NCBI GenBank assembly: GCA_024654525.1
Contig: JANLHI010000032.1
Span: forward strand, 172 to 64,171
Direction of reading: 5' to 3'
Source of the DNA: Patescibacteria group bacterium
Lineage (GTDB): Bacteria > Patescibacteriota > Minisyncoccia > UBA6257 > 2-01-FULL-56-20
Length of the DNA stretch: 64,000 bases
Under the pieces are notes generated by a model that was given only the letters and a program-made list of their open reading frames with translations, had not been told where the DNA came from and did no database searches. Positions 1-64,000 of the stretch are shown here, piece by piece. The translations under genes and the position numbers were made by a program. How positions within the stretch are numbered: the stretch's first letter is position 1; every line of letters starts with the position of its first letter.

Positions 1-55
1 CGCTTACCACGGAACCACGGGGCACCGCCGAAACTCGGATGCATTTGATTGTGCA

Positions 56-92
56 ACAAAATAAACAGCCCTTGGGATTCCCTCGGGCTGTT
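56..92 (-). terminator. Candidate rho-independent terminator for a minus-strand gene that lies upstream of the window. Hairpin acagccc/gggctgt, followed on the minus strand by a T-rich tract.
   Basis: Inverted repeat aacagccc-ttgggattccctc-gggctgtt at about 64-92. The reverse complement is followed by ttttattttgtt. Confidence 0.35.
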
Positions 93-258
93 TGCATTAC
101 TGCATGCTCGCATGATTCACTACACCATTCGACGATCGTCGAATGGTGTAGTGAATTCGAAAAACTTCAATCCAATCCAGCCCAACCCCATCCGCACAAC
201 ATCCCCACGTGTGGTATTGTGGAAACAGTTGTTTGTAAACCTTAACCCCTCTCTAATT

Positions 259-837
259 ATGATGAGAAACGAACAAGACGAAGCACAGATTCTGGAAGCA
301 ATTGCGGGACTTGGCAATCCAGAACTTCATCAAATCGCGAAAAAAATCGCGGCACTTATCCCTGAAGGACCACTCCGAAGCCAAACCGCCGTGCGGCTTT
401 TGGGTGCCATCGCCGCATTCGCAAAAATAAGAAACCCGAAAGGCCCAGTGATAACCGCGCTCGCCGCAAAATTGAACGACCTCGTGCAGCTCTTCGGGGG
501 CGAACTCTTCGACTCGAGCGGAAACGTGCGAAAAAAGAATATTTCCTCATGGCGGGAACCATTCATAGCGAGCGTCCCGGAACGTCTTGCGGAAGCGGGA
601 CGCACCAGCGAAGCGGACATCGCCGACAAGCTCAAGGCAGAAGCAGGTGAAATGCTTGCGCTTGAAGAGATGCTCTATCCTCCCGGCGAGAAACCCACGC
701 CTTTTGATTGGGACGTCTGTTTCAAAAATACGTGGGGTGAGATGGAGAATGTGTTCGCTGCGGCGACACCTACAGTCGGACGATTCGCCAATTGGGCGGA
801 AACGCTACCGGGGGCACGGCGGCGCGACACACGATAA
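259..837 (+). CDS. Hypothetical protein. The listed ORF starts at 49, but an internal start near 259 (MMRNEQ...) is more plausible because a hairpin terminator occupies 56-92.
   Basis: Uninterrupted ORF, Ala/Leu-rich, no recognisable motif. Local GC looks higher than the surroundings. Confidence 0.35.
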   Translation: MMRNEQDEAQILEAIAGLGNPELHQIAKKIAALIPEGPLRSQTAVRLLGAIAAFAKIRNPKGPVITALAAKLNDLVQLFGGELFDSSGNVRKKNISSWREPFIASVPERLAEAGRTSEADIADKLKAEAGEMLALEEMLYPPGEKPTPFDWDVCFKNTWGEMENVFAAATPTVGRFANWAETLPGARRRDTR

Positions 838-956
838 CGATTACCATGACAACACAACGGCCTCTTTGGAAAATTCCAAAGAGGCCGTTTGAATTCGCAC
901 TAATATGGGGAGGTTCAACCTTGCCAAGTAAGAAGGTTGAACCTCTCTCTCCGGAC

Positions 957-3410
957 TCAAATCACCACAATCCCCGCAATCCGGTCTTCCTTGTCTACAT
1001 TCATAATGCGCACACCTTGTGCGGCGCGTCCGGTTTCGCGTACACTCTTCAATTCCGTGCGGATTACTTGTCCTTTTGCGGAGAGAGCAAGCATTTCTGT
1101 TTCTTCGCTGATTACCGATCCCACCACTACTTTCCCCGTCTTCGCAGTTACATTCGCGGTGCGGATTCCTGAACCGCCACGGCTCTGTGTTTTATATTCC
1201 TTAAGAGAAGTACGCTTCCCGAACCCCCGTTCCATAACGGTCAAAAGCTGCGCCTTGTCTCCTTTTTTCACGATATCGAATCCCGCAACCGCGTCTCCCG
1301 AGCGAAGCCGGATGCCTCGCACTCCTGCAGCGCTCCGCCCCATGTCGCGTACTTGGGATTCTGCAAAACGGATGGACTGCCCTTGGTCGGTTACAAGCAT
1401 TACCTGATCATCTCCTTTCGAAGGACGCACCCAGTTGAGCGTATCTCCTTTTTTTAGCGCGATTGCGACAATGCCGTTCCTGCGAATATTTTCAAATTCC
1501 TTAAGCGGCGTTTTTTTGATTACGCCATTCTTTGTAACCATCATAAGAAACTTTGCGGTATTTGTTGCGTCTTTCTTTGTGGGAAGATTTACGATCGCAT
1601 TTACATTCTCGCCTGTGGAGAGTTCCAGAAAATTATGAATCGCTTTCCCTTTTGCGGTGCGGCTCGCGGCGGGGATTTCGTACGCGCGCGTTTCAAACAC
1701 TCGTCCGCGATCGGTAAAGAACAAAATCCTGTCATGCGTGTTTGCGTGGAAAAAGTGTATGAGAAAATCTTCGTCCGCCACATCGGACCCGATCAATCCC
1801 TTTCCTCCGCGCCGTTGAATTTTGAACGAATCCGGTGGTACCCGTTTTACATATCCGCTTGATGAAAAGGTTACGATCGCTTCTTCCTCGGGAACAAGAT
1901 CTTCATCAGTCATTTCTTTGAGCGCGGACTGCACCACTTTTGTACGGCGGGGCTCACTGTACTTTGTCTTAAGTTCCTTAAGTTCATCTTTAATCACCGT
2001 AAGCATTTTTGAAGGACTCTTCAAAATTGCCGTAAGATCCTTTATTAGCGCGCGTTTTTCTTTGAGTTCATCATCAATTTTCTTTCTCTCGAGTGCCGCA
2101 AGTGTTTGAAGCCTCATTTCCAAAATCGCCGTTGCTTGCAATGCGGACAGTTTAAAATTTTTTACAAGATTCACGTGCGCCTCGTCTTTATCTTTCGATT
2201 TCCGAATAGTGGATATAATTTTATCAATCACATCGAGCGCCTTTGCGAGACCCTCTAGGATATGCGCCCTCTCCTCCGCTTTTCTTAAATCGAACTGCGT
2301 TCTCCTGCGAATAATTTCTTTACGATGTGCGATGTACGCAAGTAAAATTTCTTTTAATGAAAAAAGTTCCGGTTGAATACCGTCGCGAAGCGCAATCATA
2401 TTGAAATGGAAATCCTTCTGCAAATCCGAGCTTCGGTACAACTGATTTAGTACTTTTTGTGGAGCGGCGTCATTTTTAAGCTCTACCACTATCCGCATTC
2501 CTTCGCGGTCGGACTCGTCGCGGAGATCACGGATACCCTCCAAGCGCTTGTCCTGCACCAGCTCGGCAATGTGTTTTATCAATTCTGATTTGTTTACCTG
2601 ATAAGGAATCTCTGTCACTACAATATCAAACCCGCCACTGCGACTTCCCTCGCTTCCCTTTTTTCGCTCTACAATTTCCGCTTTCGCACGAATAGTTACA
2701 CCCCCTCGTCCCGTGCTATACGCAGTGCGAATTGCCGTACGATCATAAATAATACCTCCCGTCGGGAAATCGGGTCCCTTCACAAACTCCAACAACTCGT
2801 CGGGCGTTGCGGAAGGATTATCCGTAAGAAGTAATGTTGCGTCGATAATTTCCACAAGGTTGTGAGGCGGTATGCTTGTCGCCATACCCACCGCAATTCC
2901 CAATGTGCCATTTATCAATAAGTTGGGAAGTTTTGCGGGAAACACTCTCGGTTCTTCGCGAGTTGCGTCATAATTCGGCACCCAATCCACCGTATCTTTT
3001 TCAATATCAAATAACATCTCTTCCGCAATTTTGGAAAGACGCGCCTCAGTGTATCGCATTGCCGCGGGAGAATCACCATCCACACTCCCGAAATTTCCCT
3101 GTCCTTGCACCAACGGATATCGCAGTGAAAAATCCTGCGCCATACGTGCAAGTGTGTCGTAAATCGCCACATCGCCATGCGGATGATATTTTGCCATTGT
3201 TTCACCCACTACATTTGCCGATTTTCTGAACTTTGAAAGATGCGTAAGTCCAATAGACCACATTGTCCACAACACACGCCGATGTACCGGCTTTAACCCG
3301 TCACGCACGTCCGGAAGAGCACGCGCCACAATCACCGACATCGCATAGTCGAGATAAGAGTCTTTCAACTCGGAAGTGATTTCTCTTTTTTGGATATTAG
3401 ACATTGTCAT
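957..3410 (-). CDS. gyrA: DNA gyrase subunit A. The alternative is the ParC paralogue.
   Basis: 817 aa. N-terminus MSNIQ...YLDYAMSVIVARALPDVRDGLKPVHRRVLWTM is the canonical GyrA N-terminal signature. ATG start. Confidence 0.93.
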   Translation of the reverse strand: MTMSNIQKREITSELKDSYLDYAMSVIVARALPDVRDGLKPVHRRVLWTMWSIGLTHLSKFRKSANVVGETMAKYHPHGDVAIYDTLARMAQDFSLRYPLVQGQGNFGSVDGDSPAAMRYTEARLSKIAEEMLFDIEKDTVDWVPNYDATREEPRVFPAKLPNLLINGTLGIAVGMATSIPPHNLVEIIDATLLLTDNPSATPDELLEFVKGPDFPTGGIIYDRTAIRTAYSTGRGGVTIRAKAEIVERKKGSEGSRSGGFDIVVTEIPYQVNKSELIKHIAELVQDKRLEGIRDLRDESDREGMRIVVELKNDAAPQKVLNQLYRSSDLQKDFHFNMIALRDGIQPELFSLKEILLAYIAHRKEIIRRRTQFDLRKAEERAHILEGLAKALDVIDKIISTIRKSKDKDEAHVNLVKNFKLSALQATAILEMRLQTLAALERKKIDDELKEKRALIKDLTAILKSPSKMLTVIKDELKELKTKYSEPRRTKVVQSALKEMTDEDLVPEEEAIVTFSSSGYVKRVPPDSFKIQRRGGKGLIGSDVADEDFLIHFFHANTHDRILFFTDRGRVFETRAYEIPAASRTAKGKAIHNFLELSTGENVNAIVNLPTKKDATNTAKFLMMVTKNGVIKKTPLKEFENIRRNGIVAIALKKGDTLNWVRPSKGDDQVMLVTDQGQSIRFAESQVRDMGRSAAGVRGIRLRSGDAVAGFDIVKKGDKAQLLTVMERGFGKRTSLKEYKTQSRGGSGIRTANVTAKTGKVVVGSVISEETEMLALSAKGQVIRTELKSVRETGRAAQGVRIMNVDKEDRIAGIVVI

Positions 3411-3444
3411 GTATGCACCCTATCGCACATTCCTTACTACAGTA

Positions 3445-3765
3445 TTATTCAAGCGGTTTAATAATATATTCCTTTGGTGATTGCAATGCCCCCGCGACCC
3501 ACTGAATACTTCCCCATATATTTTGATATACCACCGCACTTCCCCGTTTCATTGTACTTAAAATCGTTGAGTGACTCTCCGTGGGAACATTTTCCGCAAC
3601 ATCCGTTGATGTATCACTTACGCTTGCAACAATATTATTGAAATACATAAGCCATACATACACAATCACCAACATAATTACCAACGAACTTATTATGAGA
3701 AACTTCCTCTTTGCCGTGTCGTCGGATTCTTGAAGCTTGCGTAAAAAACTCCCCATTGTTTTCAC
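3445..3765 (-). CDS. Small single-pass membrane protein, hypothetical.
   Basis: 106 aa with one strong hydrophobic helix (LIISSLVIMLVIVYVWLMYF). Start abuts the stop of the upstream MBL-fold gene. Confidence 0.4.
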   Translation of the reverse strand: MKTMGSFLRKLQESDDTAKRKFLIISSLVIMLVIVYVWLMYFNNIVASVSDTSTDVAENVPTESHSTILSTMKRGSAVVYQNIWGSIQWVAGALQSPKEYIIKPLE

Positions 3766-3766
3766 G

Positions 3767-4372
3767 CTACGATGCCTTAAGCCCTATAACCTTTGTACCC
3801 TCAATCACGTCCAAATCTTTCTTCTTAAACACAAACTTATCTTCAAGCGCGCCATCCTCCCCCATTTCCTTCAAAAATGCTTGTGGAGATTTTTCATACG
3901 CGGGCACCACCAACTTCGGCTCAAGTTGTCGTACCACTTTTTCAGCCGCTTCATCAGTGAGATAATTATTTCCCAACCGAAGAAACACCACATCTATTTC
4001 ATTTAATTTTTCGAGTAGCTCCGTATCTAATACCCGGCCAAGAGAACCGAGAAACGCAAACGTTATTCCCTCCCACCGCACAAGGTACGCGGTGTGTATC
4101 CGTTGATTTTTTCCGTCAACGCCAAGAGATACCCCGGTCACTTCCACTCCTTTGGACTCGTATTCTCCCGGAAACGTAATTTCCGTCTGCGCACCGAGCT
4201 CATCACCTTCTCCGGGAACCGGCGCATCCGTTTTAAGGATGATATCGCCCTTAAGCCGATTTGACGTCGGATCAACCAATACCGATATTTCACCGCTCTG
4301 TACGCGGAACGAACCTTCTCCGAAATAAGTGATAACCACGGGGATAGTATAGCGCCTTGCATCCCAAATCAC
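3767..4372 (-). CDS. Metallo-beta-lactamase-fold protein, COG2220-like. The HxHxDH metal motif appears degenerate.
   Basis: N-terminal ITYFGEGSFRVQSGEISVLVDP matches the MBL first beta-strand pattern. The expected HxHxDH position reads ILKTDAPVPGEGD. Confidence 0.5.
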   Translation of the reverse strand: MIWDARRYTIPVVITYFGEGSFRVQSGEISVLVDPTSNRLKGDIILKTDAPVPGEGDELGAQTEITFPGEYESKGVEVTGVSLGVDGKNQRIHTAYLVRWEGITFAFLGSLGRVLDTELLEKLNEIDVVFLRLGNNYLTDEAAEKVVRQLEPKLVVPAYEKSPQAFLKEMGEDGALEDKFVFKKKDLDVIEGTKVIGLKAS

Positions 4373-4533
4373 AAGGGTTCATCGCCTCTTTTTTACTCTC
4401 TACTACGCTCTATTATTGTACAGTACCTTCTCTCTTTTTTTCATCATTATCCCCCGAAAAGATCCATCCACCACAATCCACGCCATCCGCAAAACTTGCA
4501 TTTCTTATATATGTTCGTATAATCTCGAAACAT

Positions 4534-5628
4534 ATGGCGGAAATAGTAAAACCAGCTGGCACCACTCTCCTCGACGCGCTTAAAGCCGCAGTGCCAAGCA
4601 ATGAATGGCCGAAAGAAGGCAATATCACCGAAGTGACATTGCTCAATAAAACAGACCGCAAAGCTTTCTTTGACATGGGGAAATTCGGCACCGGCATTGT
4701 ATGGGGAATAGAAATGATGAATGCGCGCGAAATAGTAAAAGGACTCCAGTCGGGCGACAAATGTCTTGCAAAGATAAAGACAATCGAATCAGAAGAAGGA
4801 TATATTGAACTGTCTCTTGCTGAAGCGGGAAAAGAACGTTTGTGGCAACAAGCCAAAGATCTCCTGGAATCGGGAGAACTTGCGAAGGTGAAAATCATAG
4901 GCGCAAATGCGGGAGGATTGACCGCGTCGCTGTTTGATTTAAAAGCGTTTCTTCCGGTATCTCAACTCTCTCAAGAACATTACCCACGCGTAGAAGATGG
5001 CGATCGTCAGAAAATATTTGATGAACTTAAAAAATTTATTGGTGAAGAACTTACCGTGAAGATTATCGACGTAAATCCCCGTACCAATAAATTCATTATC
5101 TCCGAGCGTGAAGTTGCAAATAATAATGTAAAAGAACTCCTTAAGAAATATAAAGCTGGCGATGAGATTCAAGGAATCGTTACTGGTATCGCGGATTTTG
5201 GGGCGTTTGTACGGTTTATAGACGAACCCCAGCTTGAAGGACTTATTCACATCTCCGAACTTGCACACACGGTAGTAGATAATCCGAAAGAGATATTAAA
5301 AGTGGATGAAACGGTAACGGCAAAGGTAATCGACATCCGAGAAGACGGAAGAATATTCCTTTCGCTTAAAGCACTTCTTCCCGATCCGTGGCTTACCATC
5401 GGAGATCGCTTTAAAAAGGGAGATGATGTAGAAGGAACCGCATATACATTGAATCCTTTTGGTGGTGTTATCGATATGGGAAACGGAATTCAAGGCATGG
5501 TACACATTTCCGAATTTGAATCTGCAGATGCAATGAAGCAGAATCTCACTCCCGGGAGTAAACATTATTTTACTGTTGAATTAGTGAAGCCGGAAGAGCG
5601 CAGAATCGTATTAAAACTGAAGAAGTAG
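4534..5628 (+). CDS. rpsA: 30S ribosomal protein S1-like protein with tandem S1 RNA-binding domains.
   Basis: 364 aa from ATG 4534 (MAEIVKPAG...). Repeated S1-domain-like blocks (GIVTGIADFGAFVRF, GTAYTLNPFGGVIDMGNGIQGMVHISE). The listed ORF start at 4357 adds a non-conserved hydrophobic leader. A tataat lies at 4517-4522. Confidence 0.75.
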   Translation: MAEIVKPAGTTLLDALKAAVPSNEWPKEGNITEVTLLNKTDRKAFFDMGKFGTGIVWGIEMMNAREIVKGLQSGDKCLAKIKTIESEEGYIELSLAEAGKERLWQQAKDLLESGELAKVKIIGANAGGLTASLFDLKAFLPVSQLSQEHYPRVEDGDRQKIFDELKKFIGEELTVKIIDVNPRTNKFIISEREVANNNVKELLKKYKAGDEIQGIVTGIADFGAFVRFIDEPQLEGLIHISELAHTVVDNPKEILKVDETVTAKVIDIREDGRIFLSLKALLPDPWLTIGDRFKKGDDVEGTAYTLNPFGGVIDMGNGIQGMVHISEFESADAMKQNLTPGSKHYFTVELVKPEERRIVLKLKK

Positions 5629-5705
5629 TAAGTAGGGAAACGTAAATAATACGCTTTACTTTAGCGTGTAAATTCTATATCCTAGCTTTTAGATTCTTTT
5701 GTATT

Positions 5706-5780
5706 GCCGCGGTAGCTCAGTGGTAGAGCATTCGCCTGAAGAGCGATTGGTCGGGTGTTCGATTCACCCCCGCGGCACCA
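5706..5780 (+). tRNA. tRNA-Phe (anticodon GAA).
   Basis: Hand-folded cloverleaf. Acceptor gccgcgg/ccgcggc, anticodon loop CTGAAGA, T-arm GGGTG-TTCGATT-CACCC, CCA encoded. Confidence 0.9.
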
Positions 5781-5946
5781 AATAACTTAATTTAAGAGTG
5801 TTTTCTCTTGCCAGTATTCATAATCAACACTTTCTTATTCTTTGGAAATCTACTCTCTAACTGAAGAACAAGAATATCAGCGCAAACCTCGCCGAAGACG
5901 GGCGAGCGAGTAGTAAAACTCCTCTGAAATTTCAAAATGTTTGAAT

Positions 5947-6020
5947 TGGTCGGGCTGCTGGGAATTGAACCCAGTCTACCTGCTCCCAAAGCAGGCGTAC
6001 TACCGGTATACGACAGCCCG
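5947..6020 (-). tRNA. tRNA-Pro (anticodon TGG).
   Basis: Reverse complement folds. Acceptor cgggctg/cagcccg, anticodon stem cctgc/gcagg with loop TTTGGGA, T-arm ctggg-ttcaatt-cccag, CCA encoded. Confidence 0.85.
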
Positions 6021-6175
6021 TCTTCACTGAATTTTCGGTCGCACGCCGCCATAGCTCCGGCGACGACGCGCGGGTAAACCCGCTTATGCATTTCCGGATT
6101 GTGATGAGTAAACTCATCACAACTTATAGACCACTTCAAATTACGCTACTTTTAAGCTAGAATCAACCGCGTTGA

Positions 6176-6250
6176 GCCCCCGTAGCTCAATGGATAGAGC
6201 AACGCTCTTCTAAGGCGCTGATGTGGGTTCGATTCCTACCGGGGGCACCA
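6176..6250 (+). tRNA. tRNA-Arg (anticodon TCT).
   Basis: Acceptor gcccccg/cgggggc, anticodon loop CTTCTAA, T-arm gtggg-ttcgatt-cctac, CCA encoded. Confidence 0.85.
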
Positions 6251-6370
6251 AGTGGAAAAACACCGGCTCGCCTGCCCGCCGAAACTTTAGTGAAGGAGGG
6301 AACCATATTTTAATTTTGGGGGAAGAAAATTTTTTAATCATAAAGTCGAAAATTATTAGCTAATAAACAT

Positions 6371-7057
6371 ATGAACATGAACCAAAAAGGATTTGCAAAC
6401 ATAGTTCTCATTGTCTTGGTTGTTGTTTTGGTGGGAGTAGTCGGATATTTAACATTAAGCAAAAAATTTACCTCTCCAACCCCAACACCCGAACAAACAA
6501 ACCAAAATACGACTACTCCACCCCCTGCTTCGAATAACCAAGCAACTAGCTGGCAAACATATCGAAGTACAAAATTTGGGATAGAGCTAAAGTATCTGGC
6601 TGATATTTTTGTAGTCCAAGGTGATGACCAGTATTCTAAAACTCTCGACCTCATGGATAAAAGGTACGCTGGTAAAAATGTAGACTTTGCTACTGTGCCA
6701 AACCATTTTTCTGCTGACCTCGCCAAAGATAACAGCGTTGATTCTCTGATTGAAGGGGAGCGAGTATTTTTCTCTTCTCCAAAAAGCCAAGTAACTATTC
6801 TTCGGACGGAAGAAATAAAAATAGACGGAGTGAGAGCTGTTAAAGTCACGACTGGAGATAAAAATACAAAAATTGAAAAAGGATTTTTTATTGTTGCACA
6901 ATTACCACGACTAGTAACCATCCCTTTTCCTCCGTCTGTGACGGTGCAACCGGGCGAACCGAATTCCCACACATACAATCTCGTTTCGTTCAGTGGAAAA
7001 GCAGAAACGGCAGGAGTTATTGATAAGATTGTTGAAAGCATAAAATTTTTGAAATAG
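6371..7057 (+). CDS. Hypothetical membrane-anchored or secreted protein with a prepilin-like N-terminus.
   Basis: 228 aa. MNMNQKG|FANIVLIVLVVVLVGVVGY is a short basic leader ending in G followed by F and a long hydrophobic helix, but with no Glu at +5. Thr/Pro-rich linker. The antisense 316-aa ORF 6334..7284 is judged spurious. Confidence 0.5.
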   Translation: MNMNQKGFANIVLIVLVVVLVGVVGYLTLSKKFTSPTPTPEQTNQNTTTPPPASNNQATSWQTYRSTKFGIELKYLADIFVVQGDDQYSKTLDLMDKRYAGKNVDFATVPNHFSADLAKDNSVDSLIEGERVFFSSPKSQVTILRTEEIKIDGVRAVKVTTGDKNTKIEKGFFIVAQLPRLVTIPFPPSVTVQPGEPNSHTYNLVSFSGKAETAGVIDKIVESIKFLK

Positions 7058-7265
7058 TTTTTTGAATCTGCCGCCAAAGAAAAACTTGAAAAGCGGTGTG
7101 GTTTACTTCGACTTGGTTCGACATTGCTCACCACAAGTCGCTCAGTACAAGCCGCCGCAGGCGGCGAAATGCGTTCGGACTCATTCAAGAATACTGTCAC
7201 GCGATGGCAAAGAAAATCCAAAATCCTGCCATCTGTAGAATTACTAATTAAACAAAGAAAAAAAC

Positions 7266-7799
7266 ATGGACCCACAAATACCATTAACCAAAAAAGAACG
7301 TAAAGAAATTAAACGACAGGAAAAAATAGAAGCCAAAGAATCGGTCGTGCAAACACGCCGCATAAAGAAAATTATCCTGTGGATTGCATGGAGCACATTC
7401 GGCGTTGCTATTATCGCTGGTCTTGTCTGGCTTGTCTCCTCGCAACCTAAAACACCGGAGGATGACATCATCTCTTGGAGTGGTTTTCATTGGCATCCAG
7501 AGCTTGCTATCTATATAAAAGACGAGAAGCAAGAAATCCCAGCTAATATCGGCATTGGTTTGGTTCACCAACCTATTCACACCCATACAGATGATAATAA
7601 ACAAGGAGTCATACATCTAGAGTTTCAAGGGCTTACTCGAAAGCATGATGTATCACTAGGTCAGTTTTTCAAAAACTGGGGCAAAGATATGCGCTCATTC
7701 GGTACAAACATGAAAATGACTGTGAATGGTGAGGAAAATATCGAATACGAAAATTACGTCATGCAGGATAAAGATAAAATCGAATTACGCTTTGATTAG
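7266..7799 (+). CDS. Hypothetical single-pass membrane protein.
   Basis: 177 aa. Lys/Glu-rich N-terminus, then one TM helix (IILWIAWSTFGVAIIAGLVWLV), then a soluble domain containing HWHPELAIYI. Confidence 0.5.
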   Translation: MDPQIPLTKKERKEIKRQEKIEAKESVVQTRRIKKIILWIAWSTFGVAIIAGLVWLVSSQPKTPEDDIISWSGFHWHPELAIYIKDEKQEIPANIGIGLVHQPIHTHTDDNKQGVIHLEFQGLTRKHDVSLGQFFKNWGKDMRSFGTNMKMTVNGEENIEYENYVMQDKDKIELRFD

Positions 7800-7866
7800 A
7801 GTTAGACGCACCCCTGCCAACGATCCCGAAAAGTACGTTGGTTAATTTATAAATTAATTCAAAAAA

Positions 7867-8109
7867 ATGATGGGAAATTACTATGGAAACATGTTCAGTT
7901 GGGGTCTGGGAGGAGGAATTATGATGATTATTTTTTGGGCCGCCATTATCCTCTTCATAGTCTGGATTGTGAGAGAAGTAAGTGGAAGAAATAATTCAGA
8001 CAAGATTGGCCACAGAAAATCAACTCTTGAGATTCTTGAAGAGCGGTACGCAAAAGGCGAGATTGATAAAAAAGAATTCGAGGAAAAGAAAAAGGATTTG
8101 AGCAATTAA
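7867..8109 (+). CDS. SHOCT-domain small membrane protein.
   Basis: 80 aa. One TM helix, then C-terminal STLEILEERYAKGEIDKKEFEEKKKDL, which matches the SHOCT short C-terminal domain pattern. Confidence 0.7.
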   Translation: MMGNYYGNMFSWGLGGGIMMIIFWAAIILFIVWIVREVSGRNNSDKIGHRKSTLEILEERYAKGEIDKKEFEEKKKDLSN

Positions 8110-8132
8110 CAACAATTAAGTATACAAAATAC

Positions 8133-8516
8133 ATGGAATTCGATTACACAATAACTACGGCGAAATCCTTTGACGAAGCGGTTCGAAGCGTCGAGGAAGA
8201 GATTCCCAAAGCTGGCATGCGGGTTTTATATGTTCACGATGTGCAGAAAACTTTAGAGGAAAAGGGCTTTAAGAGAGAGCCGTTCAAGATAGTTGAATTT
8301 TGCAATGCCAAGTTTGCAAGTGAGTTCTTAAACATTGACATCAAGATTGGTCTTTGTCTGCCTTGCAAAATCAACGTGTATACCAAAGATGATCAGACAT
8401 TCATCTCGGGGATGCGACCGATTGTTCTACAACAGTTTTTCCCGCAAGCAAATTTGGGCGAGAGACCAAAAGAAGTTGACCAAGTTATTCAGAATATTAT
8501 TAACAATGCAAAATAA
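8133..8516 (+). CDS. DUF302-family protein.
   Basis: 127 aa. TTAKSFDEAVRSVEEEIPKAGMRVLYVHDVQKTL...IVEFCNAKFASEFL...IGLCLPCKINVY fits the DUF302 signature. Confidence 0.75.
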   Translation: MEFDYTITTAKSFDEAVRSVEEEIPKAGMRVLYVHDVQKTLEEKGFKREPFKIVEFCNAKFASEFLNIDIKIGLCLPCKINVYTKDDQTFISGMRPIVLQQFFPQANLGERPKEVDQVIQNIINNAK

Positions 8517-8530
8517 TTTATATAAAAATT

Positions 8531-8914
8531 ATGGAAAATAATAAACTTGCTATATGGGTTTTACGAATCGCGGTTGCCGGTGAATTCATCGGTCACGGAG
8601 TGTTTGCTTTGCAGGGTAAAAAAGATTGGATTGGCTGGTTTGCCAAATTTGGCGTCTCTGATCCGGAAACAGCTACCCAGCTTCTCTTTATTTTAGGAAT
8701 TATCGATATTGGGTTGGCAATCCTCATTTTAATCAAACCGATTCGCGCCGCTCTTTTATGGATGGTGTTCTGGGGCTTCTGGACCGCGCTTCTCCGTCCG
8801 ATAGTCGGCATGCCTATCTGGGATTTCGTCGAACGCTGGGCTAATTGGGGAGCGCCGTTGGCCTTGCTTTTACTGATTGGCCGGCCAAGAAGTTTCCGAG
8901 AGTGGTGGAGATAG
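8531..8914 (+). CDS. Hypothetical polytopic membrane protein, DoxX-like topology.
   Basis: 127 aa with about four hydrophobic helices. Followed by a perfect 28-nt AT-rich palindrome at 8911-8938. Confidence 0.5.
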   Translation: MENNKLAIWVLRIAVAGEFIGHGVFALQGKKDWIGWFAKFGVSDPETATQLLFILGIIDIGLAILILIKPIRAALLWMVFWGFWTALLRPIVGMPIWDFVERWANWGAPLALLLLIGRPRSFREWWR

Positions 8915-9245
8915 ATTTGCTTAATTAAGCAAATCTATCTGCCGGCAGGCAGGTCATCCCCCGCCTACGCTAAAGCTTCGGGCGGGCAGGCAAGCTCTCA
9001 AATTTGATCTTACGACTCGTCAGTGTCACAAACTGGCACACAAAGCTCTTACTCGCGGTACAAAACTCGCCACAAGGGCAAATACGTGGCAGAAATCGGG
9101 GCGTTTATTTAGAAACCGAAGTGATAGTTTTCTCGCGGTGCCCGAAGGCACGGCGAGCATAGATATCATTCGTTTGTTTTTGGCGTCAGCGTTAAAATCG
9201 CTTATGCTAATATAAAGTCGATTTTATGTTGGTAAAATAAAACAT

Positions 9246-9641
9246 ATGAAAAATACAAAATTACAAAATTATTTTGAAATGTTTCTGCCGTACTTCCTTT
9301 TCGCCCAAGGAGCGAACGTACTCTATAAGATGATCCCATCGTTATTCACCCACTACCGCGCAGAAGTGATTTTTTTGGTTCCTTGGGGATCAGCAATGAT
9401 TGGCGGGATTCTCGCACTACTCGCAGGAATCGGAATCTTACTCCGAAAGCGATGGGGAATAATATCGTATTTCGTTTTTATCTTGTTTCCAATAGCCATG
9501 ACCTTTTTCGGATTTCGAGCATTCGGCTTTACCCAAAGCCTTTCCTTGCCGATAATTGGAGAGGGTTGGCTCATCATTCTTAATATTATTCTTGCACTTC
9601 TTCTTTCATTTAGTGCATGGAAAAAACGGCCTGGCGTGTAA
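9246..9641 (+). CDS. Hypothetical polytopic membrane protein.
   Basis: 131 aa with about four predicted TM helices and no recognisable motif. Confidence 0.45.
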   Translation: MKNTKLQNYFEMFLPYFLFAQGANVLYKMIPSLFTHYRAEVIFLVPWGSAMIGGILALLAGIGILLRKRWGIISYFVFILFPIAMTFFGFRAFGFTQSLSLPIIGEGWLIILNIILALLLSFSAWKKRPGV

Positions 9642-9682
9642 TAACGCATGCCAAGTCTATAGCGTTTGAGATTAAAATATAA

Positions 9683-9886
9683 ATGGAAATATTCGCATTC
9701 ACGTTAGATGTTATCGGGAAGATTTTGATAGCATATACTGCACTTGCCGTTCATGGTCGCGTACGCACCGAGCAGAAAATTGATGCATCGGTATTCAAAG
9801 CGATGAGATGGGAAAAAGTAATCGGAATTTCCGGAATTATTTTTATAATTCTTGGATACCTTATTCATGTTTCGATAAGGTTTTAA
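9683..9886 (+). CDS. Possible small membrane protein.
   Basis: 67 aa with two hydrophobic segments. Lies immediately upstream of the zwf-gnd start. Weak call. Confidence 0.25.
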   Translation: MEIFAFTLDVIGKILIAYTALAVHGRVRTEQKIDASVFKAMRWEKVIGISGIIFIILGYLIHVSIRF

Positions 9887-9897
9887 GAATTAGAATA

Positions 9898-12285
9898 ATG
9901 GAAACACCTACATCAAAAATCAACACTCCCACTATCTTTGTCATCTTCGGTGTTACCGGAGATCTTGCGGCAAAGAAAATCATCCCTTCCCTGTGGCATC
10001 TTTTCCAACAAAAACGATTACCGGATAAACTTTCCATTATAGGATTTTCCCGTAAAGGGATGGGCAGTGCAGAATTCCATGCTTTATTACGAGAGATACT
10101 CTTGAAGCGTGGCGGAGAAAATACAGACGAAAAAAATATTACTGATTTCTTCAAATTTTTCACATATCACGCAGGAACATTTGAGGATGAAAAGGCGTTT
10201 CATACACTCTCTCAACGCATTGCGGAAACGGAACAGGCGTGGGGAGTATGTACTAATAAACTTTTTTATCTCGCAGTGCCACCCTCATCCTTTTCCCCTA
10301 TTCTTAAAAACCTTGCGACCGCGAAACTCAATATACCTTGTGGGGGAGACCTTGGATGGAGTCGCGTGCTTGTTGAGAAACCTTTCGGGGTAAATTTGCA
10401 AACCGCATCCGAGCTTCAAGCACTTCTCGCATTGTATTTCAAGGAAGAACAAATTTACCGTATAGACCATTACTTCTTCAAAGAAATCGTGCAGGGAATA
10501 AAAAACTTCCGTTTTTCCAATAATCTCTTCGAGAATATATGGGACAACACCACCATTGAACGTATTGATATTCGACTACTCGAATCCGTTGGCGTGGAGG
10601 AGCGCGGGAACTTTTACGATTCGGTGGGAACCCTTCGCGATGTAGGACAAAACCATATTCTTGCCATGCTTGCTGCACTCACTATGGAATATCCGGAAAA
10701 TGCAACCGCTCATTCCATCCAAAAAAGCCGTGCGAATGTTTTAGAATTCCTTGCGCCATGGACAGATACCACACTCCAACAAAACACATATCGCGCTCGC
10801 TATCACGGATATACCGATATTCAAGGAGTCGCCCCAAATTCGGAAGTTGAAACTTACTTTGCACTCGCCACTCACCTCCTTCACTCCCGATGGAAGGGAA
10901 TTCCTATATTTATGGAGGCCGGGAAACGCATGTCTGAAGCACGAAAGGAGATGATACTTACCCTCAAGCATCCAGAGAAATGTTTTCTTTGCGAAACCAC
11001 AAAATCACATGCACCAAACCGTATCGTGTTTCGTCTCGAACCAAACGATGAAATTGTAATTCATTTTTGGACAAAAAAACCCGGTTTCGAACAAATTCTT
11101 GAAGAACGCACATTTTCATTTTTCCTTTATGAGAAAAGGGTGAAGATGCAATATGTCGAGGAATATGCAAATATTCTCCACGCTACCATGGAAGGGAACC
11201 AGGCCTTCTTTATCTCACCCGATGAAATTACGGCATCATGGAAATTTACAGATCCGATTATTGATAACTGGAAAAAAAATATTGTGCCACTTATGGAGTA
11301 CGAGCCCGACACCACTCCCGAAGCGGAAAATCTTCGTGAAAAAAATAACACTGCACACAAAGAAGCGAAGGGGGTGATAGGAATCATTGGACTGGGAAAA
11401 ATGGGAGCAAACCTTGCACGACGACTCCATGAGAAGCAATGGGATGTCGTGGGATTCAATAGAACTTCAGACTCCACTAAAAACCTTGTACGCGAAGGGA
11501 TCATAGGCGCTTACTCGTTGCAAGAGTTTGTAAACGCATTGCCAAGTCCCCGCACAATATGGCTTATGGCTCCCCATCAAGTAGTAGACACAATACTTGC
11601 CAACCTTACTCCTCTACTCCAAGAAAGCGATGTGATACTGGATGGCGGAAATTCTCCCTATAAGAGCTCAATCCAACGAGAGAAAAATCTTTCCCAAAAA
11701 AATATTTCCTTTCTTGATGTCGGCGTCTCGGGAGGTCCCGAAGGAGCAAGAAACGGCGCGTGTCTTATGATAGGAGGTGAAAGAGCACTCTATGAGAAAT
11801 ACGAACCGCTCTTCAGAGATTTATCAGTCGAGAAAGGATACGGTTATATGGGAAAATCCGGTGCGGGACATTTTGTAAAAATGGTCCATAACGGTATTGA
11901 ATACGGCATGATGCAGGCAATCGGTGAAGGATTTGAGGTGATGAAAAAATCCCCGTTTTCTCTTAACCTTCACTCCATCGCAGAACTCTATAATCACGGT
12001 TCAGTAATCACTTCCCGCCTCGTACAATGGCTTGCCAACGCATATGAAAAATTCAGCGATGAATTGGATACTGATGAGTGTTGCTCGGGAAAAGTCTCTC
12101 ATAGCGGCGAGGGGCAATGGACCGTGGATGCCGCAAAAGAATTTGGTGTGCCGGTTGCCATCATCGAAGGCGCGCTTGAATTCAGGAAACAATCACAAGA
12201 GAATCCTTCCTATACCGGAAAAGTCGTATCGGCATTGCGCCATGAGTTTGGCGGGCACGATACGAGTGACACCACATCACACTAG
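9898..12285 (+). CDS. zwf-gnd: Fusion of glucose-6-phosphate 1-dehydrogenase (N-terminal, about 480 aa) with a short-form 6-phosphogluconate dehydrogenase (C-terminal, about 300 aa, YqeC/GndL type).
   Basis: N-terminal part: IFGVTGDLAAKKIIPSLWHL (NADP site), EKPFG, YRIDHYFFKE, QNHILAMLAALTME. C-terminal part from about 11371: IGIIGLGKMGANLARRL Rossmann fold, DVGVSGGPEGARNGACLMIGG, GKSGAGHFVKMVHNGIEYGMMQAIGEG. Single uninterrupted frame. ATG at 9898 (METPTSK). Confidence 0.85.
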   Translation: METPTSKINTPTIFVIFGVTGDLAAKKIIPSLWHLFQQKRLPDKLSIIGFSRKGMGSAEFHALLREILLKRGGENTDEKNITDFFKFFTYHAGTFEDEKAFHTLSQRIAETEQAWGVCTNKLFYLAVPPSSFSPILKNLATAKLNIPCGGDLGWSRVLVEKPFGVNLQTASELQALLALYFKEEQIYRIDHYFFKEIVQGIKNFRFSNNLFENIWDNTTIERIDIRLLESVGVEERGNFYDSVGTLRDVGQNHILAMLAALTMEYPENATAHSIQKSRANVLEFLAPWTDTTLQQNTYRARYHGYTDIQGVAPNSEVETYFALATHLLHSRWKGIPIFMEAGKRMSEARKEMILTLKHPEKCFLCETTKSHAPNRIVFRLEPNDEIVIHFWTKKPGFEQILEERTFSFFLYEKRVKMQYVEEYANILHATMEGNQAFFISPDEITASWKFTDPIIDNWKKNIVPLMEYEPDTTPEAENLREKNNTAHKEAKGVIGIIGLGKMGANLARRLHEKQWDVVGFNRTSDSTKNLVREGIIGAYSLQEFVNALPSPRTIWLMAPHQVVDTILANLTPLLQESDVILDGGNSPYKSSIQREKNLSQKNISFLDVGVSGGPEGARNGACLMIGGERALYEKYEPLFRDLSVEKGYGYMGKSGAGHFVKMVHNGIEYGMMQAIGEGFEVMKKSPFSLNLHSIAELYNHGSVITSRLVQWLANAYEKFSDELDTDECCSGKVSHSGEGQWTVDAAKEFGVPVAIIEGALEFRKQSQENPSYTGKVVSALRHEFGGHDTSDTTSH

Positions 12286-12297
12286 ACCTACATAAAG

Positions 12298-13068
12298 ATG
12301 AAGCTTATTTCCCTCAACACATGGGGTGGCAAAGCATATGCGCCACTCATGCAGTTTATAAAAGAGCACGCCCCGACCACGGATATATTTTGCTTTCAGG
12401 AAATACTTTCCTCACCGGCACCGCAACGCGAGAGTCATGGAGCGCGCACGAATCTTTATGGTGAATTGGCGGAAGTCTTACCAAATTTCCAAAAATTCTT
12501 TACCGCGGAACAGAGCGGATACGACCTCGACGAACCCGTCGACTTCCCCATCTCCTATGGACAAGCTACGTTTATAAAAAACTCCGTTCACGTTCTCTCT
12601 ACCGAGGAAGTGTTCGTGTACCGCGACCGCAACAGTGCCCTCGATGTCAAAACATTTCCCGCAAGCATCCTCTGCACGCGAATCGCGCAAGAAGAGAAAA
12701 CCTATTCCATTATGAACATGCACGGCATAGCGCATCCGGAACACCACGACACCCCCGATAGACTGATGCAATCCGAGAAAATTCTGCGCTTTCTCGAAAA
12801 GGAAGAGGGAATCAAACTCCTCTGCGGAGACTTTAACCTCCGCCCCGAAACACTAAGCCTCGCATTGATTGAAAAAACCTTGCTTAATCTGAACAAAAAA
12901 TTCAACATACCACAAACCCGTAGCATTCTCTCGCCGTACTTTGGCAAGAAAAATTTCGACCCAACTGTGGACTATATCCTCGTCTCCCCCGAAGTAGAAA
13001 CCGAACAACTTGAAGTGCCCGATGTACAAATCTCCGATCATTTGCCTCTTATCCTCGAATTCAGTTAA
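12298..13068 (+). CDS. Endonuclease/exonuclease/phosphatase (EEP) family protein.
   Basis: 256 aa. MKLISLNTWGG..., CFQEI, LCGDFN and C-terminal SDHLPLILEF are typical EEP catalytic motifs. Confidence 0.75.
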   Translation: MKLISLNTWGGKAYAPLMQFIKEHAPTTDIFCFQEILSSPAPQRESHGARTNLYGELAEVLPNFQKFFTAEQSGYDLDEPVDFPISYGQATFIKNSVHVLSTEEVFVYRDRNSALDVKTFPASILCTRIAQEEKTYSIMNMHGIAHPEHHDTPDRLMQSEKILRFLEKEEGIKLLCGDFNLRPETLSLALIEKTLLNLNKKFNIPQTRSILSPYFGKKNFDPTVDYILVSPEVETEQLEVPDVQISDHLPLILEFS

Positions 13069-13141
13069 TATAGTGGCACACGCGCTTAGGGTCGACGTTG
13101 CAGTCGGCCTCCCAACTTGAAAACGTCGGGACTCAGCCAAT

Positions 13142-13408
13142 ATGAAAGGGTTTGTATATATCCTAGAATCTCTGCATGATAAAAGATTTTATATTGGAAG
13201 TACCTCTAATCTTTCGGAAAGAGTAAAACATCATCAAGGTGGGTTTACTCCAAGTACTCACAGAATGGGAGAAATCGCGCTTGTATTTTCCCAAGAATTC
13301 CCTACGCTTGAAGAAGCTCTTAAAATAGAGCAGAAACTTAAGCGTTTAAAAAGACGAGATTATATTGAGAAAATAATCCGAGAAGGAAAGATTAAAATGC
13401 GCGCTTAG
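13142..13408 (+). CDS. GIY-YIG nuclease-family small protein.
   Basis: 88 aa. GFVYILESLHDKRFYIGSTSNLSERVKHH matches GIY-YIG. Its stop (TAG 13406-13408) overlaps the 5' end of tRNA-Val. Confidence 0.7.
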   Translation: MKGFVYILESLHDKRFYIGSTSNLSERVKHHQGGFTPSTHRMGEIALVFSQEFPTLEEALKIEQKLKRLKRRDYIEKIIREGKIKMRA

Positions 13409-13470
13409 CTCAGTGGTAGAGCGACTCGTTTACACCGAGTAGGCCGGGGGTTCGATCCCCTCAGCGCGCA
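13399..13470 (+). tRNA. tRNA-Val (anticodon TAC), CCA not encoded.
   Basis: Acceptor gcgcgct/agcgcgc, D-arm tagctcagtggtagagc, anticodon stem actcg/cgagt with loop TTTACAC, T-arm ggggg-ttcgatc-ccctc. Confidence 0.85.
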
Positions 13471-13471
13471 C

Positions 13472-14155
13472 ATGGAACTTAAAGACAAGGTGATAGTAAT
13501 CACAGGAGGAAGTAGTGGACTTGGAGAAGTAATGGCGCAAGCCTTCATAAAAGAAGGCTCAAAAATGGTCATAAGTTCACGCTCGGAAAAAAAATTAAAA
13601 GAAGTCTCCCAAAAGATAAAGGTGGAATCTTTCGTTGCGGATGTAACGGACGAAAAACAAGTAAATAACCTGAGAGATTTTGCCGTTCAGAAGTTTGGGC
13701 GAATTGATATTTGGATCAATAACGCCGGAATCTGGATACCGTACAGACCCATAGAACAAATGGATTCCCGAAGAGTTCATGCGATGTTTGAAGTAAATGT
13801 GTTCGGAGCCATGTACGGCTCGAAGACCGCACTCATCCAAATGCGCGCACAGCACTCCGGAACAATAATGAACATTCTTTCTACGAGCGCCCTGGAGGGA
13901 CGGCTGAACTCTTCGGGGTATAGTGCAAGTAAATTTGCGGCAAACGGATTCACCAAATCACTGCGTCTTGAAGCGAAACCGGATGGTATATCGGTTATAG
14001 CGGTTTTTCCCGGCGGGATGAAAACTCATTTCTTCGACGAGAAAAAACCCGCGGACTTTGACGCGTTTATGGACCCGACTTTCGTGGCGGAAAAAATCAT
14101 AGAAAATCTCAAATACTCCGCCCCCGAAGAAGAACTCGTTATTAAGAGAAAGTAG
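13472..14155 (+). CDS. Short-chain dehydrogenase/reductase (SDR) family oxidoreductase.
   Basis: 227 aa. TGGSSGLG cofactor motif, NNAG, YSASKFA catalytic Tyr/Lys. Start ATG is 2 nt after tRNA-Val. Confidence 0.85.
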   Translation: MELKDKVIVITGGSSGLGEVMAQAFIKEGSKMVISSRSEKKLKEVSQKIKVESFVADVTDEKQVNNLRDFAVQKFGRIDIWINNAGIWIPYRPIEQMDSRRVHAMFEVNVFGAMYGSKTALIQMRAQHSGTIMNILSTSALEGRLNSSGYSASKFAANGFTKSLRLEAKPDGISVIAVFPGGMKTHFFDEKKPADFDAFMDPTFVAEKIIENLKYSAPEEELVIKRK

Positions 14156-14182
14156 TTCTCTTAATAAAAAGAAGTTGGAATC

Positions 14183-14743
14183 CTACTTTATTACGTTTAA
14201 AAAATTGTGGAATACCTCACTACCACACGTTTTCTCCACAAACATTTCAGGGTGAAACTGCACCCCATATATCGGACGTGTTTTGTGCTTGATAGCCTCT
14301 ACTCCGTCTTTAGAACGCGCCAATACCATCAAATCCTCGGCTGGTTCTTTTACAACCCAGCGATGGCTTTCAAAAACCTGGAAGTTCTGGATATTCAAAA
14401 ATAATTCATCCGGCACGACTACTTGAATATCAAGAATACCACGCTCTTTATTTTGCATAAGTTCAAGTTTCGCTCCAAACGCACGCGCAACCACCTCAAA
14501 ACCAAAACAAATTCCAAAAATAGGCTTTTTAGAATCTATAACAAGGCTTATTTCCTTTTGAAGCCGTTCTTCATTCCCACTCACAGGAAAACCATGCCCA
14601 CCAGAAAGAACGACGGCATCAAAATCATCGGCGTCAATAGAATCTATTTCGGAATATTTAATCGCCCGAGAAAGGCTACCAATCAAAAGATTTTCCAGTT
14701 GAGGCAAATAACTTGTACCATTGTCCACTATTAAAACTTTCAT
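14183..14743 (-). CDS. Class I glutamine amidotransferase-like protein, GuaA N-terminal-domain-like.
   Basis: 186 aa. GICFGFE nucleophile-elbow Cys and HPE catalytic His, as expected for GATase1. Confidence 0.7.
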   Translation of the reverse strand: MKVLIVDNGTSYLPQLENLLIGSLSRAIKYSEIDSIDADDFDAVVLSGGHGFPVSGNEERLQKEISLVIDSKKPIFGICFGFEVVARAFGAKLELMQNKERGILDIQVVVPDELFLNIQNFQVFESHRWVVKEPAEDLMVLARSKDGVEAIKHKTRPIYGVQFHPEMFVEKTCGSEVFHNFLNVIK

Positions 14744-14751
14744 AAAAAAAC

Positions 14752-15561
14752 TTAGTTCTCGTTCAACGTATAGAAATTCTCAAAAAGTTTCGCTACAAGA
14801 ATTGGCCCAGTACCTCCCGGTGTGGGTGTATACACTAACTTTTCTGCTTTCTCATCCGTAGAATCAAAATCCCCGAAAATTTTCCCGTCTACAAAATCAT
14901 ATCCAAAATCAATTACCAAGGCATTCTCTTTGAGCATCCTTCCAGTAAATAACTTTGCCTTCCCTACACCGGAAATCACTACATCACAATTTTTGAGTAT
15001 GGAAAAATCCGTCCCACGCCCCAATACATACAACTCGCTCACTTTCCGCATAAGCCACACCGCAATGGGTTTCCCCACCAAAATTCCCGCACCTATCACG
15101 GCGATTTTTTTACCTTTTAGTTCGAATATGGTGCGAGAAAGGATTTCCTCAACGGTTGCCACCGCAGGATGCAATACTTTTGCGCGGTTGTTGTAGTGCG
15201 CACCGAGCGTTCGCTCGCTTAAACAGTCGGGGTCTTTTTCCGGTGGAATCGCGTTCACGATATAGGTGGCGTTCAACGGCTCCGGTATCGGCAATTGTAC
15301 AATCGCACCGCCGCATGTTTTCCCCGAGGCTATTTTCCCCACTTCCTCCCGCAACGCATCATTCCCCAACCTCGAGTCGAGTTTGTAAATACGATAGTCA
15401 ATTCCCAATCCTTTCGCGGTACTCTGCTTTAGTTTCTGAAAACTCTCGGACGCAGGATCATCACCAATCAAAACTCCCGCGAAGAACTTCTTCGGCTTCG
15501 GTTTTTCTTTGAGCCGCGCAAGAATTTCCGCGCTTATTTTTTTGCCGTCAATGACAACCAT
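14752..15561 (-). CDS. folD: Bifunctional methylenetetrahydrofolate dehydrogenase/cyclohydrolase.
   Basis: MVVIDGKKISAEI..., LIGDDPASESF, LPIPEP, VIGAGILVGKPIA, PTPGGTGP. Start taken at MVVIDG; the listed ORF extends to 15603. Confidence 0.9.
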   Translation of the reverse strand: MVVIDGKKISAEILARLKEKPKPKKFFAGVLIGDDPASESFQKLKQSTAKGLGIDYRIYKLDSRLGNDALREEVGKIASGKTCGGAIVQLPIPEPLNATYIVNAIPPEKDPDCLSERTLGAHYNNRAKVLHPAVATVEEILSRTIFELKGKKIAVIGAGILVGKPIAVWLMRKVSELYVLGRGTDFSILKNCDVVISGVGKAKLFTGRMLKENALVIDFGYDFVDGKIFGDFDSTDEKAEKLVYTPTPGGTGPILVAKLFENFYTLNEN

Positions 15562-15639
15562 AACAAGTAGAATGTAGTATGTAGAATGTAGAAAAAAATA
15601 CAAGTATACACACCGAGCCCCGTTTCTCTCTACTATACT

Positions 15640-16968
15640 CTATGCATCAATCCCCGGTACCGGAAATTTGCTCGCAAGTGCATTTACCCGCTCACGGATT
15701 TTTTTCACCACCTCATTCTCCTCAAGCGCTTTTGTAAAGTCTTTTACTGCCTGCGAACGCTTTTCCTTTTCCTCTGGAAGAGGCACATTCGCAAATGTTT
15801 TCACAATTTCTGCAATCCATGTCCCGATAACTTCCATTTCCTTTTCCTTCATGCCGCGCGTGGTGAGCGCCGGAGTTCCCAAGCGAATCCCCGAGGGATA
15901 AAAGGGAACCGAGGGGTCATTTGGCACCGTGGTAAAATTTACATTAATTTCTGCCGCTTCAAGCGCCTTTGTTACAAACACTCCTCGACCCGGTCCGAAA
16001 GGACGCAAATCGATAAGCATAAGATGCGTTTCGGTACCGCCCGACACCAACTTCAACCCTTGTGAGAGAAGCGTCTGTGCAAGCACTGAAGCATTTTTAA
16101 CCACTTGTGCCGCATACTCTTTAAACTCCGGTCTTAATGCTTCCCCCAATGTCACCGCAACCCCGGCAATTGTGTGTTCGTGCGGACCTCCCTGCATGCC
16201 GGGGAATACCGCCTTATCAATTTTCTCTCTGAACTCTTCCTTACAAAAAATCATCGCGCCTCGGGGCCCGCGAAGCGTCTTATGCGTCGTCGTGGTCACT
16301 ACATCAGCAAAAGGAAATGGCGAAGGGTGTGATCCTCCGATTACCAGTCCTGAAATATGAGAAATATCCGCCATGGAAATAGCGCCAACGGATTTTGCAA
16401 TCGCCGCCATTTTTTCGAAATCCACCTTGCGCGGATAAGCGGTAAATCCCGAAAGAATAAGCTGTGGTTTACACTCCTCTGCAAGCTTTTGGATCGCCTC
16501 ATAATCCAGAACTTCCGTTTCCGCGTTCAAGGGGTAAAACACAAAGGAAAACAACTTTCCTGAAGCGTTTACCGGCGACCCATGGGTGAGGTGTCCGCCC
16601 TGATCAAGCCGGAGAGACATGATGGTATCCCCCGGTTTTAAGAGTCCGAGATATACCGCAAGATTTGCGGGACTCCCCGAGTAAGGTTGCACATTTACAT
16701 GATATCCTTCCGCTCCGAAAGCCTTAATCGCACGAGTCTGACACAAACGTTCCACCTCATCTATATGAATATTCCCGCTATAGTAGCGTCGCCCAGGATA
16801 CCCTTCGGCATATTTATCGTTCAAGATACTCCCCGCCGCTTCAAGCGATGCGGCGGACGCATAGTTCTCCGAAGGAATCATCTCAAGTCCTTCTTTTTGC
16901 CTCTTTTTTTCCCGCTCTATAATAGCGTCAACCTCCGGATCTTGAGAGCTCAACGAGTGTTTGATCAT
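15640..16968 (-). CDS. glyA: Serine hydroxymethyltransferase.
   Basis: 442 aa. EMIPSENYAS, QPYSGSPANLAVY, TTTTHKTLRGPRG (PLP Lys) are conserved throughout. Confidence 0.95.
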   Translation of the reverse strand: MIKHSLSSQDPEVDAIIEREKKRQKEGLEMIPSENYASAASLEAAGSILNDKYAEGYPGRRYYSGNIHIDEVERLCQTRAIKAFGAEGYHVNVQPYSGSPANLAVYLGLLKPGDTIMSLRLDQGGHLTHGSPVNASGKLFSFVFYPLNAETEVLDYEAIQKLAEECKPQLILSGFTAYPRKVDFEKMAAIAKSVGAISMADISHISGLVIGGSHPSPFPFADVVTTTTHKTLRGPRGAMIFCKEEFREKIDKAVFPGMQGGPHEHTIAGVAVTLGEALRPEFKEYAAQVVKNASVLAQTLLSQGLKLVSGGTETHLMLIDLRPFGPGRGVFVTKALEAAEINVNFTTVPNDPSVPFYPSGIRLGTPALTTRGMKEKEMEVIGTWIAEIVKTFANVPLPEEKEKRSQAVKDFTKALEENEVVKKIRERVNALASKFPVPGIDA

Positions 16969-17024
16969 GCCTGTAGCATATCAAGACATTGCGCGATTTC
17001 CAAGCCCGCGATAGAATTATTTCC

Positions 17025-17618
17025 ATGATTTTATCCGACAGAGATATTAAGAAAAATCTTGAATCTGGCAGAATAACCGTAGATCCTCTTTTCCCTGATT
17101 CCATCCAGCCGGCATCGGTGGATTTACACCTCGGTCCCGACTTTTTGTTCTTTATTACCGATGAACATGTATGTATTGATCTCAAAGAACCGATAGATTA
17201 TATGATGAAAAGCGTGACGATTGACGAGACCAAACAATTCATCCTTCACCCGGGTCAGTTCGCCCTCGGCATGACCTACGAAGTTGTCGGCGTCGCAAAT
17301 GACATGGTGGGACGCCTTGAAGGGAAATCTTCTCTCGGGCGCGTAGGATTAATTATTCACGCCACTGCAGGATATATTGATCCGGGAAATAAGTTAAAGA
17401 TAACTCTCGAACTTCACAACATTTCAAGTTTGCCAATCAAACTGTATTATAAAATGCCCATTGCGCAGATTTCTTTTTCCCCCCTTTCTTCCGAAGCGGA
17501 TGCGCCCTACGGCAACAAAACACTGGATAGTAAATATTATGGAGCCATGAAACCTCAGGCAAGCCAGTATTGGAAAAATTTCAAAAATAAAAACTCGTGG
17601 TTGCATTTCGGCGAATGA
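17025..17618 (+). CDS. dcd: dCTP deaminase.
   Basis: MILSDRDIKKNL..., ASVDLHLG, GLIIHATAGYIDPG. Start at ATG 17025. The listed ORF begins at TTG 16989. Confidence 0.85.
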   Translation: MILSDRDIKKNLESGRITVDPLFPDSIQPASVDLHLGPDFLFFITDEHVCIDLKEPIDYMMKSVTIDETKQFILHPGQFALGMTYEVVGVANDMVGRLEGKSSLGRVGLIIHATAGYIDPGNKLKITLELHNISSLPIKLYYKMPIAQISFSPLSSEADAPYGNKTLDSKYYGAMKPQASQYWKNFKNKNSWLHFGE

Positions 17619-18040
17619 AAATAAGAATCTCTCGCATTGATAAAGATTTACCATTGCCTGAATATAAAACCGAGGGGGCGGTGGCGTTCGACTTCTACTC
17701 TCGGACAGACATATCACTGGCACCACACGAGAAAAAAATAGCACCTTCCAATTTTATTATTGAAGTGCCAAAGGGACACGCACTCATTGTCGCGGCGCGC
17801 TCCGGGACCCCAAAAAAAGGGATAATGCTTGCGAATAATATCGGCATCATCGATGAGGATTATCACGGGCCCGAAGATGAAATCGGAATTTGGGTGTGGA
17901 ACATGACGGATGCACCAATTGAAATAACGCGTGGCGACAGAATCGCACAAGGTCTTATTGTGCCTATCATCCGCGCTGAATGGGAAGAAGTGGCGCAAAT
18001 AAAAGAATCCTCACGAGGAGGATTTGGGACTACGGGATAA
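17615..18040 (+). CDS. dut: dUTP diphosphatase.
   Basis: MKIRISRIDKDLPLPEYKTEGAVAFD, ARSGTPKKG, GIIDEDYHG, RGGFGTTG. ATG overlaps the dcd stop in ATGA. Confidence 0.9.
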   Translation: MKIRISRIDKDLPLPEYKTEGAVAFDFYSRTDISLAPHEKKIAPSNFIIEVPKGHALIVAARSGTPKKGIMLANNIGIIDEDYHGPEDEIGIWVWNMTDAPIEITRGDRIAQGLIVPIIRAEWEEVAQIKESSRGGFGTTG

Positions 18041-18048
18041 AGACTAGG

Positions 18049-18498
18049 CTATTCCCCTGTACTATAAAATTTTCCATCGCGGTACCGTGCGAGTACTCGT
18101 TCACTGCAAAAGAAAATCGGGGATGGTAAATTATCCAAAGAAAACCAACACCATTCGGTAATTTCGTCGGGCTCTCGCACTTCCGGCTCACCGGAACTGT
18201 TTTCACACAGAAGCCCAATGGTGACGAAATGCGCATCGCTCACTCTGTCGTTCGCCACGCTTATTACCTTCGTGTCTTCCTTCTTTGCCATAATTCCCGT
18301 TTCTTCTTCAAGCTCCCGCACTGCCGCATCTTCAAAACTTTCTCCAAAATCAACTTTGCCACCGGGCATCGTCCACGTACCCTCGCCATGCAACTCCGAA
18401 TCAGCAGTATTGGGATTTTCACTCCTACGTCCCAAAAGAACCTTTCCCTCCCGAAGAATCATGACCCCCACCCCTACGCCGATTTTTAGCTTATCCAT
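18049..18498 (-). CDS. NUDIX hydrolase.
   Basis: 149 aa. Nudix box GGKVDFGESFEDAAVRELEEETGI. The start codon abuts the 3' end of tRNA-His. Confidence 0.8.
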   Translation of the reverse strand: MDKLKIGVGVGVMILREGKVLLGRRSENPNTADSELHGEGTWTMPGGKVDFGESFEDAAVRELEEETGIMAKKEDTKVISVANDRVSDAHFVTIGLLCENSSGEPEVREPDEITEWCWFSLDNLPSPIFFCSERVLARYRDGKFYSTGE

Positions 18499-18572
18499 GG
18501 GGTGCCCAACGGGATTCGAACCCGTGATGAGAGTTCCACAAACTCTAGTGTTGCCGCTACACTATGGGCACC
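18498..18572 (-). tRNA. tRNA-His (anticodon GTG) with encoded G-1 and CCA.
   Basis: The reverse complement gGTGCCCAtagtgtagcggcaacactAGAGTttGTGgaACTCTcatcaCGGGTTCGAATCCCGtTGGGCACcCCA folds. G-1 pairs with C73. Confidence 0.85.
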
Positions 18573-18708
18573 ATGCGCAGACCAGTGTAGATAACTTTTG
18601 AATTATTCGCAACTCCGCTTGTTTTTAAGCTATTTTTTCTTTATGCTTATCATGTTTCTCTACAATTAAATTTGTGTCTATACGGCACACATCATAATAA
18701 ATAATCAT

Positions 18709-20544
18709 ATGTCACGTATTACAAAAAATATTCTTTGGGCGATTGTGACCCTTCTCGTTATCTCGTTTGTATTCTCTCTATTTTCAAGCGAAATAGCATC
18801 CCCTGAAAAAATCAGCGTAAGCGAGCTTGCTCAAAAAATAGTTGCGGGAGAAGTACAAGAGATCACTATCAACGGTGATGATCTTGAAATAAAACTCCAA
18901 GGAGGATCAACCGCAATTACCAAAAAAGAAACAGAGGCTGGACTTACGGAAACTCTCAAAAATCTCGGCGTCTCTTCTGAGGCAATTCAAGGAATACATG
19001 TAAACATACAAAGTCCTTCGGGATTTCAATTCTGGGCGGGAATACTGATTCCCACATTGCTTCCCATACTCATCATCGGCTTCTTCTTCTGGCTTATGTT
19101 CCGCCAAGCACGCACCGGTGCAAATCAGGCGTTTAGTTTCGGCAAATCTAATATTCGCCTCACTACACTCGATAAGGAGAAAGTTCTTTTCAAGGATGTT
19201 GCGGGACTCAAAGAAGCAAAAGAAGAGCTTTTTGAAATTGTAGATTTCCTCAAAAATCCAAAAAAATTTCACGACCTTGGTGCGCGTATCCCCCGCGGAG
19301 TACTTCTTATGGGGTCTCCCGGTACGGGGAAAACGCTTATCGCGCGAGCAGTCGCGGGTGAAAGCAACGTTCCCTTTTTCCATATCTCCGCGTCGGAGTT
19401 CGTGGAGATGTTTGTGGGAGTGGGCGCCTCGCGTACACGCGATGCGTTTGCGGTTGCGAAAAAAGCATCCCCCGCAATCCTTTTTATTGATGAAATTGAT
19501 GCAGTCGGACGTCAGCGTGGCACAGGTGTAGGAGGAGGCAACGACGAGCGCGAACAAACTCTCAATCAAATTCTTGTGGAACTTGATGGCTTTGATCGCG
19601 ACACGCGTGTCATCGTACTTGCCGCAACAAACCGACCGGATGTATTGGATCCCGCGCTCCTTCGTCCAGGACGCTTTGATCGACGCGTAGTTCTTGATCT
19701 TCCTGACCTGAATGACCGCGAAGCGATCCTCAAAATTCACGCACAAGGAAAAATTCTTGCCACCGCAGTTGATTTGCGGAAAGTGGCGGTACGCACCCCC
19801 GGGTTCTCTGGCGCTGATCTTGCCAACTTGATGAATGAAGCGGCAATCCTCACCGCACGCGCAAATAAAAAACAAACCGGTCAAGATGAACTTTTCAGCG
19901 CGGTGGAAAAAGTACTTCTCGGTCCCGAACGCAAAAGCCGTGCCATCAGCCCGCGTGAAAAAGAAATCACCGCATATCACGAAGCAGGACACGCACTCAC
20001 TGCGGCGTCGCTTAAAAATGCAGATCCCGTGCATAAAGTATCCATCATCAGCCGCGGTATGGCAGGAGGGTATACTATGAAACTTCCGATAGAGGAACAA
20101 CATCTTCGCACACGCAACCAATTCCTAACCGACTTAATAATGATGCTTGGGGGTTACGTCTCCGAGAAACTTACCTTTGGAGACATTTCCACCGGTGCCT
20201 CAAACGACTTGAAACAGGCGACTGAACTTGCGCACCGATTGGTTACCAAATACGGCATGAGTGAAAAAATGGGACCTCAAACATTCGGGAAATCCGATGA
20301 AATGGTTTTCCTCGGAAGGGAAATTGTCGTAGAAAAAGATTATTCGGAAAAGATAGCGGCACAGATTGATGACGAGATTCGCTTTCTCATTACTCACGCA
20401 CATGAAAGCGCAAAGAAGATTTTGAGCACGCACAAAGCGGCGCTCAAAGCAATTGCCGTAACGCTTATCGAGAAAGAAACACTTGAACAGGAAGAGTTTT
20501 TGAATGTTTTGAAGCCGTTCAAGATTAAGCCGGTGAGCGCGTAA
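18709..20544 (+). CDS. ftsH: ATP-dependent zinc metalloprotease FtsH.
   Basis: 611 aa. Two N-terminal TM helices, Walker A GSPGTGKT, Walker [12 protein letters not shown] region, HEAGH zinc motif. Confidence 0.95.
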
Positions 20545-20570
20545 CCTTTGCGTATGGTAGAATATCACCT

Positions 20571-21704
20571 ATGCGCCACAACCCGCAGAAGAGAGGAAAA
20601 AGAGCGCCTTGCGCGTTCTTTTTCTTTGCGCTCCTTCTCGTGATAAGCGGAGGAGTGTTTATAAGCGTGGATTATGCTCGCGCTCAAACCGCACAAGACA
20701 GGAAATCTTCCCTACTCTCATCTTCGGCTCCCTCGCCTAAAGTGAAAATCATCTTGGATGAATATACGAACGTTACGAAAGAAACGTATACCTGCGCAGA
20801 TGGATCTCAACAATGTCTTTTGTTTATTGAAAACCAAACTTCTATGGAAGACAAGGTTGTCTTTCACTACCAATACACTCCCGAGGATTCCAATGTCTTT
20901 AGGACCGAAATCAGGAGATACAGCGACGACTTTACGAATACATACCGGCGCGCGCAATGTGTGATTACTTCTCAATTTAATCAAACAACACGAAAGGGGC
21001 ATAGTACCAACATATGTAACGACCAAAAGGCACCAATATTTGATACGGATATTTCTTATGACCCTGCGTTTTCACTTCTATCTCCAAGTTTTTCAAAAGG
21101 CATTGGAAGTGCAAGTACAAAAGGATCACTATCCTCTCTCACAAAATATATTACCCGGAAAGATGTTACTGAGGATGGAAAAGCATATTTGATTCTTGAC
21201 GGCGGAGACCCCGATGTGTTCTATAACATTCCCCTTACCGTTTCCGCAGGAACTCTTATTTCTTCGCTCAGCGATGCAAATGTAGGGCAAACCATTAGAA
21301 TGGGTTATTTTGTTTCACGACCGATTCTCTGTAGTAAAATCAGGGTCGCAAATCAACCGGTAAAAGGGAATTGCGCCGTAGATGTTGTGGTGCGCGGACA
21401 AAGCAAAACCGATATTACTCCTTCTATCGAAAATGTTGCCTATTATGATTATTCCTTCTATCTTCCGACCGCAAACTTTGGTCAATCACGTCGTGGAGAA
21501 ATGAACTTTCCGTACTTTGAGCCCGAAATAGTGCCCGCGAACAAAGTTTCTAAAACAGCACGAGAAAGACCTTCCTCATTTTCTACCAATGCGGCCGTAC
21601 GACAACTTCAAATTCTCATCCAAACACTTCGTTCAAAAGTCAGGTCTATGCAAGTACAAATCGATCAGGCAGAGCGCATATATAACATGCGGCGCATCAA
21701 CTAA
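20571..21704 (+). CDS. Hypothetical secreted or membrane-anchored protein.
   Basis: 377 aa. N-terminal basic stretch plus hydrophobic helix (CAFFFFALLLVISGGVFISV). Ser/Thr-rich with a C-terminal coiled-coil-like segment. No known motif. Confidence 0.45.
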   Translation: MRHNPQKRGKRAPCAFFFFALLLVISGGVFISVDYARAQTAQDRKSSLLSSSAPSPKVKIILDEYTNVTKETYTCADGSQQCLLFIENQTSMEDKVVFHYQYTPEDSNVFRTEIRRYSDDFTNTYRRAQCVITSQFNQTTRKGHSTNICNDQKAPIFDTDISYDPAFSLLSPSFSKGIGSASTKGSLSSLTKYITRKDVTEDGKAYLILDGGDPDVFYNIPLTVSAGTLISSLSDANVGQTIRMGYFVSRPILCSKIRVANQPVKGNCAVDVVVRGQSKTDITPSIENVAYYDYSFYLPTANFGQSRRGEMNFPYFEPEIVPANKVSKTARERPSSFSTNAAVRQLQILIQTLRSKVRSMQVQIDQAERIYNMRRIN

Positions 21705-21725
21705 AACTCAAGGGGCTAAAAAGGG

Positions 21726-21799
21726 GTGGGTCAGGAAGGACTCGAACCTTCGATCGCCAAGGTATAAGCTTGGTGCTTTAGCCACTAAGCTACTGACCC
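21726..21799 (-). tRNA. tRNA-Ile with anticodon TAT (UAU), CCA not encoded.
   Basis: The reverse complement GGGTCAGtaGCTTagtggctaAAGCaCCAAGcTTATAcCTTGGcgatcGAAGGttcgagtCCTTCCTGACCCa folds with a 7-bp acceptor. Anticodon loop CTTATAC. Confidence 0.75.
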
Positions 21800-21804
21800 A
21801 TATC

Positions 21805-22395
21805 TCACTGCTTTATTATCGTATCAAACCGATCCATCGCTTGTCCGGCTTGGCTATTAAAAGAATTAATCGCTTGCGCCTCCGCATTAATCTGATTCAC
21901 CAACACCGCCACCTGCTTCGCTGCGCCTGGTATTCCACTGAAACGATCGCGAAGCGCTTGTAAAAGGTTGCTTAAATAGTTGCTGTAACTTATCAACCGG
22001 TTTAACAGTGCAAGCCGACTTGCAATTGATTCAAGTGCCGCTTGTCTTGCCTCAAACGATTGGATTCCCGAAAGTGCCTTTGTCATAATACTTATCTCAT
22101 CCGCAAGCGCCACCGCCTGCTCCCTGATATCTTGGCTCTTTTCCGTGGCGCCAAGCGTTATTGCAAGCGCTTCCGGAAAATCTCCTTTCTTATCAAGCTC
22201 GCTTATCTTTTCGAGACTCTTTGAAGAATCATTCGAAAGATTCACGATGTTTTGAGCAATAAGCGCGCCTCGAAGCCGCGCATCCTGAAATTCAGAGGGT
22301 ATATTTCCGGACGAAGAAAAAAGGCGACTTGCACCATATCCTCCCACCACAATAGCTATAAATACTATAAATAACTTAGTTCGTTGAGACATCAC
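21805..22395 (-). CDS. Hypothetical N-terminally membrane-anchored protein.
   Basis: 196 aa. TM helix LFIVFIAIVVGGYG, then an alpha-helical Ala/Leu/Gln-rich domain. No known motif. Confidence 0.45.
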   Translation of the reverse strand: MMSQRTKLFIVFIAIVVGGYGASRLFSSSGNIPSEFQDARLRGALIAQNIVNLSNDSSKSLEKISELDKKGDFPEALAITLGATEKSQDIREQAVALADEISIMTKALSGIQSFEARQAALESIASRLALLNRLISYSNYLSNLLQALRDRFSGIPGAAKQVAVLVNQINAEAQAINSFNSQAGQAMDRFDTIIKQ

Positions 22396-22856
22396 GTTGC
22401 ACTCTTTGTACCTTATTTCAAAAAAATCCGCAACATATGGATCTCTTTTTATAAAAACCGAATCATGCTACATAGCGCGGTATGATGGCGTAGTAATAAG
22501 AAACGTAGCTATTCGAAAGCATAAAAGAAAATTACGAGAAAATAGCTACTCCTCTACCATAATTAGTGCGTATCTCGGAATATCTAAAAATACACTGCGT
22601 GATTGATTTAGAGATAAACCTTTGCGCACGAGTGTATAGAATTTTAGAGGAAAACAACCGGATTACCACTCGAAAATTCTAGAAAGACTAAAATTGATCA
22701 TCTAGAAAATAAATCGTCAATAAATAAAAGAAAGTTGCCTTATGGGACCGCCCGCGTTACCATTGTGAACAGAAATGATTCCTCAAAAGGAGTGGGGGAC
22801 ACCGTGAAACAATGGGAGGGGGATTTCCCTGGCATCCTTTCACAAACACAACAACC

Positions 22857-22927
22857 GCGGGCGTAGTATAGTGGCAGTACGGAACCCTTCCAAGGTTCAG
22901 GTACGGGTTCGATCCCCGTCGCCCGCT
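22857..22927 (+). tRNA. tRNA-Gly (anticodon TCC), discriminator U73, CCA not encoded.
   Basis: Acceptor gcgggcg/cgcccgc, anticodon stem gaacc/ggttc with loop CTTCCAA, T-arm acggg-ttcgatc-cccgt. Confidence 0.85.
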
Positions 22928-22930
22928 CAC

Positions 22931-23446
22931 TTATTTGCTTGAAAAAAGTTTGATTGTTACCGCCACCTCCTCGGGAATACCATCGATACACGGGTATCGT
23001 TTTATTTCTTCCGCATTCACCCATGCATAATCGGTAAATGATCCCTGCTCCATCTTCACCTCACCACTCTTATAACGCGCAGCAAATTTAATAAGAATCG
23101 AGGGCGTTCCATCCGGGCGCACAAAAGCAGTGTTATTTATATATAAAAGCGGCAACTCAATCTCAATACCCGCCTCTTCTCGCACCTCTCTCCGCAAAAG
23201 ACCCTCCACGACATCCTCAAAATCCAACACATCACCATTGATCCTTGTCGGCTTTGAAATAGCGAGATCCTTCCACTCAAGCTTCCCACCCGGCACACAA
23301 TACCGCCCCGGATGCACCTTCTCTTCTTTGCTTCGTTTCAAAACAAGACACCGAGCATCACTCTCGCGATATACCACTACATTCGCAACAAAATAGAAAA
23401 GCTTTTCTAGCTTTGCATATTCAATACTTATTTTATCCGCAGGCAT
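22931..23446 (-). CDS. NUDIX hydrolase.
   Basis: 171 aa. Nudix box GGKLEWKD...EGLLRREVREEAGIEI. Confidence 0.75.
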   Translation of the reverse strand: MPADKISIEYAKLEKLFYFVANVVVYRESDARCLVLKRSKEEKVHPGRYCVPGGKLEWKDLAISKPTRINGDVLDFEDVVEGLLRREVREEAGIEIELPLLYINNTAFVRPDGTPSILIKFAARYKSGEVKMEQGSFTDYAWVNAEEIKRYPCIDGIPEEVAVTIKLFSSK

Positions 23447-24690
23447 TACTTTGCAATTTTCACTCTGAAAAAGTGACGTTTGCCGATTTGGACAACGTCT
23501 CCATCTTTAATATCGCCAATCGTTTCTTGCGGATTCACTACCTTCTTTTCATTTATTTTAAATCCTCCCTGCACCACAAGTCTCCGTGCTTCACTTTTAC
23601 TTTTTGTAACACCGGAAATCTCTACGAGTAGGGTGGGAGTTGTATTACTACTTAAAGTGTTTGGTGGAACAAGTAAAATTTCCAACTCGCCCGATAAATC
23701 TTTTTGCGAAAATAGTTTCTCCCACTTCTCACGAGCTCTCTCTGCATCCTTCTCACTGCAATACGTTTTTACAATCTCGGATGCCAATATAAGTTTGGCA
23801 TCTCGTGGATTGTCAAACTCAGAAAGTTTTTTAACCTCACCAAGAGACATACCAGTCGATAACTCAGCGACATTAGTTATCATCCCGTCCGGTAAAGCCA
23901 TCACGCGACCAAACATATTATCCGGTTCATCATCAAGATTCACTAAGCTCGCTTCAGTTTTACTCAATTTCTTCCCAGTACTCGAATCCACAAGCAATTT
24001 CACCGCAGCATAGAAACTCTCTAATTTCTTAGACTTCCTATCTTGATGCCGAAAACCACGACCAATACTCATATTAAATATTTGATCATTACCACCAATC
24101 TCCACATCAACATTAAGCTCTCTACTATCCCAGCCCTGCAAAAGAGGGTAAATAAATTCTCTTAGTTCTATTGATTTGCCCTGCGCTATTCTCTCCGTAA
24201 AGTCACGCCTTACTAGAAGATTCTGCACATTAAAAGCACCTAGTAAGTTATTGATAAAATCTTTTGCGGTCATTTTTTCAAACCACTCCGAGTTGCACCT
24301 TATTCGCGCAGGATTTTTCCCCTTAAAACTAAGTATGCGAGACGCCTGCTCTTTAAAGGTTTTCAAATTTTCTCTAACTTCCTCAGGCGAAAGGGGCTGT
24401 CGCGCAGCCATTTTATCAGTCGGATCTCCAATTCGAGCGGTAAAATCTCCTATAAGAAAAATTACCTTGTGACCAAGGTCTTGAAATCTGCGGAGCGTCC
24501 ACAAACCCACCGCATGACCAAGATGAAGATGTTGGCTAGTGGGATCAATACCAATATAGAAAGACAGTTGCCGTCCACTAAGCAACTCCTTCTCAAGCAC
24601 CTTACTTGAAGGACACACCTCATTAAGTGAGCGCGTAAGAGCCTCCCTCACAAGCACTTTATCTTTCTTTATCCCTATTCTACTTTCCAT
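23446..24690 (-). CDS. tyrS: Tyrosine--tRNA ligase.
   Basis: 414 aa. HLGH (HIGH motif) within YIGIDPTSQHLHLGHAVGL, KLSKT (KMSKS-type), C-terminal S4-like domain. Confidence 0.92.
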   Translation of the reverse strand: MESRIGIKKDKVLVREALTRSLNEVCPSSKVLEKELLSGRQLSFYIGIDPTSQHLHLGHAVGLWTLRRFQDLGHKVIFLIGDFTARIGDPTDKMAARQPLSPEEVRENLKTFKEQASRILSFKGKNPARIRCNSEWFEKMTAKDFINNLLGAFNVQNLLVRRDFTERIAQGKSIELREFIYPLLQGWDSRELNVDVEIGGNDQIFNMSIGRGFRHQDRKSKKLESFYAAVKLLVDSSTGKKLSKTEASLVNLDDEPDNMFGRVMALPDGMITNVAELSTGMSLGEVKKLSEFDNPRDAKLILASEIVKTYCSEKDAERAREKWEKLFSQKDLSGELEILLVPPNTLSSNTTPTLLVEISGVTKSKSEARRLVVQGGFKINEKKVVNPQETIGDIKDGDVVQIGKRHFFRVKIAK

Positions 24691-24713
24691 ATATTAACCT
24701 CAATTCTACAATG

Positions 24714-24738
24714 AAAACCCCGCTTCTCAAAAGCGGGG
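24714..24738 (-). terminator. Rho-independent terminator downstream of clpP on the minus strand.
   Basis: ccccgctt-ctcaaa-agcgggg stem-loop. On the minus strand it is followed by TTTT, the plus-strand aaaa at 24714-24717. Confidence 0.55.
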
Positions 24739-24767
24739 TGAATCATACGGCGAGTAAGAGTTCTTAC

Positions 24768-25349
24768 CTATGACTTCTTCACTATCTCATCTACCAGCCC
24801 ATATTCTTTCGCTTCCGCGGCAGTCATATAGAAATCGCGATCGGTATCTTTTTCAATTTTCCCTATCGCCTGACCGGTGTGTTTTGCGAGAATCTGATTA
24901 ATTTTGTCTTTTATCTTGATAATATGCCGTGCGGTAATCTCTACTTCAATCGCCTGTCCCTCCACACCCCCCATCACTTGGTGAAGTAAAATTTCCGAAT
25001 TTGGGAGCGCAAATCTTTTCCCTTTTTTTCCCGCACCAAGAAGCACCGCTCCCATGGATGCCGCCATGCCCACACACATCGTTACCACATCGGGCTTTAC
25101 GTATTGCATGGTGTCATAAATTGCGAGTCCTGCCGTTACCGATCCCCCAGGGCTGTTCAGATACAACTTGATATCTTTCTTTGCATCTTCGTGTTCGAGA
25201 AAAAGAAGTTGCGCGATCACGGTATTCGCCACCGAATCGGTTACCGGACCTCCCAAGAAAATAATTCGTTCTTTAAGAAGCCTCGAGTAGATATCATACG
25301 CACGCTCACCGTACTGCGATTTTTCAATTACTGTTGGTACAAGATTCAT
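24768..25349 (-). CDS. clpP: ATP-dependent Clp protease proteolytic subunit.
   Basis: 193 aa. [12 protein letters not shown] (active-site Ser), MGAVLLGAG, typical ClpP throughout. Confidence 0.93.
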
Positions 25350-25391
25350 AATAATAAATATAAAGAATGGCGAATCAAGAATCCAGAAAGA

Positions 25392-27392
25392 TTAGAGAAA
25401 TGGCACGAGCAATAATGCGATGATATTAATAATTTTAATCACCGGATTGATTGCGGGTCCTGCAGTATCTTTATACGGATCACCCACCGTATCACCCGTC
25501 ACTGCCGCCTTATGAGCATCCGATCCTTTGCCTCCAAAATTCCCTTCTTCAATATACTTCTTCGCATTATCCCATGCCGCACCTCCGGAAGTCATCGAAA
25601 TCGCCACAAAAAGACCGGTGACAATCGATCCCAAAAGTAGTCCTCCTAGTGCCTTCGGCCCCATCATAAATGCGGTCGCAATCGGAATCACCACGGGCAA
25701 TAACGCAGGAATTATCATTTCCTTAATTGCCGCACGAGTCACAATATCCACACATTTCGCATAATCTGGTTTTGCCGTCCCCTCCATAATTCCCGGAATT
25801 TCCCGGAATTGACGTCGCACTTCTTGAACCACACTACTTGCCGCTTTCCCTACCGCATTCATTGAGATTGACGCGAAAAGATATGGGATCATTCCACCGA
25901 TAAGAAGTCCCGCGATAACTAATGGATCGCTCAAATCAAAAGTGATTCCCACATGAGAAAGTCCTATGTCATGTACATATGAAGCGAAAAGCACTACCGC
26001 CGCAAGACCCGCGGACCCAATTGCATATCCTTTCGTGATAGCTTTTGTTGTGTTCCCCACCGCATCAAGCGCGTCCGTAACTTCGCGCACCGAACTCGGA
26101 AGTCCCGCCATCTCGGCAATACCTCCCGCATTATCAGTGATAGGACCGAAGGCATCAATCGCAATAATAATTCCCGCCATCGAGAGCATGCTCATCACTG
26201 CAAGTGCGACACCATACAATCCCGAAACAGCGTATGACGTAAGAACTCCTCCCACAATGACAATCACTGGCAACGCCGTCGCTTCCATACCCACGGAAAG
26301 CCCCGCAATAATATTGGTACCATGTCCGGTTTCAGACGCATGCACAATGGCACGTACCGGCCTAAACTTTTTTGAGGTGTAGTATTCGGTAATAAGCACT
26401 ATAAGCGCCGTTACTATAATACCCACAAGCATCGGAACAAAGAGAGGCCAATAATCGAGTAAAATTTCCGAACTATTTATCGCTCCATCATAACGATCCG
26501 CAAGAAATCCAAATCCGATAAGAGACAAGATACTCGACGCAATAAGTCCTTTGTAGAGCGCGCCCATAATAGATCCCGATTTCCCCAAGCGCACAAACAA
26601 AAGCCCTATTACCGATGCGATAGCCGCGACGCCCCCCATCATAAGAGGAAGAAGTACCGCGATGGGAGAATCGGGAAAAGTGAGACTCCCAAGAATCATT
26701 GCCGCAATCGCCGTAACCGCATACGTCTCAAAAAGATCGGCCGCCATTCCCGCATCATCGCCGACATTATCTCCTACATTATCTGCAATTACCGCCGGGT
26801 TACGCGGATCGTCTTCGGGAATTCCTGCTTCCACCTTCCCCACAAGGTCAGCTCCCACATCCGCTCCTTTCGTAAAAATGCCACCTCCAAGCCGAGCAAA
26901 TAAAGAAATTAAACTTCCTCCAAACCCAAGACCAATCAATGCATGTATGTTGTGTGTCGCTGCATAAAATCCCGCAACAGAGATAAGCGCCAATCCTACC
27001 ACTAACATTCCGGTTACCGCTCCACCTTCAAATGCCACTGCGAGCGCACCTCTCAATCCTTGCTTTGCCGCTTCTGCTGTTTTTACATTTGCCCGAACTG
27101 ATATGTTCATTCCCACATACCCTGCAATCCCAGACGCCACCGCGCCCACCACAAATCCGATCATGGTGACAATATTAATAAATACACCGATAAGCACCGC
27201 AATTACCACCGCGACAATCGAAATCGTTGCGTATTGACGATTCAGATACGCTTTCGCTCCGGTACGAATCGCGCTCGCAATTTCTTCCATTTTTTCATCT
27301 CCTCCCGGACGTTTCATTATCCTCATCCCTAACCACAGCGCCGATACCACAGACACCACTCCCGCAAAAATTGAGAACCCTACTGAAGACAT
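25392..27392 (-). CDS. hppA: Membrane-bound proton/sodium-translocating pyrophosphatase.
   Basis: 666 aa polytopic. [36 protein letters not shown] signature motifs. Confidence 0.92.
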
Positions 27393-27443
27393 AGTGATTA
27401 AACGTGTAACTAAAATAAAAACGACTTTTAAAGATTTAAATGT

Positions 27444-28640
27444 TTATTCTTTTTCCTCTTTACCATCATTTACCTCCTCCTTCTCAATATCTACAACTCC
27501 CCCTTCCTGTGTTTCTTCGGGGCGAGTTTGCGAACGTACATCAAGCTTCCATCCGGTAAGCTTTGCGGCAAGTCGTACATTTTGTCCGCCTTTCCCGATT
27601 GCTAAACTTAACTGATCCTCCGGCACATATACGCGCGCTTCACGACGAGGCAACACCTCCACCGATTCCGCTTTCGCCGGAGAGAGAGAGTTACCAACAA
27701 ATTCCGCGGAATCTTCGGACCACTCTATAATATCCACTTTCTCCGCGCCAAGTTCATTTGTCACCGCCATCACTCTCGTACCTCTCTGTCCCACAAGCGC
27801 TCCTACCGGATCAACTCCTTCCGCTTTTGACGCAACCGCTATTTTAGTCCTGTGTCCCGCTTCGCGCGCGATTGCCTTAACTTCAACTATTCCCTCCGCA
27901 AGTTCCGGAACTTCAAGTTCGAAAAGTTTTGCTACAAATTTCGGATGTGCACGCGATAACACAATACCCGGTAGACGTGTATCCTCCTGCACCGCAAGCA
28001 CCAAGAATCGAAGTCTTTCTCCTGACCGATAATGTTCTCCGGGAATAGACTCGTTTGCGAACATCACTCCCACAGTTCTTCCTAAATCAATATACACATG
28101 TCCCCTCTCAAACCGTTGCACAATACCACTTATAATTTGTCCTTCTTTGTCTCTCCATTCCGAGAGAATAGAATCACGCTCCGACTCCCGAAGTTTTTGC
28201 AAAATAATCTGCTTTGCAGTCTGTGCGGCGATACGACTGAATTCATCGTGCATCTCGAGAGGAAAAAGCATCTCTTCTCCCACTTTTATACTCGGCTTCA
28301 CCTTCTTCGCTTCTTCGATAAGAACGTGGCGTTCCGGATTATAACGCGGTACCACTTCTCCTTCCTCCGGCATTTCTTCAACAACACGCCCCTCTTCGCC
28401 AACCTCATTTTCCACCATACGCACCGTGGTATCGTCCGCTACTGTTTTCGCCTGCCAAAATCGTAATTCACCCGTTTTCGAATCAAGCTTCGCTTTTATT
28501 ATTTCTCCTTTTGTCCCGTATTCTTTTTTATATGCAGCTGCAAGAGACGACTCAACCGCTTCAAGTACTCGATCAGGATCAAGTCCCTTCTCTTCCGCCA
28601 CTTGGCGTAACGCCCGTGAAATGTCTTTTATATTAAGCAT
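27444..28640 (-). CDS. nusA: Transcription termination/antitermination factor NusA.
   Basis: 398 aa. N-terminal domain, S1 domain, tandem KH domains (VDIIEW, LAIGKGGQNVRLAAKLTGWKLDV), acidic C-terminal tail. Confidence 0.92.
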   Translation of the reverse strand: MLNIKDISRALRQVAEEKGLDPDRVLEAVESSLAAAYKKEYGTKGEIIKAKLDSKTGELRFWQAKTVADDTTVRMVENEVGEEGRVVEEMPEEGEVVPRYNPERHVLIEEAKKVKPSIKVGEEMLFPLEMHDEFSRIAAQTAKQIILQKLRESERDSILSEWRDKEGQIISGIVQRFERGHVYIDLGRTVGVMFANESIPGEHYRSGERLRFLVLAVQEDTRLPGIVLSRAHPKFVAKLFELEVPELAEGIVEVKAIAREAGHRTKIAVASKAEGVDPVGALVGQRGTRVMAVTNELGAEKVDIIEWSEDSAEFVGNSLSPAKAESVEVLPRREARVYVPEDQLSLAIGKGGQNVRLAAKLTGWKLDVRSQTRPEETQEGGVVDIEKEEVNDGKEEKE

Positions 28641-28828
28641 GACTTTTTGTAATCTACTTCAAATAGTACTCCCCTGATTCATCCCACGCTACTCATATTG
28701 CCTGATATCACGAGAAGTCCGAAATAGATCTTTTTAATTTAAAAATTCCGCTTTCTGCGGAATCGATACTTCTCCACCATACCCCTTGTTTATATCGTTG
28801 TCAATGACAGTATTTTTACCATCAGTGC

Positions 28829-29194
28829 CTATCCAATATTTTCATAGTGAGTTATTTTAGGACCCTCTCCATCATCTACAACCGTCACTGCGACGAGATC
28901 TATTTGCCATCCCTCCCCCACCAGATCATCCCACTCGTTAGCAAATGCAGTACAAATCCTCCTTAATATACGAGTTTTCCTTGCGGTAACATTATCCTCC
29001 GGAGAGAGAGCTCCCAACCGCATGGTCTTTACCTCCACAAAAACAAGGGGGCCTTTCTTTTTCTTGGCAATAATATCTATTTCCCCATACGGCTTTAAAT
29101 AATTCCTCTCAATAATCGAATATCCCTTTCCTTTAAGAAAATTTACTGCAATCTCTTCTCCCAACTTTCCTATTTCCCCACCTTTCATACCCAT
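28829..29194 (-). CDS. YraN/UPF0102-family putative endonuclease.
   Basis: 121 aa. [21 protein letters not shown]...[10 protein letters not shown]...LVFVEVKT is the YraN signature. Confidence 0.75.
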
Positions 29195-29250
29195 ATAATA
29201 TCATTATTGCCGAAAATTTTTGTAATATGAATTAGATTTAAATTTCTTTC

Positions 29251-29719
29251 TGACAAACATTTTTGTTTGTCAGAAAACAATAAAATCAGATAAACACACT
29301 TTGCATAATAAAAACATGGCTTAAAATCGATTTCCTAAAAAACTCGATAAAACCATTGTTTGTCGACAAACAATTGATACATCATAATCACACTTTTTTA
29401 TTTCCAAATGTTTGTCGACAAACACCAAAATAACCCTGATTCCTATTCAGCAATAGTAAATTGTTTAGCGACAAACATTATAGAAAGAAAAGAGCGAGAT
29501 AATTAAATTGCACTTAATCTTGTATGGGTATTCTGGAGTACCTTGGATATAAACCCTTCTAAAAAATCACACGGATGTTTGTCGACAAACATCTCAAATA
29601 TATCTCGATACCCCATAACAATGTTTGTCGACAAACATTGTCCATATAATGTTTCGCGACAAACACTTTATCCACAGAAAAATTAAAATATCTACTCTGA
29701 CAAACACTTTTGTTTGTCA
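29251..29719. repeat. Array of eight 16-18 bp palindromic operator-like sites with half-site TGTTTGTC(A).
   Basis: Convergent perfect copies TGTTTGTCGACAAACA at 29357-29372, 29409-29424, 29576-29591 and 29622-29637. Degenerate copies at 29462-29477 (tgtttagcgacaaaca) and 29650-29665 (tgtttcgcgacaaaca). Divergent copies TGACAAACA-N4-TGTTTGTCA at 29251-29272 and 29698-29719. TTATCCACA at 29668-29676. Confidence 0.85.
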
Positions 29720-29946
29720 AAAGTTGATTAACTACTATTTATTCATGCGCGAATCGGCAATTTTCATTGCCGATTTAATTGCCTATTTTATTTTCATTTT
29801 CTCTTTAAAATTACCGCTTTTTTGTAGAGGTATGATGTGGTGTGAAAATTTTTAATCGGGTGTTTTCTTGTGGGTAGGTGAGGGGGGCTAAATACTACGG
29901 GATTATTATTTCTTGCAACATCACCATGCGATGCTATCCTAATACA

Positions 29947-30279
29947 ATGGATATAAAAAAAAATGGCGTCTACCAGGGTATTCTTGAAGAACAAAAAAAG
30001 AAATTACTTGAGAAAATTGCGTCTCACAATAAGCCAGAAGATTTTGGAAGCGATGTCGATGGACTTGATGAAGAATCCGACGAAGCAGAAGAGCAGGGGA
30101 ATAGTCTTGCGATTGCACAATCGCTCAAAGAAAACGTCAGCGAAATTGATAGCGCTCTCGAAAAAATTAAAACTGGAAAATATGGAATGTGCTCAACATG
30201 TAACAATCCTGTAGAGGAAGAAGTTCTTGATATAGCACCCGAGTCGGCATTATGCCGCGCGTGTAAGAAAACTTTTTAA
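29947..30279 (+). CDS. DksA/TraR-family C4-type zinc-finger protein.
   Basis: 111 aa from ATG 29947. C-terminal CSTC-N17-CRAC four-cysteine finger preceded by an acidic coiled-coil. The listed ORF begins at GTG 29878. Confidence 0.7.
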   Translation: MDIKKNGVYQGILEEQKKKLLEKIASHNKPEDFGSDVDGLDEESDEAEEQGNSLAIAQSLKENVSEIDSALEKIKTGKYGMCSTCNNPVEEEVLDIAPESALCRACKKTF

Positions 30280-30304
30280 CACTCATCTTATTCCACCGAC
30301 TTCT

Positions 30305-31831
30305 ATGCATGAGCATCTTGCAAGAGTGCATTCCGCCGAGCTTGAAGGAATCCACGCGAGACCTATTGAAGTTGAAGTAGATTTAAATGTTGGTCTTCAT
30401 TCTTTTAATATTGTCGGCCTCGCAGATAAAGCCCTTAACGAAGCGCGTGAGCGGGTAAATTCATCTCTAAAAAATTCAGGAGTAAAACCCCCTAACCGCG
30501 AGAATCGGCGGATCACCGTAAACCTCGCTCCCGCCGATGTGAAAAAAACCGGAGCTCAATATGATCTCGCGATTGCGATCGGATATCTTGCCGCTACACA
30601 TCAAATAAAAAAATTTGATGCGAGCGATAAAATTTTTATAGGAGAACTTGCTCTGGATGGACGTCTTCGTCCTGTTCATGGAGCGCTCAATATCAGTCAC
30701 ATGGCGGCTCGTGCAGGTTTCCGATATCTCTTTCTCCCTGCACAAAATGCAAATGAAGCGGCAGCGGTTTGTGATGTCCATGTTGTTCCACTCGAAAATC
30801 TTGGCGATGCAATTTCATATCTCGAGCGCGAAAATTCAGAAATTCCTCGCCGGGAATATCATGCGCAACACGCCCCTTCAAAATCTATTTCTGATTTTGC
30901 AGAAATACACGGACAGGAAAATGCAAAACGCGCCCTCATCATTGCCGCAGCAGGAGGACATAATCTTTTAATGAGTGGGCCCCCCGGAGTAGGGAAGAGC
31001 ATGCTCGCAAATACCATGGTGGGAATCCTTCCTCCGATGGATATACACGAGTCGATTGAAGTGACAAAAATTTGGAGCGCTGCAGGGATAGCGGTACAAG
31101 GACTTCTTACCACGCGTCCGTTTCGATCTCCTCACCAAACCGCAACACTCCCCGCGATTATAGGAGGAGGAAGCGACCCAAAGCCAGGAGAAATAAGTTT
31201 GGCGCATCACGGAGTATTATTCCTTGACGAACTTCCAGAATTTCAACGTCATATTCTTGAGTCACTCCGTGCTCCGATGGAATCGGGCGCAGTACACGTT
31301 TCTCGCGCACGAGGATCTCTTACTTTTCCAGCCCAATTCACGCTCGTTGCCGCAATGAACCCTTGCCCATGCGGATATTACGGTGACTCGGAAAAAGAAT
31401 GTAAATGTTCTCCATTCGAAGTGATAAAATATCAGAAAAAAATTTCCGGTCCTCTTGCCGATCGCATTGACCTTCACGTGTCGGTTCCTCGTGTTTCCGT
31501 TGCAACACTCCGATCCGCCGACAACTCCTCTCTCTCAAGTGCTGATGCGCGAAATCTTGTTATGTCCGCTCGTGCACATCAGCAAGAACGTTTTGTAAAA
31601 CTCTCCATTACCACCAATGCGGAAATGGGAACGAAGCAAGTCGAATCCATGGTTGCCACCGACTCTGACGCGGAAGAATTCCTTCGTACTCTTGAACGTA
31701 CACAACTTTCTCCTCGAGGATATTATCGCCTTCTTAAAACCGCGCGTACCATCGCTGATATGGAACATTCGGAAAAAGTTTCCTCGCCTCATCTTGCAGA
31801 AGCATGGGGATATCGTATTCGAGAAACATAA
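30305..31831 (+). CDS. comM: YifB/ComM-family Mg-chelatase-like AAA+ ATPase.
   Basis: 508 aa. N-terminal Lon-protease-like domain, Walker A GPPGVGKS, Walker B VLFLDELPEF, C-terminal ChlI-like domain. Confidence 0.9.
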   Translation: MHEHLARVHSAELEGIHARPIEVEVDLNVGLHSFNIVGLADKALNEARERVNSSLKNSGVKPPNRENRRITVNLAPADVKKTGAQYDLAIAIGYLAATHQIKKFDASDKIFIGELALDGRLRPVHGALNISHMAARAGFRYLFLPAQNANEAAAVCDVHVVPLENLGDAISYLERENSEIPRREYHAQHAPSKSISDFAEIHGQENAKRALIIAAAGGHNLLMSGPPGVGKSMLANTMVGILPPMDIHESIEVTKIWSAAGIAVQGLLTTRPFRSPHQTATLPAIIGGGSDPKPGEISLAHHGVLFLDELPEFQRHILESLRAPMESGAVHVSRARGSLTFPAQFTLVAAMNPCPCGYYGDSEKECKCSPFEVIKYQKKISGPLADRIDLHVSVPRVSVATLRSADNSSLSSADARNLVMSARAHQQERFVKLSITTNAEMGTKQVESMVATDSDAEEFLRTLERTQLSPRGYYRLLKTARTIADMEHSEKVSSPHLAEAWGYRIRET

Positions 31832-31872
31832 GCCCCGCACATATGCGGGGAAAATACTTCGTAATTTAGATT

Positions 31873-32955
31873 TTATTTTGCAAAGGGATTCGTGGCACCA
31901 TACACTTCGAAATGCACATGACATCCCGCCGCATCTCCACTTTCTCCCATAAGACCAATTTGTTCTCCCTGTTTTACATAATCTCCCACTCCAACATTTG
32001 TTGAGGCAAGATGCGCATAACGCGTTTTTACATTCGCACCCGCAGGATGCTCAATCAATACAAACGTTCCATATCCGCCATTCCATCCATCTTTCCCTTC
32101 TCCATATTGTGCATCGGGAATCACCAGTCCCTCCGCCGTCGCTACTATAGGAGTACCGCACACCCCCGCGATATCAACCGCATTCATGGGATGTAACCGT
32201 CCCCAGTTATATCCTGCAACAGGAAGCTTAAAATAATTCTTCAAATAGGGGAGTGCTTTCCCAGACGAAATACCCCTCTCACCCGAGGCGCCAGGAATAA
32301 TAAGGCGAATACCTTGTCCTATCATAGCCATATCAATCCCGTGATTTGCTTCACGAATTCTACTCGGCGCGACACCGAAGGCATCCGCAATCGATTCCAC
32401 AGAATCTCCTTCTCTTACCGAATACACAACCCCTGAAACCGCCGGAATATGCAATACCGCCCCCACCTGTAACTGTCGTGTTTTTACATCGGGGTTTGCT
32501 CTTGATACTGTTTCGATCGAAACGTCGAATTTTTGTGCGATTCCGGAAATTGTATCTCCCCGTTCTACTTTATATTCAGCAATACCCGCGCGAGGCGCAA
32601 ATCCGGGAGTATCCCCAAAGTCATCAAGCATTGCCACAGCCAATCCATAAGGAGACATGACTACTTCGGCGGAGTATAGATCGTGCGTCGCTAACGCAAC
32701 TATCAGAGGATGACTTACCATCGAAGCATTCGCGGAGAGAACGATGCTGGATTCTGCTAATATTTGAGCGGGGCCACCCCATACCCCATAATGTCCTCCG
32801 TCCCGCAAGGGATAAAGAAGAGAATATGCCACTCCAACTACCGCAAGCACAACCAACAAAAAACCTGCCGCCGCGAGCGATTTTTGTTCTTTATAGAACT
32901 TCGTTAGGATAGTACCGATACGCTGTAGTATACTCCCTACAACCCAACACGACAA
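31873..32955 (-). CDS. LysM-domain M23 family metallopeptidase.
   Basis: 360 aa. N-terminal TM helix, two LysM repeats (YKVERGDTISGIAQKF..., YSVREGDSVESIADAF...), C-terminal M23 motifs HPMNAVDIAG and GCHVHFEV. Confidence 0.85.
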   Translation of the reverse strand: MSCWVVGSILQRIGTILTKFYKEQKSLAAAGFLLVVLAVVGVAYSLLYPLRDGGHYGVWGGPAQILAESSIVLSANASMVSHPLIVALATHDLYSAEVVMSPYGLAVAMLDDFGDTPGFAPRAGIAEYKVERGDTISGIAQKFDVSIETVSRANPDVKTRQLQVGAVLHIPAVSGVVYSVREGDSVESIADAFGVAPSRIREANHGIDMAMIGQGIRLIIPGASGERGISSGKALPYLKNYFKLPVAGYNWGRLHPMNAVDIAGVCGTPIVATAEGLVIPDAQYGEGKDGWNGGYGTFVLIEHPAGANVKTRYAHLASTNVGVGDYVKQGEQIGLMGESGDAAGCHVHFEVYGATNPFAK

Positions 32956-32957
32956 AT

Positions 32958-34763
32958 ATGGATCACCTCCTTAATCCGCAACAAGAAAAGGCCGCTCATG
33001 CTCCTCAAAAACCCCTCCTTATTGTCGCGGGAGCAGGAACCGGAAAAACAAAGACTCTTACAAGCCGTTTTATTCATCTTGTAGCGCAAGGAATTCATCC
33101 GTCTCATATCTGTGCGTTGACTTTTACCAATAAAGCGGCAAAAGAAATGGGGGGAAGAGTACACCGCGCCGTCACCGGAGGAATATCCGTCCGCGACGCC
33201 TTCATTGGTACATTTCACTCGTTTGGAGCCCGAATTCTTCGTGCTGAAGCCGCAACATTAGAAAGAACACCTCACTTTACTATCTTCGATGATCACGATT
33301 CCCTCGGTGCAATCAAAAAAGTATTGAAAGAACTCGATATTAAAAATGGCACGCCATCTCAATTCCTTCGATTTATATCTTTCGAAAAAAGCGGCGTGGC
33401 ACAAGGCATGCGCACCGGGACTTATGAAGATAGAGCAGTGTTTAAAAATTATGAATTATTCCTCACACGCGCAAACGCTTTTGATTTTGACGATTTAATC
33501 GTAAAAATGGTTTGGCTTTTCAGAAACAATCCCTCTGTCCTCGAAAAATATCAAAATAAATACACTCACATTCTCGTGGACGAATACCAGGATGTAAGTC
33601 CCATGCAATACGCTCTTATTCAATGCCTTGCCGCGCGCCACAGAAATATAAGCGTCGTAGGAGATGATGCACAAATGATTTATGGGTGGCGCTATGCTAG
33701 TCTTGATACTTTTCTGAACTTTGAAAAAGATTGGCCGAACGCCCAAGTGATACTTCTTGAGGAGAATTATCGCTCGACCGGAACCATTATTCACGCTTCA
33801 TCTGCGGTGATTGCGAACAATCAGCGTGCGCGCGAGAAAAGTTTGTGGACAAATAATATGGACGGCTCACTCATTCTTATTGCAGAAACCGCCAGTGAAG
33901 ATGATGAGGCGGAATGGATTGCGGATCACATCGACTCGAAGTCGAATAATCCCGAAACAATGGGTAATTCATGCGCCATTCTCTATCGAACAAACGCTCA
34001 ATCCCGCGCACTTGAACAAGCGCTCGTACGAAGAGGAATCCCATATCGTATTTATGGAGGACTTAAATTCTATGAACGCCGAGAAATAAAAAATATTATT
34101 GCAGCACTTCGCCTCGCACTAAATCCTCGCGACGAGATAAGTTACGATCGTCTTCAGAAAACATTTCGCATCCGCGCGTTTCGCACGATGCTTCCCTCTA
34201 TTCTCGCGCTTGCTGACACCACTCCCGCCGAAGCAATAAAATCGTTTCTTGATGTGACTCACTACTTTGAATATTTAGAACGTGAAACCATAAATGCCGA
34301 CGAGCGACAGGAAAATATTCGAGAGCTCTTGCAGTTCGCTACGCAATTTTCCACACTCTCAGAATTTCTTGAGCATGTTGCACTGGTACAAGCAACGGAC
34401 AACGCTTCAAGCGACACTAGCCGCACCACAGAGCAGGGAAAGGACACTCCTCCTCCCGTACACCTTTCCACCGTACACCTTGCCAAAGGATTGGAATTTG
34501 ACGAAGTTTTCCTTGCGGGATGCACCGAAGGGATGTTGCCTCATATGAGATCAATGGATTCGCAGGATGAGATAGAAGAAGAAAGACGACTTATGTATGT
34601 GGCAATGACGCGCGCACGACGTGAACTTGCAATCTCGTTCTATGGACTTCCTTCACGTTTTATTGGAGAAATTCCCAATGACCTTATCATGTTTTTCCGC
34701 ACCTCAAATACGGATAAGTTCAGCGACGCTGAAGAACGGAATATTCAACTCGAAGACATTTAA
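32958..34763 (+). CDS. UvrD/PcrA-family ATP-dependent DNA helicase.
   Basis: 601 aa. Walker A AGAGTGKTKTLT, motif II VDEYQD, QNYRS, C-terminal VHLAKGLEFD and YVAMTRAR. Confidence 0.88.
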   Translation: MDHLLNPQQEKAAHAPQKPLLIVAGAGTGKTKTLTSRFIHLVAQGIHPSHICALTFTNKAAKEMGGRVHRAVTGGISVRDAFIGTFHSFGARILRAEAATLERTPHFTIFDDHDSLGAIKKVLKELDIKNGTPSQFLRFISFEKSGVAQGMRTGTYEDRAVFKNYELFLTRANAFDFDDLIVKMVWLFRNNPSVLEKYQNKYTHILVDEYQDVSPMQYALIQCLAARHRNISVVGDDAQMIYGWRYASLDTFLNFEKDWPNAQVILLEENYRSTGTIIHASSAVIANNQRAREKSLWTNNMDGSLILIAETASEDDEAEWIADHIDSKSNNPETMGNSCAILYRTNAQSRALEQALVRRGIPYRIYGGLKFYERREIKNIIAALRLALNPRDEISYDRLQKTFRIRAFRTMLPSILALADTTPAEAIKSFLDVTHYFEYLERETINADERQENIRELLQFATQFSTLSEFLEHVALVQATDNASSDTSRTTEQGKDTPPPVHLSTVHLAKGLEFDEVFLAGCTEGMLPHMRSMDSQDEIEEERRLMYVAMTRARRELAISFYGLPSRFIGEIPNDLIMFFRTSNTDKFSDAEERNIQLEDI

Positions 34764-35911
34764 AAACTAGTGCCGGTCATCACCACTCTATTCCCCGAAC
34801 CCACAAAATCACAGTCGCTCCCATGATAGGCGAAACATTCATTCACCTCTGAATAATTCCCCAACCACAAAGCCGCGATATGAAATTCAGTAAATTTAAA
34901 AAATAAAGGGGAGGAAAGAAACGCTTCGCTCACGTATATAGATCCCAACGGAGGTGGGGAAAATTTAGAATCTATAACCGCGATATACCCCGGTTCACTG
35001 CATGTGCAATATTCATCGATCCAATTAATAGGCCCCCCAAACGAAGTCCCCGCGGCATACGCGCGTTGCACCACCCACTCAATCGCACGGGAAAAAATAT
35101 TATTGGATGATTTTTGAGTAACTGTTTTTTGAAACTTTCCTCTTTCAATATCCGCAGTGACATTCATTCTCATAACAAAATCACTTAGCTCTTTTTTTTC
35201 AATAGATCCATTCTCGACTCCTTGAAGTTTATCGAGGAGTTCAATGGTAAGCTTCTCGAATCCAATCATTTTTTTATTCACCCCAATCGCGTCTTCCGTC
35301 ACTGCAATTTTTTCGAGAAAAGAAATCTTTGCATTGACAAAGTCCTTCCATATCCCCGCTGATGACGTCATACCTTGAAGAACACCGCTCTTTACCGCTT
35401 CTTCTGCCAGTTCCAATGGCGTCATGATTATGCCATCATGTCTCGCGCGTGCGTTCGCGAGTCGTCGCGCATCAAATACAATGTCTTTCGAGTGTACGGA
35501 AAAATGTTCAAGATATTCCTGTGCAGTGCGGACTCCATACGACACAATACGCAATTCATCATCTTTCACCTCGGGAAGAGGCAGTGGAGAAATCACGGAT
35601 AATGACGGACGAGAAGCTACGATATTCCCAAATGTCTCCAAGAGAGGATTCACATCATTAAATGTGTCATCATCACCCACGCGAGAAGAAATCGAGGGAA
35701 TCAATGGCATTGATTCCGAAACCGGTGCAAGTCTCTCTCTTTGTGCCGGCACAAATGCCTGTCTCGGAATCAGGGGGGAAGTAGGTTCCATAGTAGGAAC
35801 CTCGACCGCTATGTTCTCTTCAGATCGAAACTGCATCATTATTATAAGAGACACCAAAATACCGCATGCTACAACACTTATTGTGATAGTCTTTTTTTCC
35901 ATTGAGCCCAT
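34760..35911 (-). CDS. Hypothetical membrane-anchored protein.
   Basis: About 383 aa from MGSMEKK. The listed ORF extends to 35998 and overlaps the divergent rsmA start. TM helix ITISVVACGILVSLIIMM. No known motif. Confidence 0.45.
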   Translation of the reverse strand: MGSMEKKTITISVVACGILVSLIIMMQFRSEENIAVEVPTMEPTSPLIPRQAFVPAQRERLAPVSESMPLIPSISSRVGDDDTFNDVNPLLETFGNIVASRPSLSVISPLPLPEVKDDELRIVSYGVRTAQEYLEHFSVHSKDIVFDARRLANARARHDGIIMTPLELAEEAVKSGVLQGMTSSAGIWKDFVNAKISFLEKIAVTEDAIGVNKKMIGFEKLTIELLDKLQGVENGSIEKKELSDFVMRMNVTADIERGKFQKTVTQKSSNNIFSRAIEWVVQRAYAAGTSFGGPINWIDEYCTCSEPGYIAVIDSKFSPPPLGSIYVSEAFLSSPLFFKFTEFHIAALWLGNYSEVNECFAYHGSDCDFVGSGNRVVMTGTSF

Positions 35912-35965
35912 ATACTTATAGTATATACCCTTCACGCTTCGCCGATTACACCTCATACTACCTGC

Positions 35966-36799
35966 ATGCCACAACGCCTTGGACAACACTTTCTTCATGA
36001 CTCGTCAGTATTGGGAATTATTACCGATACGCTTGCTATAAATCCTCATAACACGATTATAGAAATTGGTGCCGGGCACGGAGAATTGACACAAGAATTG
36101 GAAATCAGAAATAACGCACTGGACAATTCTTTAAAAATATTTGTCATTGAAAAAGACCCCTCTCTCGTCCAACATCTTGCAGTCCTTTTTTCAAAAAACC
36201 GGAACATTGAAATTCTAGAAGGAGACGTAAGAAAAATTCTTCCGGAATTCATATCCCACCGGGGAATACATGAATATAAACTCGCAGGAAATATTCCTTA
36301 TTACCTTACCGGATTTCTTTTGCGAATAATCGGGGAATTACGACCACTTCCCAAAACCACAGTACTTACAATCCAAAAAGAAGTTGCGGAGCGTATTGCC
36401 GCAGAACCGCCTCGTATGAATCGTCTTGCGGCAAGTATACAGTTTTGGGCGACTCCTCATGTTATTTGCAATGTACCGCGCACTTCTTTTTCTCCTCCTC
36501 CCAAAGTAGACTCCTCCGTTCTCTGTCTCTCACAAAAAAATTCCCCGCAGAACGAAAACGTCACATTGCGCTATTATGCCGCAGTGCATGCTCTTTTCGC
36601 ACAACCCAGAAAAACACTCATCAACAATATCTCAAATGCAATCGACCTCCCTCGCCAATCCATTATTTCCATACTCGAAAAAGAAAGCTTAGACCCTACC
36701 GCACGTCCAGAGACTCTTACTATTTCCCAAATCATGTCACTTGCTTCGTCTTTTCACTTCCCCGATACTCCCATTCTCCGCAAGAAGAGCGCTTCTTAA
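35966..36799 (+). CDS. rsmA: 16S rRNA (adenine1518/1519-N6)-dimethyltransferase.
   Basis: 277 aa. LGQHFLHD, IIEIGAGHGELT, EKD motif. Confidence 0.9.
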   Translation: MPQRLGQHFLHDSSVLGIITDTLAINPHNTIIEIGAGHGELTQELEIRNNALDNSLKIFVIEKDPSLVQHLAVLFSKNRNIEILEGDVRKILPEFISHRGIHEYKLAGNIPYYLTGFLLRIIGELRPLPKTTVLTIQKEVAERIAAEPPRMNRLAASIQFWATPHVICNVPRTSFSPPPKVDSSVLCLSQKNSPQNENVTLRYYAAVHALFAQPRKTLINNISNAIDLPRQSIISILEKESLDPTARPETLTISQIMSLASSFHFPDTPILRKKSAS

Positions 36800-36953
36800 A
36801 ACTTTTACGAGAGTAAAACCTTACCACTGGGGATAAACTCGCGTGGTCTGTATGCCATACACCTCCTATAATGGAGATGGTGGATTCCATCTTTGTAAAA
36901 GGTGGCGTGTAGAGGCGTATCCACCAGTATTCCACACTTTTTCCACACTGTTC

Positions 36954-39809
36954 ATGATTCCCGATATAAAAAAACTTATTGCCGGATTTCTTGCGTGCTC
37001 CCTCCTTGCAACGTTATTTATTCTCATCGCCCCATCGTTCCTTTCACAAACACCCGCGTCTGTATCGCAAGAAAATAACTCCACGAATATCCAAAATGCT
37101 TTTACACCAAAGTCCGACACCATCTCTTCCGTTACGTCTGGCAATTCGGAAGAATCCGCCCAATCCCGGACACTGACTCCTTCTACCAACCTTACACAGC
37201 GCCTTGGAAATCTCCTCGCACGAGAAATAATAAACACTAACGAAGAAGCCGGAGTTCTTTCCGGTCCCCCAGAAGGTCTTGCGGTACCGAAACAGGCGGC
37301 ACTTGAAGCAACTATTAAAGATAGTTTGTCCGATGCATCATCTTTTCCATTTTCAGTGCCGGATTTCACCAGATCCATATCCGACAGCGCTCTTTCTATA
37401 ATTGAGAATCCATCCGCGGAAGATTATCAGCACTATACCGATGCTACTCAAGGAGTACTTGAAAAAACCATTTGGAGTAAAAACTTTCAAAACCTTCTCG
37501 AGGAAGAATCTCCAAGCATAGAAAGCGCATATGCGGCAACTACGGTATATGGAACCGCGTCCCGCGACCTGGCACAAATCTCCGTTCCCGCACCTCTTGT
37601 CTCGTTTCACAAAAAAATAACGACAGTAGTAATCAACCGAAAAAAACTTACTGATCTTGCACTGGATAATTTCGAGGATCCGCTCAAATCCATTGCGATT
37701 CTCAAACAACTCGACGGCCAAGTGGAGTCTATTATAGAGCAGGATCTTACCAATCTTCATAATGAGGCAGAGCGTATACGTACGTTATCACTCCACGCGC
37801 CCGTACAATCAGGCACACGCAATCTGGCGGACTATATTCTCGGCATTGATCGCGCGTTTGCACAAGGGTACGTCCCTGTTGATGCAACCGGACCGGTTTC
37901 AAAGGCATTTCAAACTCATGAGGCAAAAGCGACTACCACCACATGGCTCCGTCGCCTTTGGGAATGGGGCCAAAAAATATTCCTACAACAACTAAAAAAC
38001 CAACTCATCTCTCTTCTCGAACAGCAAATTGTAAATTGGATCAATGGGGGAGGGTCTCCACAATTTGTAACAGACTGGCAGGGATTTATTTCCACAGCGT
38101 TTAACAATGCCGCTGGTGCGGCGATTCAAGAAATTCTTCCGGGGCTTTGCCAACCCTCCTCCCCACTCCTCCGAATTTCATTGGTGCTCCCCAGCGTAAA
38201 TATACCCGTGTACAGCGGATGTACGCTCAATCAAGTGATAAGCAACGTAAAAAATTTCTATTCGAGTTTTCGCTCGGGAGGATGGGTTCAGTATGGTGTT
38301 ACGTTTGAACCCACCGGTAATTATTTCGGTGCTATTATCGAAGGACATGATCGTGTTACTCGTACCGCTCTTGCCGCCGCGGATGCCGCAAAAAACAAAG
38401 CACTTGCGGGAAGCGGATTCTTAAGTACGGAAGTATGTCCTTCAACTAATAAATCACCGGGGGCGGAAGGATGCCCTGGAGGTGAGCATCCGCTTATCCG
38501 CACACCGGGTTCGGTTCTCGGTGCCACAGTGACAAAAGCACTCGGATCAAACTTTGATCTTATTGTGAATGCAAACGATATAGGCGGACTTGTACAAACC
38601 GTCACAAATGCCGCGCTTACAAGAATCGTCACCTTGGGGCTAAGTGCAGTAAGCGGGAAACCGAGCGGATTAGGCCTTTCAAACGTTGCGTATACCAATA
38701 ATTCATCTCTCTCACAAGGACTCCAATCTGCTGAAAGTGATGCAAAAACAAAAGCGACTGTAGACCAAACTAACCAAGAATCCACTTTCGACGGACTGCA
38801 AACTTCCACTTCTCCACAAGCAGACCCGTTTGCGCAAGGAGTGGATACGGAAGAAGAAATTTCAACATCAAACAATCCCGTAAGTCTTGCAGAAAACAAG
38901 CCAGTGAGACAATCAAGCACATGGGTAAGTCGTGGCTCCGCGTCCGCAGCGGAATATGCCGTCGACGGAAGAAAAAGCAATAGTTTATATGGTTCTGCGG
39001 TAACCGACAGAGGAGGTAACAGCTGGTTAGTGGTAGATCTTCAAGAAATAGCTGTTATTGATCGCGTGGATATTCAAGAATTTCCCGGCCGACTGTTTTC
39101 GGGATGTATTATTATCTCCGCGCAAAATCCGGGATCATCCCCTTTGTCGTGCAACGGAAGCAACGGTGTGACGATTCCATTCGCGCCCACCGGCGCGGAA
39201 ACACTGGTAAGTATACCGGTGGGAAAAATCTCGGGTCGTTATGTATGGGTACAACAACAATCTTCCAAGGATAATATGATCATTTCGGAACTTGGAGTGT
39301 TTGGCGCCGGCACGGGACAAGGAAATAATTCAAGCGCCACTGCTATTTCGATGATATCTCCCGGAGGAGATGTATTATCGTGGAATCGTGGGACGACGTC
39401 TTATCCTCGACTCGACATCGTTTCATCAAAACCTGCATCGGGATTATCCCTCTCTTTTGAAATCAAGAAAGCGCCCGCATCAGGAACGGGAGTGACAAGA
39501 AAAATAACGGGAAATTACGCGGATGCTCCACTCGGAGATTTACTTGCGTCACTTAATGTCACTCTTCGTAATGCAGCAGGAACATCGTTGGTCTCCGACA
39601 CACTTAACTTTTCTATTAATCAAGGTGCAACCGTATTCTCTCCTTCTCAATCATTTTCATTACCGGCAAATACCATAAATTCACTTACCTACGATGCGAC
39701 AGTATATTCGTACGCCGGAATTAATGATTCATACCTTCTCCTCACCACCCTGCACGATGATGCCGGTGTCGTAATAAGCACCCATGCTTTCACTATCAAT
39801 GTTCATTAA
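36954..39809 (+). CDS. Large secreted surface protein with an F5/8 type C (discoidin)-like domain.
   Basis: About 951 aa from the MIPDIKKLIAGFLACSLLATLFILIAPSF signal/anchor. The listed ORF starts at 36843. Ser/Thr/Gly-rich. Discoidin-like block WVSRGSASAAEYAVDGRKSNSLYGSAVTDRGGNSWLVVDLQEIAVIDRVDI. First gene of the co-directional cluster. Confidence 0.6.
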   Translation: MIPDIKKLIAGFLACSLLATLFILIAPSFLSQTPASVSQENNSTNIQNAFTPKSDTISSVTSGNSEESAQSRTLTPSTNLTQRLGNLLAREIINTNEEAGVLSGPPEGLAVPKQAALEATIKDSLSDASSFPFSVPDFTRSISDSALSIIENPSAEDYQHYTDATQGVLEKTIWSKNFQNLLEEESPSIESAYAATTVYGTASRDLAQISVPAPLVSFHKKITTVVINRKKLTDLALDNFEDPLKSIAILKQLDGQVESIIEQDLTNLHNEAERIRTLSLHAPVQSGTRNLADYILGIDRAFAQGYVPVDATGPVSKAFQTHEAKATTTTWLRRLWEWGQKIFLQQLKNQLISLLEQQIVNWINGGGSPQFVTDWQGFISTAFNNAAGAAIQEILPGLCQPSSPLLRISLVLPSVNIPVYSGCTLNQVISNVKNFYSSFRSGGWVQYGVTFEPTGNYFGAIIEGHDRVTRTALAAADAAKNKALAGSGFLSTEVCPSTNKSPGAEGCPGGEHPLIRTPGSVLGATVTKALGSNFDLIVNANDIGGLVQTVTNAALTRIVTLGLSAVSGKPSGLGLSNVAYTNNSSLSQGLQSAESDAKTKATVDQTNQESTFDGLQTSTSPQADPFAQGVDTEEEISTSNNPVSLAENKPVRQSSTWVSRGSASAAEYAVDGRKSNSLYGSAVTDRGGNSWLVVDLQEIAVIDRVDIQEFPGRLFSGCIIISAQNPGSSPLSCNGSNGVTIPFAPTGAETLVSIPVGKISGRYVWVQQQSSKDNMIISELGVFGAGTGQGNNSSATAISMISPGGDVLSWNRGTTSYPRLDIVSSKPASGLSLSFEIKKAPASGTGVTRKITGNYADAPLGDLLASLNVTLRNAAGTSLVSDTLNFSINQGATVFSPSQSFSLPANTINSLTYDATVYSYAGINDSYLLLTTLHDDAGVVISTHAFTINVH

Positions 39810-39834
39810 CGCCTTCAGAAGGGGCGTGGGGAAA

Positions 39835-42387
39835 ATGCTCAAAACAATTTTTAAGGTTGCTGTCTTTGCAATCTCGATTGGCACACTTACCGTACCCTCG
39901 CCCGCACACGCAGGATGGCTCGACTTTGGTGCAAGTGTGATATTTGGCGCAACGGGAGGAGCTATTGCGTGGATTACTTATATCATCTCGTACATTATTA
40001 CGGCGATTGTAGGACTTTTCACCGCGCTGATAATCTATAGCATCGGTGTCGTGCTACAGCTCAATACCAATATCGTAAACGCGGTGGCAGTACAAGAAGG
40101 ATTCAAGGTAACGCTCTCCATCGCAAATCTTGGATTTGTACTCGGCATTATTATTATCGCGATTGCCACTATCATCAGATACGAACACTACGGAATAAAA
40201 CACCTTCTCGTGAAGCTTATTACCGCGGCGCTTTTGGTAAATTTCAGTTTGGTTATCGGCGGAAGCATTTTAAACTTTGCCGATCAATTGTCGAACGTAT
40301 TTCTCACCGCATTCCCCGGCGGAGGAGGGGATGAAAATGCCCTTTCAAAGTTTCATAATTTTTCAAAATCTTTTGGTGGGGCATTTTCTCCTCAACGCGC
40401 ACTCTTAAATCCAACAATTAAAGGAGCAAACAGTATGACATCCGATGACCTTCAAAGATTTCAAGGAGCGGGCTCAGTCGGGCAAAGCCTGGGAGAAGTA
40501 TTTACTCCTCTTTTGAACCTTATTTTCACCATCGTCATACTTATTTCTATCTTTATCACTGTATGCGTGTTCTTCTTTATGCTCCTCATACGATATATCT
40601 ATCTCGGCATCCTTTTTATCCTCATGCCACTCGTATGGCTTATGTGGGTATTTCCGCTCACCGAACACCTTTGGAAACAGTGGTGGGGAAAATTCCTTAA
40701 GTGGACATTTTTTGCACCCATCTCTCTATTCTTCCTATGGCTTGTGATTATCACTTCGGAAACCATGAACAGAGGAGCGGGCGACAACCCCCTGCAAGGA
40801 TTGCGAGGGCTTGGATATACCGCATCGGATTCATCTTTTGTCGCGGGACTCTCAAGTTTTGTTGGAAGTCTCGCTAATCAAGTTGTTGGTACTTTTCTTC
40901 AAATGGCGGTTCTCGTAGGACTTTCGATAGGGGGTCTTATCGCCGCGGAAAAGTTTTCAATCATGGGCTCACATGCGGCGATGGGCACAATGAAAGGATT
41001 AGGAAAGTGGGCGCAAGGATATGTCGGAAAGCGCGCAAAACAAACGGGAGGGAAAATTGCCCAAAGAATGGGCCTTGGAAATGCTGCGACTGCCCTGCAA
41101 CAAAAAGGACTTTCTTTGCCCACTAACATTGCCTCGGGTCGCGGAAGAGTATTGCGCACACTTGCTAAACCATTAAATGGTCTTGCGACTGCATTTAATT
41201 ACAGTGGAAAACTTGGAGGTCGCGCTCTTCAAGCGGGTGTTGCCGGAGGACGAAGCGGTTTGATAAGTGGTGGGGAAGCGGATGTGAAGGATGCAACAAA
41301 GGGACTCACCACCGACCAGCAGGCAAACCTTATCAGCACCATGACCGCGCCCCAACGGATTGCGCTTACTGCGAAAGCAATGAAAGAAGGGTGGCTTGAA
41401 AAAATTGACAGCAAATATTACGGCCCTGCCCAAAAAGAAATGTATAAGAGCTATGGACAGGAAAAAACGTATAACGATGTATACAAAGCAACTGCCGGAG
41501 CAGGAGAAAAGAAACATTATTTTGATGAAATTGAGAAGGGGAATAAGGATACCATCGAGCATACACGTGCAGAAGCGGAGAAGTTGAAGGAGGAAGAGAT
41601 ACGCAAGAAATCAGAAGACGCAAAGACGAAAGAAGTGGATCAGGCGTTGCGCAATACAATAGCGCCGAGCTCTCCATACGCTCAAGCTGCAGCGAAAAGA
41701 AAGTGGATAGACGAAGAAGTTAAGAAGCGACTTGCTCACACAGGACCCAACAACGAGATACGAGAGGCAGGAAATCGGGCAGTTAAAGATTCAGAGGAAG
41801 AGATAAAAAAAGCAGGAGAGAATGCAGTTGAAAGCAAGAAGAGAGGGGAAAATGTTATGGTTGATGAAATAGATTCAGAAACTGGAAAACTTACGGGTCG
41901 CAAAGTAAATGCACAAGAAAAACTAAAAGAAATTGATAGTAAGCTTGTTCCAGACTTAAAGAAAGGGGATAAAGCGCAGTATAAGGAAATATTTGGCGAT
42001 AAACCCGCATTCGGATTAAGTGCGGAGAGTGTAAAAATGATGGGGAGTGTATTTGCAGAAAAAATTGCATACTCAAACCAACAACTTGTACCGAATATTA
42101 TCTCCAAGATGAACGCGAAACAACTCCAAGGATTCTCAACGATGTACAAGAAAATCCTAAAGGATGGCAAAGATTCAACAGGTGGGGACTTGAAGAATTA
42201 TATAGAAAAAGGAGAGAAAAATTTTGAGAAAATTCTTGCGCATAACATGACAAGTCATGCGCACGAAGAGGAGGATCACGGAGGAGCACATGAAGAAGAA
42301 AATCGCGGAGGTGGCGCTTCTCACTCCCCCGCGCCGGAACCCGCTCCCGCCCCTAGTGGAGGAGGAGGTGACGCATCTCACCATTAA
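39835..42387 (+). CDS. VirB6/TrbL-like polytopic membrane protein with a roughly 450-aa charged C-terminal extension.
   Basis: Signal-like N-terminus (AVFAISIGTLTVPSPAHA). About six TM helices over the first 400 aa. Long Lys/Glu-rich tail ending HEEEDHGGAHEEENRGGGASHSPAPEPAPAPSGGGGDASHH. Strong RBS aaggggcgtgggga before ATG 39835. The listed ORF begins at 39784. Confidence 0.5.
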   Translation: MLKTIFKVAVFAISIGTLTVPSPAHAGWLDFGASVIFGATGGAIAWITYIISYIITAIVGLFTALIIYSIGVVLQLNTNIVNAVAVQEGFKVTLSIANLGFVLGIIIIAIATIIRYEHYGIKHLLVKLITAALLVNFSLVIGGSILNFADQLSNVFLTAFPGGGGDENALSKFHNFSKSFGGAFSPQRALLNPTIKGANSMTSDDLQRFQGAGSVGQSLGEVFTPLLNLIFTIVILISIFITVCVFFFMLLIRYIYLGILFILMPLVWLMWVFPLTEHLWKQWWGKFLKWTFFAPISLFFLWLVIITSETMNRGAGDNPLQGLRGLGYTASDSSFVAGLSSFVGSLANQVVGTFLQMAVLVGLSIGGLIAAEKFSIMGSHAAMGTMKGLGKWAQGYVGKRAKQTGGKIAQRMGLGNAATALQQKGLSLPTNIASGRGRVLRTLAKPLNGLATAFNYSGKLGGRALQAGVAGGRSGLISGGEADVKDATKGLTTDQQANLISTMTAPQRIALTAKAMKEGWLEKIDSKYYGPAQKEMYKSYGQEKTYNDVYKATAGAGEKKHYFDEIEKGNKDTIEHTRAEAEKLKEEEIRKKSEDAKTKEVDQALRNTIAPSSPYAQAAAKRKWIDEEVKKRLAHTGPNNEIREAGNRAVKDSEEEIKKAGENAVESKKRGENVMVDEIDSETGKLTGRKVNAQEKLKEIDSKLVPDLKKGDKAQYKEIFGDKPAFGLSAESVKMMGSVFAEKIAYSNQQLVPNIISKMNAKQLQGFSTMYKKILKDGKDSTGGDLKNYIEKGEKNFEKILAHNMTSHAHEEEDHGGAHEEENRGGGASHSPAPEPAPAPSGGGGDASHH

Positions 42388-42389
42388 CC

Positions 42390-43826
42390 ATGATGAACGC
42401 AACCATAATACCAGAACAAAAAATCTTTGAGCGTTGGGATTTACTTGCCCCGGCGCTCCGCGATGCGTTGGTGTCCGAAGAAAATTCCGATATTGTCTGG
42501 AAAACATGCACCGATGAGCATCTTTCTGAAGAGAAAATACACGAAGTCGCCCGTATTGTCTCGTGGGTGATGTTGGGATTTCTCCACCCAGAGGACATTG
42601 CACGAGAAGTGCAATTCTCGACGGGGATTCATCCGGAAGTAGCGCGAGCGATTGCATCTCCGCTCATCAAAAAAATATTCGAGCCCATGCGGGATGATCT
42701 TGAAAATATTTATGCTCCCACACCCTTAAAAGAAGGTGTTTCCGCCTCAAGCGTAATCACCGATACCGAAAGCACTCCTTTCCCGATTATTATTGATAAT
42801 GCAGAAAAAACAGAAACGGTTGATAAAACACTTGCCAACCTCGGTAAGGGAATATCAGATGAGCCATTCTTCAAAGAACCTCCCGCTCGAATGGAAAGCG
42901 CTTCCTCTGCACCGCTTCCGGAAAATCCCTTCTTCGACAATACCACCGTCGGTGAAAAACCCGTTCCTTTCCCTCCTGCATCTTCTGATGTTCCCCCTGC
43001 CTTTCATGAAGAAACATCCTCGGAGACGATGCCATTCATGATTCACGAAGAACCTTCCGCTTCTTCAATTCCTCACATCGGAGATTTTTCCTTGAATATC
43101 AAACCTGAAGAATTTGGGCCTTCACGCGAAGAATTTCAAAATATTCCAAAAGCAGACATAGAAATAGGAGGAGGAGACAACCCCGCAGTTCACCCGCAAG
43201 AAGGATTTTATTCCCCCGACGACAACCAGCCGGAGAGAATTGTGCATTACAGTGATTTTCACACACCGATTCCCGCAGAAACCGAAAAAAATACCATTAT
43301 TACACCTTTTTCATCCCTTACCAAACCCACTCCGTCATTTAAAGAAAAAAATCCAGAAGATGCTTTTCAACCGCCACCTTCTCCATCCTCAGAAACAATA
43401 ATGAATATCGGAAATTTTGGAGGAGATATTTCATCCGCTCACACGTCGATTTCTCCCGAGCCTGCGCCGCCTGTTCCCACCCCTAAAAAGAAAGGGGTAT
43501 TCGGTTCTTTTTTCGGATTGCCAAAAAGTAAAAAAAATATCGTAGTAACAGACACTGCACCAATCCCCGATATTCCTCCGTCACCTCTTTCTTTCAAAAA
43601 AATCTCTCCCGACATTCCTCCAAAACCAAAAAAAGTACTTGTTTTTGATTCTGCATCTTTTATGCAAAATGCTCCGAGAAAAGAAAATTTCTCCAGCGTC
43701 CAACCAGCCCCACCACCTGTTCCGAAAATCATCCCATCTCCCGCACCTCAAGATAAAACTTTAAGTTCTTCCGTGTTGGATATATCCTCTCTCTCCGGAG
43801 ATCTCAATAAAGAATCAACTTCTTAA
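42390..43826 (+). CDS. Hypothetical protein with a globular N-terminal domain and a long Pro/Ser-rich low-complexity C-terminus.
   Basis: 478 aa. Repeated PPSP, PPKPKK and PAPPPVP tracts. Start is 3 nt after the upstream stop. Confidence 0.5.
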   Translation: MMNATIIPEQKIFERWDLLAPALRDALVSEENSDIVWKTCTDEHLSEEKIHEVARIVSWVMLGFLHPEDIAREVQFSTGIHPEVARAIASPLIKKIFEPMRDDLENIYAPTPLKEGVSASSVITDTESTPFPIIIDNAEKTETVDKTLANLGKGISDEPFFKEPPARMESASSAPLPENPFFDNTTVGEKPVPFPPASSDVPPAFHEETSSETMPFMIHEEPSASSIPHIGDFSLNIKPEEFGPSREEFQNIPKADIEIGGGDNPAVHPQEGFYSPDDNQPERIVHYSDFHTPIPAETEKNTIITPFSSLTKPTPSFKEKNPEDAFQPPPSPSSETIMNIGNFGGDISSAHTSISPEPAPPVPTPKKKGVFGSFFGLPKSKKNIVVTDTAPIPDIPPSPLSFKKISPDIPPKPKKVLVFDSASFMQNAPRKENFSSVQPAPPPVPKIIPSPAPQDKTLSSSVLDISSLSGDLNKESTS

Positions 43827-43850
43827 TACTAATATTTTCATCTTTATTTC

Positions 43851-44351
43851 ATGCAATTCCAAGTCCCTCAATTTATTGAAACGGAAGACAAGATTGTCGG
43901 TCCTTTTACGTTGAAACAATTTATTGTGGTCGGCGTGTCTGTAGGAATATCTCTCGTACTCTACTTCATCGTCGTTCCTTGGCTGTGGATTATTCTTTCT
44001 ATTCCAATAGTGGGCGCAGGAGCTTCGCTTGCATTTATACGTGTTGGGGGAAGATCTCTCCCTGTAGTAGCCCAAGCCGCGATCCGCTATTTCTGGAAAC
44101 CTCAAACGTATGTATGGCAACCACAACAGCCTCACGCTCCTACAACTCCCTCTCCCCAAGAACACCCTTCTCATGAATCATCACTTGAAGAAATTCTTTC
44201 TGGACTCGCATTGCGTACCACATGGCAAAAGCTTCAAACCGGAAAAAAGATATCGCCCGGTACATTGCTTGGACATACGCAAGACCGATACACAATATTT
44301 CGCAAACGCACCGGAGAACGCAACGCAGCAAGAAGGATAGACTACCGATAG
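43851..44351 (+). CDS. Small two-TM membrane protein, candidate VirB3/ConD-like component.
   Basis: 166 aa. TM hairpin FIVVGVSVGISLVLYFIVVPWLWIILSIPIVGAGASLAFI. Positioned directly upstream of the VirB4-like ATPase, as in Gram-positive conjugation operons. Confidence 0.45.
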   Translation: MQFQVPQFIETEDKIVGPFTLKQFIVVGVSVGISLVLYFIVVPWLWIILSIPIVGAGASLAFIRVGGRSLPVVAQAAIRYFWKPQTYVWQPQQPHAPTTPSPQEHPSHESSLEEILSGLALRTTWQKLQTGKKISPGTLLGHTQDRYTIFRKRTGERNAARRIDYR

Positions 44352-44447
44352 TCTTTTTACCACAATGCCCCGAGGTAGCAGTTTCGTAATAAGGTACAAT
44401 TAATATGCATGGATTCGAGATAAGAACTCCGTACATTCTCTATTTTT

Positions 44448-45137
44448 ATGCCTAAAGAATTTGCAAACGCACAAACTCTTGTCGCAGTAAAAGATATACG
44501 CGACAACGTCCTTATCTTGAACGATGGCGGACTTCGCCAAATTCTCATGGTAAACGGTATTAATTTTGCGCTCCGATCCGAAGTAGAGCAAAACACTATT
44601 ACCGCCGGATATCAAAATTTCCTCAATACTCTCGACTTTCCTCTTCAAATCCTTATTCATTCGCGCAAAATTAATATTGACGAATATCTTATAAAGCTTG
44701 CCTCCCGCGAACAAGCAGAGCTTTCTCCTTTACTTCGCAGTCAAAATTCCGAGTACAGAGAATTCATCAGGGGGTTTGTGGAAAAAAATGCGATTATGGA
44801 AAAAAGTTTTTTTGTGGTGATTCCATGGTTTCCTTCTGCTATACCCACCAAGCAGACTATTATGCGCTTTATTCCGTTTTTAAAACACAGCAAGGAGGAA
44901 AACGACGCAGCTGCAACCGACAAAGAGGATTCTTTTGAGGAATCGCTGGAACAGCTCAAAGATCGCGTCGAGCAAATATCAGAAGGACTTTCTTCAATCG
45001 GGCTTGATTCGGTAATACTCGATAATAAGGCGCTCGCTGAACTTCTCTATAATTTCTACAATCCTGAATCCATTGAAAAAGAGAATATCAATCTTCCTGA
45101 TACTCAAGATGAAATGTCGCATAAAAATACACCATAG
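44448..45137 (+). CDS. N-terminal domain of the VirB4/TrbE/ConE-family ATPase, ending in a stop at an A5 run.
   Basis: 229 aa. LVAVKDIRDNVLILNDGGLRQILMVNGINFALRSEVEQNTITAGYQNFLNTLDFPLQILIHSRKINIDEYL resembles the VirB4/PrgJ N-terminal pattern. Stop TAG at 45135-45137. Confidence 0.6.
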   Translation: MPKEFANAQTLVAVKDIRDNVLILNDGGLRQILMVNGINFALRSEVEQNTITAGYQNFLNTLDFPLQILIHSRKINIDEYLIKLASREQAELSPLLRSQNSEYREFIRGFVEKNAIMEKSFFVVIPWFPSAIPTKQTIMRFIPFLKHSKEENDAAATDKEDSFEESLEQLKDRVEQISEGLSSIGLDSVILDNKALAELLYNFYNPESIEKENINLPDTQDEMSHKNTP

Positions 45138-45139
45138 CC

Positions 45140-46876
45140 ATGGAAGAATCCTCTAAACAAGAGAGTCCTTTAGGAAACATTGCTAAAGTGATTGCACCCG
45201 CAGGTGTTGAAGTAACGCCGAATCACGTAAAGATCGGGTCTAAGCTCGTTAAGACGTTTTTTATTCTTTCTTATCCACGCTATCTCGCTACGGGGTGGTT
45301 TGAACCACTGGTAAATCTCCCTAATCTTCTTGATATTTCCATCTTTGTAACACCGATGGATACCGGAAACGCACTGCGCAACCTCAGAAGAAAAGCCGCA
45401 CAGCTTGAATCTCAGATTGCCGATACGGAAGAGAAAGGCTTAGTGCGCGATCCTCTTCTCGAAACCGCGCTTCGCGATGTGGAATCGTTACGCGACACTC
45501 TCCAACAATCAGAGGAACGCCTTTTCGATACTGCGGTATATATCGCCGTATACGCCGACACAGAAGACGAACTTGCTCGCCTTGAGGGTCAAGTAACCTC
45601 GCTTATGGAATCGAAGCTTATCTATATCAAACCAGCGCTCTTCGAACAACTTGAAGGACTCATGTCTATATTTCCCTTTAACAGCGATAAATTGTCCATC
45701 ACCACATCCATGAATTCCGGCCCTATTTCTTCATTCTTTCCATTCGTATCAGAGGACCTTACTTCGAACGATGGAATTATGTATGGCATCAACCGCCACA
45801 ATAACAGTCTAGTTATATTCGACCGGTTTTCTCTAGAGAATGCAAACCAAGTCATTTTCGCCAAATCAGGATCGGGAAAATCCTATGCCACAAAACTCGA
45901 AATTGTTCGATCTCTTATGATTGGAACCGATGTTATTGTTATCGATCCCGAAAATGAGTACGAGCGCCTTGCGCATGCGCTTGGAGGAAGCTTCTTTAAC
46001 ATATCCCTTTCTTCGGAAGAACATGTGAACCCCTTCGATATTCCCATCATACCCGAGGGAGAATCTCCGTCCGACATTCTTCGCTCTCATATCGTCAACC
46101 TTTCCAGTCTTGTAAAACTCATGCTTGGAAAAATAACTCCGGAAGAAGACTCTCTCCTCGACCGCGCGATTACGGAAACATATGCATCGCGGGAAATTGT
46201 AGTGGGAGAGGATTTTTCGGGAAAAGAGCCTCCTCTTCTTGAAGATTTAGAAACCATCCTCCGTAATCTTGAAGGAGGAAGGGCGATGGCCGAACGTCTG
46301 TATAAATATACGAAAGGGTCTTTTGCCGGTTTTGTGAATCAGCACACCAACATTGATATCAATAATCGTCTTATCGTTTTTTCCATTCGAGACCTTGAAG
46401 AAGAGCTTCGTCCAATTGCTATGTTCGTCGTATTAAATTTTATCTGGAACCTTATCCGTGCAAAGTTAAAACGCAGAATTCTTATGATTGATGAAGCGTG
46501 GATTATGATGAAAAATGACGACTCCGCTACATTTCTTTTCGGTCTTGTAAAACGAGCTCGGAAATATTATTTGGGCGTTTCCACTATCACGCAAGACGTG
46601 GAGGATTTTCTTCGCTCTCCGTATGGAAGACCCATCATTACCAACTCATCAGTACAACTCTTGTTAAAACAGGCGCCTGCGACAATCGACATCGTTGCAA
46701 AAGCATTTGATCTCACCGAGGCGGAGAAGGGGATGCTTTTGGGTGCCGAAGTCGGTACCGGACTCTTTTTTGCAGGTAAAAAACATGTAGCGTTACAAAT
46801 TATTGCGTCTTACTTCGAAGATCAGATGATTACTACAAATCCGGAACAGCTTCTTGAGGAAGATAAGGCGGAATAG
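45140..46876 (+). CDS. VirB4/TrbE/TraC-family type IV secretion ATPase (ATPase domain).
   Basis: 578 aa. Walker A AKSGSGKSYATK, Walker B RILMIDEAW (the DEAW variant typical of VirB4/TraC). In a different frame from the preceding ORF. Confidence 0.8.
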   Translation: MEESSKQESPLGNIAKVIAPAGVEVTPNHVKIGSKLVKTFFILSYPRYLATGWFEPLVNLPNLLDISIFVTPMDTGNALRNLRRKAAQLESQIADTEEKGLVRDPLLETALRDVESLRDTLQQSEERLFDTAVYIAVYADTEDELARLEGQVTSLMESKLIYIKPALFEQLEGLMSIFPFNSDKLSITTSMNSGPISSFFPFVSEDLTSNDGIMYGINRHNNSLVIFDRFSLENANQVIFAKSGSGKSYATKLEIVRSLMIGTDVIVIDPENEYERLAHALGGSFFNISLSSEEHVNPFDIPIIPEGESPSDILRSHIVNLSSLVKLMLGKITPEEDSLLDRAITETYASREIVVGEDFSGKEPPLLEDLETILRNLEGGRAMAERLYKYTKGSFAGFVNQHTNIDINNRLIVFSIRDLEEELRPIAMFVVLNFIWNLIRAKLKRRILMIDEAWIMMKNDDSATFLFGLVKRARKYYLGVSTITQDVEDFLRSPYGRPIITNSSVQLLLKQAPATIDIVAKAFDLTEAEKGMLLGAEVGTGLFFAGKKHVALQIIASYFEDQMITTNPEQLLEEDKAE

Positions 46877-47601
46877 TGATTATGGAAGAACAAGGAGGAG
46901 AAAAAAAAGTAAGTCTCGTTGAGACGATATATTTACTCATTATTGTTGGCATTAACTCTGTAGTAAAAATAGTTGCCGACCTTTCTTTCGGAATTCCTAT
47001 AATAGGACAAATTTTTTTTATATTTGCGGAGTTTTTCACCGTTATAATCTGGGCATTAATTCTTTTTTTCTTTGTAATGAAGCTGGGATCGTTTGGCGCG
47101 GTGGGAATTGCACAAGTCATCGGCGGTATTCTTGATATGCTTGGAATTCCAATAGGACTCCTCATTTCCACTACTCTCGGTATCTACCTTGCAAACCACC
47201 CGAAAGTCACTGCAGTGGCGCAACTCGCAACAGCAAAAGGAGCAGTGTCTGCGGAAGGAAGGGTTGCTAAAGAAGCTACGGCAGAGGGTACTGCAGGGGA
47301 AAAGACAGCGAAAGGTACTACGGCTCGCATCTCACAATCGGGTACTGCAGAAATACAAACTCCAGAAGCGGGTACTGTACCTAATACGCCCCTTGGAGAG
47401 GAAAATGTAATTCCTCAAAAGCCCTCAATTTCAGAAGAATCATTTGGGATTGAACCAGAACCATTAGAGAAGGTGCGAAGACTTATGGAAAACCCTCTAT
47501 CCCCAGAAGAAAACAGAGATGAGGAATCACAACCCTCATCACCTCCTCCTCGCATGGTTGAAGATATACACAAAAGAGAGCTCCCGGGCGATGGGGTATA
47601 A
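46876..47601 (+). CDS. Membrane protein with an N-terminal TM bundle and a disordered acidic/Pro-rich C-terminus.
   Basis: 241 aa. GTG at 46876 overlaps the VirB4 stop; an ATG alternative is at 46882. Three to four TM helices followed by AEGTAGEKTAKGTTA low-complexity sequence. Confidence 0.45.
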   Translation: MIMEEQGGEKKVSLVETIYLLIIVGINSVVKIVADLSFGIPIIGQIFFIFAEFFTVIIWALILFFFVMKLGSFGAVGIAQVIGGILDMLGIPIGLLISTTLGIYLANHPKVTAVAQLATAKGAVSAEGRVAKEATAEGTAGEKTAKGTTARISQSGTAEIQTPEAGTVPNTPLGEENVIPQKPSISEESFGIEPEPLEKVRRLMENPLSPEENRDEESQPSSPPPRMVEDIHKRELPGDGV

Positions 47602-47614
47602 TAAAAACAAGTAG

Positions 47615-48331
47615 ATGATGTTCTATATTTTTCTTAAAAAATCGAGGTGCTTCTTGTATATACGCGTTCTTATGTTTGCACTGTTTACGGTGATATTTGG
47701 TTTTATACCTTACCACGCAATCGGACAAACCGAACCTGAAGTGATTATAAATTGGAAAGCACAAAGTTATACTCCTTCTTCATACTTTGGAAAATCATTA
47801 CCCATATCAAAAACAAGTATTGTCGCGTCCCTTGAGATTCTCCAAGGAGGAAAGTTTGTAGATATTTCGAAAGAAACGATATATTGGTATGTCGACAACC
47901 GCTTAATATTCAGCGGGAAAGGACCGCAACGCGTGTCATTCCGTGCACCGGAACAACTGCAGGGGTCGCTCTCTTTACGCGTAGAGCTACCGTCTTATAA
48001 CGGGACATCACTCATAAAAGCCGTTACTATTCCTATTGTACGTCCGGAAGTGATAATTATAGCACCCTCTCAAGAGGGGAAGATATCCCTTCCCTCCACG
48101 ACATTTACAAGCGCACCTTATTTTTTCAACATCACGAATCCCGCAGAACTCTCTTTCCAGTGGAGCATAAACGATGAACCCGCCATACCTACAGGGAACC
48201 CCACTATGCTTACCGCAACCATCGGCGGTGCAGGAGCCGTAGGATCATCTCTTCGCATCGGCCTCTCCGTAATAAATCCGGCATATGACTTTGAAACAGC
48301 GCAATCCACCATAACCATGACTATTCGATGA
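47615..48331 (+). CDS. Hypothetical secreted protein.
   Basis: 238 aa. N-terminal signal/anchor VLMFALFTVIFGFIPYHAIG, beta-rich body. Overlaps the next gene by 4 nt. Confidence 0.45.
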   Translation: MMFYIFLKKSRCFLYIRVLMFALFTVIFGFIPYHAIGQTEPEVIINWKAQSYTPSSYFGKSLPISKTSIVASLEILQGGKFVDISKETIYWYVDNRLIFSGKGPQRVSFRAPEQLQGSLSLRVELPSYNGTSLIKAVTIPIVRPEVIIIAPSQEGKISLPSTTFTSAPYFFNITNPAELSFQWSINDEPAIPTGNPTMLTATIGGAGAVGSSLRIGLSVINPAYDFETAQSTITMTIR

Positions 48332-49395
48332 AGAAAAGCCATATATTATTTTCTTTTATATTATTACTGTCACTTGCTTTCTTTTCGCACGCCTCAACCA
48401 TAAACACCACCATTCCCGGTACAAATCCCACTGCAAGCAACCCTGCGGGGTTTGTTGCAAATTTTTATCAATTTTCCCTAATGCTCGGGGGATTGCTTGC
48501 CTTCGGTGCCATTGTCTACGGCGCAATCACTTACACCATATCCGCGGGTAATCCGGAGATGCAACGCGACGGAAAAGACAGAATTACACAAGCTCTTATT
48601 GGTCTTGCTCTTCTTATGGGCGCGGTACTTATCATCAATTTTATTAATCCCGATATTATCACCCACCCTAACCGGACAACATTCATTCTTAAGGACATCA
48701 ACACGCAAGGACTTAAAGACAATACTTCTGAAAACCCCTTGCAGTACGATCCCTCTTCGGCAGTGAACTACAACGAGCTGCATGAACAAATGGTAGCGGC
48801 ACGAGAAGAATATCAAAAACTTGAAGACCAAGTTATAACCCTTCGTCAGGAAGCGGCATATTTAGAAGAAGATGCGCTGTACGACCCGGCGGCAAAGGCG
48901 CAAGTAGATGAATTTAATAGACAAGCAGATGTCCTTGAACAACAACTCACCGGAAAAAAGGCAGAAACAAATTCGACGATATATAAACTGCGAGCAGACA
49001 CCGCGGCGCTTTCCAATGATGCTGAGCAAATAAAATTTTTAAAGGAGGCGAATGATCAGCAACTTGATTCTGCAATAGCCAAGGCAAAAGCCGGAGATGA
49101 TGTGCAAACCGCCAATGCGCTAGTAATTCGACAATACACAGATGGCCTTAATCTTACACAAAAAGCTGCACTTGCGGCAATCGCCCAGACCAATAAAACA
49201 CATAGTGCGCGTGATCTTGGCGATGTATATAGCGCCATCACTAGTCTTGAAACGGGAAGCGGGAAAATAAAATTGGAAGCGCTCAAAAAAGCTCATCCTG
49301 ATAAAGCGGAAGAAATACAAAAAACAGCGGATGACACTATTAAGGCAATCCGAGCCGCATATGACGGAATTGACGTAGAGGGACTTCTTCCATAG
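48328..49395 (+). CDS. Signal-peptide protein with two hydrophobic helices (pilin/VirB2-like topology) and a C-terminal coiled-coil domain.
   Basis: 355 aa. Signal ILFSFILLLSLAFFSHAS, hydrophobic pair FSLMLGGLLAFGAIVYGAITYTI and ALIGLALLMGAVLIINFI, then an Ala/Gln/Glu/Lys-rich helical tail. Confidence 0.4.
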   Translation: MKKSHILFSFILLLSLAFFSHASTINTTIPGTNPTASNPAGFVANFYQFSLMLGGLLAFGAIVYGAITYTISAGNPEMQRDGKDRITQALIGLALLMGAVLIINFINPDIITHPNRTTFILKDINTQGLKDNTSENPLQYDPSSAVNYNELHEQMVAAREEYQKLEDQVITLRQEAAYLEEDALYDPAAKAQVDEFNRQADVLEQQLTGKKAETNSTIYKLRADTAALSNDAEQIKFLKEANDQQLDSAIAKAKAGDDVQTANALVIRQYTDGLNLTQKAALAAIAQTNKTHSARDLGDVYSAITSLETGSGKIKLEALKKAHPDKAEEIQKTADDTIKAIRAAYDGIDVEGLLP

Positions 49396-49401
49396 CACAC
49401 C

Positions 49402-50628
49402 ATGAAACGATTTCTTTATCTTATCGCCATCCTCGCCGTTATCGGTCTTATTATAGGTGCATTTTTCTTTTTCCAATATCGTAGCGATTCTCCTGTACAA
49501 GAAGAATCTTCAGAGGGCACACTTCCCGCATCAACCGAACCTATATCAATATATCCTTCGGAACAAAAAAATCCCGATGTTATTCCGGATCCGAATACCC
49601 CCATATCTCTTGGCGGAGGGCTGACCATCGCATACCCTAATCCGGTTTTTGCGTTCGCACTTGCCCCTGACGGCGACGTGATTATCATCGATCCTAAAGG
49701 AAAAGTGAGTATCCTTCCCGCGTCAGCAGGTACTGCGGCTGTTGCCGCAATCACTTTGAGTCCCACTCCCATTACCAATCTTTGGAAAGCTTCATTTTCC
49801 GCAGACGCATCGAAAATTCTCGTCCTTTTCGGAAATCCACACGCACCACAATCGGCAATATTTAATGTCGCTACAAAAACATGGCAACCTTTCCCCATCT
49901 CTATTATGGATGGCGCATGGGCACCCACGGGTCTTTCTGTCGCCTATATCACCGATAAGAATGGGATAAGCTCCCTTTCTACGTTAGATATTTCAAGTCC
50001 AAATAATAAATCACAAGAGCTTTTCAAAACTCATTTTACGGACATCTCTCTTGCATGGCCTGAATCCAATCGTATTTTTATTTATGAGCGTGCAAGCTCT
50101 CTCGTTCCTTCAAATGCGTGGAATTTCGACGTAAAGAAAAAAGGTTTATCTTCTTTTGCAATCGCACAACGCGGACTGATAACATCATGGTTTCCTTCAT
50201 CCGCCAGTGGTCTTGCATTTATCGCGGGCGATGCAGGAAAAGGGGGAAACCTGTTCCTTATTTCTCCTCAAGGTGACGTCCAGGAACGCTTCTCATTTCT
50301 TACACTTCCCAGTAAATGTTCCATTGCCCCTTCATCTGATACGCGCACTTCATCCACATCCGCGCTTTCAGATTCCTCACTGCTTATCTGCGGAATTCCA
50401 CGTAACACTTCGGCATTACAAATAACATCTCTTCCCGATGCATATTACAAAAACTCTCTCTTCACCAACGATGCGATTTATGCAATAGATCTCTCTACGG
50501 GTATTACGCGCACACTTTTTGATGACACTACAAAAAATTTCGATGCTTCATCACTCTCCTCCTCGCGCACCACTGCATATTTCATCAATCGCTACGACAA
50601 AAAACTTTATTCAATTCTTATACAATAG
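49402..50628 (+). CDS. Hypothetical membrane-anchored extracytoplasmic protein, possibly beta-propeller-like.
   Basis: 408 aa. TM anchor LYLIAILAVIGLIIGAFFFF, Ser/Thr-rich beta-strand repeats. Last gene of the co-directional block. Confidence 0.45.
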   Translation: MKRFLYLIAILAVIGLIIGAFFFFQYRSDSPVQEESSEGTLPASTEPISIYPSEQKNPDVIPDPNTPISLGGGLTIAYPNPVFAFALAPDGDVIIIDPKGKVSILPASAGTAAVAAITLSPTPITNLWKASFSADASKILVLFGNPHAPQSAIFNVATKTWQPFPISIMDGAWAPTGLSVAYITDKNGISSLSTLDISSPNNKSQELFKTHFTDISLAWPESNRIFIYERASSLVPSNAWNFDVKKKGLSSFAIAQRGLITSWFPSSASGLAFIAGDAGKGGNLFLISPQGDVQERFSFLTLPSKCSIAPSSDTRTSSTSALSDSSLLICGIPRNTSALQITSLPDAYYKNSLFTNDAIYAIDLSTGITRTLFDDTTKNFDASSLSSSRTTAYFINRYDKKLYSILIQ

Positions 50629-51046
50629 GCTTTATCACCACGCATCTCTCTTTTCCTTCTCCCACACTTTCAGTTTTTACATCAGGATGCACCGCAAGAG
50701 CCGTATGTATAATACGTCTTTCATAAGAATTCATTGCGGGTAATGCAACTTCATTTTTTGTTGTATGTACTTTTTTTGCGGCGGCTTTCGCAAGCTCCGC
50801 AATCAAATTTTCTCTCTCATGCCTGTAATTATTCACATCGAATATCACAGGCGCATCATCGTGCTTTCGAGATATGAGTTGCATCACATGATTAATACTC
50901 GACACAAGTGTCGGCAAACATTCTTTTATAAATTCAGGATTCTCATATATAAATACGCTTCCTCTTTTATCGTCCCCAACTTCCACGCGAAAATCGCGAA
51001 ATCCCATCCGTTCCAATAACTGTTGTATGAAAATTTGATAGTTCAT
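50618..51046 (-). CDS. jag: Jag/KhpB-like R3H-domain RNA-binding protein.
   Basis: 142 aa. C-terminal LPAMNSYERRIIHTALAVHPDVKTESVGEGKERCVVIKP is an R3H motif. Positioned after yidC as in the classical rnpA-yidC-jag operon. Confidence 0.8.
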   Translation of the reverse strand: MNYQIFIQQLLERMGFRDFRVEVGDDKRGSVFIYENPEFIKECLPTLVSSINHVMQLISRKHDDAPVIFDVNNYRHERENLIAELAKAAAKKVHTTKNEVALPAMNSYERRIIHTALAVHPDVKTESVGEGKERCVVIKPIV

Positions 51047-51747
51047 GAGTGGGAAAATTCCTTATTCACGATAAGTTGTTGCACTACGGAAAAAAGAGAA
51101 GAGGTAAGCCAATATAAGCTAATCGCCGCAGGGAATCCCCAAAATATGACTAACGTAAGAATTGGGGCTATAAAAACCATATTGCGACTTATTCGTTCGG
51201 CGTCAGAGAGCTTCTCTCCATCCTTTCTTTTTGGTAAAGCTAATTTACCTTGTAAATATTGGGCCGCTGCCGCAAAACACACCATGACGATACTCCGCTC
51301 CCCTAAATTAATCAAGCCGAGAAGTGTGGCGCTAAGTATTGCGGGTGCATGGACAAACGAGTAGATACCTTCAGTAATCGCCTCGGGGGCCGCGATACCG
51401 GAGAATACATGATATAGCGCAATAAGCACCGGAAGTTGGAGAAAAAGGAGAAGAATACCCGAAAAAGGATTGATTTTGTTTTCACGATACAAACCCATCA
51501 TCGCTTTCGCTTGTTGCTCTCGATCGCCGGAATGTTTCTCTTGAATTTTCTTAAGTTCAGGTTGCAAGCGCTGCATCACCGCTTGATGCCGTACGCTTTT
51601 ATGAAATACCGGAAAAAGAATCAGCCGGATAGCTATAGTGAGAAGGATGATGGCAATACCAAGATCACCGAAAGAAACACTGTTATACAGCACAATAAGG
51701 GCATTGAGGAGTGGCTGATATAAGAACGTATAGTATAAGAAATACAT
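51043..51747 (-). CDS. yidC: Membrane protein insertase YidC (short form).
   Basis: 234 aa. LGIAIILLTIAIRLILFP, MMGLYRENKINPFSGILLLFLQLPVLIAL conserved YidC/Oxa1 core. Confidence 0.88.
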   Translation of the reverse strand: MYFLYYTFLYQPLLNALIVLYNSVSFGDLGIAIILLTIAIRLILFPVFHKSVRHQAVMQRLQPELKKIQEKHSGDREQQAKAMMGLYRENKINPFSGILLLFLQLPVLIALYHVFSGIAAPEAITEGIYSFVHAPAILSATLLGLINLGERSIVMVCFAAAAQYLQGKLALPKRKDGEKLSDAERISRNMVFIAPILTLVIFWGFPAAISLYWLTSSLFSVVQQLIVNKEFSHS

Positions 51748-51748
51748 T

Positions 51749-52099
51749 TTAGCGAGATACTTTCTGTTGTTCAGTGATTATATATTGAACAATAGCATGA
51801 TGCGCTTTTTCAATCTCCCCGCGAAGATTATGGTGAGAAAGAGAAACTACTGCGCGAGTAAGAATAAATACTACGTCGTAAGCCTCTTTAAATTTCCACG
51901 TACGCACCTCTCCTAGAATTTTCCTTTTTAACCCATGGCGGCGAACTGACAATGGCTCAACGGAGTTGCTAATTACAACCCCAAACATACTCTCTTTTTG
52001 TTTATTAGGGCCACCTTTTACACTAAGGTAACGACTGATATAAAGAAGCCGTGCGCGCAACGCCCTAGGGACCAGTGCGCGCATCTTCCTTGGAAGCAT
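51749..52099 (-). CDS. rnpA: Ribonuclease P protein component.
   Basis: 116 aa, basic. FGVVISNSV...RRHGLKRKILGEVR and DVVFILTRAVV...LRGEIEKA align with RnpA conserved blocks. Immediately downstream of rpmH. Confidence 0.72.
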   Translation of the reverse strand: MLPRKMRALVPRALRARLLYISRYLSVKGGPNKQKESMFGVVISNSVEPLSVRRHGLKRKILGEVRTWKFKEAYDVVFILTRAVVSLSHHNLRGEIEKAHHAIVQYIITEQQKVSR

Positions 52100-52102
52100 A
52101 TA

Positions 52103-52237
52103 CTATACAGAAAGGCGTTTTCGCCCCTTCTGCCGCCGGCGCCGAAGCACAGATTGACCTCCGGGACGCCTTTGCCGAATCAGAAACCCGTGCGTTCGCG
52201 CTCTCTTCTTCTTTTTTGGCTGATATGTCTGCGACAT
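52103..52237 (-). CDS. rpmH: 50S ribosomal protein L34.
   Basis: Minus-strand 44-aa ORF not in the supplied track: [44 protein letters not shown]. Classic L34 sequence. Confidence 0.85.
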
Positions 52238-52504
52238 AGCATCATTCTACACATATTTTCTATAAACACAACATTTTTAACCTCCTTGCGCAACTCATTA
52301 TGCACAGAAAATCCCCAAACCTATTCCTTTATTTTTTGACTCGCGGAGATTTCTTCATACAATTAACTCATTGGTTTCTTTTCTTTCTCTATTTTTATTA
52401 TGCGCTTCGGTAAAAAATTAATTCCTATGTTTGAGGGTGCGCCGATTGCTCTTAGTAAAATCCACTATCCTTTGTCGAGGATACGTTTTTAACCTTTTAA
52501 CAAA

Positions 52505-53863
52505 ATGAACCTCGAAGAGTTATGGCAGTCAACGCTTGCTGAAATGGAAGTACAGCTTTCGAGGGCTAATTTTTCTACGTGGCTCAAGAACAGTCACCTT
52601 GTAAATAAACAGGATGGAACTTTTTTTATCGCCCTCCCGAATAATTTTGCAAAAGAATGGGTAGAAAATAAATACAATAAAAATCTCCTTGGTATTTTGA
52701 GAAATTTTGACGCTTCTGCACGGAAATTGGAATTTGTTGTGGCCTCTCAAAATGTTATAGCACCTTTACGTAAAGAATCTTCATCCACACAATCTCCTCA
52801 AGCGGAAAATCAAATGCGCCTCGAACTTAAAATAGATCCGGAAACAAATCTTAATCCCCGATATACCCTGTCTTCTTTTGTAGTGGGACCCTCAAACGAA
52901 CTGGCGTTCGCGGCGGCATCAGCAATTATCAATGATGTTGGGTCAAAATATAATCCCTTCTTCATATACGGAGGAGTGGGACTCGGAAAGACTCATCTTA
53001 TACAAGCGATTGGCAACGAAGTAAAAGCGAAGTATCAAGGGAAAATACGACCGAAATATGTTCCTTCCGAACGTTTTACAAGCGATGTGGTGTGGGCTAT
53101 TAGAAATAAGAGAATGGAAGATATAAAGAAAAAATACAGAGATGTGGATCTCTTAATTATTGATGATATTCAATTTATAGGGGGAAAGGAAAAAACGGAA
53201 GAGGAGTTTTTTCATACATTTAACACTCTTTATGAAAATAATAAACAAATCATTATCTCATCGGATAGGCCTCCTCAATCAATTCCAACGCTGGAAGAGC
53301 GTCTTCGCTCTCGGTTCGAAGGAGGCCTTATTACCGACGTAAGTTATCCGGAATACGAAATGCGCGTGGCTATTATTAAAACCAAGCTTCAGGAATTAAA
53401 TCAAAGCCTCCCCGCAAACGTTATTGATGTTATTGCAAAGCGTATGAAGAAAAATATTCGCGAACTTGAAGGAACTCTTAATAAAATTCTTTTCTATCAA
53501 GAACGAAAGCAAACACAAATAACCGAGAGTGTGGCGGAGGATATTATTGAAAAATCATCTCAAAACCTTTCTCGTCGCGTTACCGACGCACAAGTCCTTA
53601 AAGCGGTTGCGGAGTTTTTTAATATCAATACTGCCGATCTTCTAAGTCATAATAGAAGGAAAGAAGTTGTGGAGCCACGTCAAATCGTGATGTTTCTTCT
53701 TCGGGATATGTTGGAGTTATCCTACCCCTCTATTGGGGAAAAGATGGGGAAAGATCACACCACCGCAATCCATGCTTATGAAAAAATCAGCAGGGATGTG
53801 AATAAGTATGCCGCTCTTAACCAGAAAATCCTCATGATACGCGACATGATATACAAGGGATAA
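52505..53863 (+). CDS. dnaA: Chromosomal replication initiator protein DnaA.
   Basis: 452 aa. Walker A GGVGLGKTHL, LLIDDIQF, sensor motifs, C-terminal DNA-binding helix LSYPSIGEKMGKDHTTAIHAYEKI. Confidence 0.95.
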   Translation: MNLEELWQSTLAEMEVQLSRANFSTWLKNSHLVNKQDGTFFIALPNNFAKEWVENKYNKNLLGILRNFDASARKLEFVVASQNVIAPLRKESSSTQSPQAENQMRLELKIDPETNLNPRYTLSSFVVGPSNELAFAAASAIINDVGSKYNPFFIYGGVGLGKTHLIQAIGNEVKAKYQGKIRPKYVPSERFTSDVVWAIRNKRMEDIKKKYRDVDLLIIDDIQFIGGKEKTEEEFFHTFNTLYENNKQIIISSDRPPQSIPTLEERLRSRFEGGLITDVSYPEYEMRVAIIKTKLQELNQSLPANVIDVIAKRMKKNIRELEGTLNKILFYQERKQTQITESVAEDIIEKSSQNLSRRVTDAQVLKAVAEFFNINTADLLSHNRRKEVVEPRQIVMFLLRDMLELSYPSIGEKMGKDHTTAIHAYEKISRDVNKYAALNQKILMIRDMIYKG

Positions 53864-54004
53864 TCCACATGTATTCCAATTCTCTAATTCATTTTAAGCC
53901 TTATATAACATGCGTTTCTGGATTTATCCACATACCCACACCCTCTAATAACAGTAGTAACAACAATAATAAATATTAATTAATATAGAATTCTTATTAT
54001 TACT
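53861..54004. promoter_or_regulatory. Candidate oriC segment between dnaA and dnaN, with DnaA boxes and an AT-rich unwinding element.
   Basis: Perfect TTATCCACA at 53924-53932. One-mismatch tAATCCACA at 53861-53869. Pure AT run aataataaatattaattaatatagaattcttattattact at about 53960-54003. An additional TTATgCACA lies at 52297-52305 upstream of dnaA. Confidence 0.5.
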
Positions 54005-55114
54005 ATGAAAGCTATTATTCTTAGAACCGGGTTGCTTGAGGGGATAGTTACCGTGAGTAAGTTAGCAGTCGGTGACGCTCTCCCTATTCTTAAGAATATC
54101 CTTATCGAAGCTCAAAATAATAAACTCATCCTTACCGCGACAAATCTCGAAACAGCAATTCAGAAAACAATATTAGGAAAAGTTATCGAAACAGGAAAAG
54201 TCTCGATTCCCGCAAAAGCGTTTTCTGATGTAATAAGCGCATTAAGAAGCGAAAGGATTAATTTAGACCAAAAAGAGCATAATCTTTCAATTACATCCGA
54301 CAATTATCACGCAACTTTTCAAGGGCTTTCCGTGGAAGATTTTCCTATAATTCCCAAGATAAAAACCAAAGAAGCATGTATTGAGTGTAAGGCAGATATT
54401 TTTAAAGATGCGCTTGAATCTGTCTTGATCGCAACTGAATTTTCCGACTTACGTCCCGAGTTGAATAGCGTACTTCTCCATATTTCTTCGGATGGTATCA
54501 AGCTTGTTGCGACAGATAGCTTTCGTCTCGCAGAGCGTCATATTCCAACTTCGCAATTCACCACTACTATCGCACAAGAGATGAAAGTGCTTATTCCGCT
54601 TAAAACTAACCAAGGGTTGGCGCGTATATTAGACACGGATGGAAGTGTAAAAATCTATATTGATGAAAATCAAATATTATTTTCCACTCCGGATACGGAA
54701 TGTATTTCTAGACTTGTAGAGGGAAATTTTCCTGAATATTCGGGAATTATTCCATCCTCGTTTCAATCCGAACTTACTCTTGAGAAAGAAGATTTTGCCG
54801 AGGCTTTGAAATTAGCAAGTGTATTCAGTGAAAAAAACAATGAGATTAAGATTTCTTTTTCGAAAGAAAAGAAGGCGATTGATATCAGTTCTGCCCAACA
54901 AGGTCTTGGTGAAAATGTATATACACTTCCTATAAATATAACAGGCGACGGAGGAGAGGTTCTTTTTAATAGCAGATACATTCACGATATGCTTCGTGTT
55001 GCGCGCGGAAAGGAGTTGTTTATAGGGCTTAATGATGAAAGCTCCCCCGCTCTTCTTCGTGTAGTAGGAGATGCTTCATATTGTTATATTGTAAAACCCA
55101 TTTTGAAAACATAA
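54005..55114 (+). CDS. dnaN: DNA polymerase III beta sliding clamp.
   Basis: 369 aa. Three-domain clamp pattern with N-terminal MKAIILRTGLLEGIVTVSKLA and C-terminal LNSRYIHDMLRV. Follows dnaA. Confidence 0.93.
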   Translation: MKAIILRTGLLEGIVTVSKLAVGDALPILKNILIEAQNNKLILTATNLETAIQKTILGKVIETGKVSIPAKAFSDVISALRSERINLDQKEHNLSITSDNYHATFQGLSVEDFPIIPKIKTKEACIECKADIFKDALESVLIATEFSDLRPELNSVLLHISSDGIKLVATDSFRLAERHIPTSQFTTTIAQEMKVLIPLKTNQGLARILDTDGSVKIYIDENQILFSTPDTECISRLVEGNFPEYSGIIPSSFQSELTLEKEDFAEALKLASVFSEKNNEIKISFSKEKKAIDISSAQQGLGENVYTLPINITGDGGEVLFNSRYIHDMLRVARGKELFIGLNDESSPALLRVVGDASYCYIVKPILKT

Positions 55115-55140
55115 GTCGTTTTTAAAAGAGACGGATAATG

Positions 55141-57651
55141 TTAGCGGTAGAATATAAGTTGTGTTTTTGCAATAAGGCTTTCCCCGTCGTAAAAATTTAT
55201 CTCAAGAAGGTTTTGTTGTTTTGCATCATTAAGAGAAATGGAATGAGAAAACGGCATATTAGGAATGAATATTTTTTGTTCCGTTGCAACGAGATACCCG
55301 TTAAGGTTAATGCGGATATTATTTGCAACTCGAGTTCCCGTAAGATGTCCTTGTATTGAAATTGTTGATTCTTGGACTACCGATCCGTTTTTTGGAAAGT
55401 CTATATATGCACCCGAAGCAGTAAGCGTGGATGTGGTGTTTTCAAATATAGGAACTGTTCCTGCATTGTAGCTAGCAAAGTCAGGGATATTTTGAGATGC
55501 CCAATGTAATACGCCGACTTCCCAGTTTTCAAACTGAGGGTCAAAAGAAGGATCTTGGGGAGTCGGTCCAGAAGGATTTCCTTTATCAACGGAATATAAG
55601 ATTGTGTGAATCTGACGGTTTGAAAGATAATCGCCTGCAAGAATGGGTTTTGTAGTAACCACCGGATCAGGGCGAGAAAATAATTCGATAGGAAAAGTTT
55701 TTATCGCATGGGCTTCTGAGAAAAAAGCGTGCCAAATCGGGACTGCGGCAAAAATACTCGATCCGTATTTATGGAGAGGAGAGTTGTCGTTATTTCCCGC
55801 CCACACGCCCACTACAAGCGATGGAGTATATCCTAACGTCCATGCATCCCGATAGTCATTCGAAGTACCCGTCTTGAGCGCTACGGTGCGATCAGGAAGT
55901 GTTGTGTATGATGTGCTGTTGCCGAAAAGAGCTCGACGAGCATTTATATCGGTAAGGATGTCGTTTACCATGCGAACATATTGAGCATCGACGATTCGTT
56001 CGCCGGCATCGCGAAACGATTCTATAATAGTGTTTGAACCGTCGCGAATCTCAAGAATGTAAGAAGAAGTGTGTCGGATGCCGTCATTAGCAAGTGTGGC
56101 ATACGCACTTACAAGGTCGGCAAGATAAATCGCTCCTCCTCCGAGAACAAGGGAAAGGCCATATGTTTCAGGGTTAGTGAGTGTGGTAATGCCGAATCGT
56201 TGTGCGTTAGCGATAACATTAGTCATTCCTGCAAGATAAAGAACTTTTACCGCGGGAATATTTCTCGATAATGCGAGTGCGCTTCTTAGTGTTATAGGTC
56301 CGCGGAAAAGGCCGTCAAAGTTGTGAGGGTGGAAACAGTTTAAAGAAGGGGCGCTTATCCCTGTTTCCGTGTTGTTTGGTAGAGGTATTGCAGGGCATTC
56401 AGGGTTGTTTGCAGTAAATTCTGTTTCTACGTCGAAAAGAATTGTTTCTGGAGTGTATCCTCGCTCAAATGCCGTGAGATATACAAACGGTTTTAGTGAT
56501 GACCCTGGTTGACGAAGTCCTTGTGTTGCGACGTTGAAATTACCTTCACGAGAGGAATCGAAATAATCTCGTGAGCCGGCAAGTGCAAGGACTTGTCCTG
56601 TTTTAGGGTCTTCCGCGACAAGAGCGGCGTTTGTTCCTCCATATAAATTCTCATTACGCTCCGCTCCTGCTTTTACTGTTTGCTCGGCAAGCTGTTGAAG
56701 ATCCCAATCGAGACTTGTAATTACTCGAAGGCCTCCTTTTTGAACCATATCCTCTCCGTATTTTTGTGTAAGATAGTCCTGTACAAGCATAGTAAAGTGC
56801 GGAGCTTTAATTGTTTGTCCCGGTGGGGCGAAGATAATTTCCTGCGAAAGTGCTTTTTCATATTCATCCTCGGTGAGCATGTTAAACTCTTTCATTTTTT
56901 TTAAAACAAATTGCTGGCGCGTAAGGAGTTCTGCGCGGTGATTCCCTCTCGGCGAATAATATGTCGGAGCTTTTGGAAGGGATGCGAGTATAGCCGCTTC
57001 CGCAATCGAAAGATCTTGAGCGCGCTTGTTGAAAAATGTTTCACTGGCTGCTTCAACGCCGTATGCGGTGGGACCGTACGGTATTTCATTCAGATATAAT
57101 TCGAGGATTTCATCCTTGGAATAATGACGATTTAAATCAGTGGCAAGAATAAGCTCTTTAAGTTTTCGAGTAATGGTTTGCTCTGGAGTAAGAAAGGCGT
57201 TTTTGGCGAGTTGTTGAGTAATAGTTGATCCTCCTTGCACAATTTTTCCATTGCGCACATTCGCGAGAAAAGAGCGTAAAATAGCTTTCCAATCAAAGGC
57301 GGGTTCGGTATAGAAACGATCGTCCTCAACAGCGATGGTGGCGTTTCGAAGGTATTGGGGAATGTCCGCAAGAGGAATTATCGTTCTTCGTTCTCCTCCG
57401 CTTATTTCATAAAGCACCACTTCTCCAGTGCGGTCATATATTTTTGTCGATTGGACTACTTGGCGGTGTGTTATTTGTTCTACCGACGGGAGATCGCTAC
57501 GAAGTGTGTTGTAGAGGATGATCCCTGTTATTATTGCTATCACCCCACCGATGAGTGTGAGTAGTAATACCCCCCATAAAATTTTAGAGATGAGACTACG
57601 AGGGTGTCGCGTATGTTTTTTAGAATGATGAGGCGTAGGATGCATATTCAT
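55141..57651 (-). CDS. Class A penicillin-binding protein 1A (transglycosylase plus transpeptidase) with a C-terminal extension.
   Basis: 836 aa. N-terminal TM helix, GT51 motifs EDDRFYTEP, GGSTITQQLAKN and RKLKE, transpeptidase SSLKPF, SRN and KTGT. Confidence 0.92.
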   Translation of the reverse strand: MNMHPTPHHSKKHTRHPRSLISKILWGVLLLTLIGGVIAIITGIILYNTLRSDLPSVEQITHRQVVQSTKIYDRTGEVVLYEISGGERRTIIPLADIPQYLRNATIAVEDDRFYTEPAFDWKAILRSFLANVRNGKIVQGGSTITQQLAKNAFLTPEQTITRKLKELILATDLNRHYSKDEILELYLNEIPYGPTAYGVEAASETFFNKRAQDLSIAEAAILASLPKAPTYYSPRGNHRAELLTRQQFVLKKMKEFNMLTEDEYEKALSQEIIFAPPGQTIKAPHFTMLVQDYLTQKYGEDMVQKGGLRVITSLDWDLQQLAEQTVKAGAERNENLYGGTNAALVAEDPKTGQVLALAGSRDYFDSSREGNFNVATQGLRQPGSSLKPFVYLTAFERGYTPETILFDVETEFTANNPECPAIPLPNNTETGISAPSLNCFHPHNFDGLFRGPITLRSALALSRNIPAVKVLYLAGMTNVIANAQRFGITTLTNPETYGLSLVLGGGAIYLADLVSAYATLANDGIRHTSSYILEIRDGSNTIIESFRDAGERIVDAQYVRMVNDILTDINARRALFGNSTSYTTLPDRTVALKTGTSNDYRDAWTLGYTPSLVVGVWAGNNDNSPLHKYGSSIFAAVPIWHAFFSEAHAIKTFPIELFSRPDPVVTTKPILAGDYLSNRQIHTILYSVDKGNPSGPTPQDPSFDPQFENWEVGVLHWASQNIPDFASYNAGTVPIFENTTSTLTASGAYIDFPKNGSVVQESTISIQGHLTGTRVANNIRINLNGYLVATEQKIFIPNMPFSHSISLNDAKQQNLLEINFYDGESLIAKTQLIFYR

Positions 57652-57789
57652 ATAATAGAGGTCTTTGATATTTTGCCATAAACCCTCCGGAAAGAGGAGT
57701 TTGCGAAAAGAGGACGAGAAGGAGTACTACAATAAAAATAAGAAAACCTCGCCCGAAGTGGGCGAGGCAAGAATCTTTCGATATACGTT

Positions 57790-57969
57790 TTATTCGTTAT
57801 TATCGAAACCTTCTTCGTTTTTTTCTCTTCGGCCTTCGACATCTTCTTCATCCAAAGGAAGCAACGTTTCTTCAGAATCATTACCAAACGTCATCGGGGC
57901 ATCGTCTCCCTCCACTTCTTCGTCGCTTAATCCCCGAGATGCTGACTGTATTTTATGATACTCCGTCAT
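57790..57969 (-). CDS. Possible small highly acidic protein (59 aa).
   Basis: Minus-strand ORF below the track's length cutoff: MTEYHKIQSASRGLSDEEVEGDDAPMTFGNDSEETLLPLDEEDVEGRREKNEEGFDNNE. No recognisable family. Could be non-coding. Confidence 0.2.
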   Translation of the reverse strand: MTEYHKIQSASRGLSDEEVEGDDAPMTFGNDSEETLLPLDEEDVEGRREKNEEGFDNNE

Positions 57970-58100
57970 GAGTAGCGAGGTGATCTCGACCTTTTTTCCT
58001 ATGTCTTCAATTTGTTATATACATCTAAAAAATGTTGTCAACTGTGAGAGAAGAGTTTCTGTGGATAGAAGTGGATTTGAAAACTGAGCAAAGGAATGAT

Positions 58101-58589
58101 TTATCTTTGAATATTTTTCTCAAAACTCTTTGAGAAATGCGCTGCAATCGCAATCGAGAGTGCATCCGTGGCATCATCAATTATTGAGAGTGAAGGGCAG
58201 TGTAGTATCAGACGAACCATTTTAGCCATTGATGTTTTATCTGCGAGGCCGTACCCCGTAAGATGAGACTTCACTTCGTTGGGACTGAACTCGGCAAGAA
58301 GAATTTTGTGTTCCGCGGCGGCGAGAAGCACAATCCCTCGTGCCTGAGCGACTGCGATTCCCGTAGTTTTATTTTTTGAGAAAAATATTTTTTCAACGGC
58401 TATGCCGTCGGGATGTGTAGTGGCGATGATGGTATCGAGAGAAATTTTTAAGTCGTGGAGTGCAAGATGAGGCTCGTGATGAGATACGGAGAGGAGTCCT
58501 GCATCAATATATTGGCAATCGTCACGCATAGTGCGTATGAGTCCATATCCCATACGATGCGTGCCGGGATCAATTCCTAAAATAATCAT
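58101..58589 (-). CDS. ruvC: Crossover junction endodeoxyribonuclease RuvC.
   Basis: Start at MIILGIDPGT (catalytic Asp), then GYGLI. The listed ORF extends to 58628. Confidence 0.88.
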   Translation of the reverse strand: MIILGIDPGTHRMGYGLIRTMRDDCQYIDAGLLSVSHHEPHLALHDLKISLDTIIATTHPDGIAVEKIFFSKNKTTGIAVAQARGIVLLAAAEHKILLAEFSPNEVKSHLTGYGLADKTSMAKMVRLILHCPSLSIIDDATDALSIAIAAHFSKSFEKNIQR

Positions 58590-58631
58590 AATGTGTAATT
58601 TATACCCGACAACAACAACAGGTGTCACCTA

Positions 58632-59177
58632 TTATGTGTCGGTGGGTGAATGAGCGTTTGTAAATATTTCTTGTACATCAGGGTGATCTTCAAGCGAGGC
58701 GATAAGAGAGGAGAGTTGGGATGCATTTTCCTGTGAAAGTGAAATCGGAAACTTTGCAGAATGGATTCCCGGAGTTATTTCTTTGAATGCCCACTGAACA
58801 CTTCCCGGTTCTGCCCATTTACCTTCGTGTTTGACGAGTGTGCTTTTTACTTCCGAAACCGTCCTATTTCTATTATCACTCATTGCTATTATAAGAAGTG
58901 CTGTTCCGCCAGGACCATATGCTTCAAACATCAATTCTTCTACGGATTCTCCTGCGTCGCGAGCGCGCGTAATGGCGCGTTCAATGTGTGCGCTAGGGAC
59001 GTTTTGGGCACGCGCTTTCTCGATAGCGGTGCGGAGTCGTGGATTGAAATCCGGACTTTGCTCGTGGCGCGCGGCGACTGTTATTGCGGTAAGTAACTTT
59101 GAGAATATTGCGCCACGCTTTTTATCCGTCACTTCTTTTTTATGTTTAATTCCTGCCCAATGGGAGTGTCCTGCCAT
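58632..59177 (-). CDS. YebC/PmpR-family probable transcriptional regulator.
   Basis: Start MAGHSHWAGIKHKK, a near-invariant YebC N-terminus. About 181 aa, shorter than typical family members. The listed ORF extends to 59213. Confidence 0.85.
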   Translation of the reverse strand: MAGHSHWAGIKHKKEVTDKKRGAIFSKLLTAITVAARHEQSPDFNPRLRTAIEKARAQNVPSAHIERAITRARDAGESVEELMFEAYGPGGTALLIIAMSDNRNRTVSEVKSTLVKHEGKWAEPGSVQWAFKEITPGIHSAKFPISLSQENASQLSSLIASLEDHPDVQEIFTNAHSPTDT

Positions 59178-59295
59178 AACGACAGCATATAACTCTCTGT
59201 TTCCAATTTCCAATCCTTAAGATAATCCCGGAAGGATAACCAAATCATTTCTCTTCGCTTGAAGCATTGTGCCGTGGAGGTGTAGAATGCAATGA

Positions 59296-60972
59296 GTGAA
59301 TCATACTCAATCCATACCCCTTAAAGAAGAGCTGGATAAACTTCGCCGAGAAGGAGAAGAGCGTGCTGCTCAGCGTCGTGCTACCGAGCTTGGTCTTTCT
59401 TATGTGGATATCAGAAAAATCCCCACGTCATTCGAGGCGGTAACCGTAATTCCCGAAGATCAGGCACGAGGAGCGGAAGCGGTAGGATTGGAATCCAACG
59501 AGAAGGCATTGGTAATTGCGGTGGTTACGACGGAAAATAAAACAACTAAAGCGCTTCTTGAGGAGTTGAAAGTTCATTATTCTCCTCTTAAAGTAGTTAT
59601 TGCATCTCGTTCGGGGATTTCTCAGGTGTGGCATCTTTATTCTTTTGCGGTAAAAGAAGCAAAGGGGATTACGGGGCAAGTTGAATTTGAAGAGAAGCTT
59701 GGAAAGCTTATAAAAGAGCTTTCGAATTTTAAAACGGCACAAAAAACGTTTTCTTCTCTCGACTTTTCCAAAACATCGACAACAGAATTACTCGAGATGC
59801 TACTCGCGAGTGCACTTGCGAACAATGCATCGGATGTGCATTGCGAAGCCGAGGAAAAAGACGCCAAGTTTCGTCTTCGTATTGATGGACGATTGCATGA
59901 TGTTGCTTTGAGCATTCCGGTGAAAAACTATGTGAGTTTTCTTACTCGCATCAAACTTCTTTCCGGTCTCAAGCTGAATGTACGCAGTGAGGCGCAAGAT
60001 GGACGTTTCACCATTAAAGCTCCAGGAGGAAGTGATATAGAAATTCGGGTTTCTATTGTTCCGTCTGAATTTGGCGAAGCGATAGTGATGCGTCTTTTAG
60101 ATCCGAAAGTGACGCGTGTACAATTTTCCGAATTAGGATTAAGAGACGACGATCTTTTAATTGTGGATGCCGACCTTAAAAAACCGAATGGACTGATACT
60201 TAATACGGGTCCGACTGGTTCAGGGAAAACAACGACGTTGTATACTTTTTTGCGCAAGTTGAATGATCCGGAGGTAAAGATCATTACCGTTGAAGATCCA
60301 ATCGAGTATCGTGTTGAAGGAATTGAGCAAACACAAATAGACCCGGGAGCGGGGTATACCTTTGCAAGTGGGCTTCGTGCGATTGTGCGACAGGACCCCG
60401 ATGCGATTCTCGTGGGAGAAATTCGTGACGGAGAAACTGCGGATATCGCGCTTCAAGCGGCGCTTACGGGACACTTAGTGCTTTCTACATTACATACTAA
60501 CGATGCGGTTGGTGCGGTGCCACGGTTGGTTAATTTAGGGGTAAAACCGGGAACAATCAGTGCTGCATTATCACTGGTAATTGCACAAAGGCTTGTAAGA
60601 AAGCTTTGTGAGAAATGCAAAAAAGAAATTCCTCTTAACGAGGAATATAATGTGCGTATCAATGTTTTTTTGAAAAATCTTCCGGAGCGAGTGAAGAAGG
60701 ATAGTTATAGTCATCCGGTATTATATGAATCCGTGGGTTGTGATGCGTGTAACCACTTCGGCTATAAAGGAAGAATTGGCATCTTTGAATTTTTTCACGG
60801 AGGACAGAGTCTTGAAGAAGTAATACTTGAGGAAATTTCCGAAAATACGCTTGGACAACTTGCGGTGAAACAGGGTATGGTAACAATGCAACAAGACGGT
60901 ATTCTTAAATCACTACAGGGAATCACCAGTTTACAGGAGATTGAAGATGTTACTGGTCCTTTGAAGTGGTAA
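59296..60972 (+). CDS. pilB: Type II secretion/type IV pilus assembly ATPase (GspE/PilB family).
   Basis: 558 aa. Walker A GPTGSGKTTTL, Asp box, Walker B ILVGEIRD, His box LSTLHTND, tetracysteine CEKC...CDAC. GTG start. Confidence 0.9.
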   Translation: MNHTQSIPLKEELDKLRREGEERAAQRRATELGLSYVDIRKIPTSFEAVTVIPEDQARGAEAVGLESNEKALVIAVVTTENKTTKALLEELKVHYSPLKVVIASRSGISQVWHLYSFAVKEAKGITGQVEFEEKLGKLIKELSNFKTAQKTFSSLDFSKTSTTELLEMLLASALANNASDVHCEAEEKDAKFRLRIDGRLHDVALSIPVKNYVSFLTRIKLLSGLKLNVRSEAQDGRFTIKAPGGSDIEIRVSIVPSEFGEAIVMRLLDPKVTRVQFSELGLRDDDLLIVDADLKKPNGLILNTGPTGSGKTTTLYTFLRKLNDPEVKIITVEDPIEYRVEGIEQTQIDPGAGYTFASGLRAIVRQDPDAILVGEIRDGETADIALQAALTGHLVLSTLHTNDAVGAVPRLVNLGVKPGTISAALSLVIAQRLVRKLCEKCKKEIPLNEEYNVRINVFLKNLPERVKKDSYSHPVLYESVGCDACNHFGYKGRIGIFEFFHGGQSLEEVILEEISENTLGQLAVKQGMVTMQQDGILKSLQGITSLQEIEDVTGPLKW

Positions 60973-60977
60973 CCACC

Positions 60978-61128
60978 TTACATCTGAGGGCGTCCCTGAC
61001 GGGGTGTCGGGGGAGATTGGTTCTCTTTTCAGTGTGTGAAAAGAAGATAGAATTATTCCGAGGATGGGCCTCGCCGGAGCCAAGCCGTCCTAAAAAGGTT
61101 TAGGAACGATTCCTGCCCTCAGATGTAA
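60978..61128. other. 151-nt GC-rich structured element closed by 14-bp perfect inverted repeats. Candidate ncRNA or miniature inverted-repeat element.
   Basis: ttacatctgagggc at 60978-60991 pairs perfectly with gccctcagatgtaa at 61115-61128. Internal hairpin cttttc-agtgtgt-gaaaag and GC-rich segments between. Confidence 0.4.
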
Positions 61129-61246
61129 AGTGATTATATACTCACACCAGTATAGGGGGAGATGATAGCATAAAGACATTTTTTTGTCAATCCCCCGAAG
61201 AAAACGTGTAATGTGTCCAATTTTAACCTCGATACAATCAATTTTT

Positions 61247-62236
61247 ATGAAGCCGAATAAAGAAGAGGATATAAGCGTGGATCAAGCGCTTCGTCCCGGA
61301 ACATGGGATGCGTATGTGGGGCAGGAAAAGGTTCGACGTAACCTTCATATTATTATCGAGGCGGCAAAAAAAAGAGGAGAAGCCGCAGATCACCTTCTTT
61401 TTACCGGACCTGCGGGATTAGGAAAGACAACCCTTGCGTATCTTGTCGCGAAAGAACTTGATGCACCGCTTAAGGTGACTTCGGGGCCAGCCATAGAGAA
61501 GATGGGGGATCTCGCGGCGGTTCTTACAAATCTTGAACCGCGCGGAGTGCTTTTCATAGACGAAGCACATCGGATTAATCGAATGATAGAAGAGGTGCTG
61601 TATCCGGCGATGGAATCTCGCAAGCTTCATGTGATGGTGGGAAAGGGGCCAAGCGCACGGACGCTTATGCTTGACCTTTCTCCCTTCACACTTATTGCGG
61701 CAACCACACGTGAGAATCTTCTTTCTCAACCTCTTCGATCCCGTTTCGGTGCGACGTTCCGTCTCGGATATTATGGGGGAGACGATATTACAAAAATAAT
61801 TTCACGATCTGCGGGAATTTTAGGAGCCCCTATCGATGAACGTGCGGTTACGTTTCTTGCGAAGGCTTCACGCGGGACTCCGCGTGTGGCAAATCGGCTT
61901 TTAAGAAGGGCAAGGGATTATGCGGAAGTGCATGGAAAAAAAATTATCGATGAAGAAGTGGGGGAAAAAACATTATCGCTTCTCGAGATCGACGAATTAG
62001 GACTTGAGCCTCAAGACAGAAAACTTCTCGAGATTATTATTAAAAAATTCAGTGGAGGTCCCGTAGGAATTGGAACGCTTGCCGCGGCGCTTAGTGAGGA
62101 TCGCGGTGTTATCGAAGATATTTATGAACCTTATCTTATGACGCTTGGGTTTTTGCAACGATCGGCTGCGGGGCGTATTGCTCTTCCTCCGGCATATGAG
62201 CATTTAGGCATTACTCCTCGAGGAGACCTTTTGTAA
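61247..62236 (+). CDS. ruvB: Holliday junction branch migration ATPase RuvB.
   Basis: LRPGTWDAYVGQEKV, Walker A GPAGLGKTT, Walker B LFIDEAHR, sensor motifs, winged-helix C-terminus. Start taken at MKPNKEED; the listed ORF begins at 61184. Confidence 0.92.
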   Translation: MKPNKEEDISVDQALRPGTWDAYVGQEKVRRNLHIIIEAAKKRGEAADHLLFTGPAGLGKTTLAYLVAKELDAPLKVTSGPAIEKMGDLAAVLTNLEPRGVLFIDEAHRINRMIEEVLYPAMESRKLHVMVGKGPSARTLMLDLSPFTLIAATTRENLLSQPLRSRFGATFRLGYYGGDDITKIISRSAGILGAPIDERAVTFLAKASRGTPRVANRLLRRARDYAEVHGKKIIDEEVGEKTLSLLEIDELGLEPQDRKLLEIIIKKFSGGPVGIGTLAAALSEDRGVIEDIYEPYLMTLGFLQRSAAGRIALPPAYEHLGITPRGDLL

Positions 62237-62248
62237 TTTTATTCGCGC

Positions 62249-62716
62249 ATGAAAAGTTTTTCTTCGAAAGATACGGAGAAGTGCGGGTTTGAGGTGGCAA
62301 CACGTCTCGTGAAAAAAAAGAGACGTACGCGGGCGATCGTGGTGACGTTGCGGGGGCAACTTGGTACGGGAAAAACTACGTTTGTACGCGGGATGTTTCG
62401 GGCATTGAATGTTCGGAGGCGCGTCACAAGTCCCACATTTGTGCTTATGAAAAGATACCCCGCTCCTTTCGGGGTCAAAGGTGACGGAAATAATATTTGT
62501 GAGTTGTATCACCTCGATCTTTATCGCGTGCGTGGAAGTAGTATGGTAAAAGAGCTAAAACTTAAAGAAATATTACGTAATCCACAAAATCTTATTTGTA
62601 TAGAGTGGGCGGAGCACGGAGGGAGGTCTATTTTGAAAAATGTGGTGTGTGTGACGTTTGCGCATGGAGTATGCGAGAATGAAAGAATAATCACCGTGAG
62701 TTATGGCAAAAATTGA
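62249..62716 (+). CDS. tsaE: tRNA threonylcarbamoyladenosine biosynthesis ATPase TsaE (YjeE).
   Basis: 155 aa. Walker A GQLGTGKTTFVRG, TSPTFVLMKRY, YHLDLYR. Confidence 0.85.
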   Translation: MKSFSSKDTEKCGFEVATRLVKKKRRTRAIVVTLRGQLGTGKTTFVRGMFRALNVRRRVTSPTFVLMKRYPAPFGVKGDGNNICELYHLDLYRVRGSSMVKELKLKEILRNPQNLICIEWAEHGGRSILKNVVCVTFAHGVCENERIITVSYGKN

Positions 62717-64000
62717 AGATATCCACACTATTTTTCTTTTCGACGCAAATTCGCTTATTCATCGGGCGTTTCATGCGTTGCCTCCGCTTACCGCTCCCGA
62801 TGGCAGACCGGTACAGGCCGTCTATGGTGTTGCAAGTATTCTTTTAAAGCTTTGGAAGGAAGGACGTCCCCAATATGCCGCGGCGCTATTCGATAGACCT
62901 GAGCCGACATTTCGAAAAGAGAGATATGATGCATATAAAGCACAACGTGCAAAAGCTCCAGATGAATTGGTGTCTCAGATAATCGAGACGCACCGGCTTT
63001 TTGAAATGCTTGGTATCCCTGTTTTTGAACTTCCCGGTTGGGAGGCGGATGATTTAATTGCGACACTTGCGCGGACGCTCACGAAGAAAAATAAGAATGT
63101 GCGTGTAATTATTTTTACCGGAGATCTCGACACGTTACAGCTTGTTGAGGATGGGCGTATTGCGGTGAGAGCGTTGAAGACAGGGGTAAGCGAAACGATG
63201 TTATATGATGAAGCGGCGGTGAAAGCGCGTTATGGTCTTTCGCCCAAACAACTTCCCGATTATAAGGCGTTTGTGGGAGATCCATCTGACAATATAAAAG
63301 GTGTTCCTGGTATAGGGCCGAAGACTGCATCGAGTTTAGTGCTTCAGTTTGGGTCGCTTGAAAAAATATACGATGCCGCGGAAAAAGACGAGAAACTTGG
63401 AAAAAAGCTTTTGCCGTTTCGTGTCGATGCAGATCTTGCTAAAGAGTTGGTAGTGTTGCACGACAATGCGCCACTTGGAGATATTCCTCTCGATACACTT
63501 AAAGCGCGGGAAGATTTTGAAGGAGCAAGAAATTATTTTGAAAATTTGGGGTTTCGAGCGTTGTTGAAGCGGATGAATGGAGGTGTTTTATCTCGCAGTG
63601 AGGTGATATCTTCAGAGACTTCTTTATCGCACCGCACGGTAGTGAATTTTCCCGAATATTGTGTGCTTAAGGATACTCTTCCTGTCGAAATATTGGAATC
63701 CAAAAAAGTCAAAATCGGATTCAATCTGAAACAAAAACTTAAAAATCTTTGGGAGAGCGGGAAAGATTGCAGCCCTCCTTATTTCGATTGTGGCGTGGCG
63801 GCATGGCTTCTTGATCCCGATGCGAAAACATACGATCAGAATACGGTTATCCATCGGGCGTTTAAAACAACATGGAATGAAAATGAAGAAGAATATAGAA
63901 AAATATTCGAGAGAGAATATCGCATGCTTTTCGAATATGGACTTCTTGATATATTTGAAACTATAGAGATGCCTCTTCTTCGGGTATTGGGGGAGATGGA
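62703..64000 (+). CDS. polA: DNA polymerase I, 5'-3' exonuclease domain. The gene continues beyond the window.
   Basis: Open frame from ATG 62703 to the window end, overlapping the tsaE stop: MAKIEDIHTIFLFDANSLIHRAFHALPPLT...GWEADDLIATLA...FVGDPSDNIKGVPGIGPKTA. Confidence 0.85.
   Translation, partial: MAKIEDIHTIFLFDANSLIHRAFHALPPLTAPDGRPVQAVYGVASILLKLWKEGRPQYAAALFDRPEPTFRKERYDAYKAQRAKAPDELVSQIIETHRLFEMLGIPVFELPGWEADDLIATLARTLTKKNKNVRVIIFTGDLDTLQLVEDGRIAVRALKTGVSETMLYDEAAVKARYGLSPKQLPDYKAFVGDPSDNIKGVPGIGPKTASSLVLQFGSLEKIYDAAEKDEKLGKKLLPFRVDADLAKELVVLHDNAPLGDIPLDTLKAREDFEGARNYFENLGFRALLKRMNGGVLSRSEVISSETSLSHRTVVNFPEYCVLKDTLPVEILESKKVKIGFNLKQKLKNLWESGKDCSPPYFDCGVAAWLLDPDAKTYDQNTVIHRAFKTTWNENEEEYRKIFEREYRMLFEYGLLDIFETIEMPLLRVLGEM

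Follow-up and report, generated by a model that had tools for sequence, protein, structure and literature searches.

The 64-kb stretch of patescibacterial DNA that we analysed (the whole of it is hereafter called the window) encodes on its forward strand, at 9898 to 12285, a single protein in which a complete glucose-6-phosphate dehydrogenase (G6PD, Zwf) is joined in frame to a complete short-form 6-phosphogluconate dehydrogenase (6PGDH, Gnd), with no 6-phosphogluconolactonase (6PGL, Pgl) domain, just as a preliminary description of this DNA had claimed at its core. We consider it probable that this Zwf::Gnd protein is a bifunctional enzyme that originated by read-through of adjacent genes, and that what is gained is most likely expression of the two dehydrogenases at 1:1 together with their co-assembly, not a physical tunnel. 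[quoted passage not shown] Hydrolysis of the lactone between the two reactions would proceed spontaneously or via an unlinked lactonase. This step counts against our reading, as the window contains no lactonase of any recognised type and a preprint argues that spontaneous hydrolysis of the lactone does not suffice in E. coli.

When translation starts from ATG 9898, the product is identical (100%) over its full length to the NCBI protein MCR4328729.1 (protein cluster P0001), and we therefore take the protein to be 795 aa followed by a TAG stop at 12283-12285, and not the 796 aa given earlier; the mechanical ORF call begins at ATG 9808 and overlaps an upstream ORF (9683-9886). The reading frame is open throughout, and the stretch between the two enzymes (11320-11370) contains no stop or frame change, in line with the earlier reading of a single in-frame ORF. 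All four Pfam domains of the fusion were matched with E-values of 1e-24 to 4e-71, while the lactonase domain PF01182, said to be absent between the halves, was unmatched in the fusion protein. Scans for promoters and terminators near the gene found nothing above chance.

The N-terminal half passes the cut-off of the zwf equivalog TIGR00871 (442.7 bits against 400.6, aa 1-491). Its dinucleotide-binding domain G6PD_N (PF00479, 184 bits; 9940-10494, forward strand, aa 15-199) holds GVTGDLA (aa 18-24), R52, EKPFG (160-164) and RIDHY (188-192), of which all but R52 were quoted in the preliminary description. RDVGQNH253, the motif with the catalytic His, lies in the beta+alpha domain G6PD_C (PF02781, 240 bits; 10507-11331, forward strand, aa 204-478). 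The W..DP..W region had been placed at about residue 480; it lies at about 448-458, and the Pfam G6PD_C match stops at 478. Following established G6PD literature, we take GxxGDLA to be the dinucleotide fingerprint, EKPxG and RIDHY(L)xKE to be substrate motifs and D190/H253 to be the catalytic pair; R52 is at the position of the NADP 2'-phosphate Arg. In an alignment of 119 fused homologues, D190 and H253 are present in all 119, and GVTGDLA, EKPFG and RIDHYFFKE, like these two residues, are each kept in 111-119. When the predicted structure was compared with solved G6PDs by Foldseek, TM scores were 0.84-0.89 (normalised to the target). This half also carries a clade-specific set of four cysteines, namely C118 (10249-10251), C148 (10339-10341) and the C362-x-x-C365 motif (10981-10992), all on the forward strand, which are invariant or at least 90% kept among 53 fused homologues. 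The set is found in Zwf of the Candidate Phyla Radiation (CPR) type, whether fused or unfused, and is missing from other phyla.

The C-terminal half passes the cut-offs of two 6PGDH models, NF007161 (365.9 bits, cut-off 271) and TIGR00872 (361.7 bits, cut-off 297.2). Its Rossmann domain (NAD_binding_2, PF03446, 134.8 bits; 11377-11826, forward strand, aa 494-643) holds GLGKMG (498-503), GVSGG (609-613) and an N521-R522-T523 turn (11458-11466). The helical domain (11866-12258, forward strand, aa 657-787; the match to Pfam 6PGD, PF00393, itself covers aa 657-768) carries the stretch GHFVKMVHNGIEYG (657-670) with the catalytic K661 and E668, and ends in the substrate-binding motif R781-x2-F784-G785-x-H787, the RX2FGXH tail of short 6PGDHs (bioRxiv 10.64898/2026.01.21.700892). 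All the 6PGDH motifs quoted earlier were thus recovered. K661, H664, N665, E668, S611, R781, F784 and G785 are kept in 119/119 fused homologues and H787 in 118/119. With catalytic and substrate-binding residues kept in 117-119 of the 119 and the two halves equally conserved, the alignment suggests that selection acts on both. The C module comprises 304 aa, and long-form 6PGDH models match it over their first ~290 positions only and below their cut-offs; by its sequence it is of the short-chain class, in which the helical domain is not duplicated as it is in the dimeric enzymes of 470 aa. The best sequence match in the PDB is the short 6PGDH 4e21 (E = 2e-68). For the protein as a whole, the PDB entries matched by sequence and by fold are G6PDs and short 6PGDHs.

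For oligomeric state and cofactor we used published rules (PMC8900737, bioRxiv 10.64898/2026.01.21.700892). Because an Asn-Arg-Thr turn is a determinant of NADP+ use (PMC8900737), the N521-R522-T523 turn predicts NADP+ for the 6PGDH half, and judged by motif the same cofactor is predicted for both halves. TIGR00872, the best-matching equivalog, bears the name "NAD+-dependent". A further point against a working bifunctional enzyme is that a G6PD dimer and a 6PGDH tetramer would have to be built from one and the same chain.

The two enzymes are joined by a linker at 11320-11370 (forward strand, aa 475-491, EAENLREKNNTAHKEAK); the linker stretch quoted in the preliminary description, REKNNTAHKEAK, is present at aa 480-491. 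Mean identity among the 119 fused homologues falls from 64-65% in both enzyme halves to 13% in the linker. Y468 and G495 are 23-31 residues apart in most homologues. In the AlphaFold monomer model (mean pLDDT 88.6), residues 482-488 fall below 50, and at a pTM of 0.61 the relative orientation of the modules is not given by the model. The linker is thus a variable segment of ~17 residues, flexible and disordered in the prediction. On these grounds a built channel has less support than the likeliest gain from the fusion, namely that the two enzymes must be made 1:1 and can assemble together. The substrate channelling once proposed for this protein finds no support, a hydrolysis step also intervening between the two reactions; co-expression of the Zwf and Gnd halves at fixed stoichiometry is plausible.

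Public protein data (NCBI, JGI, ENA and Logan assemblies) contain at least 240 distinct clusters with the four-domain architecture. The carriers, all of them MAGs, belong to many lineages of Patescibacteria (CPR) and to a clade of Coriobacteriia (Anaerosomatales); near-complete genomes among them include GCA_016182185.1 (617-kb contig) and a Woesebacteria contig of 928,688 bp that encodes QQR63809.1. We distinguished fused from separate genes by explicitly counting stops between the halves, because one tblastn HSP can span a stop; among 80 species-representative loci, 14 have zero stops between the halves and count as fused. The fusion had been called uncommon, which is right for life as a whole and for the literature (PMC10909971) but not within Patescibacteria, where it is common. 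Nor is the minimal metabolism invoked earlier required: Coriobacteriia/Anaerosomatales, with contigs of 2.0-2.7 Mb, also have this architecture fixed.

Both halves belong to one CPR-type zwf-gnd lineage, in which the genes are tightly packed neighbours or fused. In bootstrapped, distance-based (NJ) trees, the only type of tree used, the CPR-type clade was recovered in 100/100 replicates for Zwf and 99/100 for Gnd, and monophyly of all fused proteins in 0/100. Within this lineage there appear to have been several switches between the fused and the unfused state, and the gene that reached the Coriobacteriia clade was apparently fused already. We did not trust the labels "uncultured Gammaproteobacteria" (L007, L014, L016, L035) and "Actinomycetes CSMAG_2519" (L017, GC 0.46), because the sequences of these loci group with CPR genes. 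Measured from the zwf stop, the gnd ATG of unfused relatives is at -4 to about +100 nt (+623 at one locus), and at two unfused loci zwf and gnd are in the same frame with a single stop alone separating them. Outside this lineage, zwf-gnd gaps are wider in Bacillales, and gnd precedes zwf in Chlorobi, Proteobacteria and Chloroflexi. The fusion would have arisen by read-through of tightly packed zwf and gnd in the zwf-gnd(-pgl) cluster typical of Patescibacteria; the origin from adjacent genes is itself seen in these loci.

A conserved operon partner was rejected because the neighbours in the window (DUF302, DoxX, an EEP-family protein and SDR) flank the fusion in no other locus, and none of the fused loci that we examined has an adjacent PPP gene. 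Genes of thiol-redox type (Pyr_redox_2, Trx, Grx, DsbD, DsbH, FeThRed_B) are neighbours at 4 of 19 fused loci, a hint only.

The enzyme might serve chiefly in catabolism and not in redox supply, opening a pentose-phosphate shunt around phosphofructokinase, which many CPR lack. Phosphofructokinase is rare in CPR and a non-oxidative PPP shunt likely (Jaffe et al. 2020), and about 10 of the 119 homologues have Asp in place of N521, an NAD-type signature. On the other hand, the same study found the oxidative branch to be patchy across CPR, the protein described here has the NADP-type N-R-T turn, several fused loci adjoin thiol-reductase, thioredoxin or glutaredoxin genes, and Coriobacteriia with normal-sized genomes also carry the fusion. 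We therefore regard a chiefly catabolic role as unlikely; it is compatible with a bifunctional enzyme selected for 1:1 expression, the two not being exclusive.

Another possibility concerns the missing second step. It could be that the fusion copes without a lactonase, pgl having been lost and the proximity of the active sites or an intrinsic activity handling the hand-over from lactone to 6-phosphogluconate. No lactonase of any recognised type was found in the window by searches that included a 6PGL query and a CPR-Pgl profile, and a CPR-type pgl (Pfam Glucosamine_iso) adjoins zwf/gnd at 6 of 13 unfused loci but at 0 of 14 fused loci (Fisher p = 0.006, a value that ignores phylogeny). This comparison covered CPR-type loci flanked on either side by 1 kb or more of sequence, and because at most 10 kb of flank was covered, pgl may sit elsewhere in the genome. 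Moreover, the linker is disordered in the prediction and unconserved, and hydrolysis is chemically required between the two sites. Loss of the lactonase with hand-over by the fusion itself is, in our judgement, improbable. We are at least as sceptical of a more elaborate version, in which the fusion would run the oxidative PPP without a dedicated lactonase after loss of pgl and its assembly would perhaps be regulated by the four-cysteine cluster; if true, the protein would generate NADPH in two steps, self-contained and under redox control.

We see very little chance that the C-terminal half is another beta-hydroxyacid dehydrogenase, such as 3-hydroxyisobutyrate dehydrogenase (HIBADH) or tartronate semialdehyde reductase, or that one of the halves is catalytically dead. 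The NAD_binding_2 fold is common to these enzymes and their models do match weakly, but with 57 bits for HIBADH and 59-61 bits for the tartronate semialdehyde reductase models, against cut-offs of 291-397, they fall far behind the 366 and 362 bits of the 6PGDH models; the objection that such a family might match better thus fails. The 6PGDH-specific K661, H664, N665 and E668 and the RX2FGXH tail are kept, and the equal conservation of the halves speaks against a dead one. Although an A7 homopolymer (11339-11345) sits in the linker and close relatives have separate abutting genes or one in-frame stop, it is hardly credible that a lost stop or a frameshift joined neighbouring genes during sequencing or assembly, and as a general explanation such an artefact is refuted by family-wide conservation. 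Hundreds of assemblies made independently contain the fusion free of stops; linkers differ in sequence but keep a similar length across the at least 240 clusters, and 14 species-representative genomes show no stop between the halves.

No description of a natural G6PD-6PGDH fusion was found in the literature that we searched. The closest known case is G6PD::6PGL of Plasmodium (GluPho), Giardia and Trichomonas, which likewise chains G6PD to a second enzyme of the oxidative PPP and for which roles in NADPH supply and oxidative-stress defence have been proposed (PMC10819308); there, the partner is the step-2 lactonase (PF01182) and the protein eukaryotic, whereas here it is the step-3 dehydrogenase and the protein bacterial. 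Our own search also returned one classic bacterial-type G6PD+6PGL protein (P0260). According to a 2024 paper (PMC10909971), only enzymes 1 and 2 of the oxidative PPP are joined in nature, and the authors of that work chose 6PGL as the partner because they found no natural fusion with 6PGDH. Their engineered yeast G6PD-6PGL and G6PD-tHMG1 share with our protein the single-chain NADPH module and the flexible linker, but are synthetic. With the stand-alone short 6PGDHs (Gluconobacter oxydans Go6PGDH, M. tuberculosis Gnd2, Geobacter 4e21), the C-terminal half shares the length class of about 300 aa, the fold, the catalytic Lys/Glu and the RX2FGXH tail, which is supplied by the neighbouring subunit; it differs in being attached at its N terminus to a G6PD of 475 aa and, in the alignment, in having the NADP-type N-R-T turn where 4e21 has Asp at the equivalent position. 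The unfused zwf-gnd(-pgl) clusters of Patescibacteria and other bacteria have the same gene lineages and the same zwf-then-gnd order, but their genes are separate, gnd has its own ATG, and pgl often lies alongside.

Each of the two activities is textbook knowledge and brings no new chemistry; the novelty is architectural, a G6PD-6PGDH fusion that is common in the CPR and has spread to an order of Coriobacteriia. MCR4328729.1, like the other proteins of this family, is annotated at NCBI as glucose-6-phosphate dehydrogenase only, and under such a name metabolic reconstructions of CPR can miss 6PGDH and call the oxidative branch incomplete. The fusion family offers a natural, evolution-tested template for single-chain modules yielding 2 NADPH per glucose-6-phosphate, of use in cofactor regeneration. 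The contrast in lactonase adjacency between fused and unfused loci provides a testable handle on the dispensability of Pgl, and zwf/gnd presents a clean case of repeated fusion and fission of packed neighbours combined with inter-phylum transfer of the fused form.

By its sequence, the zwf::gnd ORF (9898-12285, forward strand) is a real, conserved bifunctional gene, predicted to encode an oxidative pentose phosphate pathway (PPP) enzyme in which steps 1 and 3 are fused. Its reading frame runs without interruption up to the TAG at 12283-12285. The earliest in-frame ATG (9808) overlaps an upstream ORF (9683-9886), and taking ATG 9898 as the start gives 795 residues; the single ORF of the preliminary description thus stands, but not its length of 796. 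The product is identical over its full length (100%) to MCR4328729.1 in NCBI, which carries the name glucose-6-phosphate dehydrogenase alone and whose contig is 193,261 bp long. Every motif quoted earlier was found in the protein, the W..DP..W region at residues 448-458 instead of about 480. Pfam places G6PD_N at residues 15-199 (184 bits), G6PD_C at 204-478 (240 bits), NAD_binding_2 at 494-643 (135 bits) and 6PGD at 657-768 (87 bits). Against NCBIfam models, the N half scored 442.7 bits with the zwf equivalog TIGR00871 (cut-off 400.6), and the C half 365.9 bits with NF007161 (cut-off 271) and 361.7 bits with TIGR00872 (cut-off 297.2). Models of two other beta-hydroxyacid dehydrogenases, HIBADH and tartronate semialdehyde reductase, reached 57-61 bits on the C half with cut-offs near 300-400; neither is therefore the better match, and the assignment to 6PGDH holds. 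Among solved structures, the short 6PGDH 4e21 comes nearest to this half (E = 2e-68). A Foldseek search with the predicted model returned stand-alone G6PDs only (query-normalised TM at most 0.55) and no solved structure spanning both halves.

All of the query's best 120 matches carry all four domains, 119 of them being 774-876 aa long with 57-100% identity and the remaining one a 661-aa fragment. These matches were drawn from NCBI, JGI, ENA and Logan assemblies, and such recurrence of the same four-domain proteins dismisses an assembly artefact. Named carriers among the matches listed are Levy-, Nomura-, Magasanik-, Uhr-, Roizman- and Wolfebacteria and Paceibacterota. When representatives at 50% identity were searched exhaustively, roughly twelve fused clusters of full length emerged, the most distant sharing 36% identity with the query; their named members come from Woesebacteria/Microgenomates, Minisyncoccia and Patescibacteria. 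When one genome per GTDB species was considered, true fusions, defined as halves in the same frame with zero stop codons between them and checked per locus, were found in 14 of the best 80 loci; the predicted lack of a stop between the domains is borne out in our gene and likewise in these 14. Three of the 14 come from contigs with 64-68% GC and the labels Actinomycetes, Coriobacteriia or Slackia, and their gene GC equals that of the flanks. Searching with one of these high-GC fusions yielded at least 120 further fused clusters (779-816 aa), named among the matches listed as Coriobacteriia, Anaerosomatales, Coriobacteriales and Actinomycetota, so that the two sets, of at least 120 each, total at least 240. 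Contigs of the Coriobacteriia-type clusters reach 2.04, 2.52 and 2.67 Mb among the matches listed. The fusion had been called uncommon, which agrees with its absence from the literature but not with at least 240 clusters in its own lineages; it had also been linked to a minimal metabolism, and its occurrence on contigs of this size shows that it is not confined to minimal genomes.

Other genomes of the CPR type, the lineage typical of the Candidate Phyla Radiation, carry zwf and gnd as separate genes ordered as in the fusion, among them Wildermuth-, Yonath-, Azam- and Giovannonibacteria and several Saccharibacteria and Parcubacteria. Their unfused gnd has its own ATG and then reads M-K-K-E-I-G-x-I-G-L-G-K-M-G; in two loci this start codon overlaps the zwf stop as ATGA (-4 nt, counted from the end of that stop), and most other unfused CPR-type loci have it at +1 to +26 nt. 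In one locus each of Parcubacteria (L006) and Moraniibacteriota (L013), the genes share a frame with only a stop codon or two between them, one or two point mutations short of fusion. In Bacillales and Mycobacterium zwf precedes gnd at a bigger distance, and gnd comes first in Chlorobi, Nitrosomonas, Chloroflexi and others. In neighbour-joining, distance-based trees of each half separately (100 bootstrap replicates), CPR-type and Coriobacteriia sequences together separated from the rest in 100/100 replicates for Zwf and, for Gnd, in 99/100 with the gnd of two Nitrospirota MAGs (L032 and L037) included and 0/100 without them. The Coriobacteriia fusions were monophyletic (Zwf half 100, Gnd half 97); support was 0 in both halves for the CPR sequences alone and for all fused sequences. 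We read these trees as pointing to a single CPR-type zwf-gnd lineage in which fusion and fission would have been repeated, an already fused gene having been transferred once into Anaerosomatales, with the number of events uncertain because the trees are distance-based. The gnd of L032 (3560-4597) and L037 (9809-10900) falls within the CPR-type Gnd clade and their zwf groups with other Nitrospirota-like sequences, which suggests that gnd was transferred there alone and separately. Independently, Jaffe et al. 2020 reported a patchy, phylogenetically shallow distribution of the oxidative PPP in CPR.

Averaged over an alignment of 119 full-length fused homologues, the G6PD half shares 65% identity with the query, the 6PGDH half 64% and residues 475-491 13%; both halves are constrained to an equal degree, and the connector is not. 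In the G6PD half, G18, G21, D22, L23, E160, K161, P162, I189-D190-H191-Y192 and H253 are present in 119/119 and R52 in 117/119; in the 6PGDH half, S611, K661, H664, N665, E668, R781, F784 and G785 are present in 119/119, GLGKMG in 118-119 and H787 in 118. Because the C-terminal R-x2-F-G-x-H of short-chain tetrameric 6PGDHs binds 6PG from the neighbouring subunit (bioRxiv 10.64898/2026.01.21.700892), the 6PGDH module must, by analogy, be expected to oligomerise to work. Its N521-R522-T523 turn matches the Asn32-Arg33-Thr34 turn that determines NADP+ specificity (PMC8900737), position 521 being N in 107/119 homologues and the next residue R or K in 96/119, and NADP+ use is predicted from this motif. 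Four cysteines of the G6PD half, C118 (10249-10251), C148 (10339-10341) and the pair C362-x-x-C365 (10981-10992), vary little or not at all in CPR-type Zwf, fused or separate, the Coriobacteriia clade included; in our sequence comparison, the Zwf of Bacillales, Proteobacteria, Chloroflexi, Nitrospirota and Mycobacterium lacks them. A structural zinc site or a redox switch could be their role; the AlphaFold model is less confident at residues 361-370 (pLDDT ~70).

That model (mean pLDDT 88.6, both modules confident, pTM 0.61, pLDDT <50 at residues 482-488) depicts two folded enzymes linked by a flexible tether, and no fixed interface between them is predicted with confidence. Of the channelling or strict co-expression proposed earlier, a built channel is disfavoured because the tether is flexible and the linker unconserved. 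The G6PD site would yield a lactone that needs hydrolysis before the 6PGDH site could act, and because this step intervenes, a fixed 1:1 synthesis and co-assembly of two NADPH-producing dehydrogenases is the better supported benefit. In a Levybacteria genome, 5 nt separate the fusion from an upstream pyridine-nucleotide disulfide reductase inside a thioredoxin/glutaredoxin/DsbD cluster, and in the nearest species representative (L003) it is flanked by two such reductases; a DsbH-type thioredoxin gene directly follows it in one Anaerosomatales locus, and a ferredoxin-thioredoxin reductase subunit is encoded nearby in a second. This thiol-redox context, seen in only 4/19 fused loci, is a hint. 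In the window, an EEP (endonuclease/exonuclease/phosphatase)-family gene (12298-13068, forward) begins 13 nt past the fusion stop with no terminator-like site between them, and the two are therefore probably co-transcribed; it was not found beside the fusion in other loci.

The window contains no protein of the Glucosamine_iso, YbhE-type Lactonase or SGL families and no PPP gene besides the fusion, and neither a 6PGL-domain query nor a profile built from seven CPR Pgl-like ORFs found a match in it. A 201-aa protein of the metallo-beta-lactamase fold (3767-4372, reverse; Pfam Lactamase_B_3, 59 bits) is the window's sole hydrolase belonging to a fold in which some lactonases occur. Four of the seven Pgl-like ORFs were run against Pfam, each giving Glucosamine_iso (44-104 bits). 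By the profile, pgl adjoins zwf/gnd in seven CPR loci, six with separate zwf and gnd; the contig of the seventh (L072) holds gnd only. When the count is restricted to loci flanked by 1 kb or more on each side, and covers at most 10 kb per side, pgl adjoins 6/13 unfused versus 0/14 fused loci (Fisher p = 0.006, without kinship correction). This contrast is worth follow-up. For E. coli, a recent preprint makes the case that Pgl is not replaced by spontaneous hydrolysis. In a Coriobacteriia locus (L084), the strand opposite the fusion encodes, shortly downstream of it, a 553-aa beta-propeller protein (12657-14318, reverse) with faint Pfam hints only (Lactonase PF10282, SGL, YNCE), which may be a candidate YbhE-type lactonase.

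Elsewhere in the window, a same-strand gene run (36843-50628, forward) resembles a type IV secretion or conjugation-like gene cluster, with a PrgI-family protein (43851-44351, forward), a TraG/VirB4-like P-loop ATPase (45140-46876, forward) and a T4SS pilin-domain protein (48328-49395, forward), large ORFs of 867, 478 and 408 aa without Pfam match, and a 988-aa ORF with a sub-threshold F5_F8_type_C match only. The cumulative GC skew reaches its minimum (-2.76) at 52001-54000 and then rises; because this overlaps the region (~51700-55114) of dnaA (52505-53863) and dnaN (54005-55114), the replication origin probably lies directly ahead of dnaA, on its upstream side. The first 10 nt of a tRNA gene (13399-13470) are shared with a small ORF that carries a GIY-YIG domain (13142-13408, forward).

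The mammalian ER enzyme H6PD is a natural G6PD-lactonase fusion. Plasmodium GluPho and the G6PD::6PGL of Giardia and Trichomonas are also natural bifunctional G6PDs with the lactonase as partner (PMC10819308), joining steps 1 and 2, whereas zwf::gnd joins steps 1 and 3. Our literature searches turned up no natural G6PD-6PGDH fusion, one paper (PMC10909971) states that naturally occurring fusions combine enzymes 1 and 2 only, and a description of cultured Anaerosomatales speaks only of an "incomplete pentose phosphate pathway" without mentioning the fusion. Other combinations among public proteins are phosphoglucose isomerase with short 6PGDH (P0191, 735 aa), an NAD_binding_2 domain ahead of G6PD (P0232, 606 aa), and G6PD followed by ~420 aa without Pfam match (P0138, 868 aa). 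The fusion sequences are already public and partly labelled by JGI; the novelty lies in recognising this architecture and how it is distributed, and not in the existence of the sequences. The fusion is of moderate relevance to annotation, gene-fusion evolution and the engineering of NADPH regeneration, and its interest would be greater if the lactonase contrast holds genome-wide.

Follow-up and report, generated by a model that had tools for sequence, protein, structure and literature searches.

A conserved, locus-restricted array of convergent and everted palindromic sites between yraN and dksA-comM in Patescibacteria

Introduction

Chromosomal parS sites, to which KorB-OB and Noc-NBS are related, are 16-bp palindromes with TGTTT...AAACA arms and a central CG that are found in proximity to the origin, and tandem parS arrays with a spacing of 23-45 bp are known on mobile elements. 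Operators of the CRP/FNR type follow a 5-6-5 layout (TGTGA-N6-TCACA) with pentamers one helical turn apart; the outer bases of the CRP consensus are AATGT...ACATT, and CRP-S sites belong to competence regulons that include comM. Single-domain LAGLIDADG enzymes of the I-CreI type act as homodimers on a palindrome of about 22 bp, whose target is a pseudo-palindrome with an uncontacted central 4 bp. Plasmid centromere or operator arrays bound by ribbon-helix-helix proteins, exemplified by omega of pSM19035 and ParR-parC of R1, consist of 7-10 short, non-coding units in both orientations, namely contiguous heptads or 11-mers adjoining par genes. REP/BIME and MITE-like repeats are dispersed, short, AT-rich extragenic palindromes that occur in both orientations and show signs of local copying.

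Patescibacteria (CPR) possess tiny genomes and are thought to be heavily dependent on DNA uptake. To our knowledge, very few regulators are known in these organisms and almost no cis-elements have been characterized. Here, an array of palindromic sites is described in a window of 64,000 nucleotides (the whole stretch of DNA that was analyzed) from a Patescibacteria group bacterium. The array is located between yraN and a dksA-like gene that is followed by comM. YraN was recently recognized as an ssDNA endonuclease that is the partner of ComM in natural transformation: the two proteins co-evolve, interact and are both required for transformation, and this nuclease/helicase pair resolves transformation D-loops (bioRxiv 10.1101/2024.02.06.579203). 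Co-regulation of yraN and comM is plausible because they encode such an interacting, co-evolving pair.

Results

Organization of the array

The array occupies the largest intergenic gap of the window, an AT-rich region from which yraN and dksA-comM diverge. Between positions 29251 and 29719, six convergent TGTTTNNCGNNAAACA palindromes, four of them exact, are found together with two everted TGACAAACA-N4-TGTTTGTCA copies. The features of the region are as follows; palindromic elements are given without a strand.

28829-29194, minus strand: yraN (UPF0102, PD-(D/E)xK nuclease; Pfam PF02021, E=1.3e-20), transcribed away from the array
29206-29213, plus strand: B motif ATTGCCGA at a distance of 12 nt from the start of yraN; it overlaps the -10/spacer of a predicted minus-strand promoter
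29247-29276: left everted element E1, core TGACAAACA-tttt-TGTTTGTCA at 29251-29272
29264-29279: TGTTTGTCAGAAAACA, a convergent palindrome with one mismatch that overlaps E1 in its right arm
29355-29374: palindrome P1, a 20-bp perfect palindrome with the exact core at 29357-29372
29409-29424: palindrome P2, exact 16-mer
29462-29477: palindrome P3, variant TGTTTAGCGACAAACA
29574-29593: palindrome P4, a 20-bp perfect palindrome with the exact core at 29576-29591
29618-29641: palindrome P5, a 24-bp perfect palindrome with the exact core at 29622-29637
29650-29665: palindrome P6, variant TGTTTCGCGACAAACA
29668-29676, plus strand: perfect DnaA box TTATCCACA(GAAAA), one of only two in the window
29696-29722: right everted element E2, core TGACAAACA-cttt-TGTTTGTCA at 29698-29719
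29752-29775: two B motifs in inverted orientation, aaTCGGCAAT-tttc-ATTGCCGAtt, with TTGCCT after them
29947-30279, plus strand: gene for a DksA/TraR-like protein with a C4 zinc finger; counted from the MDIKK start it has 110 aa, and its match to PF01258 (E=0.006) falls short of the curated cutoff
30305-31831, plus strand: comM, Mg-chelatase-like AAA+ helicase (Pfam ChlI, Mg_chelatase and Mg_chelatase_C, E=3e-91)

The flanking genes agree with those named in the initial annotation, as judged by Pfam matches. The product of the DksA-like gene is identical to NCBI protein NUV53_04570, and its homologues P0003 and P0004 carry PF01258.

The eight-site array noted in the initial annotation is far from a chance assembly: at a tolerance of up to three mismatches, eight palindrome matches were found in the 64-kb window vs. 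0.34 expected, a number that none of 100 shuffled sequences reached, and elsewhere in the window a single palindrome match, with three mismatches, was found. For the half-site TGTTTGTC, 15 copies were counted in 64 kb where 2.1 are expected, and all but one of them, 14 copies, are located within 29252-29718. Exact copies of TGTTTGTCGACAAACA start at 29357, 29409, 29576 and 29622. Some details of the earlier description require correction. The two substituted palindromes that it listed (29462 and 29650) exist, each with two substitutions, and the one-mismatch palindrome at 29264-29279 adds a ninth. The extended versions are three in number (20, 20 and 24 bp) rather than two, and the start-to-start spacings, rightly called irregular, are 52, 53, 114, 46 and 28 bp and not 52, 52, 113, 46 and 27 bp. 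The spacers between the 16-bp dyad units measure 12-98 bp. Helical phasing of the sites in the window is weak (p about 0.025), and spacings of 43-47 bp and 74-76 bp recur across loci. The two everted copies form direct repeats of 27 nt that are 93% alike.

The basic unit is a dyad, TGTTT-N6-AAACA, whose two TGTTT pentamers are set one turn of the helix apart around a central CG, with A/T flanks, and the everted arrangement, AAACA-N4-TGTTT, employs the same half-site.

Conservation and restriction to one locus

The same architecture was found at the same location in about 20 loci of related Patescibacteria (loci of relatives are designated by L numbers). In these relatives, between one and four convergent palindromes precede a single everted element situated 213-300 bp upstream of the start of the dksA-like gene, and E2 is the positional counterpart of this element in the window. 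The motif is present in the orthologous intergenic regions, while an array of six copies is peculiar to this genome. The everted element represents the most conserved non-coding stretch: E1 and the everted element of L018 agree in 29 of 30 nt (96.7%) between genomes whose ComM proteins are about 75% identical. In the window, 63 nt separate E1 from the ATG of yraN, and in loci without the endonuclease gene described below a palindrome is located 6-45 bp upstream of that start codon.

Across loci, the positions TGTTT..CG..AAACA are invariant and the core dinucleotides differ by lineage. Positions 6, 7, 10 and 11 read GT/AC in this genome, and TA, AG, CG, TC, GC and GG are found both between and within arrays; asymmetric cores are identical within one locus. 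The number of exact palindromes varies from zero to six among loci, and sister genomes manage without them. In the rearranged loci L017, L020 and L040, and also in L197, the sites remain with yraN and the endonuclease gene, and they lie between convergent gene ends or at a distance from dksA-comM. This placement indicates that the sites are not simply an operator of dksA-comM.

Elements of the exact pattern were counted in 24 genomes: 46 are located in 24.2 kb of locus sequence vs. none in the remaining 248.6 kb, which shows that the motif is not a dispersed repeat. In viral contigs, eight isolated matches to the exact 16-mer and four to the everted 22-mer were found at chance level and without arrays, and blastn against plasmids and phages returned no similarity. 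A dispersed REP/MITE repeat, the alternative that the initial annotation had itself named as fatal to its proposal, is ruled out by these counts (no copy in 249 kb elsewhere, chance-level viral singletons). The array does share with REP/BIME and MITE-like repeats short, AT-rich extragenic palindromes in both orientations and signs of local copying, but unlike them it is not dispersed and retains a syntenic position across deep divergence. Nothing relevant to the motif or to ParB proteins of CPR was found in the literature searched.

Dyad symmetry beyond the core

Among 27 sites, perfect pairing extends beyond the 16-bp core by at least four extra pairs in seven (0.8% under the null model) and by at least nine in four (0.08%), reaching palindromes of up to 44 bp in L027. 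The dyad covariation score amounts to 0.268, vs. 0.130 +/- 0.016 for shuffled sequences (none of 500 as high) and 0.08-0.15 for slid controls. The flank pairs change on both sides of the dyad, and the flanks are not conserved between copies. Imperfect copies exhibit no G.U bias, wobble pairs not being favored, and a search of Rfam returned only tRNAs at gathering thresholds and chance miRNA-like hairpins at permissive thresholds. Known RNAs and, given this mismatch spectrum, structured RNAs were thus rejected, and the symmetry acts at the DNA level and not at that of RNA. This covariation of the dyad flanks was absent from the initial annotation, as were the functional pairing of yraN with comM and the gene alternation described in the following.

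Alternation with a LAGLIDADG endonuclease gene

In many relatives, the slot of the array is filled by a gene for a single-domain LAGLIDADG endonuclease (LAGLIDADG_1), termed F5. Of about 24 loci, 11 carry F5, and on the ComM tree these are intermingled with the F5-negative ones, indicating repeated gain or loss. Remnants of F5 were found neither in the F5-negative loci searched nor, like the gene itself, in the 64-kb window. Among 120 homologues, about 93% retain the catalytic GEG motif.

All six F5-negative loci contain exact convergent palindromes, vs. one of ten that are F5-positive (Fisher p=8.7e-4); the everted elements, by contrast, are preserved in every locus, the F5-positive ones included. 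The F5 ORF is bracketed by sites, one adjoining its ATG and the other located 6-50 bp past its stop codon. The former is a palindrome between yraN and F5 that abuts the F5 start codon, and the sites kept beside F5 often carry substitutions in the centre or the arms. In L073 and L040, perfect convergent palindromes lie 6 bp from the F5 stop codon. Insertion of F5 at the centre of an everted element was considered and dropped, as the half-site at the F5 start is the right arm of a convergent palindrome.

Discussion

A putative operator cluster of transformation genes

A deeply conserved non-coding element is confined to a single locus, exactly between yraN and comM. Tentatively, we favor the explanation that the array is a group of protein-binding sites peculiar to this locus, through which the transformation genes yraN and dksA-comM are controlled. 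Of the two functions put forward in the initial annotation, a dense operator cluster is the better supported, as the sites form a conserved, locus-restricted part of a divergent control region; membership among ParB-like loading arrays was not supported. The TGTTT-N6-AAACA geometry is one that dimeric helix-turn-helix regulators use. The sites would be bound by a sequence-specific protein encoded outside the window, and they sit in the shared control region of the divergent yraN and dksA-like-comM units. Several of them may be occupied cooperatively, and occupation would repress or otherwise set transcription of yraN, with an operator at the yraN promoter, while the dksA-comM operon might be controlled from a distance. 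The genome studied here carries an expanded 6 + 2 version in the slot that sister genomes use for the endonuclease gene.

Dyad sites are indeed located in or next to the predicted core promoters of the flanking genes, they are conserved in the orthologous regulatory regions of about 20 loci, and restriction to one locus is what a dedicated local regulator predicts. In Pfam scans, no candidate regulator gene was found beside the array, in the 64 kb or conserved in the neighborhood. The neighboring products are poor candidates for the binder: YraN is reported as an ssDNA endonuclease of relaxed specificity, the DksA family binds RNA polymerase and not DNA, and clades with dksA-comM that lack yraN have no array. 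Against the operator explanation stand the variable copy number (0-6) with sister genomes devoid of exact palindromes, the coexistence of convergent and everted arrangements, which one dimer geometry cannot read, and the distance of over 200 bp by which the everted element precedes the likely dksA promoter. Furthermore, a transcription factor would not select for covariation in the dyad flanks or for asymmetric cores that are identical within a locus. These two properties suggest that hairpin or cruciform behavior, or local processes of copying and homogenization, are also acting.

With CRP/FNR-type operators, CRP-S sites of competence regulons among them, the array has in common two pentamers that are one turn of the helix apart, the outer bases AATGT...ACATT and a multi-site arrangement in a divergent promoter region of transformation genes. 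It differs from them in the pentamer (TGTTT instead of TGTGA), in the presence of eight sites within 470 bp, in the everted arrangement and in the restriction of the motif to one locus, and no regulator of this type was found in the window. Like the omega and ParR-parC arrays, it comprises multiple short non-coding units in both orientations, and regulation and complex assembly could be combined in it. Its units are, however, 16-bp dyads with spacers between them, and no par genes adjoin it.

Alternative explanations

The alternation with F5 lends itself to the interpretation that the palindromes are recognition or homing sites of this endonuclease, or their footprints, copied and homogenized by cleavage and templated repair, and that the genome described here represents an endonuclease-free allele with intact sites. 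By analogy with I-CreI, an enzyme with one LAGLIDADG_1 domain is expected to dimerize and to act on a palindromic target of about 22 bp, and both element types are palindromes of 20-24 bp with a variable central 4-6 bp, comparable by sequence to LAGLIDADG targets in their conserved outer arms and variable centre. The retained GEG motif, the sporadic presence of F5 at one locus, the near-complementary distribution of exact palindromes and F5, the frequently substituted sites on either side of the ORF, and the per-locus homogenization of cores with symmetry that reaches into the flanks all point in this direction. Yet homing sites are usually single and located in conserved genes rather than being multi-copy arrays retained in endonuclease-free genomes, perfect everted elements coexist with F5 in every F5-positive locus, L073 and L040 keep perfect convergent palindromes beside the gene, and a single homodimer would be unable to read both arm orientations. 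The sites of the window are perfect in a genome that lacks F5 and has long diverged from its F5-positive sisters, which argues for a constraint independent of F5. We consider the homing-site interpretation unlikely, though not negligible. A related proposal, of more doubtful standing, is that the palindromes are locus-bound, hairpin-forming elements that copy and homogenize themselves and are mechanistically tied to the LAGLIDADG enzyme, to the D-loop machinery of YraN and ComM, or to both; perfect palindromes with covarying flanks would then arise when the dyad centre is cleaved, or processed as a cruciform, and is repaired from a template. Alternatively, the palindromes might behave as hairpin or cruciform DNA, extruded either in single strands or in the negatively supercoiled, AT-rich stretch that separates the divergent promoters, with the folded form being recognized by a protein or being a largely neutral, self-perfecting by-product of template switching around an old core site. 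The extension of symmetry past the core (seven and four of 27 sites above the null), the covariation above shuffled and slid controls and the lack of preference for wobble pairs are in agreement with this. Many copies, however, show no extension, and TGTTT/AAACA and the central CG are so strictly conserved over deep divergence that sequence-specific selection is required, for which structure alone does not account. We regard this explanation as quite improbable. Pfam scans of the neighborhood detected no hairpin-recognizing enzyme (HUH transposase, integrase or relaxase).

The resemblance to parS noted in the initial annotation is real and closer than had been stated: 12 of 16 positions, namely all invariant positions of the array, equal the parS consensus, TGTTTCACGTGAAACA. 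The array could accordingly be viewed as a diverged parS-like centromere, or as a loading array for a CTP clamp of the ParB/KorB/Noc family near the origin, with a role in chromosome segregation, SMC loading or long-range silencing. It shares with parS the 16-bp palindrome, the TGTTT...AAACA arms, the central CG and the origin proximity, being located about 23 kb from dnaA-dnaN and the minimum of the cumulative GC skew in this genome, and no canonical parS occurs in the origin-proximal 64 kb. L001 is one base per half-site away from parS, one relative has TGTTTTACGTAAAACA, and L027 contains GTTTAGCGCTAAAC, which is near the KorB operator. Close tandem arrays of the generic pattern exist as well, 337 of 347 such sites in viral contigs being canonical parS. 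Positions among 6-7 and 10-11 reportedly discriminate parS from Noc sites, a finding ascribed to Jalal et al. in 2020, but exactly these positions vary freely between loci and within arrays, and the inner bases read by ParB (TGTTnCACGTGAAACA) are not matched by the array sites. Unlike parS, moreover, the array has covarying flanks and conserved everted copies, the constant element being an everted one that does not have parS geometry; exact copies are dispensable in sister genomes, nine of ten F5-carrying loci lacking an exact-pattern convergent palindrome; and no ParA or ParB gene turned up in the origin-proximal 64 kb or among the fetched loci. Membership in the parS family is therefore rather unlikely, the specificity positions being variable, the sites lost in relatives and ParB absent from the window. 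Far less probable still, and scarcely to be expected, is a function as replication origin or as a locus for titration or reactivation of DnaA. It would fit the largest AT-rich intergenic region between divergent genes, the perfect DnaA box and the similar TTATCCACAGAA of L003; but there is one DnaA box alone, the repeated motif is unlike it, the GC skew keeps its sign here with the cumulative minimum at 52-54 kb, and rnpA-yidC, dnaA, dnaN, DnaA boxes and an AT-rich stretch all lie at 52-54 kb. An origin proper was rejected on the GC skew and the position of dnaA-dnaN.

Guide arrays were also considered. TIGR arrays are defined by a regular period, unique spacers and Tas (Nop-domain) genes (PMC12045711). 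The irregular spacing of the palindromes and the absence of Cas and Tas (Nop-domain) genes from the Pfam scans exclude CRISPR and TIGR-Tas, in line with the earlier judgement that the array is not CRISPR-like.

Significance for CPR biology

If the array is the control region of these genes, it would serve as a DNA bait with which a regulator of competence or recombination could be found for the first time in this lineage. A relaxed parS would extend the known specificity of centromeres, and a nuclease-linked palindrome system would extend the knowledge of selfish endonuclease biology. Should the palindromes copy themselves, they would constitute a previously undescribed "two-allele" system of endonuclease and palindrome in the natural-transformation locus of CPR. 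The alternation with a conserved LAGLIDADG gene is unusual, and so are the covarying dyad flanks. From I-CreI-type targets, the array differs in being multi-copy, in remaining intact beside the endonuclease gene and in its two opposite arm orientations, and resembles them in that a single-domain LAGLIDADG gene alternates with it and is bracketed by its sites.

Additional motifs

The gap contains further short motifs. The hairpin tcggcaat-tttc-attgccga, which had been placed at about 29753-29774, is present at 29754-29773 and corresponds to the inverted pair of B motifs. The B motif, as TTGCCG(G/A)AT, is repeated in relatives, and B-motif hairpins with compensating changes have equivalents in L017 and L020. 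Just two intrinsic terminator candidates were detected, both weak and AT-rich. The DnaA box at 29668-29676 is perfect, as annotated. TTATCCACAGAA is also found upstream of the dksA-like gene in L003, and a similar TTATGCACAGAAAA is located upstream of dnaA, at 52296.

Organization of the palindromic array and its genomic setting

The initial annotation had described a palindromic array at 29251-29719, which is borne out by the sequence itself:

29251-29272 and 29698-29719: everted TGACAAACA-N4-TGTTTGTCA pair, bracketing the palindromes
29357, 29409, 29576 and 29622 (starts): exact 16-mer TGTTTGTCGACAAACA
29462 and 29650 (starts): palindrome variants with two substitutions each

The palindromes follow one another at start-to-start spacings of 52, 53, 114, 46 and 28 bp and in three copies the perfect palindromy is longer (20, 20 and 24 bp), while the two everted copies are 27-nt repeats that are 93% alike. 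With up to three mismatches to the 16-mer allowed, eight matches were found in the whole window against 0.34 expected. The 8-bp half-site occurs 15 times (2.1 expected), 14 of these within 470 bp. The sole other match with up to three mismatches, AGTTTGTGGACAAATA inside uvrD (33840-33855), is probably due to chance.

The window is part of a Patescibacteria MAG, and none of its non-coding gaps is larger than the one occupied by the array (29195-29946). To the left of the array, clpP, an H+-pyrophosphatase gene, nusA and yraN are all encoded on the minus strand; to its right, a DksA/TraR-like zinc-finger gene is followed by comM, the gene of a LysM/M23 peptidase, uvrD and ksgA, and then by a type-IV-secretion-like cluster. 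The DksA-like product has the same sequence as NCBI protein NUV53_04570. According to a preprint (10.1101/2024.02.06.579203), YraN is an ssDNA endonuclease that binds the ComM helicase and has co-evolved with it, and D-loop resolution in natural transformation requires the two proteins. The array therefore separates two genes that make up one functional pair. Genes for ParA, ParB or a recognisable transcription factor were not found in the 64-kb window. The type-IV-secretion-like cluster includes PrgI, VirB4/TraG-like and T4SS-pilin genes, and most genes over the 20 kb of 29947-50628 (dksA-like, comM, uvrD, ksgA and this cluster) are on the plus strand, head-on to replication as judged by GC-skew replichore.

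The position of dnaA and dnaN, together with the cumulative GC-skew minimum, places the replication origin about 23 kb from the array:

52505-53863: dnaA; dnaA and dnaN come after rnpA-yidC, with the cumulative GC-skew minimum there
52296-52309: DnaA-box-like TTATGCACAGAAAA upstream of dnaA, likely oriC region
53861-53932: TAATCCACA and perfect TTATCCACA, then an AT-rich stretch, between dnaA and dnaN, likely oriC region

The GAAAA extension matches the DnaA box inside the array. With just one DnaA box and no skew switch, the array was rejected as oriC.

Conservation of the elements in related genomes

Related loci were collected from DksA-like homologues, a ComM scan of GTDB genomes and a metagenome scan with the DksA-like alignment. 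A common grammar was identified in the roughly 20 loci with a DksA-like protein of 45% identity or higher: the dksA-like start has an everted GNNAAACA-N4-TGTTTNNC 213-300 bp upstream, with one to four convergent palindromes (TGTTTNNCGNNAAACA) ahead of it, frequently as a composite > < (4) < (4) >. TGTTT, the central CG and AAACA are invariant across loci, and the inner dinucleotides (GT, TA, AG, CG, TC, GC, GG) vary between loci and often also within one. Of the non-coding DNA, the everted element is best conserved: the window and locus L018 agree at 29 of 30 nt (96.7%). In these loci and the window, 46 exact-pattern elements were found in 24.2 kb of upstream DNA versus none in the remaining 248.6 kb. 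More distant clades that have dksA-comM without an adjacent yraN lack the elements.

The block of yraN, elements and F5, a LAGLIDADG ORF near yraN in relatives, is inverted relative to dksA-comM in three loci (L017, L020, L040) and present without dksA-comM in another (L197), which indicates that the elements go with yraN/F5 and are not strictly a dksA promoter feature. In loci without F5, the yraN start is preceded by a palindrome at a distance of 6-45 bp. The yraN gene itself can contain an exact-pattern palindrome, TGTTTGCCGACAAACA, which codes for part of FVGKH (L016:4278-4293, L021:2747-2762) and may represent chance or a further site. Many relatives share a block AGG(T/A)TTTAyGGGCTTATCGGGTT directly after the everted element (L001:105-130, L023, L027, L038, L194:10537-10560), for which the window shows no clear equivalent.

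The stretch from the everted element to the dksA-like gene contains a second repeated motif, which occurs in direct orientation (CCGGCAA, six or seven copies at most, spaced by about 11-13 bp) and as hairpin-forming inverted pairs:

29206-29213, 29754-29773 and 29779-29784 (window): TTGCCG(G/A)AT / CCGGCAA
L194:10578-10740 and L023 at -170 to -60 relative to the dksA-like start: TTGCCG(G/A)AT / CCGGCAA

The hairpin noted earlier (29754-29773) turns out to be one of its inverted pairs. The gene-proximal copy resembles a -35 element, that of a dksA promoter close to the start codon.

A LAGLIDADG gene adjacent to yraN

F5, a 145-aa ORF, separates yraN from the elements at 11 of the roughly 24 loci. 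The closest relatives of the window, L003 and L004 (Ca. Liptonbacteria, ComM 75% identical), are among the 11:

L003:4818-5264, L004:4835-5272 and nine other loci: F5
29195-29946 (window): no F5

It consists of a single LAGLIDADG_1 domain, with homology to the separate domains found in meganucleases of the I-OnuI and I-AniI type, and the catalytic GEG motif is kept in about 93% of cases. Among more than 560 homologues, roughly ten carry a source name, all of them Patescibacteria; F5 adjoins yraN in every fetched locus that carries it. Its presence is patchy, with F5-positive and F5-negative loci interspersed in the ComM tree, and no F5 remnants were detected in F5-negative loci, including the window.

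In many relatives, F5 occupies the slot that is filled by the palindrome array in the window. Exact convergent palindromes are present in all six complete F5-negative loci versus one of ten F5-positive loci (Fisher p=8.7e-4). Retained in F5-positive loci are an intact everted element, a site 6-50 bp past the F5 stop codon and, in the yraN-F5 interval, a near-perfect palindrome whose right arm abuts the F5 start codon.

Symmetry and homogenization of the sites

Dyad symmetry does not stop at the edge of the conserved core but continues into the flanks, which vary among copies. Seven of 27 sites show at least four extra perfect pairs (null 0.8%) and four show at least nine (null 0.08%), the longest perfect symmetry being 44 bp (L027). 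In an ungapped alignment of the 27 sites, in which flank pairs vary on both sides of the dyad, covariation across the dyad scored 0.268, compared with 0.130 +/- 0.016 for shuffles, none of 500 reaching the observed value, and 0.08-0.15 for slid controls. Wobble pairs are not preferred and Rfam returned no family match to the array, indicating that the symmetry acts on DNA rather than RNA. The variable core differs between loci and is usually identical in all copies of one locus, even if asymmetric (TACGGA three times in L023), which points to local copying or homogenization.

Possible functions of the array

The array is real and not ordinary; its interpretation as an origin, MITE, CRISPR/TIGR or known RNA was rejected. 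Tentatively, a locus-specific cluster of putative protein-binding sites is favored, which would control yraN, F5 where present, and probably dksA-comM, and which would be expanded here. A dimeric regulator alone would select neither the covarying flank symmetry nor the within-locus core identity. Either nuclease-induced repair or the extrusion of hairpins or cruciforms, "perfected" by template switching, could account for both features. That the sites are themselves hairpin or cruciform DNA elements is considered improbable, and it is unlikely that they are targets or footprints of a LAGLIDADG endonuclease.

The twelve invariant positions equal parS, and the site of L001 departs from parS at a single base in each half. 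Among the matches listed in a viral-contig scan for close pairs of the generic pattern, 337 of 347 sites are canonical parS; thus, tandem parS arrays exist and the pattern is normally diagnostic of parS. Well over 100 IMG/VR contigs among these matches (L074-L193, e.g., L082:2833-2938, L136:5982-6075) carry two to four canonical parS TGTTTCACGTGAAACA in close tandem, 23-45 bp apart, many of them from one sample (3300045988). However, parS membership of the array is not supported: its inner positions are free, its exact copies are dispensable in sister genomes, its constant element is the everted one and no ParB is encoded in the 64-kb window. A relaxed parS-like array, which a ParB-family protein of relaxed specificity would read, is considered rather unlikely.

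Other features of the window

Three further features were observed:

21724-21800, minus strand: predicted tRNA-Ile, anticodon UAU
9808-12285: 825-aa ORF with G6PD_N and G6PD_C fused to NAD_binding_2 and 6PGD
13142-13408: 88-aa GIY-YIG nuclease-domain ORF, its end inside or adjoining a tRNA-Val gene (13399-13471)

A tRNA-Ile(UAU) is uncommon in bacteria, where AUA is usually decoded by a lysidine-modified CAU tRNA. The 825-aa ORF combines glucose-6-phosphate dehydrogenase and 6-phosphogluconate dehydrogenase domains in one protein, and the GIY-YIG ORF may be another homing-endonuclease-like gene.

Follow-up and report, generated by a model that had tools for sequence, protein, structure and literature searches.

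What apparatus is encoded by the densely packed genes next to the replication origin of this Patescibacteria genome, and what does it move? The genes occupy positions 36954-50628 of the window, i.e. of the whole stretch of 64,000 nucleotides that was analysed. The genome is a Paceibacteria/Parcubacteria MAG near Ca. Liptonbacteria; homologues of its VirB4 protein carry the names Patescibacteria, Paceibacterota, Liptonbacteria or Parcubacteria. [quoted passage not shown]

Gene content of the module

ORF calling yielded ten co-directional, tightly packed ORFs on the + strand. A sequence-only reading had reported eleven; the co-directional run was recovered but the count was one too high. The tiny gaps and overlaps that it described were found, with junctions of 1-26 nt and a single one of 96 nt. 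The genes are as follows:

g1, 36954-39809, + strand, 951-aa surface protein
g2, 39784-42387, + strand, VirB6/TrbL-like polytopic membrane protein
g3, 42390-43826, + strand, Pro-rich protein of 478 aa, family not recognised
g4, 43851-44351, + strand, VirB3-like protein of the PrgI family with two TM helices
g5, 44448-45137, + strand, VirB4 N-terminal domain as a separate gene (TrsD-like)
g6, 45140-46876, + strand, VirB4 ATPase, middle and C-terminal P-loop domains
g7, 46876-47601, + strand, small protein with about three TM helices and a disordered acidic/Pro-rich tail
g8, 47615-48331, + strand, exported or anchored beta-rich protein of 238 aa
g9, 48328-49395, + strand, VirB2-like T4SS pilin with a charged helical extension
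g10, 49402-50628, + strand, N-terminally anchored TolB-like beta-propeller

From g2 to g6, the genes are separated by 2, 24, 96 and 2 nt. Further on, g6 overlaps g7 by 1 nt and g8 overlaps g9 by 4 nt, with gaps of 13 nt between g7 and g8 and of 6 nt between g9 and g10. The apparent 26-nt overlap of g1 and g2 becomes a gap of ~25 nt if g2 begins at its second ATG (39835); for g1, an upstream GTG (36843) provides an alternative start. The analysis supports a core composed of VirB6 (g2), VirB3/PrgI (g4), a two-piece VirB4 (g5 and g6) and a VirB2-like pilin (g9).

The product of g6 matched the VirB4 model NF045971 (CD1110 family) with 384.8 bits (cutoff 325) and PF19044 with an E-value of 3e-27, and it is 28% identical to PrgJ of pCF10. 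Its Walker A (GSGKS) and Walker B (IDEAW) motifs are directly legible in the translation. The comparison set consisted of the best 80 of 512 related loci from GTDB species genomes, in which VirB4 shares 54-87% identity with g6. The proposed VirB4/TrbE-family ATPase was thus recovered, but as one gene split over g5 and g6. The product of g5 matched the NCBIfam model VirB4_plasma (2e-9), aligned to positions 18-179 of TIGR00929 and hit the TrsD model NF041427 (E 4.6e-6) with 26.6 bits, far under the family cutoff of 200. When a fused relative of 793 aa was tiled, g5 covered residues 1-217 and g6 residues 222-791; over residues 1-217, the fused VirB4 P0021 shares 56% identity with g5. At the junction, a TAG stop codon (45135-45137) is followed by an ATG at 45140. 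Among the related loci compared, virB4 was split in 62 and fused in 5. Spacing and reading frames vary among the split loci, with both VirB4 halves strongly conserved, and the split is ancestral and maintained.

The remaining membrane components named by the sequence-only reading were borne out. The g2 protein, which comprises a polytopic part of ~420 aa and a charged tail of ~450 aa reminiscent of 'extended VirB6' proteins, escapes Pfam, and its VirB6 identity is supported by fold evidence; identity to R388 TrwI (VirB6) and Legionella DotA amounts to only 10-16%. The g4 protein, whose TM hairpin was mapped, matched PrgI (PF12666) above the gathering score (32.3 bits, cutoff 27), and PrgI was found in 78 of the best 80 of 512 related loci. 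The g9 protein matched T4SS_pilin (PF18895), likewise above gathering (36 bits, cutoff 26.6), and weakly the Mycoplasma ICE pilin-like family NF045849. It consists of a signal peptide, two TM helices and a charged helical C-terminal extension of 243 aa, which a canonical VirB2 pilus may not be able to accommodate; in orthologues, the length of this tail ranges from 9 to 370 aa. Within the module, neither a VirB8-like nor a VirB1-like component was identified, and no VirB5 partner was recognised. A gene for an M23/LysM peptidase is located 4 kb upstream of the module on the opposite strand.

The non-core ORFs (g1, g3, g7, g8 and g10) represent lineage-specific partners, i.e. envelope, surface or cytoplasmic proteins, with roles assigned from topology, domain type and synteny only. 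Most of them indeed have no recognisable family, as had been stated, with the exception of g10: a profile of 33 orthologues matched TolB propellers in the PDB (7mx5_A, E 5.9e-11), in agreement with the anchored propeller-like protein proposed earlier. Its residues K305, C306 and C330, including a Cys pair, are invariant among orthologues, and the gene is present in 42 of 48 complete loci. For g1, the proposed length was confirmed, but the match to a discoidin domain was weak (F5/8 type C, E 3e-5, 24.5 bits, below the gathering score of 28.2). The protein carries a TM anchor at its N-terminus, a helical stretch, a central domain (~aa 330-570) that is conserved and contains Cys, and the discoidin-like module at its C-terminus. 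The central domain had no match in Pfam or the PDB and matched 2825 cluster representatives at E<=1e-3. The C-termini of g1 orthologues carry exchangeable, lectin-like modules (PKD, BNR or discoidin); the AF2 model of g1 was poor (pLDDT 43) and unusable.

The Pro-rich protein, the TM protein with a disordered tail and the secreted beta-rich protein of the earlier description correspond to g3, g7 and g8, respectively. With no predicted TM segment, g3 is probably cytoplasmic; its conserved N-terminal helical domain of ~95 aa precedes a Pro-rich remainder that is probably disordered. Searches of the PDB and Pfam returned no match for g3, and its profile was found upstream of virB4 in 44/48 complete loci. 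For g7, no match was obtained in the PDB; an ORF of the same topology lies directly 3' of virB4 in most loci. The g8 protein probably contains two Ig-like domains, its only likeness in the PDB being a sub-threshold one to Ig constant domains (E 0.03), and its profile was detected downstream of virB4 in 43/48 complete loci. Considered as a candidate VirB8, g8 was not recognisable as such.

Chromosomal context and conjugation genes

The module is bounded by the following genes and elements:

ksgA/rsmA, 35966-36799, + strand, upstream boundary gene of the module (PF00398, 1e-41)
jag, 50618-51046, - strand, origin-proximal neighbour
yidC, 51043-51747, - strand, origin-proximal neighbour
rnpA, 51749-52099, - strand, origin-proximal neighbour
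rpmH, 52103-52237, - strand, origin-proximal neighbour
dnaA, 52505-53863, + strand, origin-proximal neighbour
DnaA-box cluster, 53797-53932, DnaA boxes
dnaN, 54005-55114, + strand, origin-proximal neighbour

The cumulative GC skew reaches its minimum at ~53 kb; with oriC only a few kb away, the module may have a high gene dosage. Its placement beside rpmH-rnpA-yidC-jag/dnaA had been considered unusual. It is in fact conserved, occurring in 52 of the 60 loci that extend at least 7.5 kb past virB4, and has been published (PMC12102498), with dnaA, dnaN, rnpA, ksgA and rpmH given as neighbours of the Paceibacteria T4SS. The suggested synteny comparison showed module and neighbours to be conserved across Paceibacteria loci: ksgA/rsmA lies upstream in 53 of the best 80 of 512 loci, and each gene family keeps its side and strand relative to virB4. 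In the same 80 loci, conservation of VirB4 exceeds that of DnaA. Since the order ksgA, T4SS, jag-yidC-rnpA-rpmH, dnaA-dnaN recurs across the class, the locus is regarded as vertically inherited core chromosome and not as a mobile element. The genes comM and uvrD are found a few kb upstream of the module and are syntenic in several loci.

No window ORF of at least 150 aa matched VirD4, relaxase or integrase families, and tblastn searches of the window with pCF10 PcfC and PcfG returned nothing. Similarly, none of the best 80 of 512 loci showed similarity to these two pCF10 proteins (coupling protein and relaxase, respectively) at a distance of up to 10 kb from virB4 (tblastn, E<0.01). The earlier statement that the window lacks VirD4, relaxase, integrase and VirB11 therefore stood for the first three, but a PilB-type T2SSE ATPase, whose superfamily includes VirB11, is encoded at 59296-60972. 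The absence of a T4CP is established for the window. VirD4 homologues occur in 2918 of 3035 Patescibacteria genomes, mostly far from virB4 (PMC12102498), and this genome may have a gene for a VirD4-like protein outside the window.

It is highly improbable that the module belongs to an integrated conjugative element, whether still active or only a remnant, with the split virB4 as a sign of decay. Its VirB4, PrgI and VirB6 do share homology and gene order with monoderm conjugative elements such as pCF10, and a stop codon does interrupt virB4. However, the same module occupies the same chromosomal position throughout the class, the variable spacing of two conserved virB4 halves points away from decay, and integrase, relaxase, T4CP and compositional shift are all absent, the GC content being uniform. 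The sequence-only view of a chromosomal, non-conjugative apparatus of an ultrasmall host-dependent bacterium agrees with the core families found, the missing conjugation genes and the even composition.

Relation to known systems

The locus is a typical member of the Patescibacteria T4SS clade described by Quinonero-Coronel et al. (2025, Microb Genom 11:001409; PMC12102498), whose VirB4 is nested in MPF-FATA and which features a TrsD-like split, PrgI, VirB6 and pilins, the relaxase being missing. Both share the separate gene for a TrsD-like N-domain, PrgI/VirB3, VirB6, a PF18895 pilin and the lack of a relaxase or T4CP near virB4, with no essential difference. Together with the MPF-FATA systems (pCF10 Prg/Pcf; Clostridioides CTn CD1110 family), the locus has the VirB4 family and PrgI, and with pCF10 the gene order VirB6, VirB3, VirB4. 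It differs in its VirB2-like pilin and its chromosomal, vertical inheritance; PcfC-type T4CP, PcfG relaxase, PrgK hydrolase, a recognisable PrgL/VirB8 and PrgB adhesin were not found at the locus. A VirB4-like N-domain as a separate small protein beside the ATPase is also known from TrsD/TrsE (staphylococcal pGO1/pSK41), but the pGO1 subclass lacks VirB6 (PMC12102498).

The only relative tested experimentally is that of Southlakia epibionticum ML1 (SEML1_0006-0019), which belongs to the class Saccharimonadia and not to the Paceibacteria. Epibiotic growth of this bacterium requires the T4SS (Wang et al. 2023, Cell; PMC10633639), independently of ComEC (PMC12857230). As here, the system is monoderm-type and includes pilins, no coupling or relaxase protein being recognisable (PMC10633639), and its low locus-tag numbers suggest a similar position near the chromosome start. 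It possesses an array of six divergent pilins, as opposed to one long-tailed pilin here, and peptidase and lysozyme genes directly downstream of virB4 (PMC12102498) that were not seen here.

Proposed function

The most likely role is that of a non-conjugative, pilus-forming conduit at the site of host contact. VirB3 and VirB6 would keep VirB4 at the membrane, and VirB4 would power the extraction and polymerisation of pilin, which would form a tube or short conduit across the wall. The envelope passage would be scaffolded by g8 and g10, whereas g1 would bind host surface glycans outside the cell, and the apparatus would then move macromolecules where the cells touch. Import of host-derived macromolecules, e.g. 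nucleic acids, is tentatively favoured as a distinct possibility over the export of effectors. A 2026 preprint reports tubular structures at a parasite-host interface and feeding on host RNA.

A role in exporting protein effectors or toxins to the host, as in the effector-translocating T4SSs of pathogens, appears rather unlikely, although protein export has been suggested for Southlakia because coupling and relaxase proteins were not recognisable (PMC10633639). Exporters without a T4CP exist (Bordetella Ptl, Brucella VirB; PMC12102498, PMC12857230), and the locus provides a pilin and adhesin-like surface proteins. However, the module encodes no candidate effector, chaperone or protein with a recognisable secretion signal, and the T4CP, which acts as substrate receptor in most exporters, is not found nearby. 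In addition, the main deficit of the organism is biosynthetic, which favours acquisition over export.

More doubtful still is a machine mainly for DNA uptake (competence) that feeds ComEC and recombination. H. pylori ComB and crenarchaeal Ced are VirB4-type ATPase systems that move nucleic acid inward without a relaxase or nearby coupling protein, as here; the ComB system is not known to have a T4CP or relaxase nearby. Further points in favour are the syntenic comM and uvrD genes, the co-localisation of T4SS genes with comF, recG and radA in the class ABY1 (PMC12102498) and a weak similarity to CedB, whose 44 bits nevertheless fall far under the cutoff of 700. The outer-membrane components of the diderm ComB system (VirB7, VirB9, VirB10) are absent here. 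Moreover, Southlakia loses competence but stays viable when comEC is deleted, whereas its T4SS is essential (PMC12857230), so that the essential role of the T4SS is not ComEC-linked transformation.

VirB4 drives pilus biogenesis, and this, combined with the long exposed extension of the pilin and the variable lectin-like modules of the surface protein, would also fit a purely adhesive pilus or surface fibre that serves attachment and passes no substrate. This explanation is improbable, as the channel components VirB6 and VirB3 are strongly conserved and the genome also has the PilB-type type IV pilus ATPase, type IV pili being implicated in the adhesion of Saccharibacteria (PMC12102498, PMC12857230, PMC10633639).

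Most ultrasmall, host-dependent Patescibacteria carry this strongly conserved chromosomal T4SS-like machine, which adjoins the replication origin in many lineages. Papers of 2023-2025 had already described the system, where it lies and that conjugation genes are missing from it. The present analysis adds that the order of the ten genes is conserved in Paceibacteria, that g10 is a TolB-like propeller and that g1 contains a large domain family not characterised so far, together with fold evidence for a VirB6 protein not detected by Pfam.

Components of the module

An ORF scan of the window resolved the T4SS-like module into ten tightly packed ORFs on the + strand between 36954 and 50628, numbered g1–g10 in order:

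36954-39809, + strand: g1, anchored surface protein
39784-42387, + strand: g2, extended VirB6
42390-43826, + strand: g3, Pro-rich protein without a transmembrane (TM) segment
43851-44351, + strand: g4, PrgI-family VirB3
44448-45137, + strand: g5, N-terminal domain of VirB4
45140-46876, + strand: g6, remainder of VirB4
46876-47601, + strand: g7, small protein with about three TM helices and a variable tail
47615-48331, + strand: g8, probable Ig-like protein with an N-terminal signal or anchor
48328-49395, + strand: g9, VirB2-like pilin
49402-50628, + strand: g10, TolB-like propeller

A sequence-only reading of this DNA had counted eleven genes; no eleventh non-overlapping ORF fits in 36954-50628. 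The widest gap in the module is 96 nt, and g1 and g2 overlap by 26 nt if g2 starts at 39784. The GC content of the module (0.43-0.47) is the same as that of the remaining window, and a promoter and terminator scan of the sequence returned no enrichment over shuffles.

The assignment of 45140..46876 to VirB4, made in that reading, was borne out: g6 matched NCBIfam NF045971 (VirB4-like CD1110 family) with 384.8 bits (cutoff 325) and Pfam P-loop_TraG at 3e-27, and both Walker A (GSGKS) and Walker B (IDEAW) are readable in its translation. The preceding gene, g5, had gone undescribed; it encodes this ATPase's N-terminal domain, matching VirB4 models at positions 18-179 as well as the TrsD family. 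A VirB4 search yielded at least 8000 candidates, all at E<=1e-10; the best 120 matches shared 76-100% identity, and each source name among them was that of a Patescibacteria-group lineage (Patescibacteria, Paceibacterota, Parcubacteria, Liptonbacteria, Minisyncoccia). Exact protein records exist at NCBI (MCR4328759.1 and MCR4328754.1). One genome per GTDB species was then scanned, giving 512 stretches with a confirmed relative, of which the best 80 were kept (L-numbered loci). These belong to Lipton-, Harrison-, Wolfe-, Jorgensen-, Colwell-, Zambryski- and Nomurabacteria, with VirB4 identities of 54-87%. Several TPA assemblies labelled 'Saccharibacteria' group with Paceibacteria by synteny and VirB4 identity, and their labels were taken as generic.

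The break in virB4 consists of a TAG at 45135-45137 followed by an ATG at 45140, and a fused 793-aa relative is tiled by g5 (residues 1-217, 56% identity) and g6 (222-791, 80% identity). Of the related loci, 62 have a split gene and 5 a fused one. A frameshift or pseudogene was rejected as the cause: both halves are conserved, and spacing and frames vary among the 62 loci that maintain the split. The single fused gene (~780-795 aa) is found in L017, L029, L030, L043 and L044. Two of these, L029 and L044 from Colwellbacteria, combine it with a reduced module in which g1, g8 and g10 are undetectable; the same three genes are undetectable in L043, whose contig stops ~0.7 kb past virB4.

The remaining core components had also been anticipated from the sequence, as a VirB3-like, a VirB6/TrbL-like polytopic and a pilin-like protein, and all three calls gained support. 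g4 exceeded the cutoff of PF12666 (PrgI; 32.3 bits, cutoff 27). Since g2 itself had no Pfam match, the VirB6 call needed testing. Among its orthologues and homologues (35-50% identity), TrbL/VirB6 and TrbL_4 were matched by 2/42 each in a first set; in a second set TrbL was matched by 4/64 (best 4e-6) and TrbL_4 by 1/64, and many g2 relatives carry a precomputed PF19590 match. When the orthologue sets of g1, g2 and g3 were compared with Pfam, TrbL, from g2, was the sole informative family. From 64 sequences, AlphaFold2 modelled residues 1-440 of g2 with confidence (pLDDT 80, pTM 0.71), and the predicted fold best matched TrwI/VirB6 and DotA. Homologue matches and modelled fold taken together, g2 was accepted as an extended VirB6 with a charged tail of ~450 aa. 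The T4SS_pilin domain of g9 (PF18895) scored 36 bits against a cutoff of 26.6 and is followed by a charged helical tail of 243 aa. This tail may not fit readily into a VirB2-type pilus; the C-terminal tails of g9 orthologues (L001-L078) range from 9 to 370 aa, and some orthologues carry N-terminal inserts.

Conservation and position beside the origin

The module is followed by genes of the origin region:

downstream of the module, - strand: jag, yidC, rnpA and rpmH (rpmH at 52103-52237)
beyond rpmH, + strand: dnaA and dnaN

The minimum of the cumulative GC skew falls near 53 kb, and one perfect and two near-perfect DnaA boxes lie at 53797-53932. A synteny comparison across related genomes, as the sequence-only reading had suggested, found a common order and orientation (ksgA, module, jag-yidC-rnpA, dnaA-dnaN, PBP gene) in nearly all 80 loci. 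Of the 60 loci with 7.5 kb or more of downstream sequence, 52 have dnaA 2.0-7.4 kb past virB4. The placement near rpmH-rnpA-yidC-jag/dnaA, which had been called unusual, is instead the norm of the class, and proximity of virB4 to dnaA, dnaN, rnpA, ksgA and rpmH has been published for Paceibacteria and Microgenomatia (PMC12102498). Seven loci (L022, L031, L034, L036, L037, L068 and L073), several of them from Wolfebacteria, have an intact module but no dnaA in the 10 kb downstream, so that some lineages either lost the position beside the origin or never had it.

In the 48 loci flanked by sufficient sequence to either side, profile searches detected g1 in 37, g2 in 47, g3 in 44, g4 in 44, g5 in 47, g7 in 38, g8 in 43, g9 in 37 and g10 in 42, counts that are partly circular where loci fed the profiles. 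Each family kept a constant side and strand of virB4. VirB4 was more conserved than DnaA throughout (86% versus 83% in the nearest relative, ~55% versus ~41% in distant ones), and the surface components diverged fastest (39-51% in the nearest relative). The module is vertically inherited core chromosome, not a mobile element.

The entire 13.7-kb module reads toward the origin (oriC ~52-54 kb), head-on to the leftward replication fork, and its orientation relative to dnaA is identical in 52/52 loci containing dnaA. The authors of the published survey propose a gene-dosage benefit together with import of DNA or other macromolecules (PMC12102498); this gene-dosage proposal does not appear to address orientation.

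Further features lie elsewhere in the window:

9808-12285: single 825-aa ORF, glucose-6-phosphate dehydrogenase (both domains) fused to 6-phosphogluconate dehydrogenase domains
21724-21800, - strand: tRNA-Ile with anticodon UAU (ARAGORN prediction)
29240-29725: AT-rich non-coding segment (GC ~0.38), upstream of a DksA/TraR-type zinc-finger ORF and comM
34760-35998, - strand: 412-aa ORF without family match, between uvrD and ksgA and on the opposite strand to them

Most bacteria decode AUA with a lysidine-modified CAU tRNA. The 412-aa ORF is detectable solely in the closest relative, L001; in the other loci uvrD abuts ksgA. A 16-bp palindrome, TGTTTGTCGACAAACA, recurs in the AT-rich segment in four perfect and three near-perfect copies, and TCTGACAAACAnTTTTGTTTGTCAGA occurs there twice. 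At up to 3 mismatches, TGTTTGTCGACAAACA has 8 matches in the window against 0.34 expected, and the one outside the segment lies at 33840-33855 with 3 mismatches. Directly beside the last copy is a perfect DnaA box (29668). The outer arms of the palindrome are reminiscent of parS, and on that likeness the segment may be a centromere-like or operator array, ~23 kb from dnaA. No exact copy was found in the 80 related loci, most of which end short of that upstream region.

Accessory and surface proteins

A profile of g10 built from 33 orthologues matched TolB beta-propellers in the PDB (E 5.9e-11); g10 is therefore an N-terminally anchored TolB-like propeller. It has an invariant Cys pair, and these conserved cysteines suggest disulfides. 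The g8 profile had only sub-threshold likeness to Ig constant domains among PDB sequences, and the protein probably consists of two Ig-like domains. It is not recognisably VirB8, with no VirB8 match among PDB sequences and an E value of 0.044 to PrgL in a 16-protein database. The g7 profile returned zero matches among PDB sequences. A conserved 95-aa N-terminal domain precedes the Pro-rich remainder of g3, which had neither a PDB match by profile nor a Pfam match in a scan of its orthologue set. Profile HMMs of the accessory genes, compared with the pCF10 Prg/Pcf proteins, gave nothing credible beyond VirB4. An M23/LysM peptidase is encoded on the opposite strand 4 kb upstream of the module.

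In g1, a TM anchor is followed by a helical region and a conserved, Cys-containing central domain of ~240 aa (window 37941-38753) with the motif WINGGGxPQFVTDWxGF. The C-terminal modules vary among orthologues, with discoidin here (weak, below cutoff) and PKD or BNR elsewhere. The central domain had neither a Pfam nor a PDB match. Searched alone, it matched 2825 representatives of 50% identity clusters at E<=1e-3 (1541 at E<=1e-10) and therefore constitutes a large uncharacterised family. It is placed near the N-terminus in ~480-aa proteins or behind a 300-aa leader in proteins of 650-1160 aa, and is a candidate new family of T4SS-associated domains. A structure model of g1 from a 15-sequence alignment reached a pLDDT of 43 and its Foldseek result was noise, so nothing was concluded from it.

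Conjugation genes, substrate and biological meaning

All ORFs of 150 aa or longer in the 64-kb window were searched, with zero matches to VirD4/T4CP, relaxase and integrase families, including the relaxase Pfam families, in agreement with the sequence-only reading. Tblastn with pCF10 PcfC (coupling protein) and PcfG (relaxase) was negative in the window and the 80 related loci, and neither the window nor the 10 kb around virB4 in those loci yielded a type IV coupling protein (VirD4, TcpA, PcfC). The reported lack of VirB11 needs one correction: the window encodes a PilB-type T2SSE ATPase of the superfamily that contains VirB11 (59296-60972). The 558-aa product has the look of a type IV pilus ATPase, not of VirB11. 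Its gene is flanked by a YebC-family gene and ruvB, with no further pilus genes recognised beside it in the window.

A survey of 3035 Patescibacteria genomes described a monophyletic VirB4 clade nested in MPF-FATA, with abundant separate TrsD homologues, PrgI/VirB3, VirB6 and VirB2-like pilins including PF18895, almost no relaxases, and T4CP homologues encoded for the most part at a distance from virB4 (Quinonero-Coronel et al. 2025, PMC12102498). The traits of this clade recur here: a VirB4 apparently of the monoderm (CD1110/MPF-FATA) type with its closest relatives in Patescibacteria, a TrsD-like VirB4 N-domain as a separate adjoining gene (g5), a VirB6/TrbL homologue (g2), a PrgI-family VirB3 beside virB4 (g4), a VirB2-like pilin (g9), no relaxase near virB4 (Pfam and PcfG tblastn), and the Paceibacteria position near dnaA, dnaN, rnpA, rpmH and ksgA. 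The original reading of the locus is supported but not novel, because the system was already described; the window adds no new kind of system and is a clean, complete example of the Paceibacteria version. In Southlakia epibionticum, the T4SS is essential by Tn-seq and has pilins without recognisable coupling or relaxase proteins (Wang et al. 2023, PMC10633639). A need for the T4SS in epibiotic growth is documented for Southlakia (Saccharimonadia) only, by Tn-seq (PMC10633639, PMC12857230). A 2026 preprint describes tubular structures at the parasite-host interface, feeding on host RNA, and a VirB4 that is monophyletic in the phylum.

The analysis establishes the identities of components, a conserved module in a conserved position and the absence of conjugation genes nearby. 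Going by what is established for T4SSs, VirB4 would be held in place by VirB3 and VirB6 and would power the extraction of pilin and its assembly into a pilus or short conduit. Outside the cytoplasm, g8 and g10 would serve as scaffold proteins, and g1 would face outward and bind, with glycan-binding modules that can be exchanged. Three alternatives were considered, none of them preferred: an ICE, a ComB/Ced system and a pilus for adhesion only. That the locus is an ICE or a pseudogene is very unlikely: the integrase, atypical composition and patchy spread of an ICE were not found, GC being uniform and synteny class-wide. As to a ComB/Ced system, the CedB-type ATPase model scored 44 bits against a cutoff of 700, and VirB9 and VirB10 families gave zero matches.

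For the substrate, import of host macromolecules is tentatively favoured over the other readings. Export of effectors to the host is rather doubtful. Competence linked to ComEC is improbable; essentiality of the T4SS is independent of ComEC according to a 2025 review (PMC12857230). A role in adhesion only is more improbable still. In one such import reading, the module might act as a feeding tube instead of a secretion system, a T4SS in reverse without a locus-encoded coupling protein. The VirB2-like pilin and the surface set g1/g8/g10 would dock on a specific host, host nucleic acids or other macromolecules would be pulled into the epibiont, and exchangeable lectin-like g1 tips would set host range. 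This feeding-tube idea is already in the literature as a hypothesis (PMC12102498; 2026 preprint).

Patescibacteria make up a large share of bacterial diversity. For the way they live off their hosts, this T4SS is the foremost candidate for a physical connection; it exceeds DnaA in conservation class-wide and is essential in the one system tested. The locus yields a defined list of conserved partners for structural and genetic work that includes g3 (Pro-rich, soluble), g7 (three TM helices), g8 (Ig-like), g10 (TolB-like propeller) and g1 with its central-domain family of ~2800 clusters.
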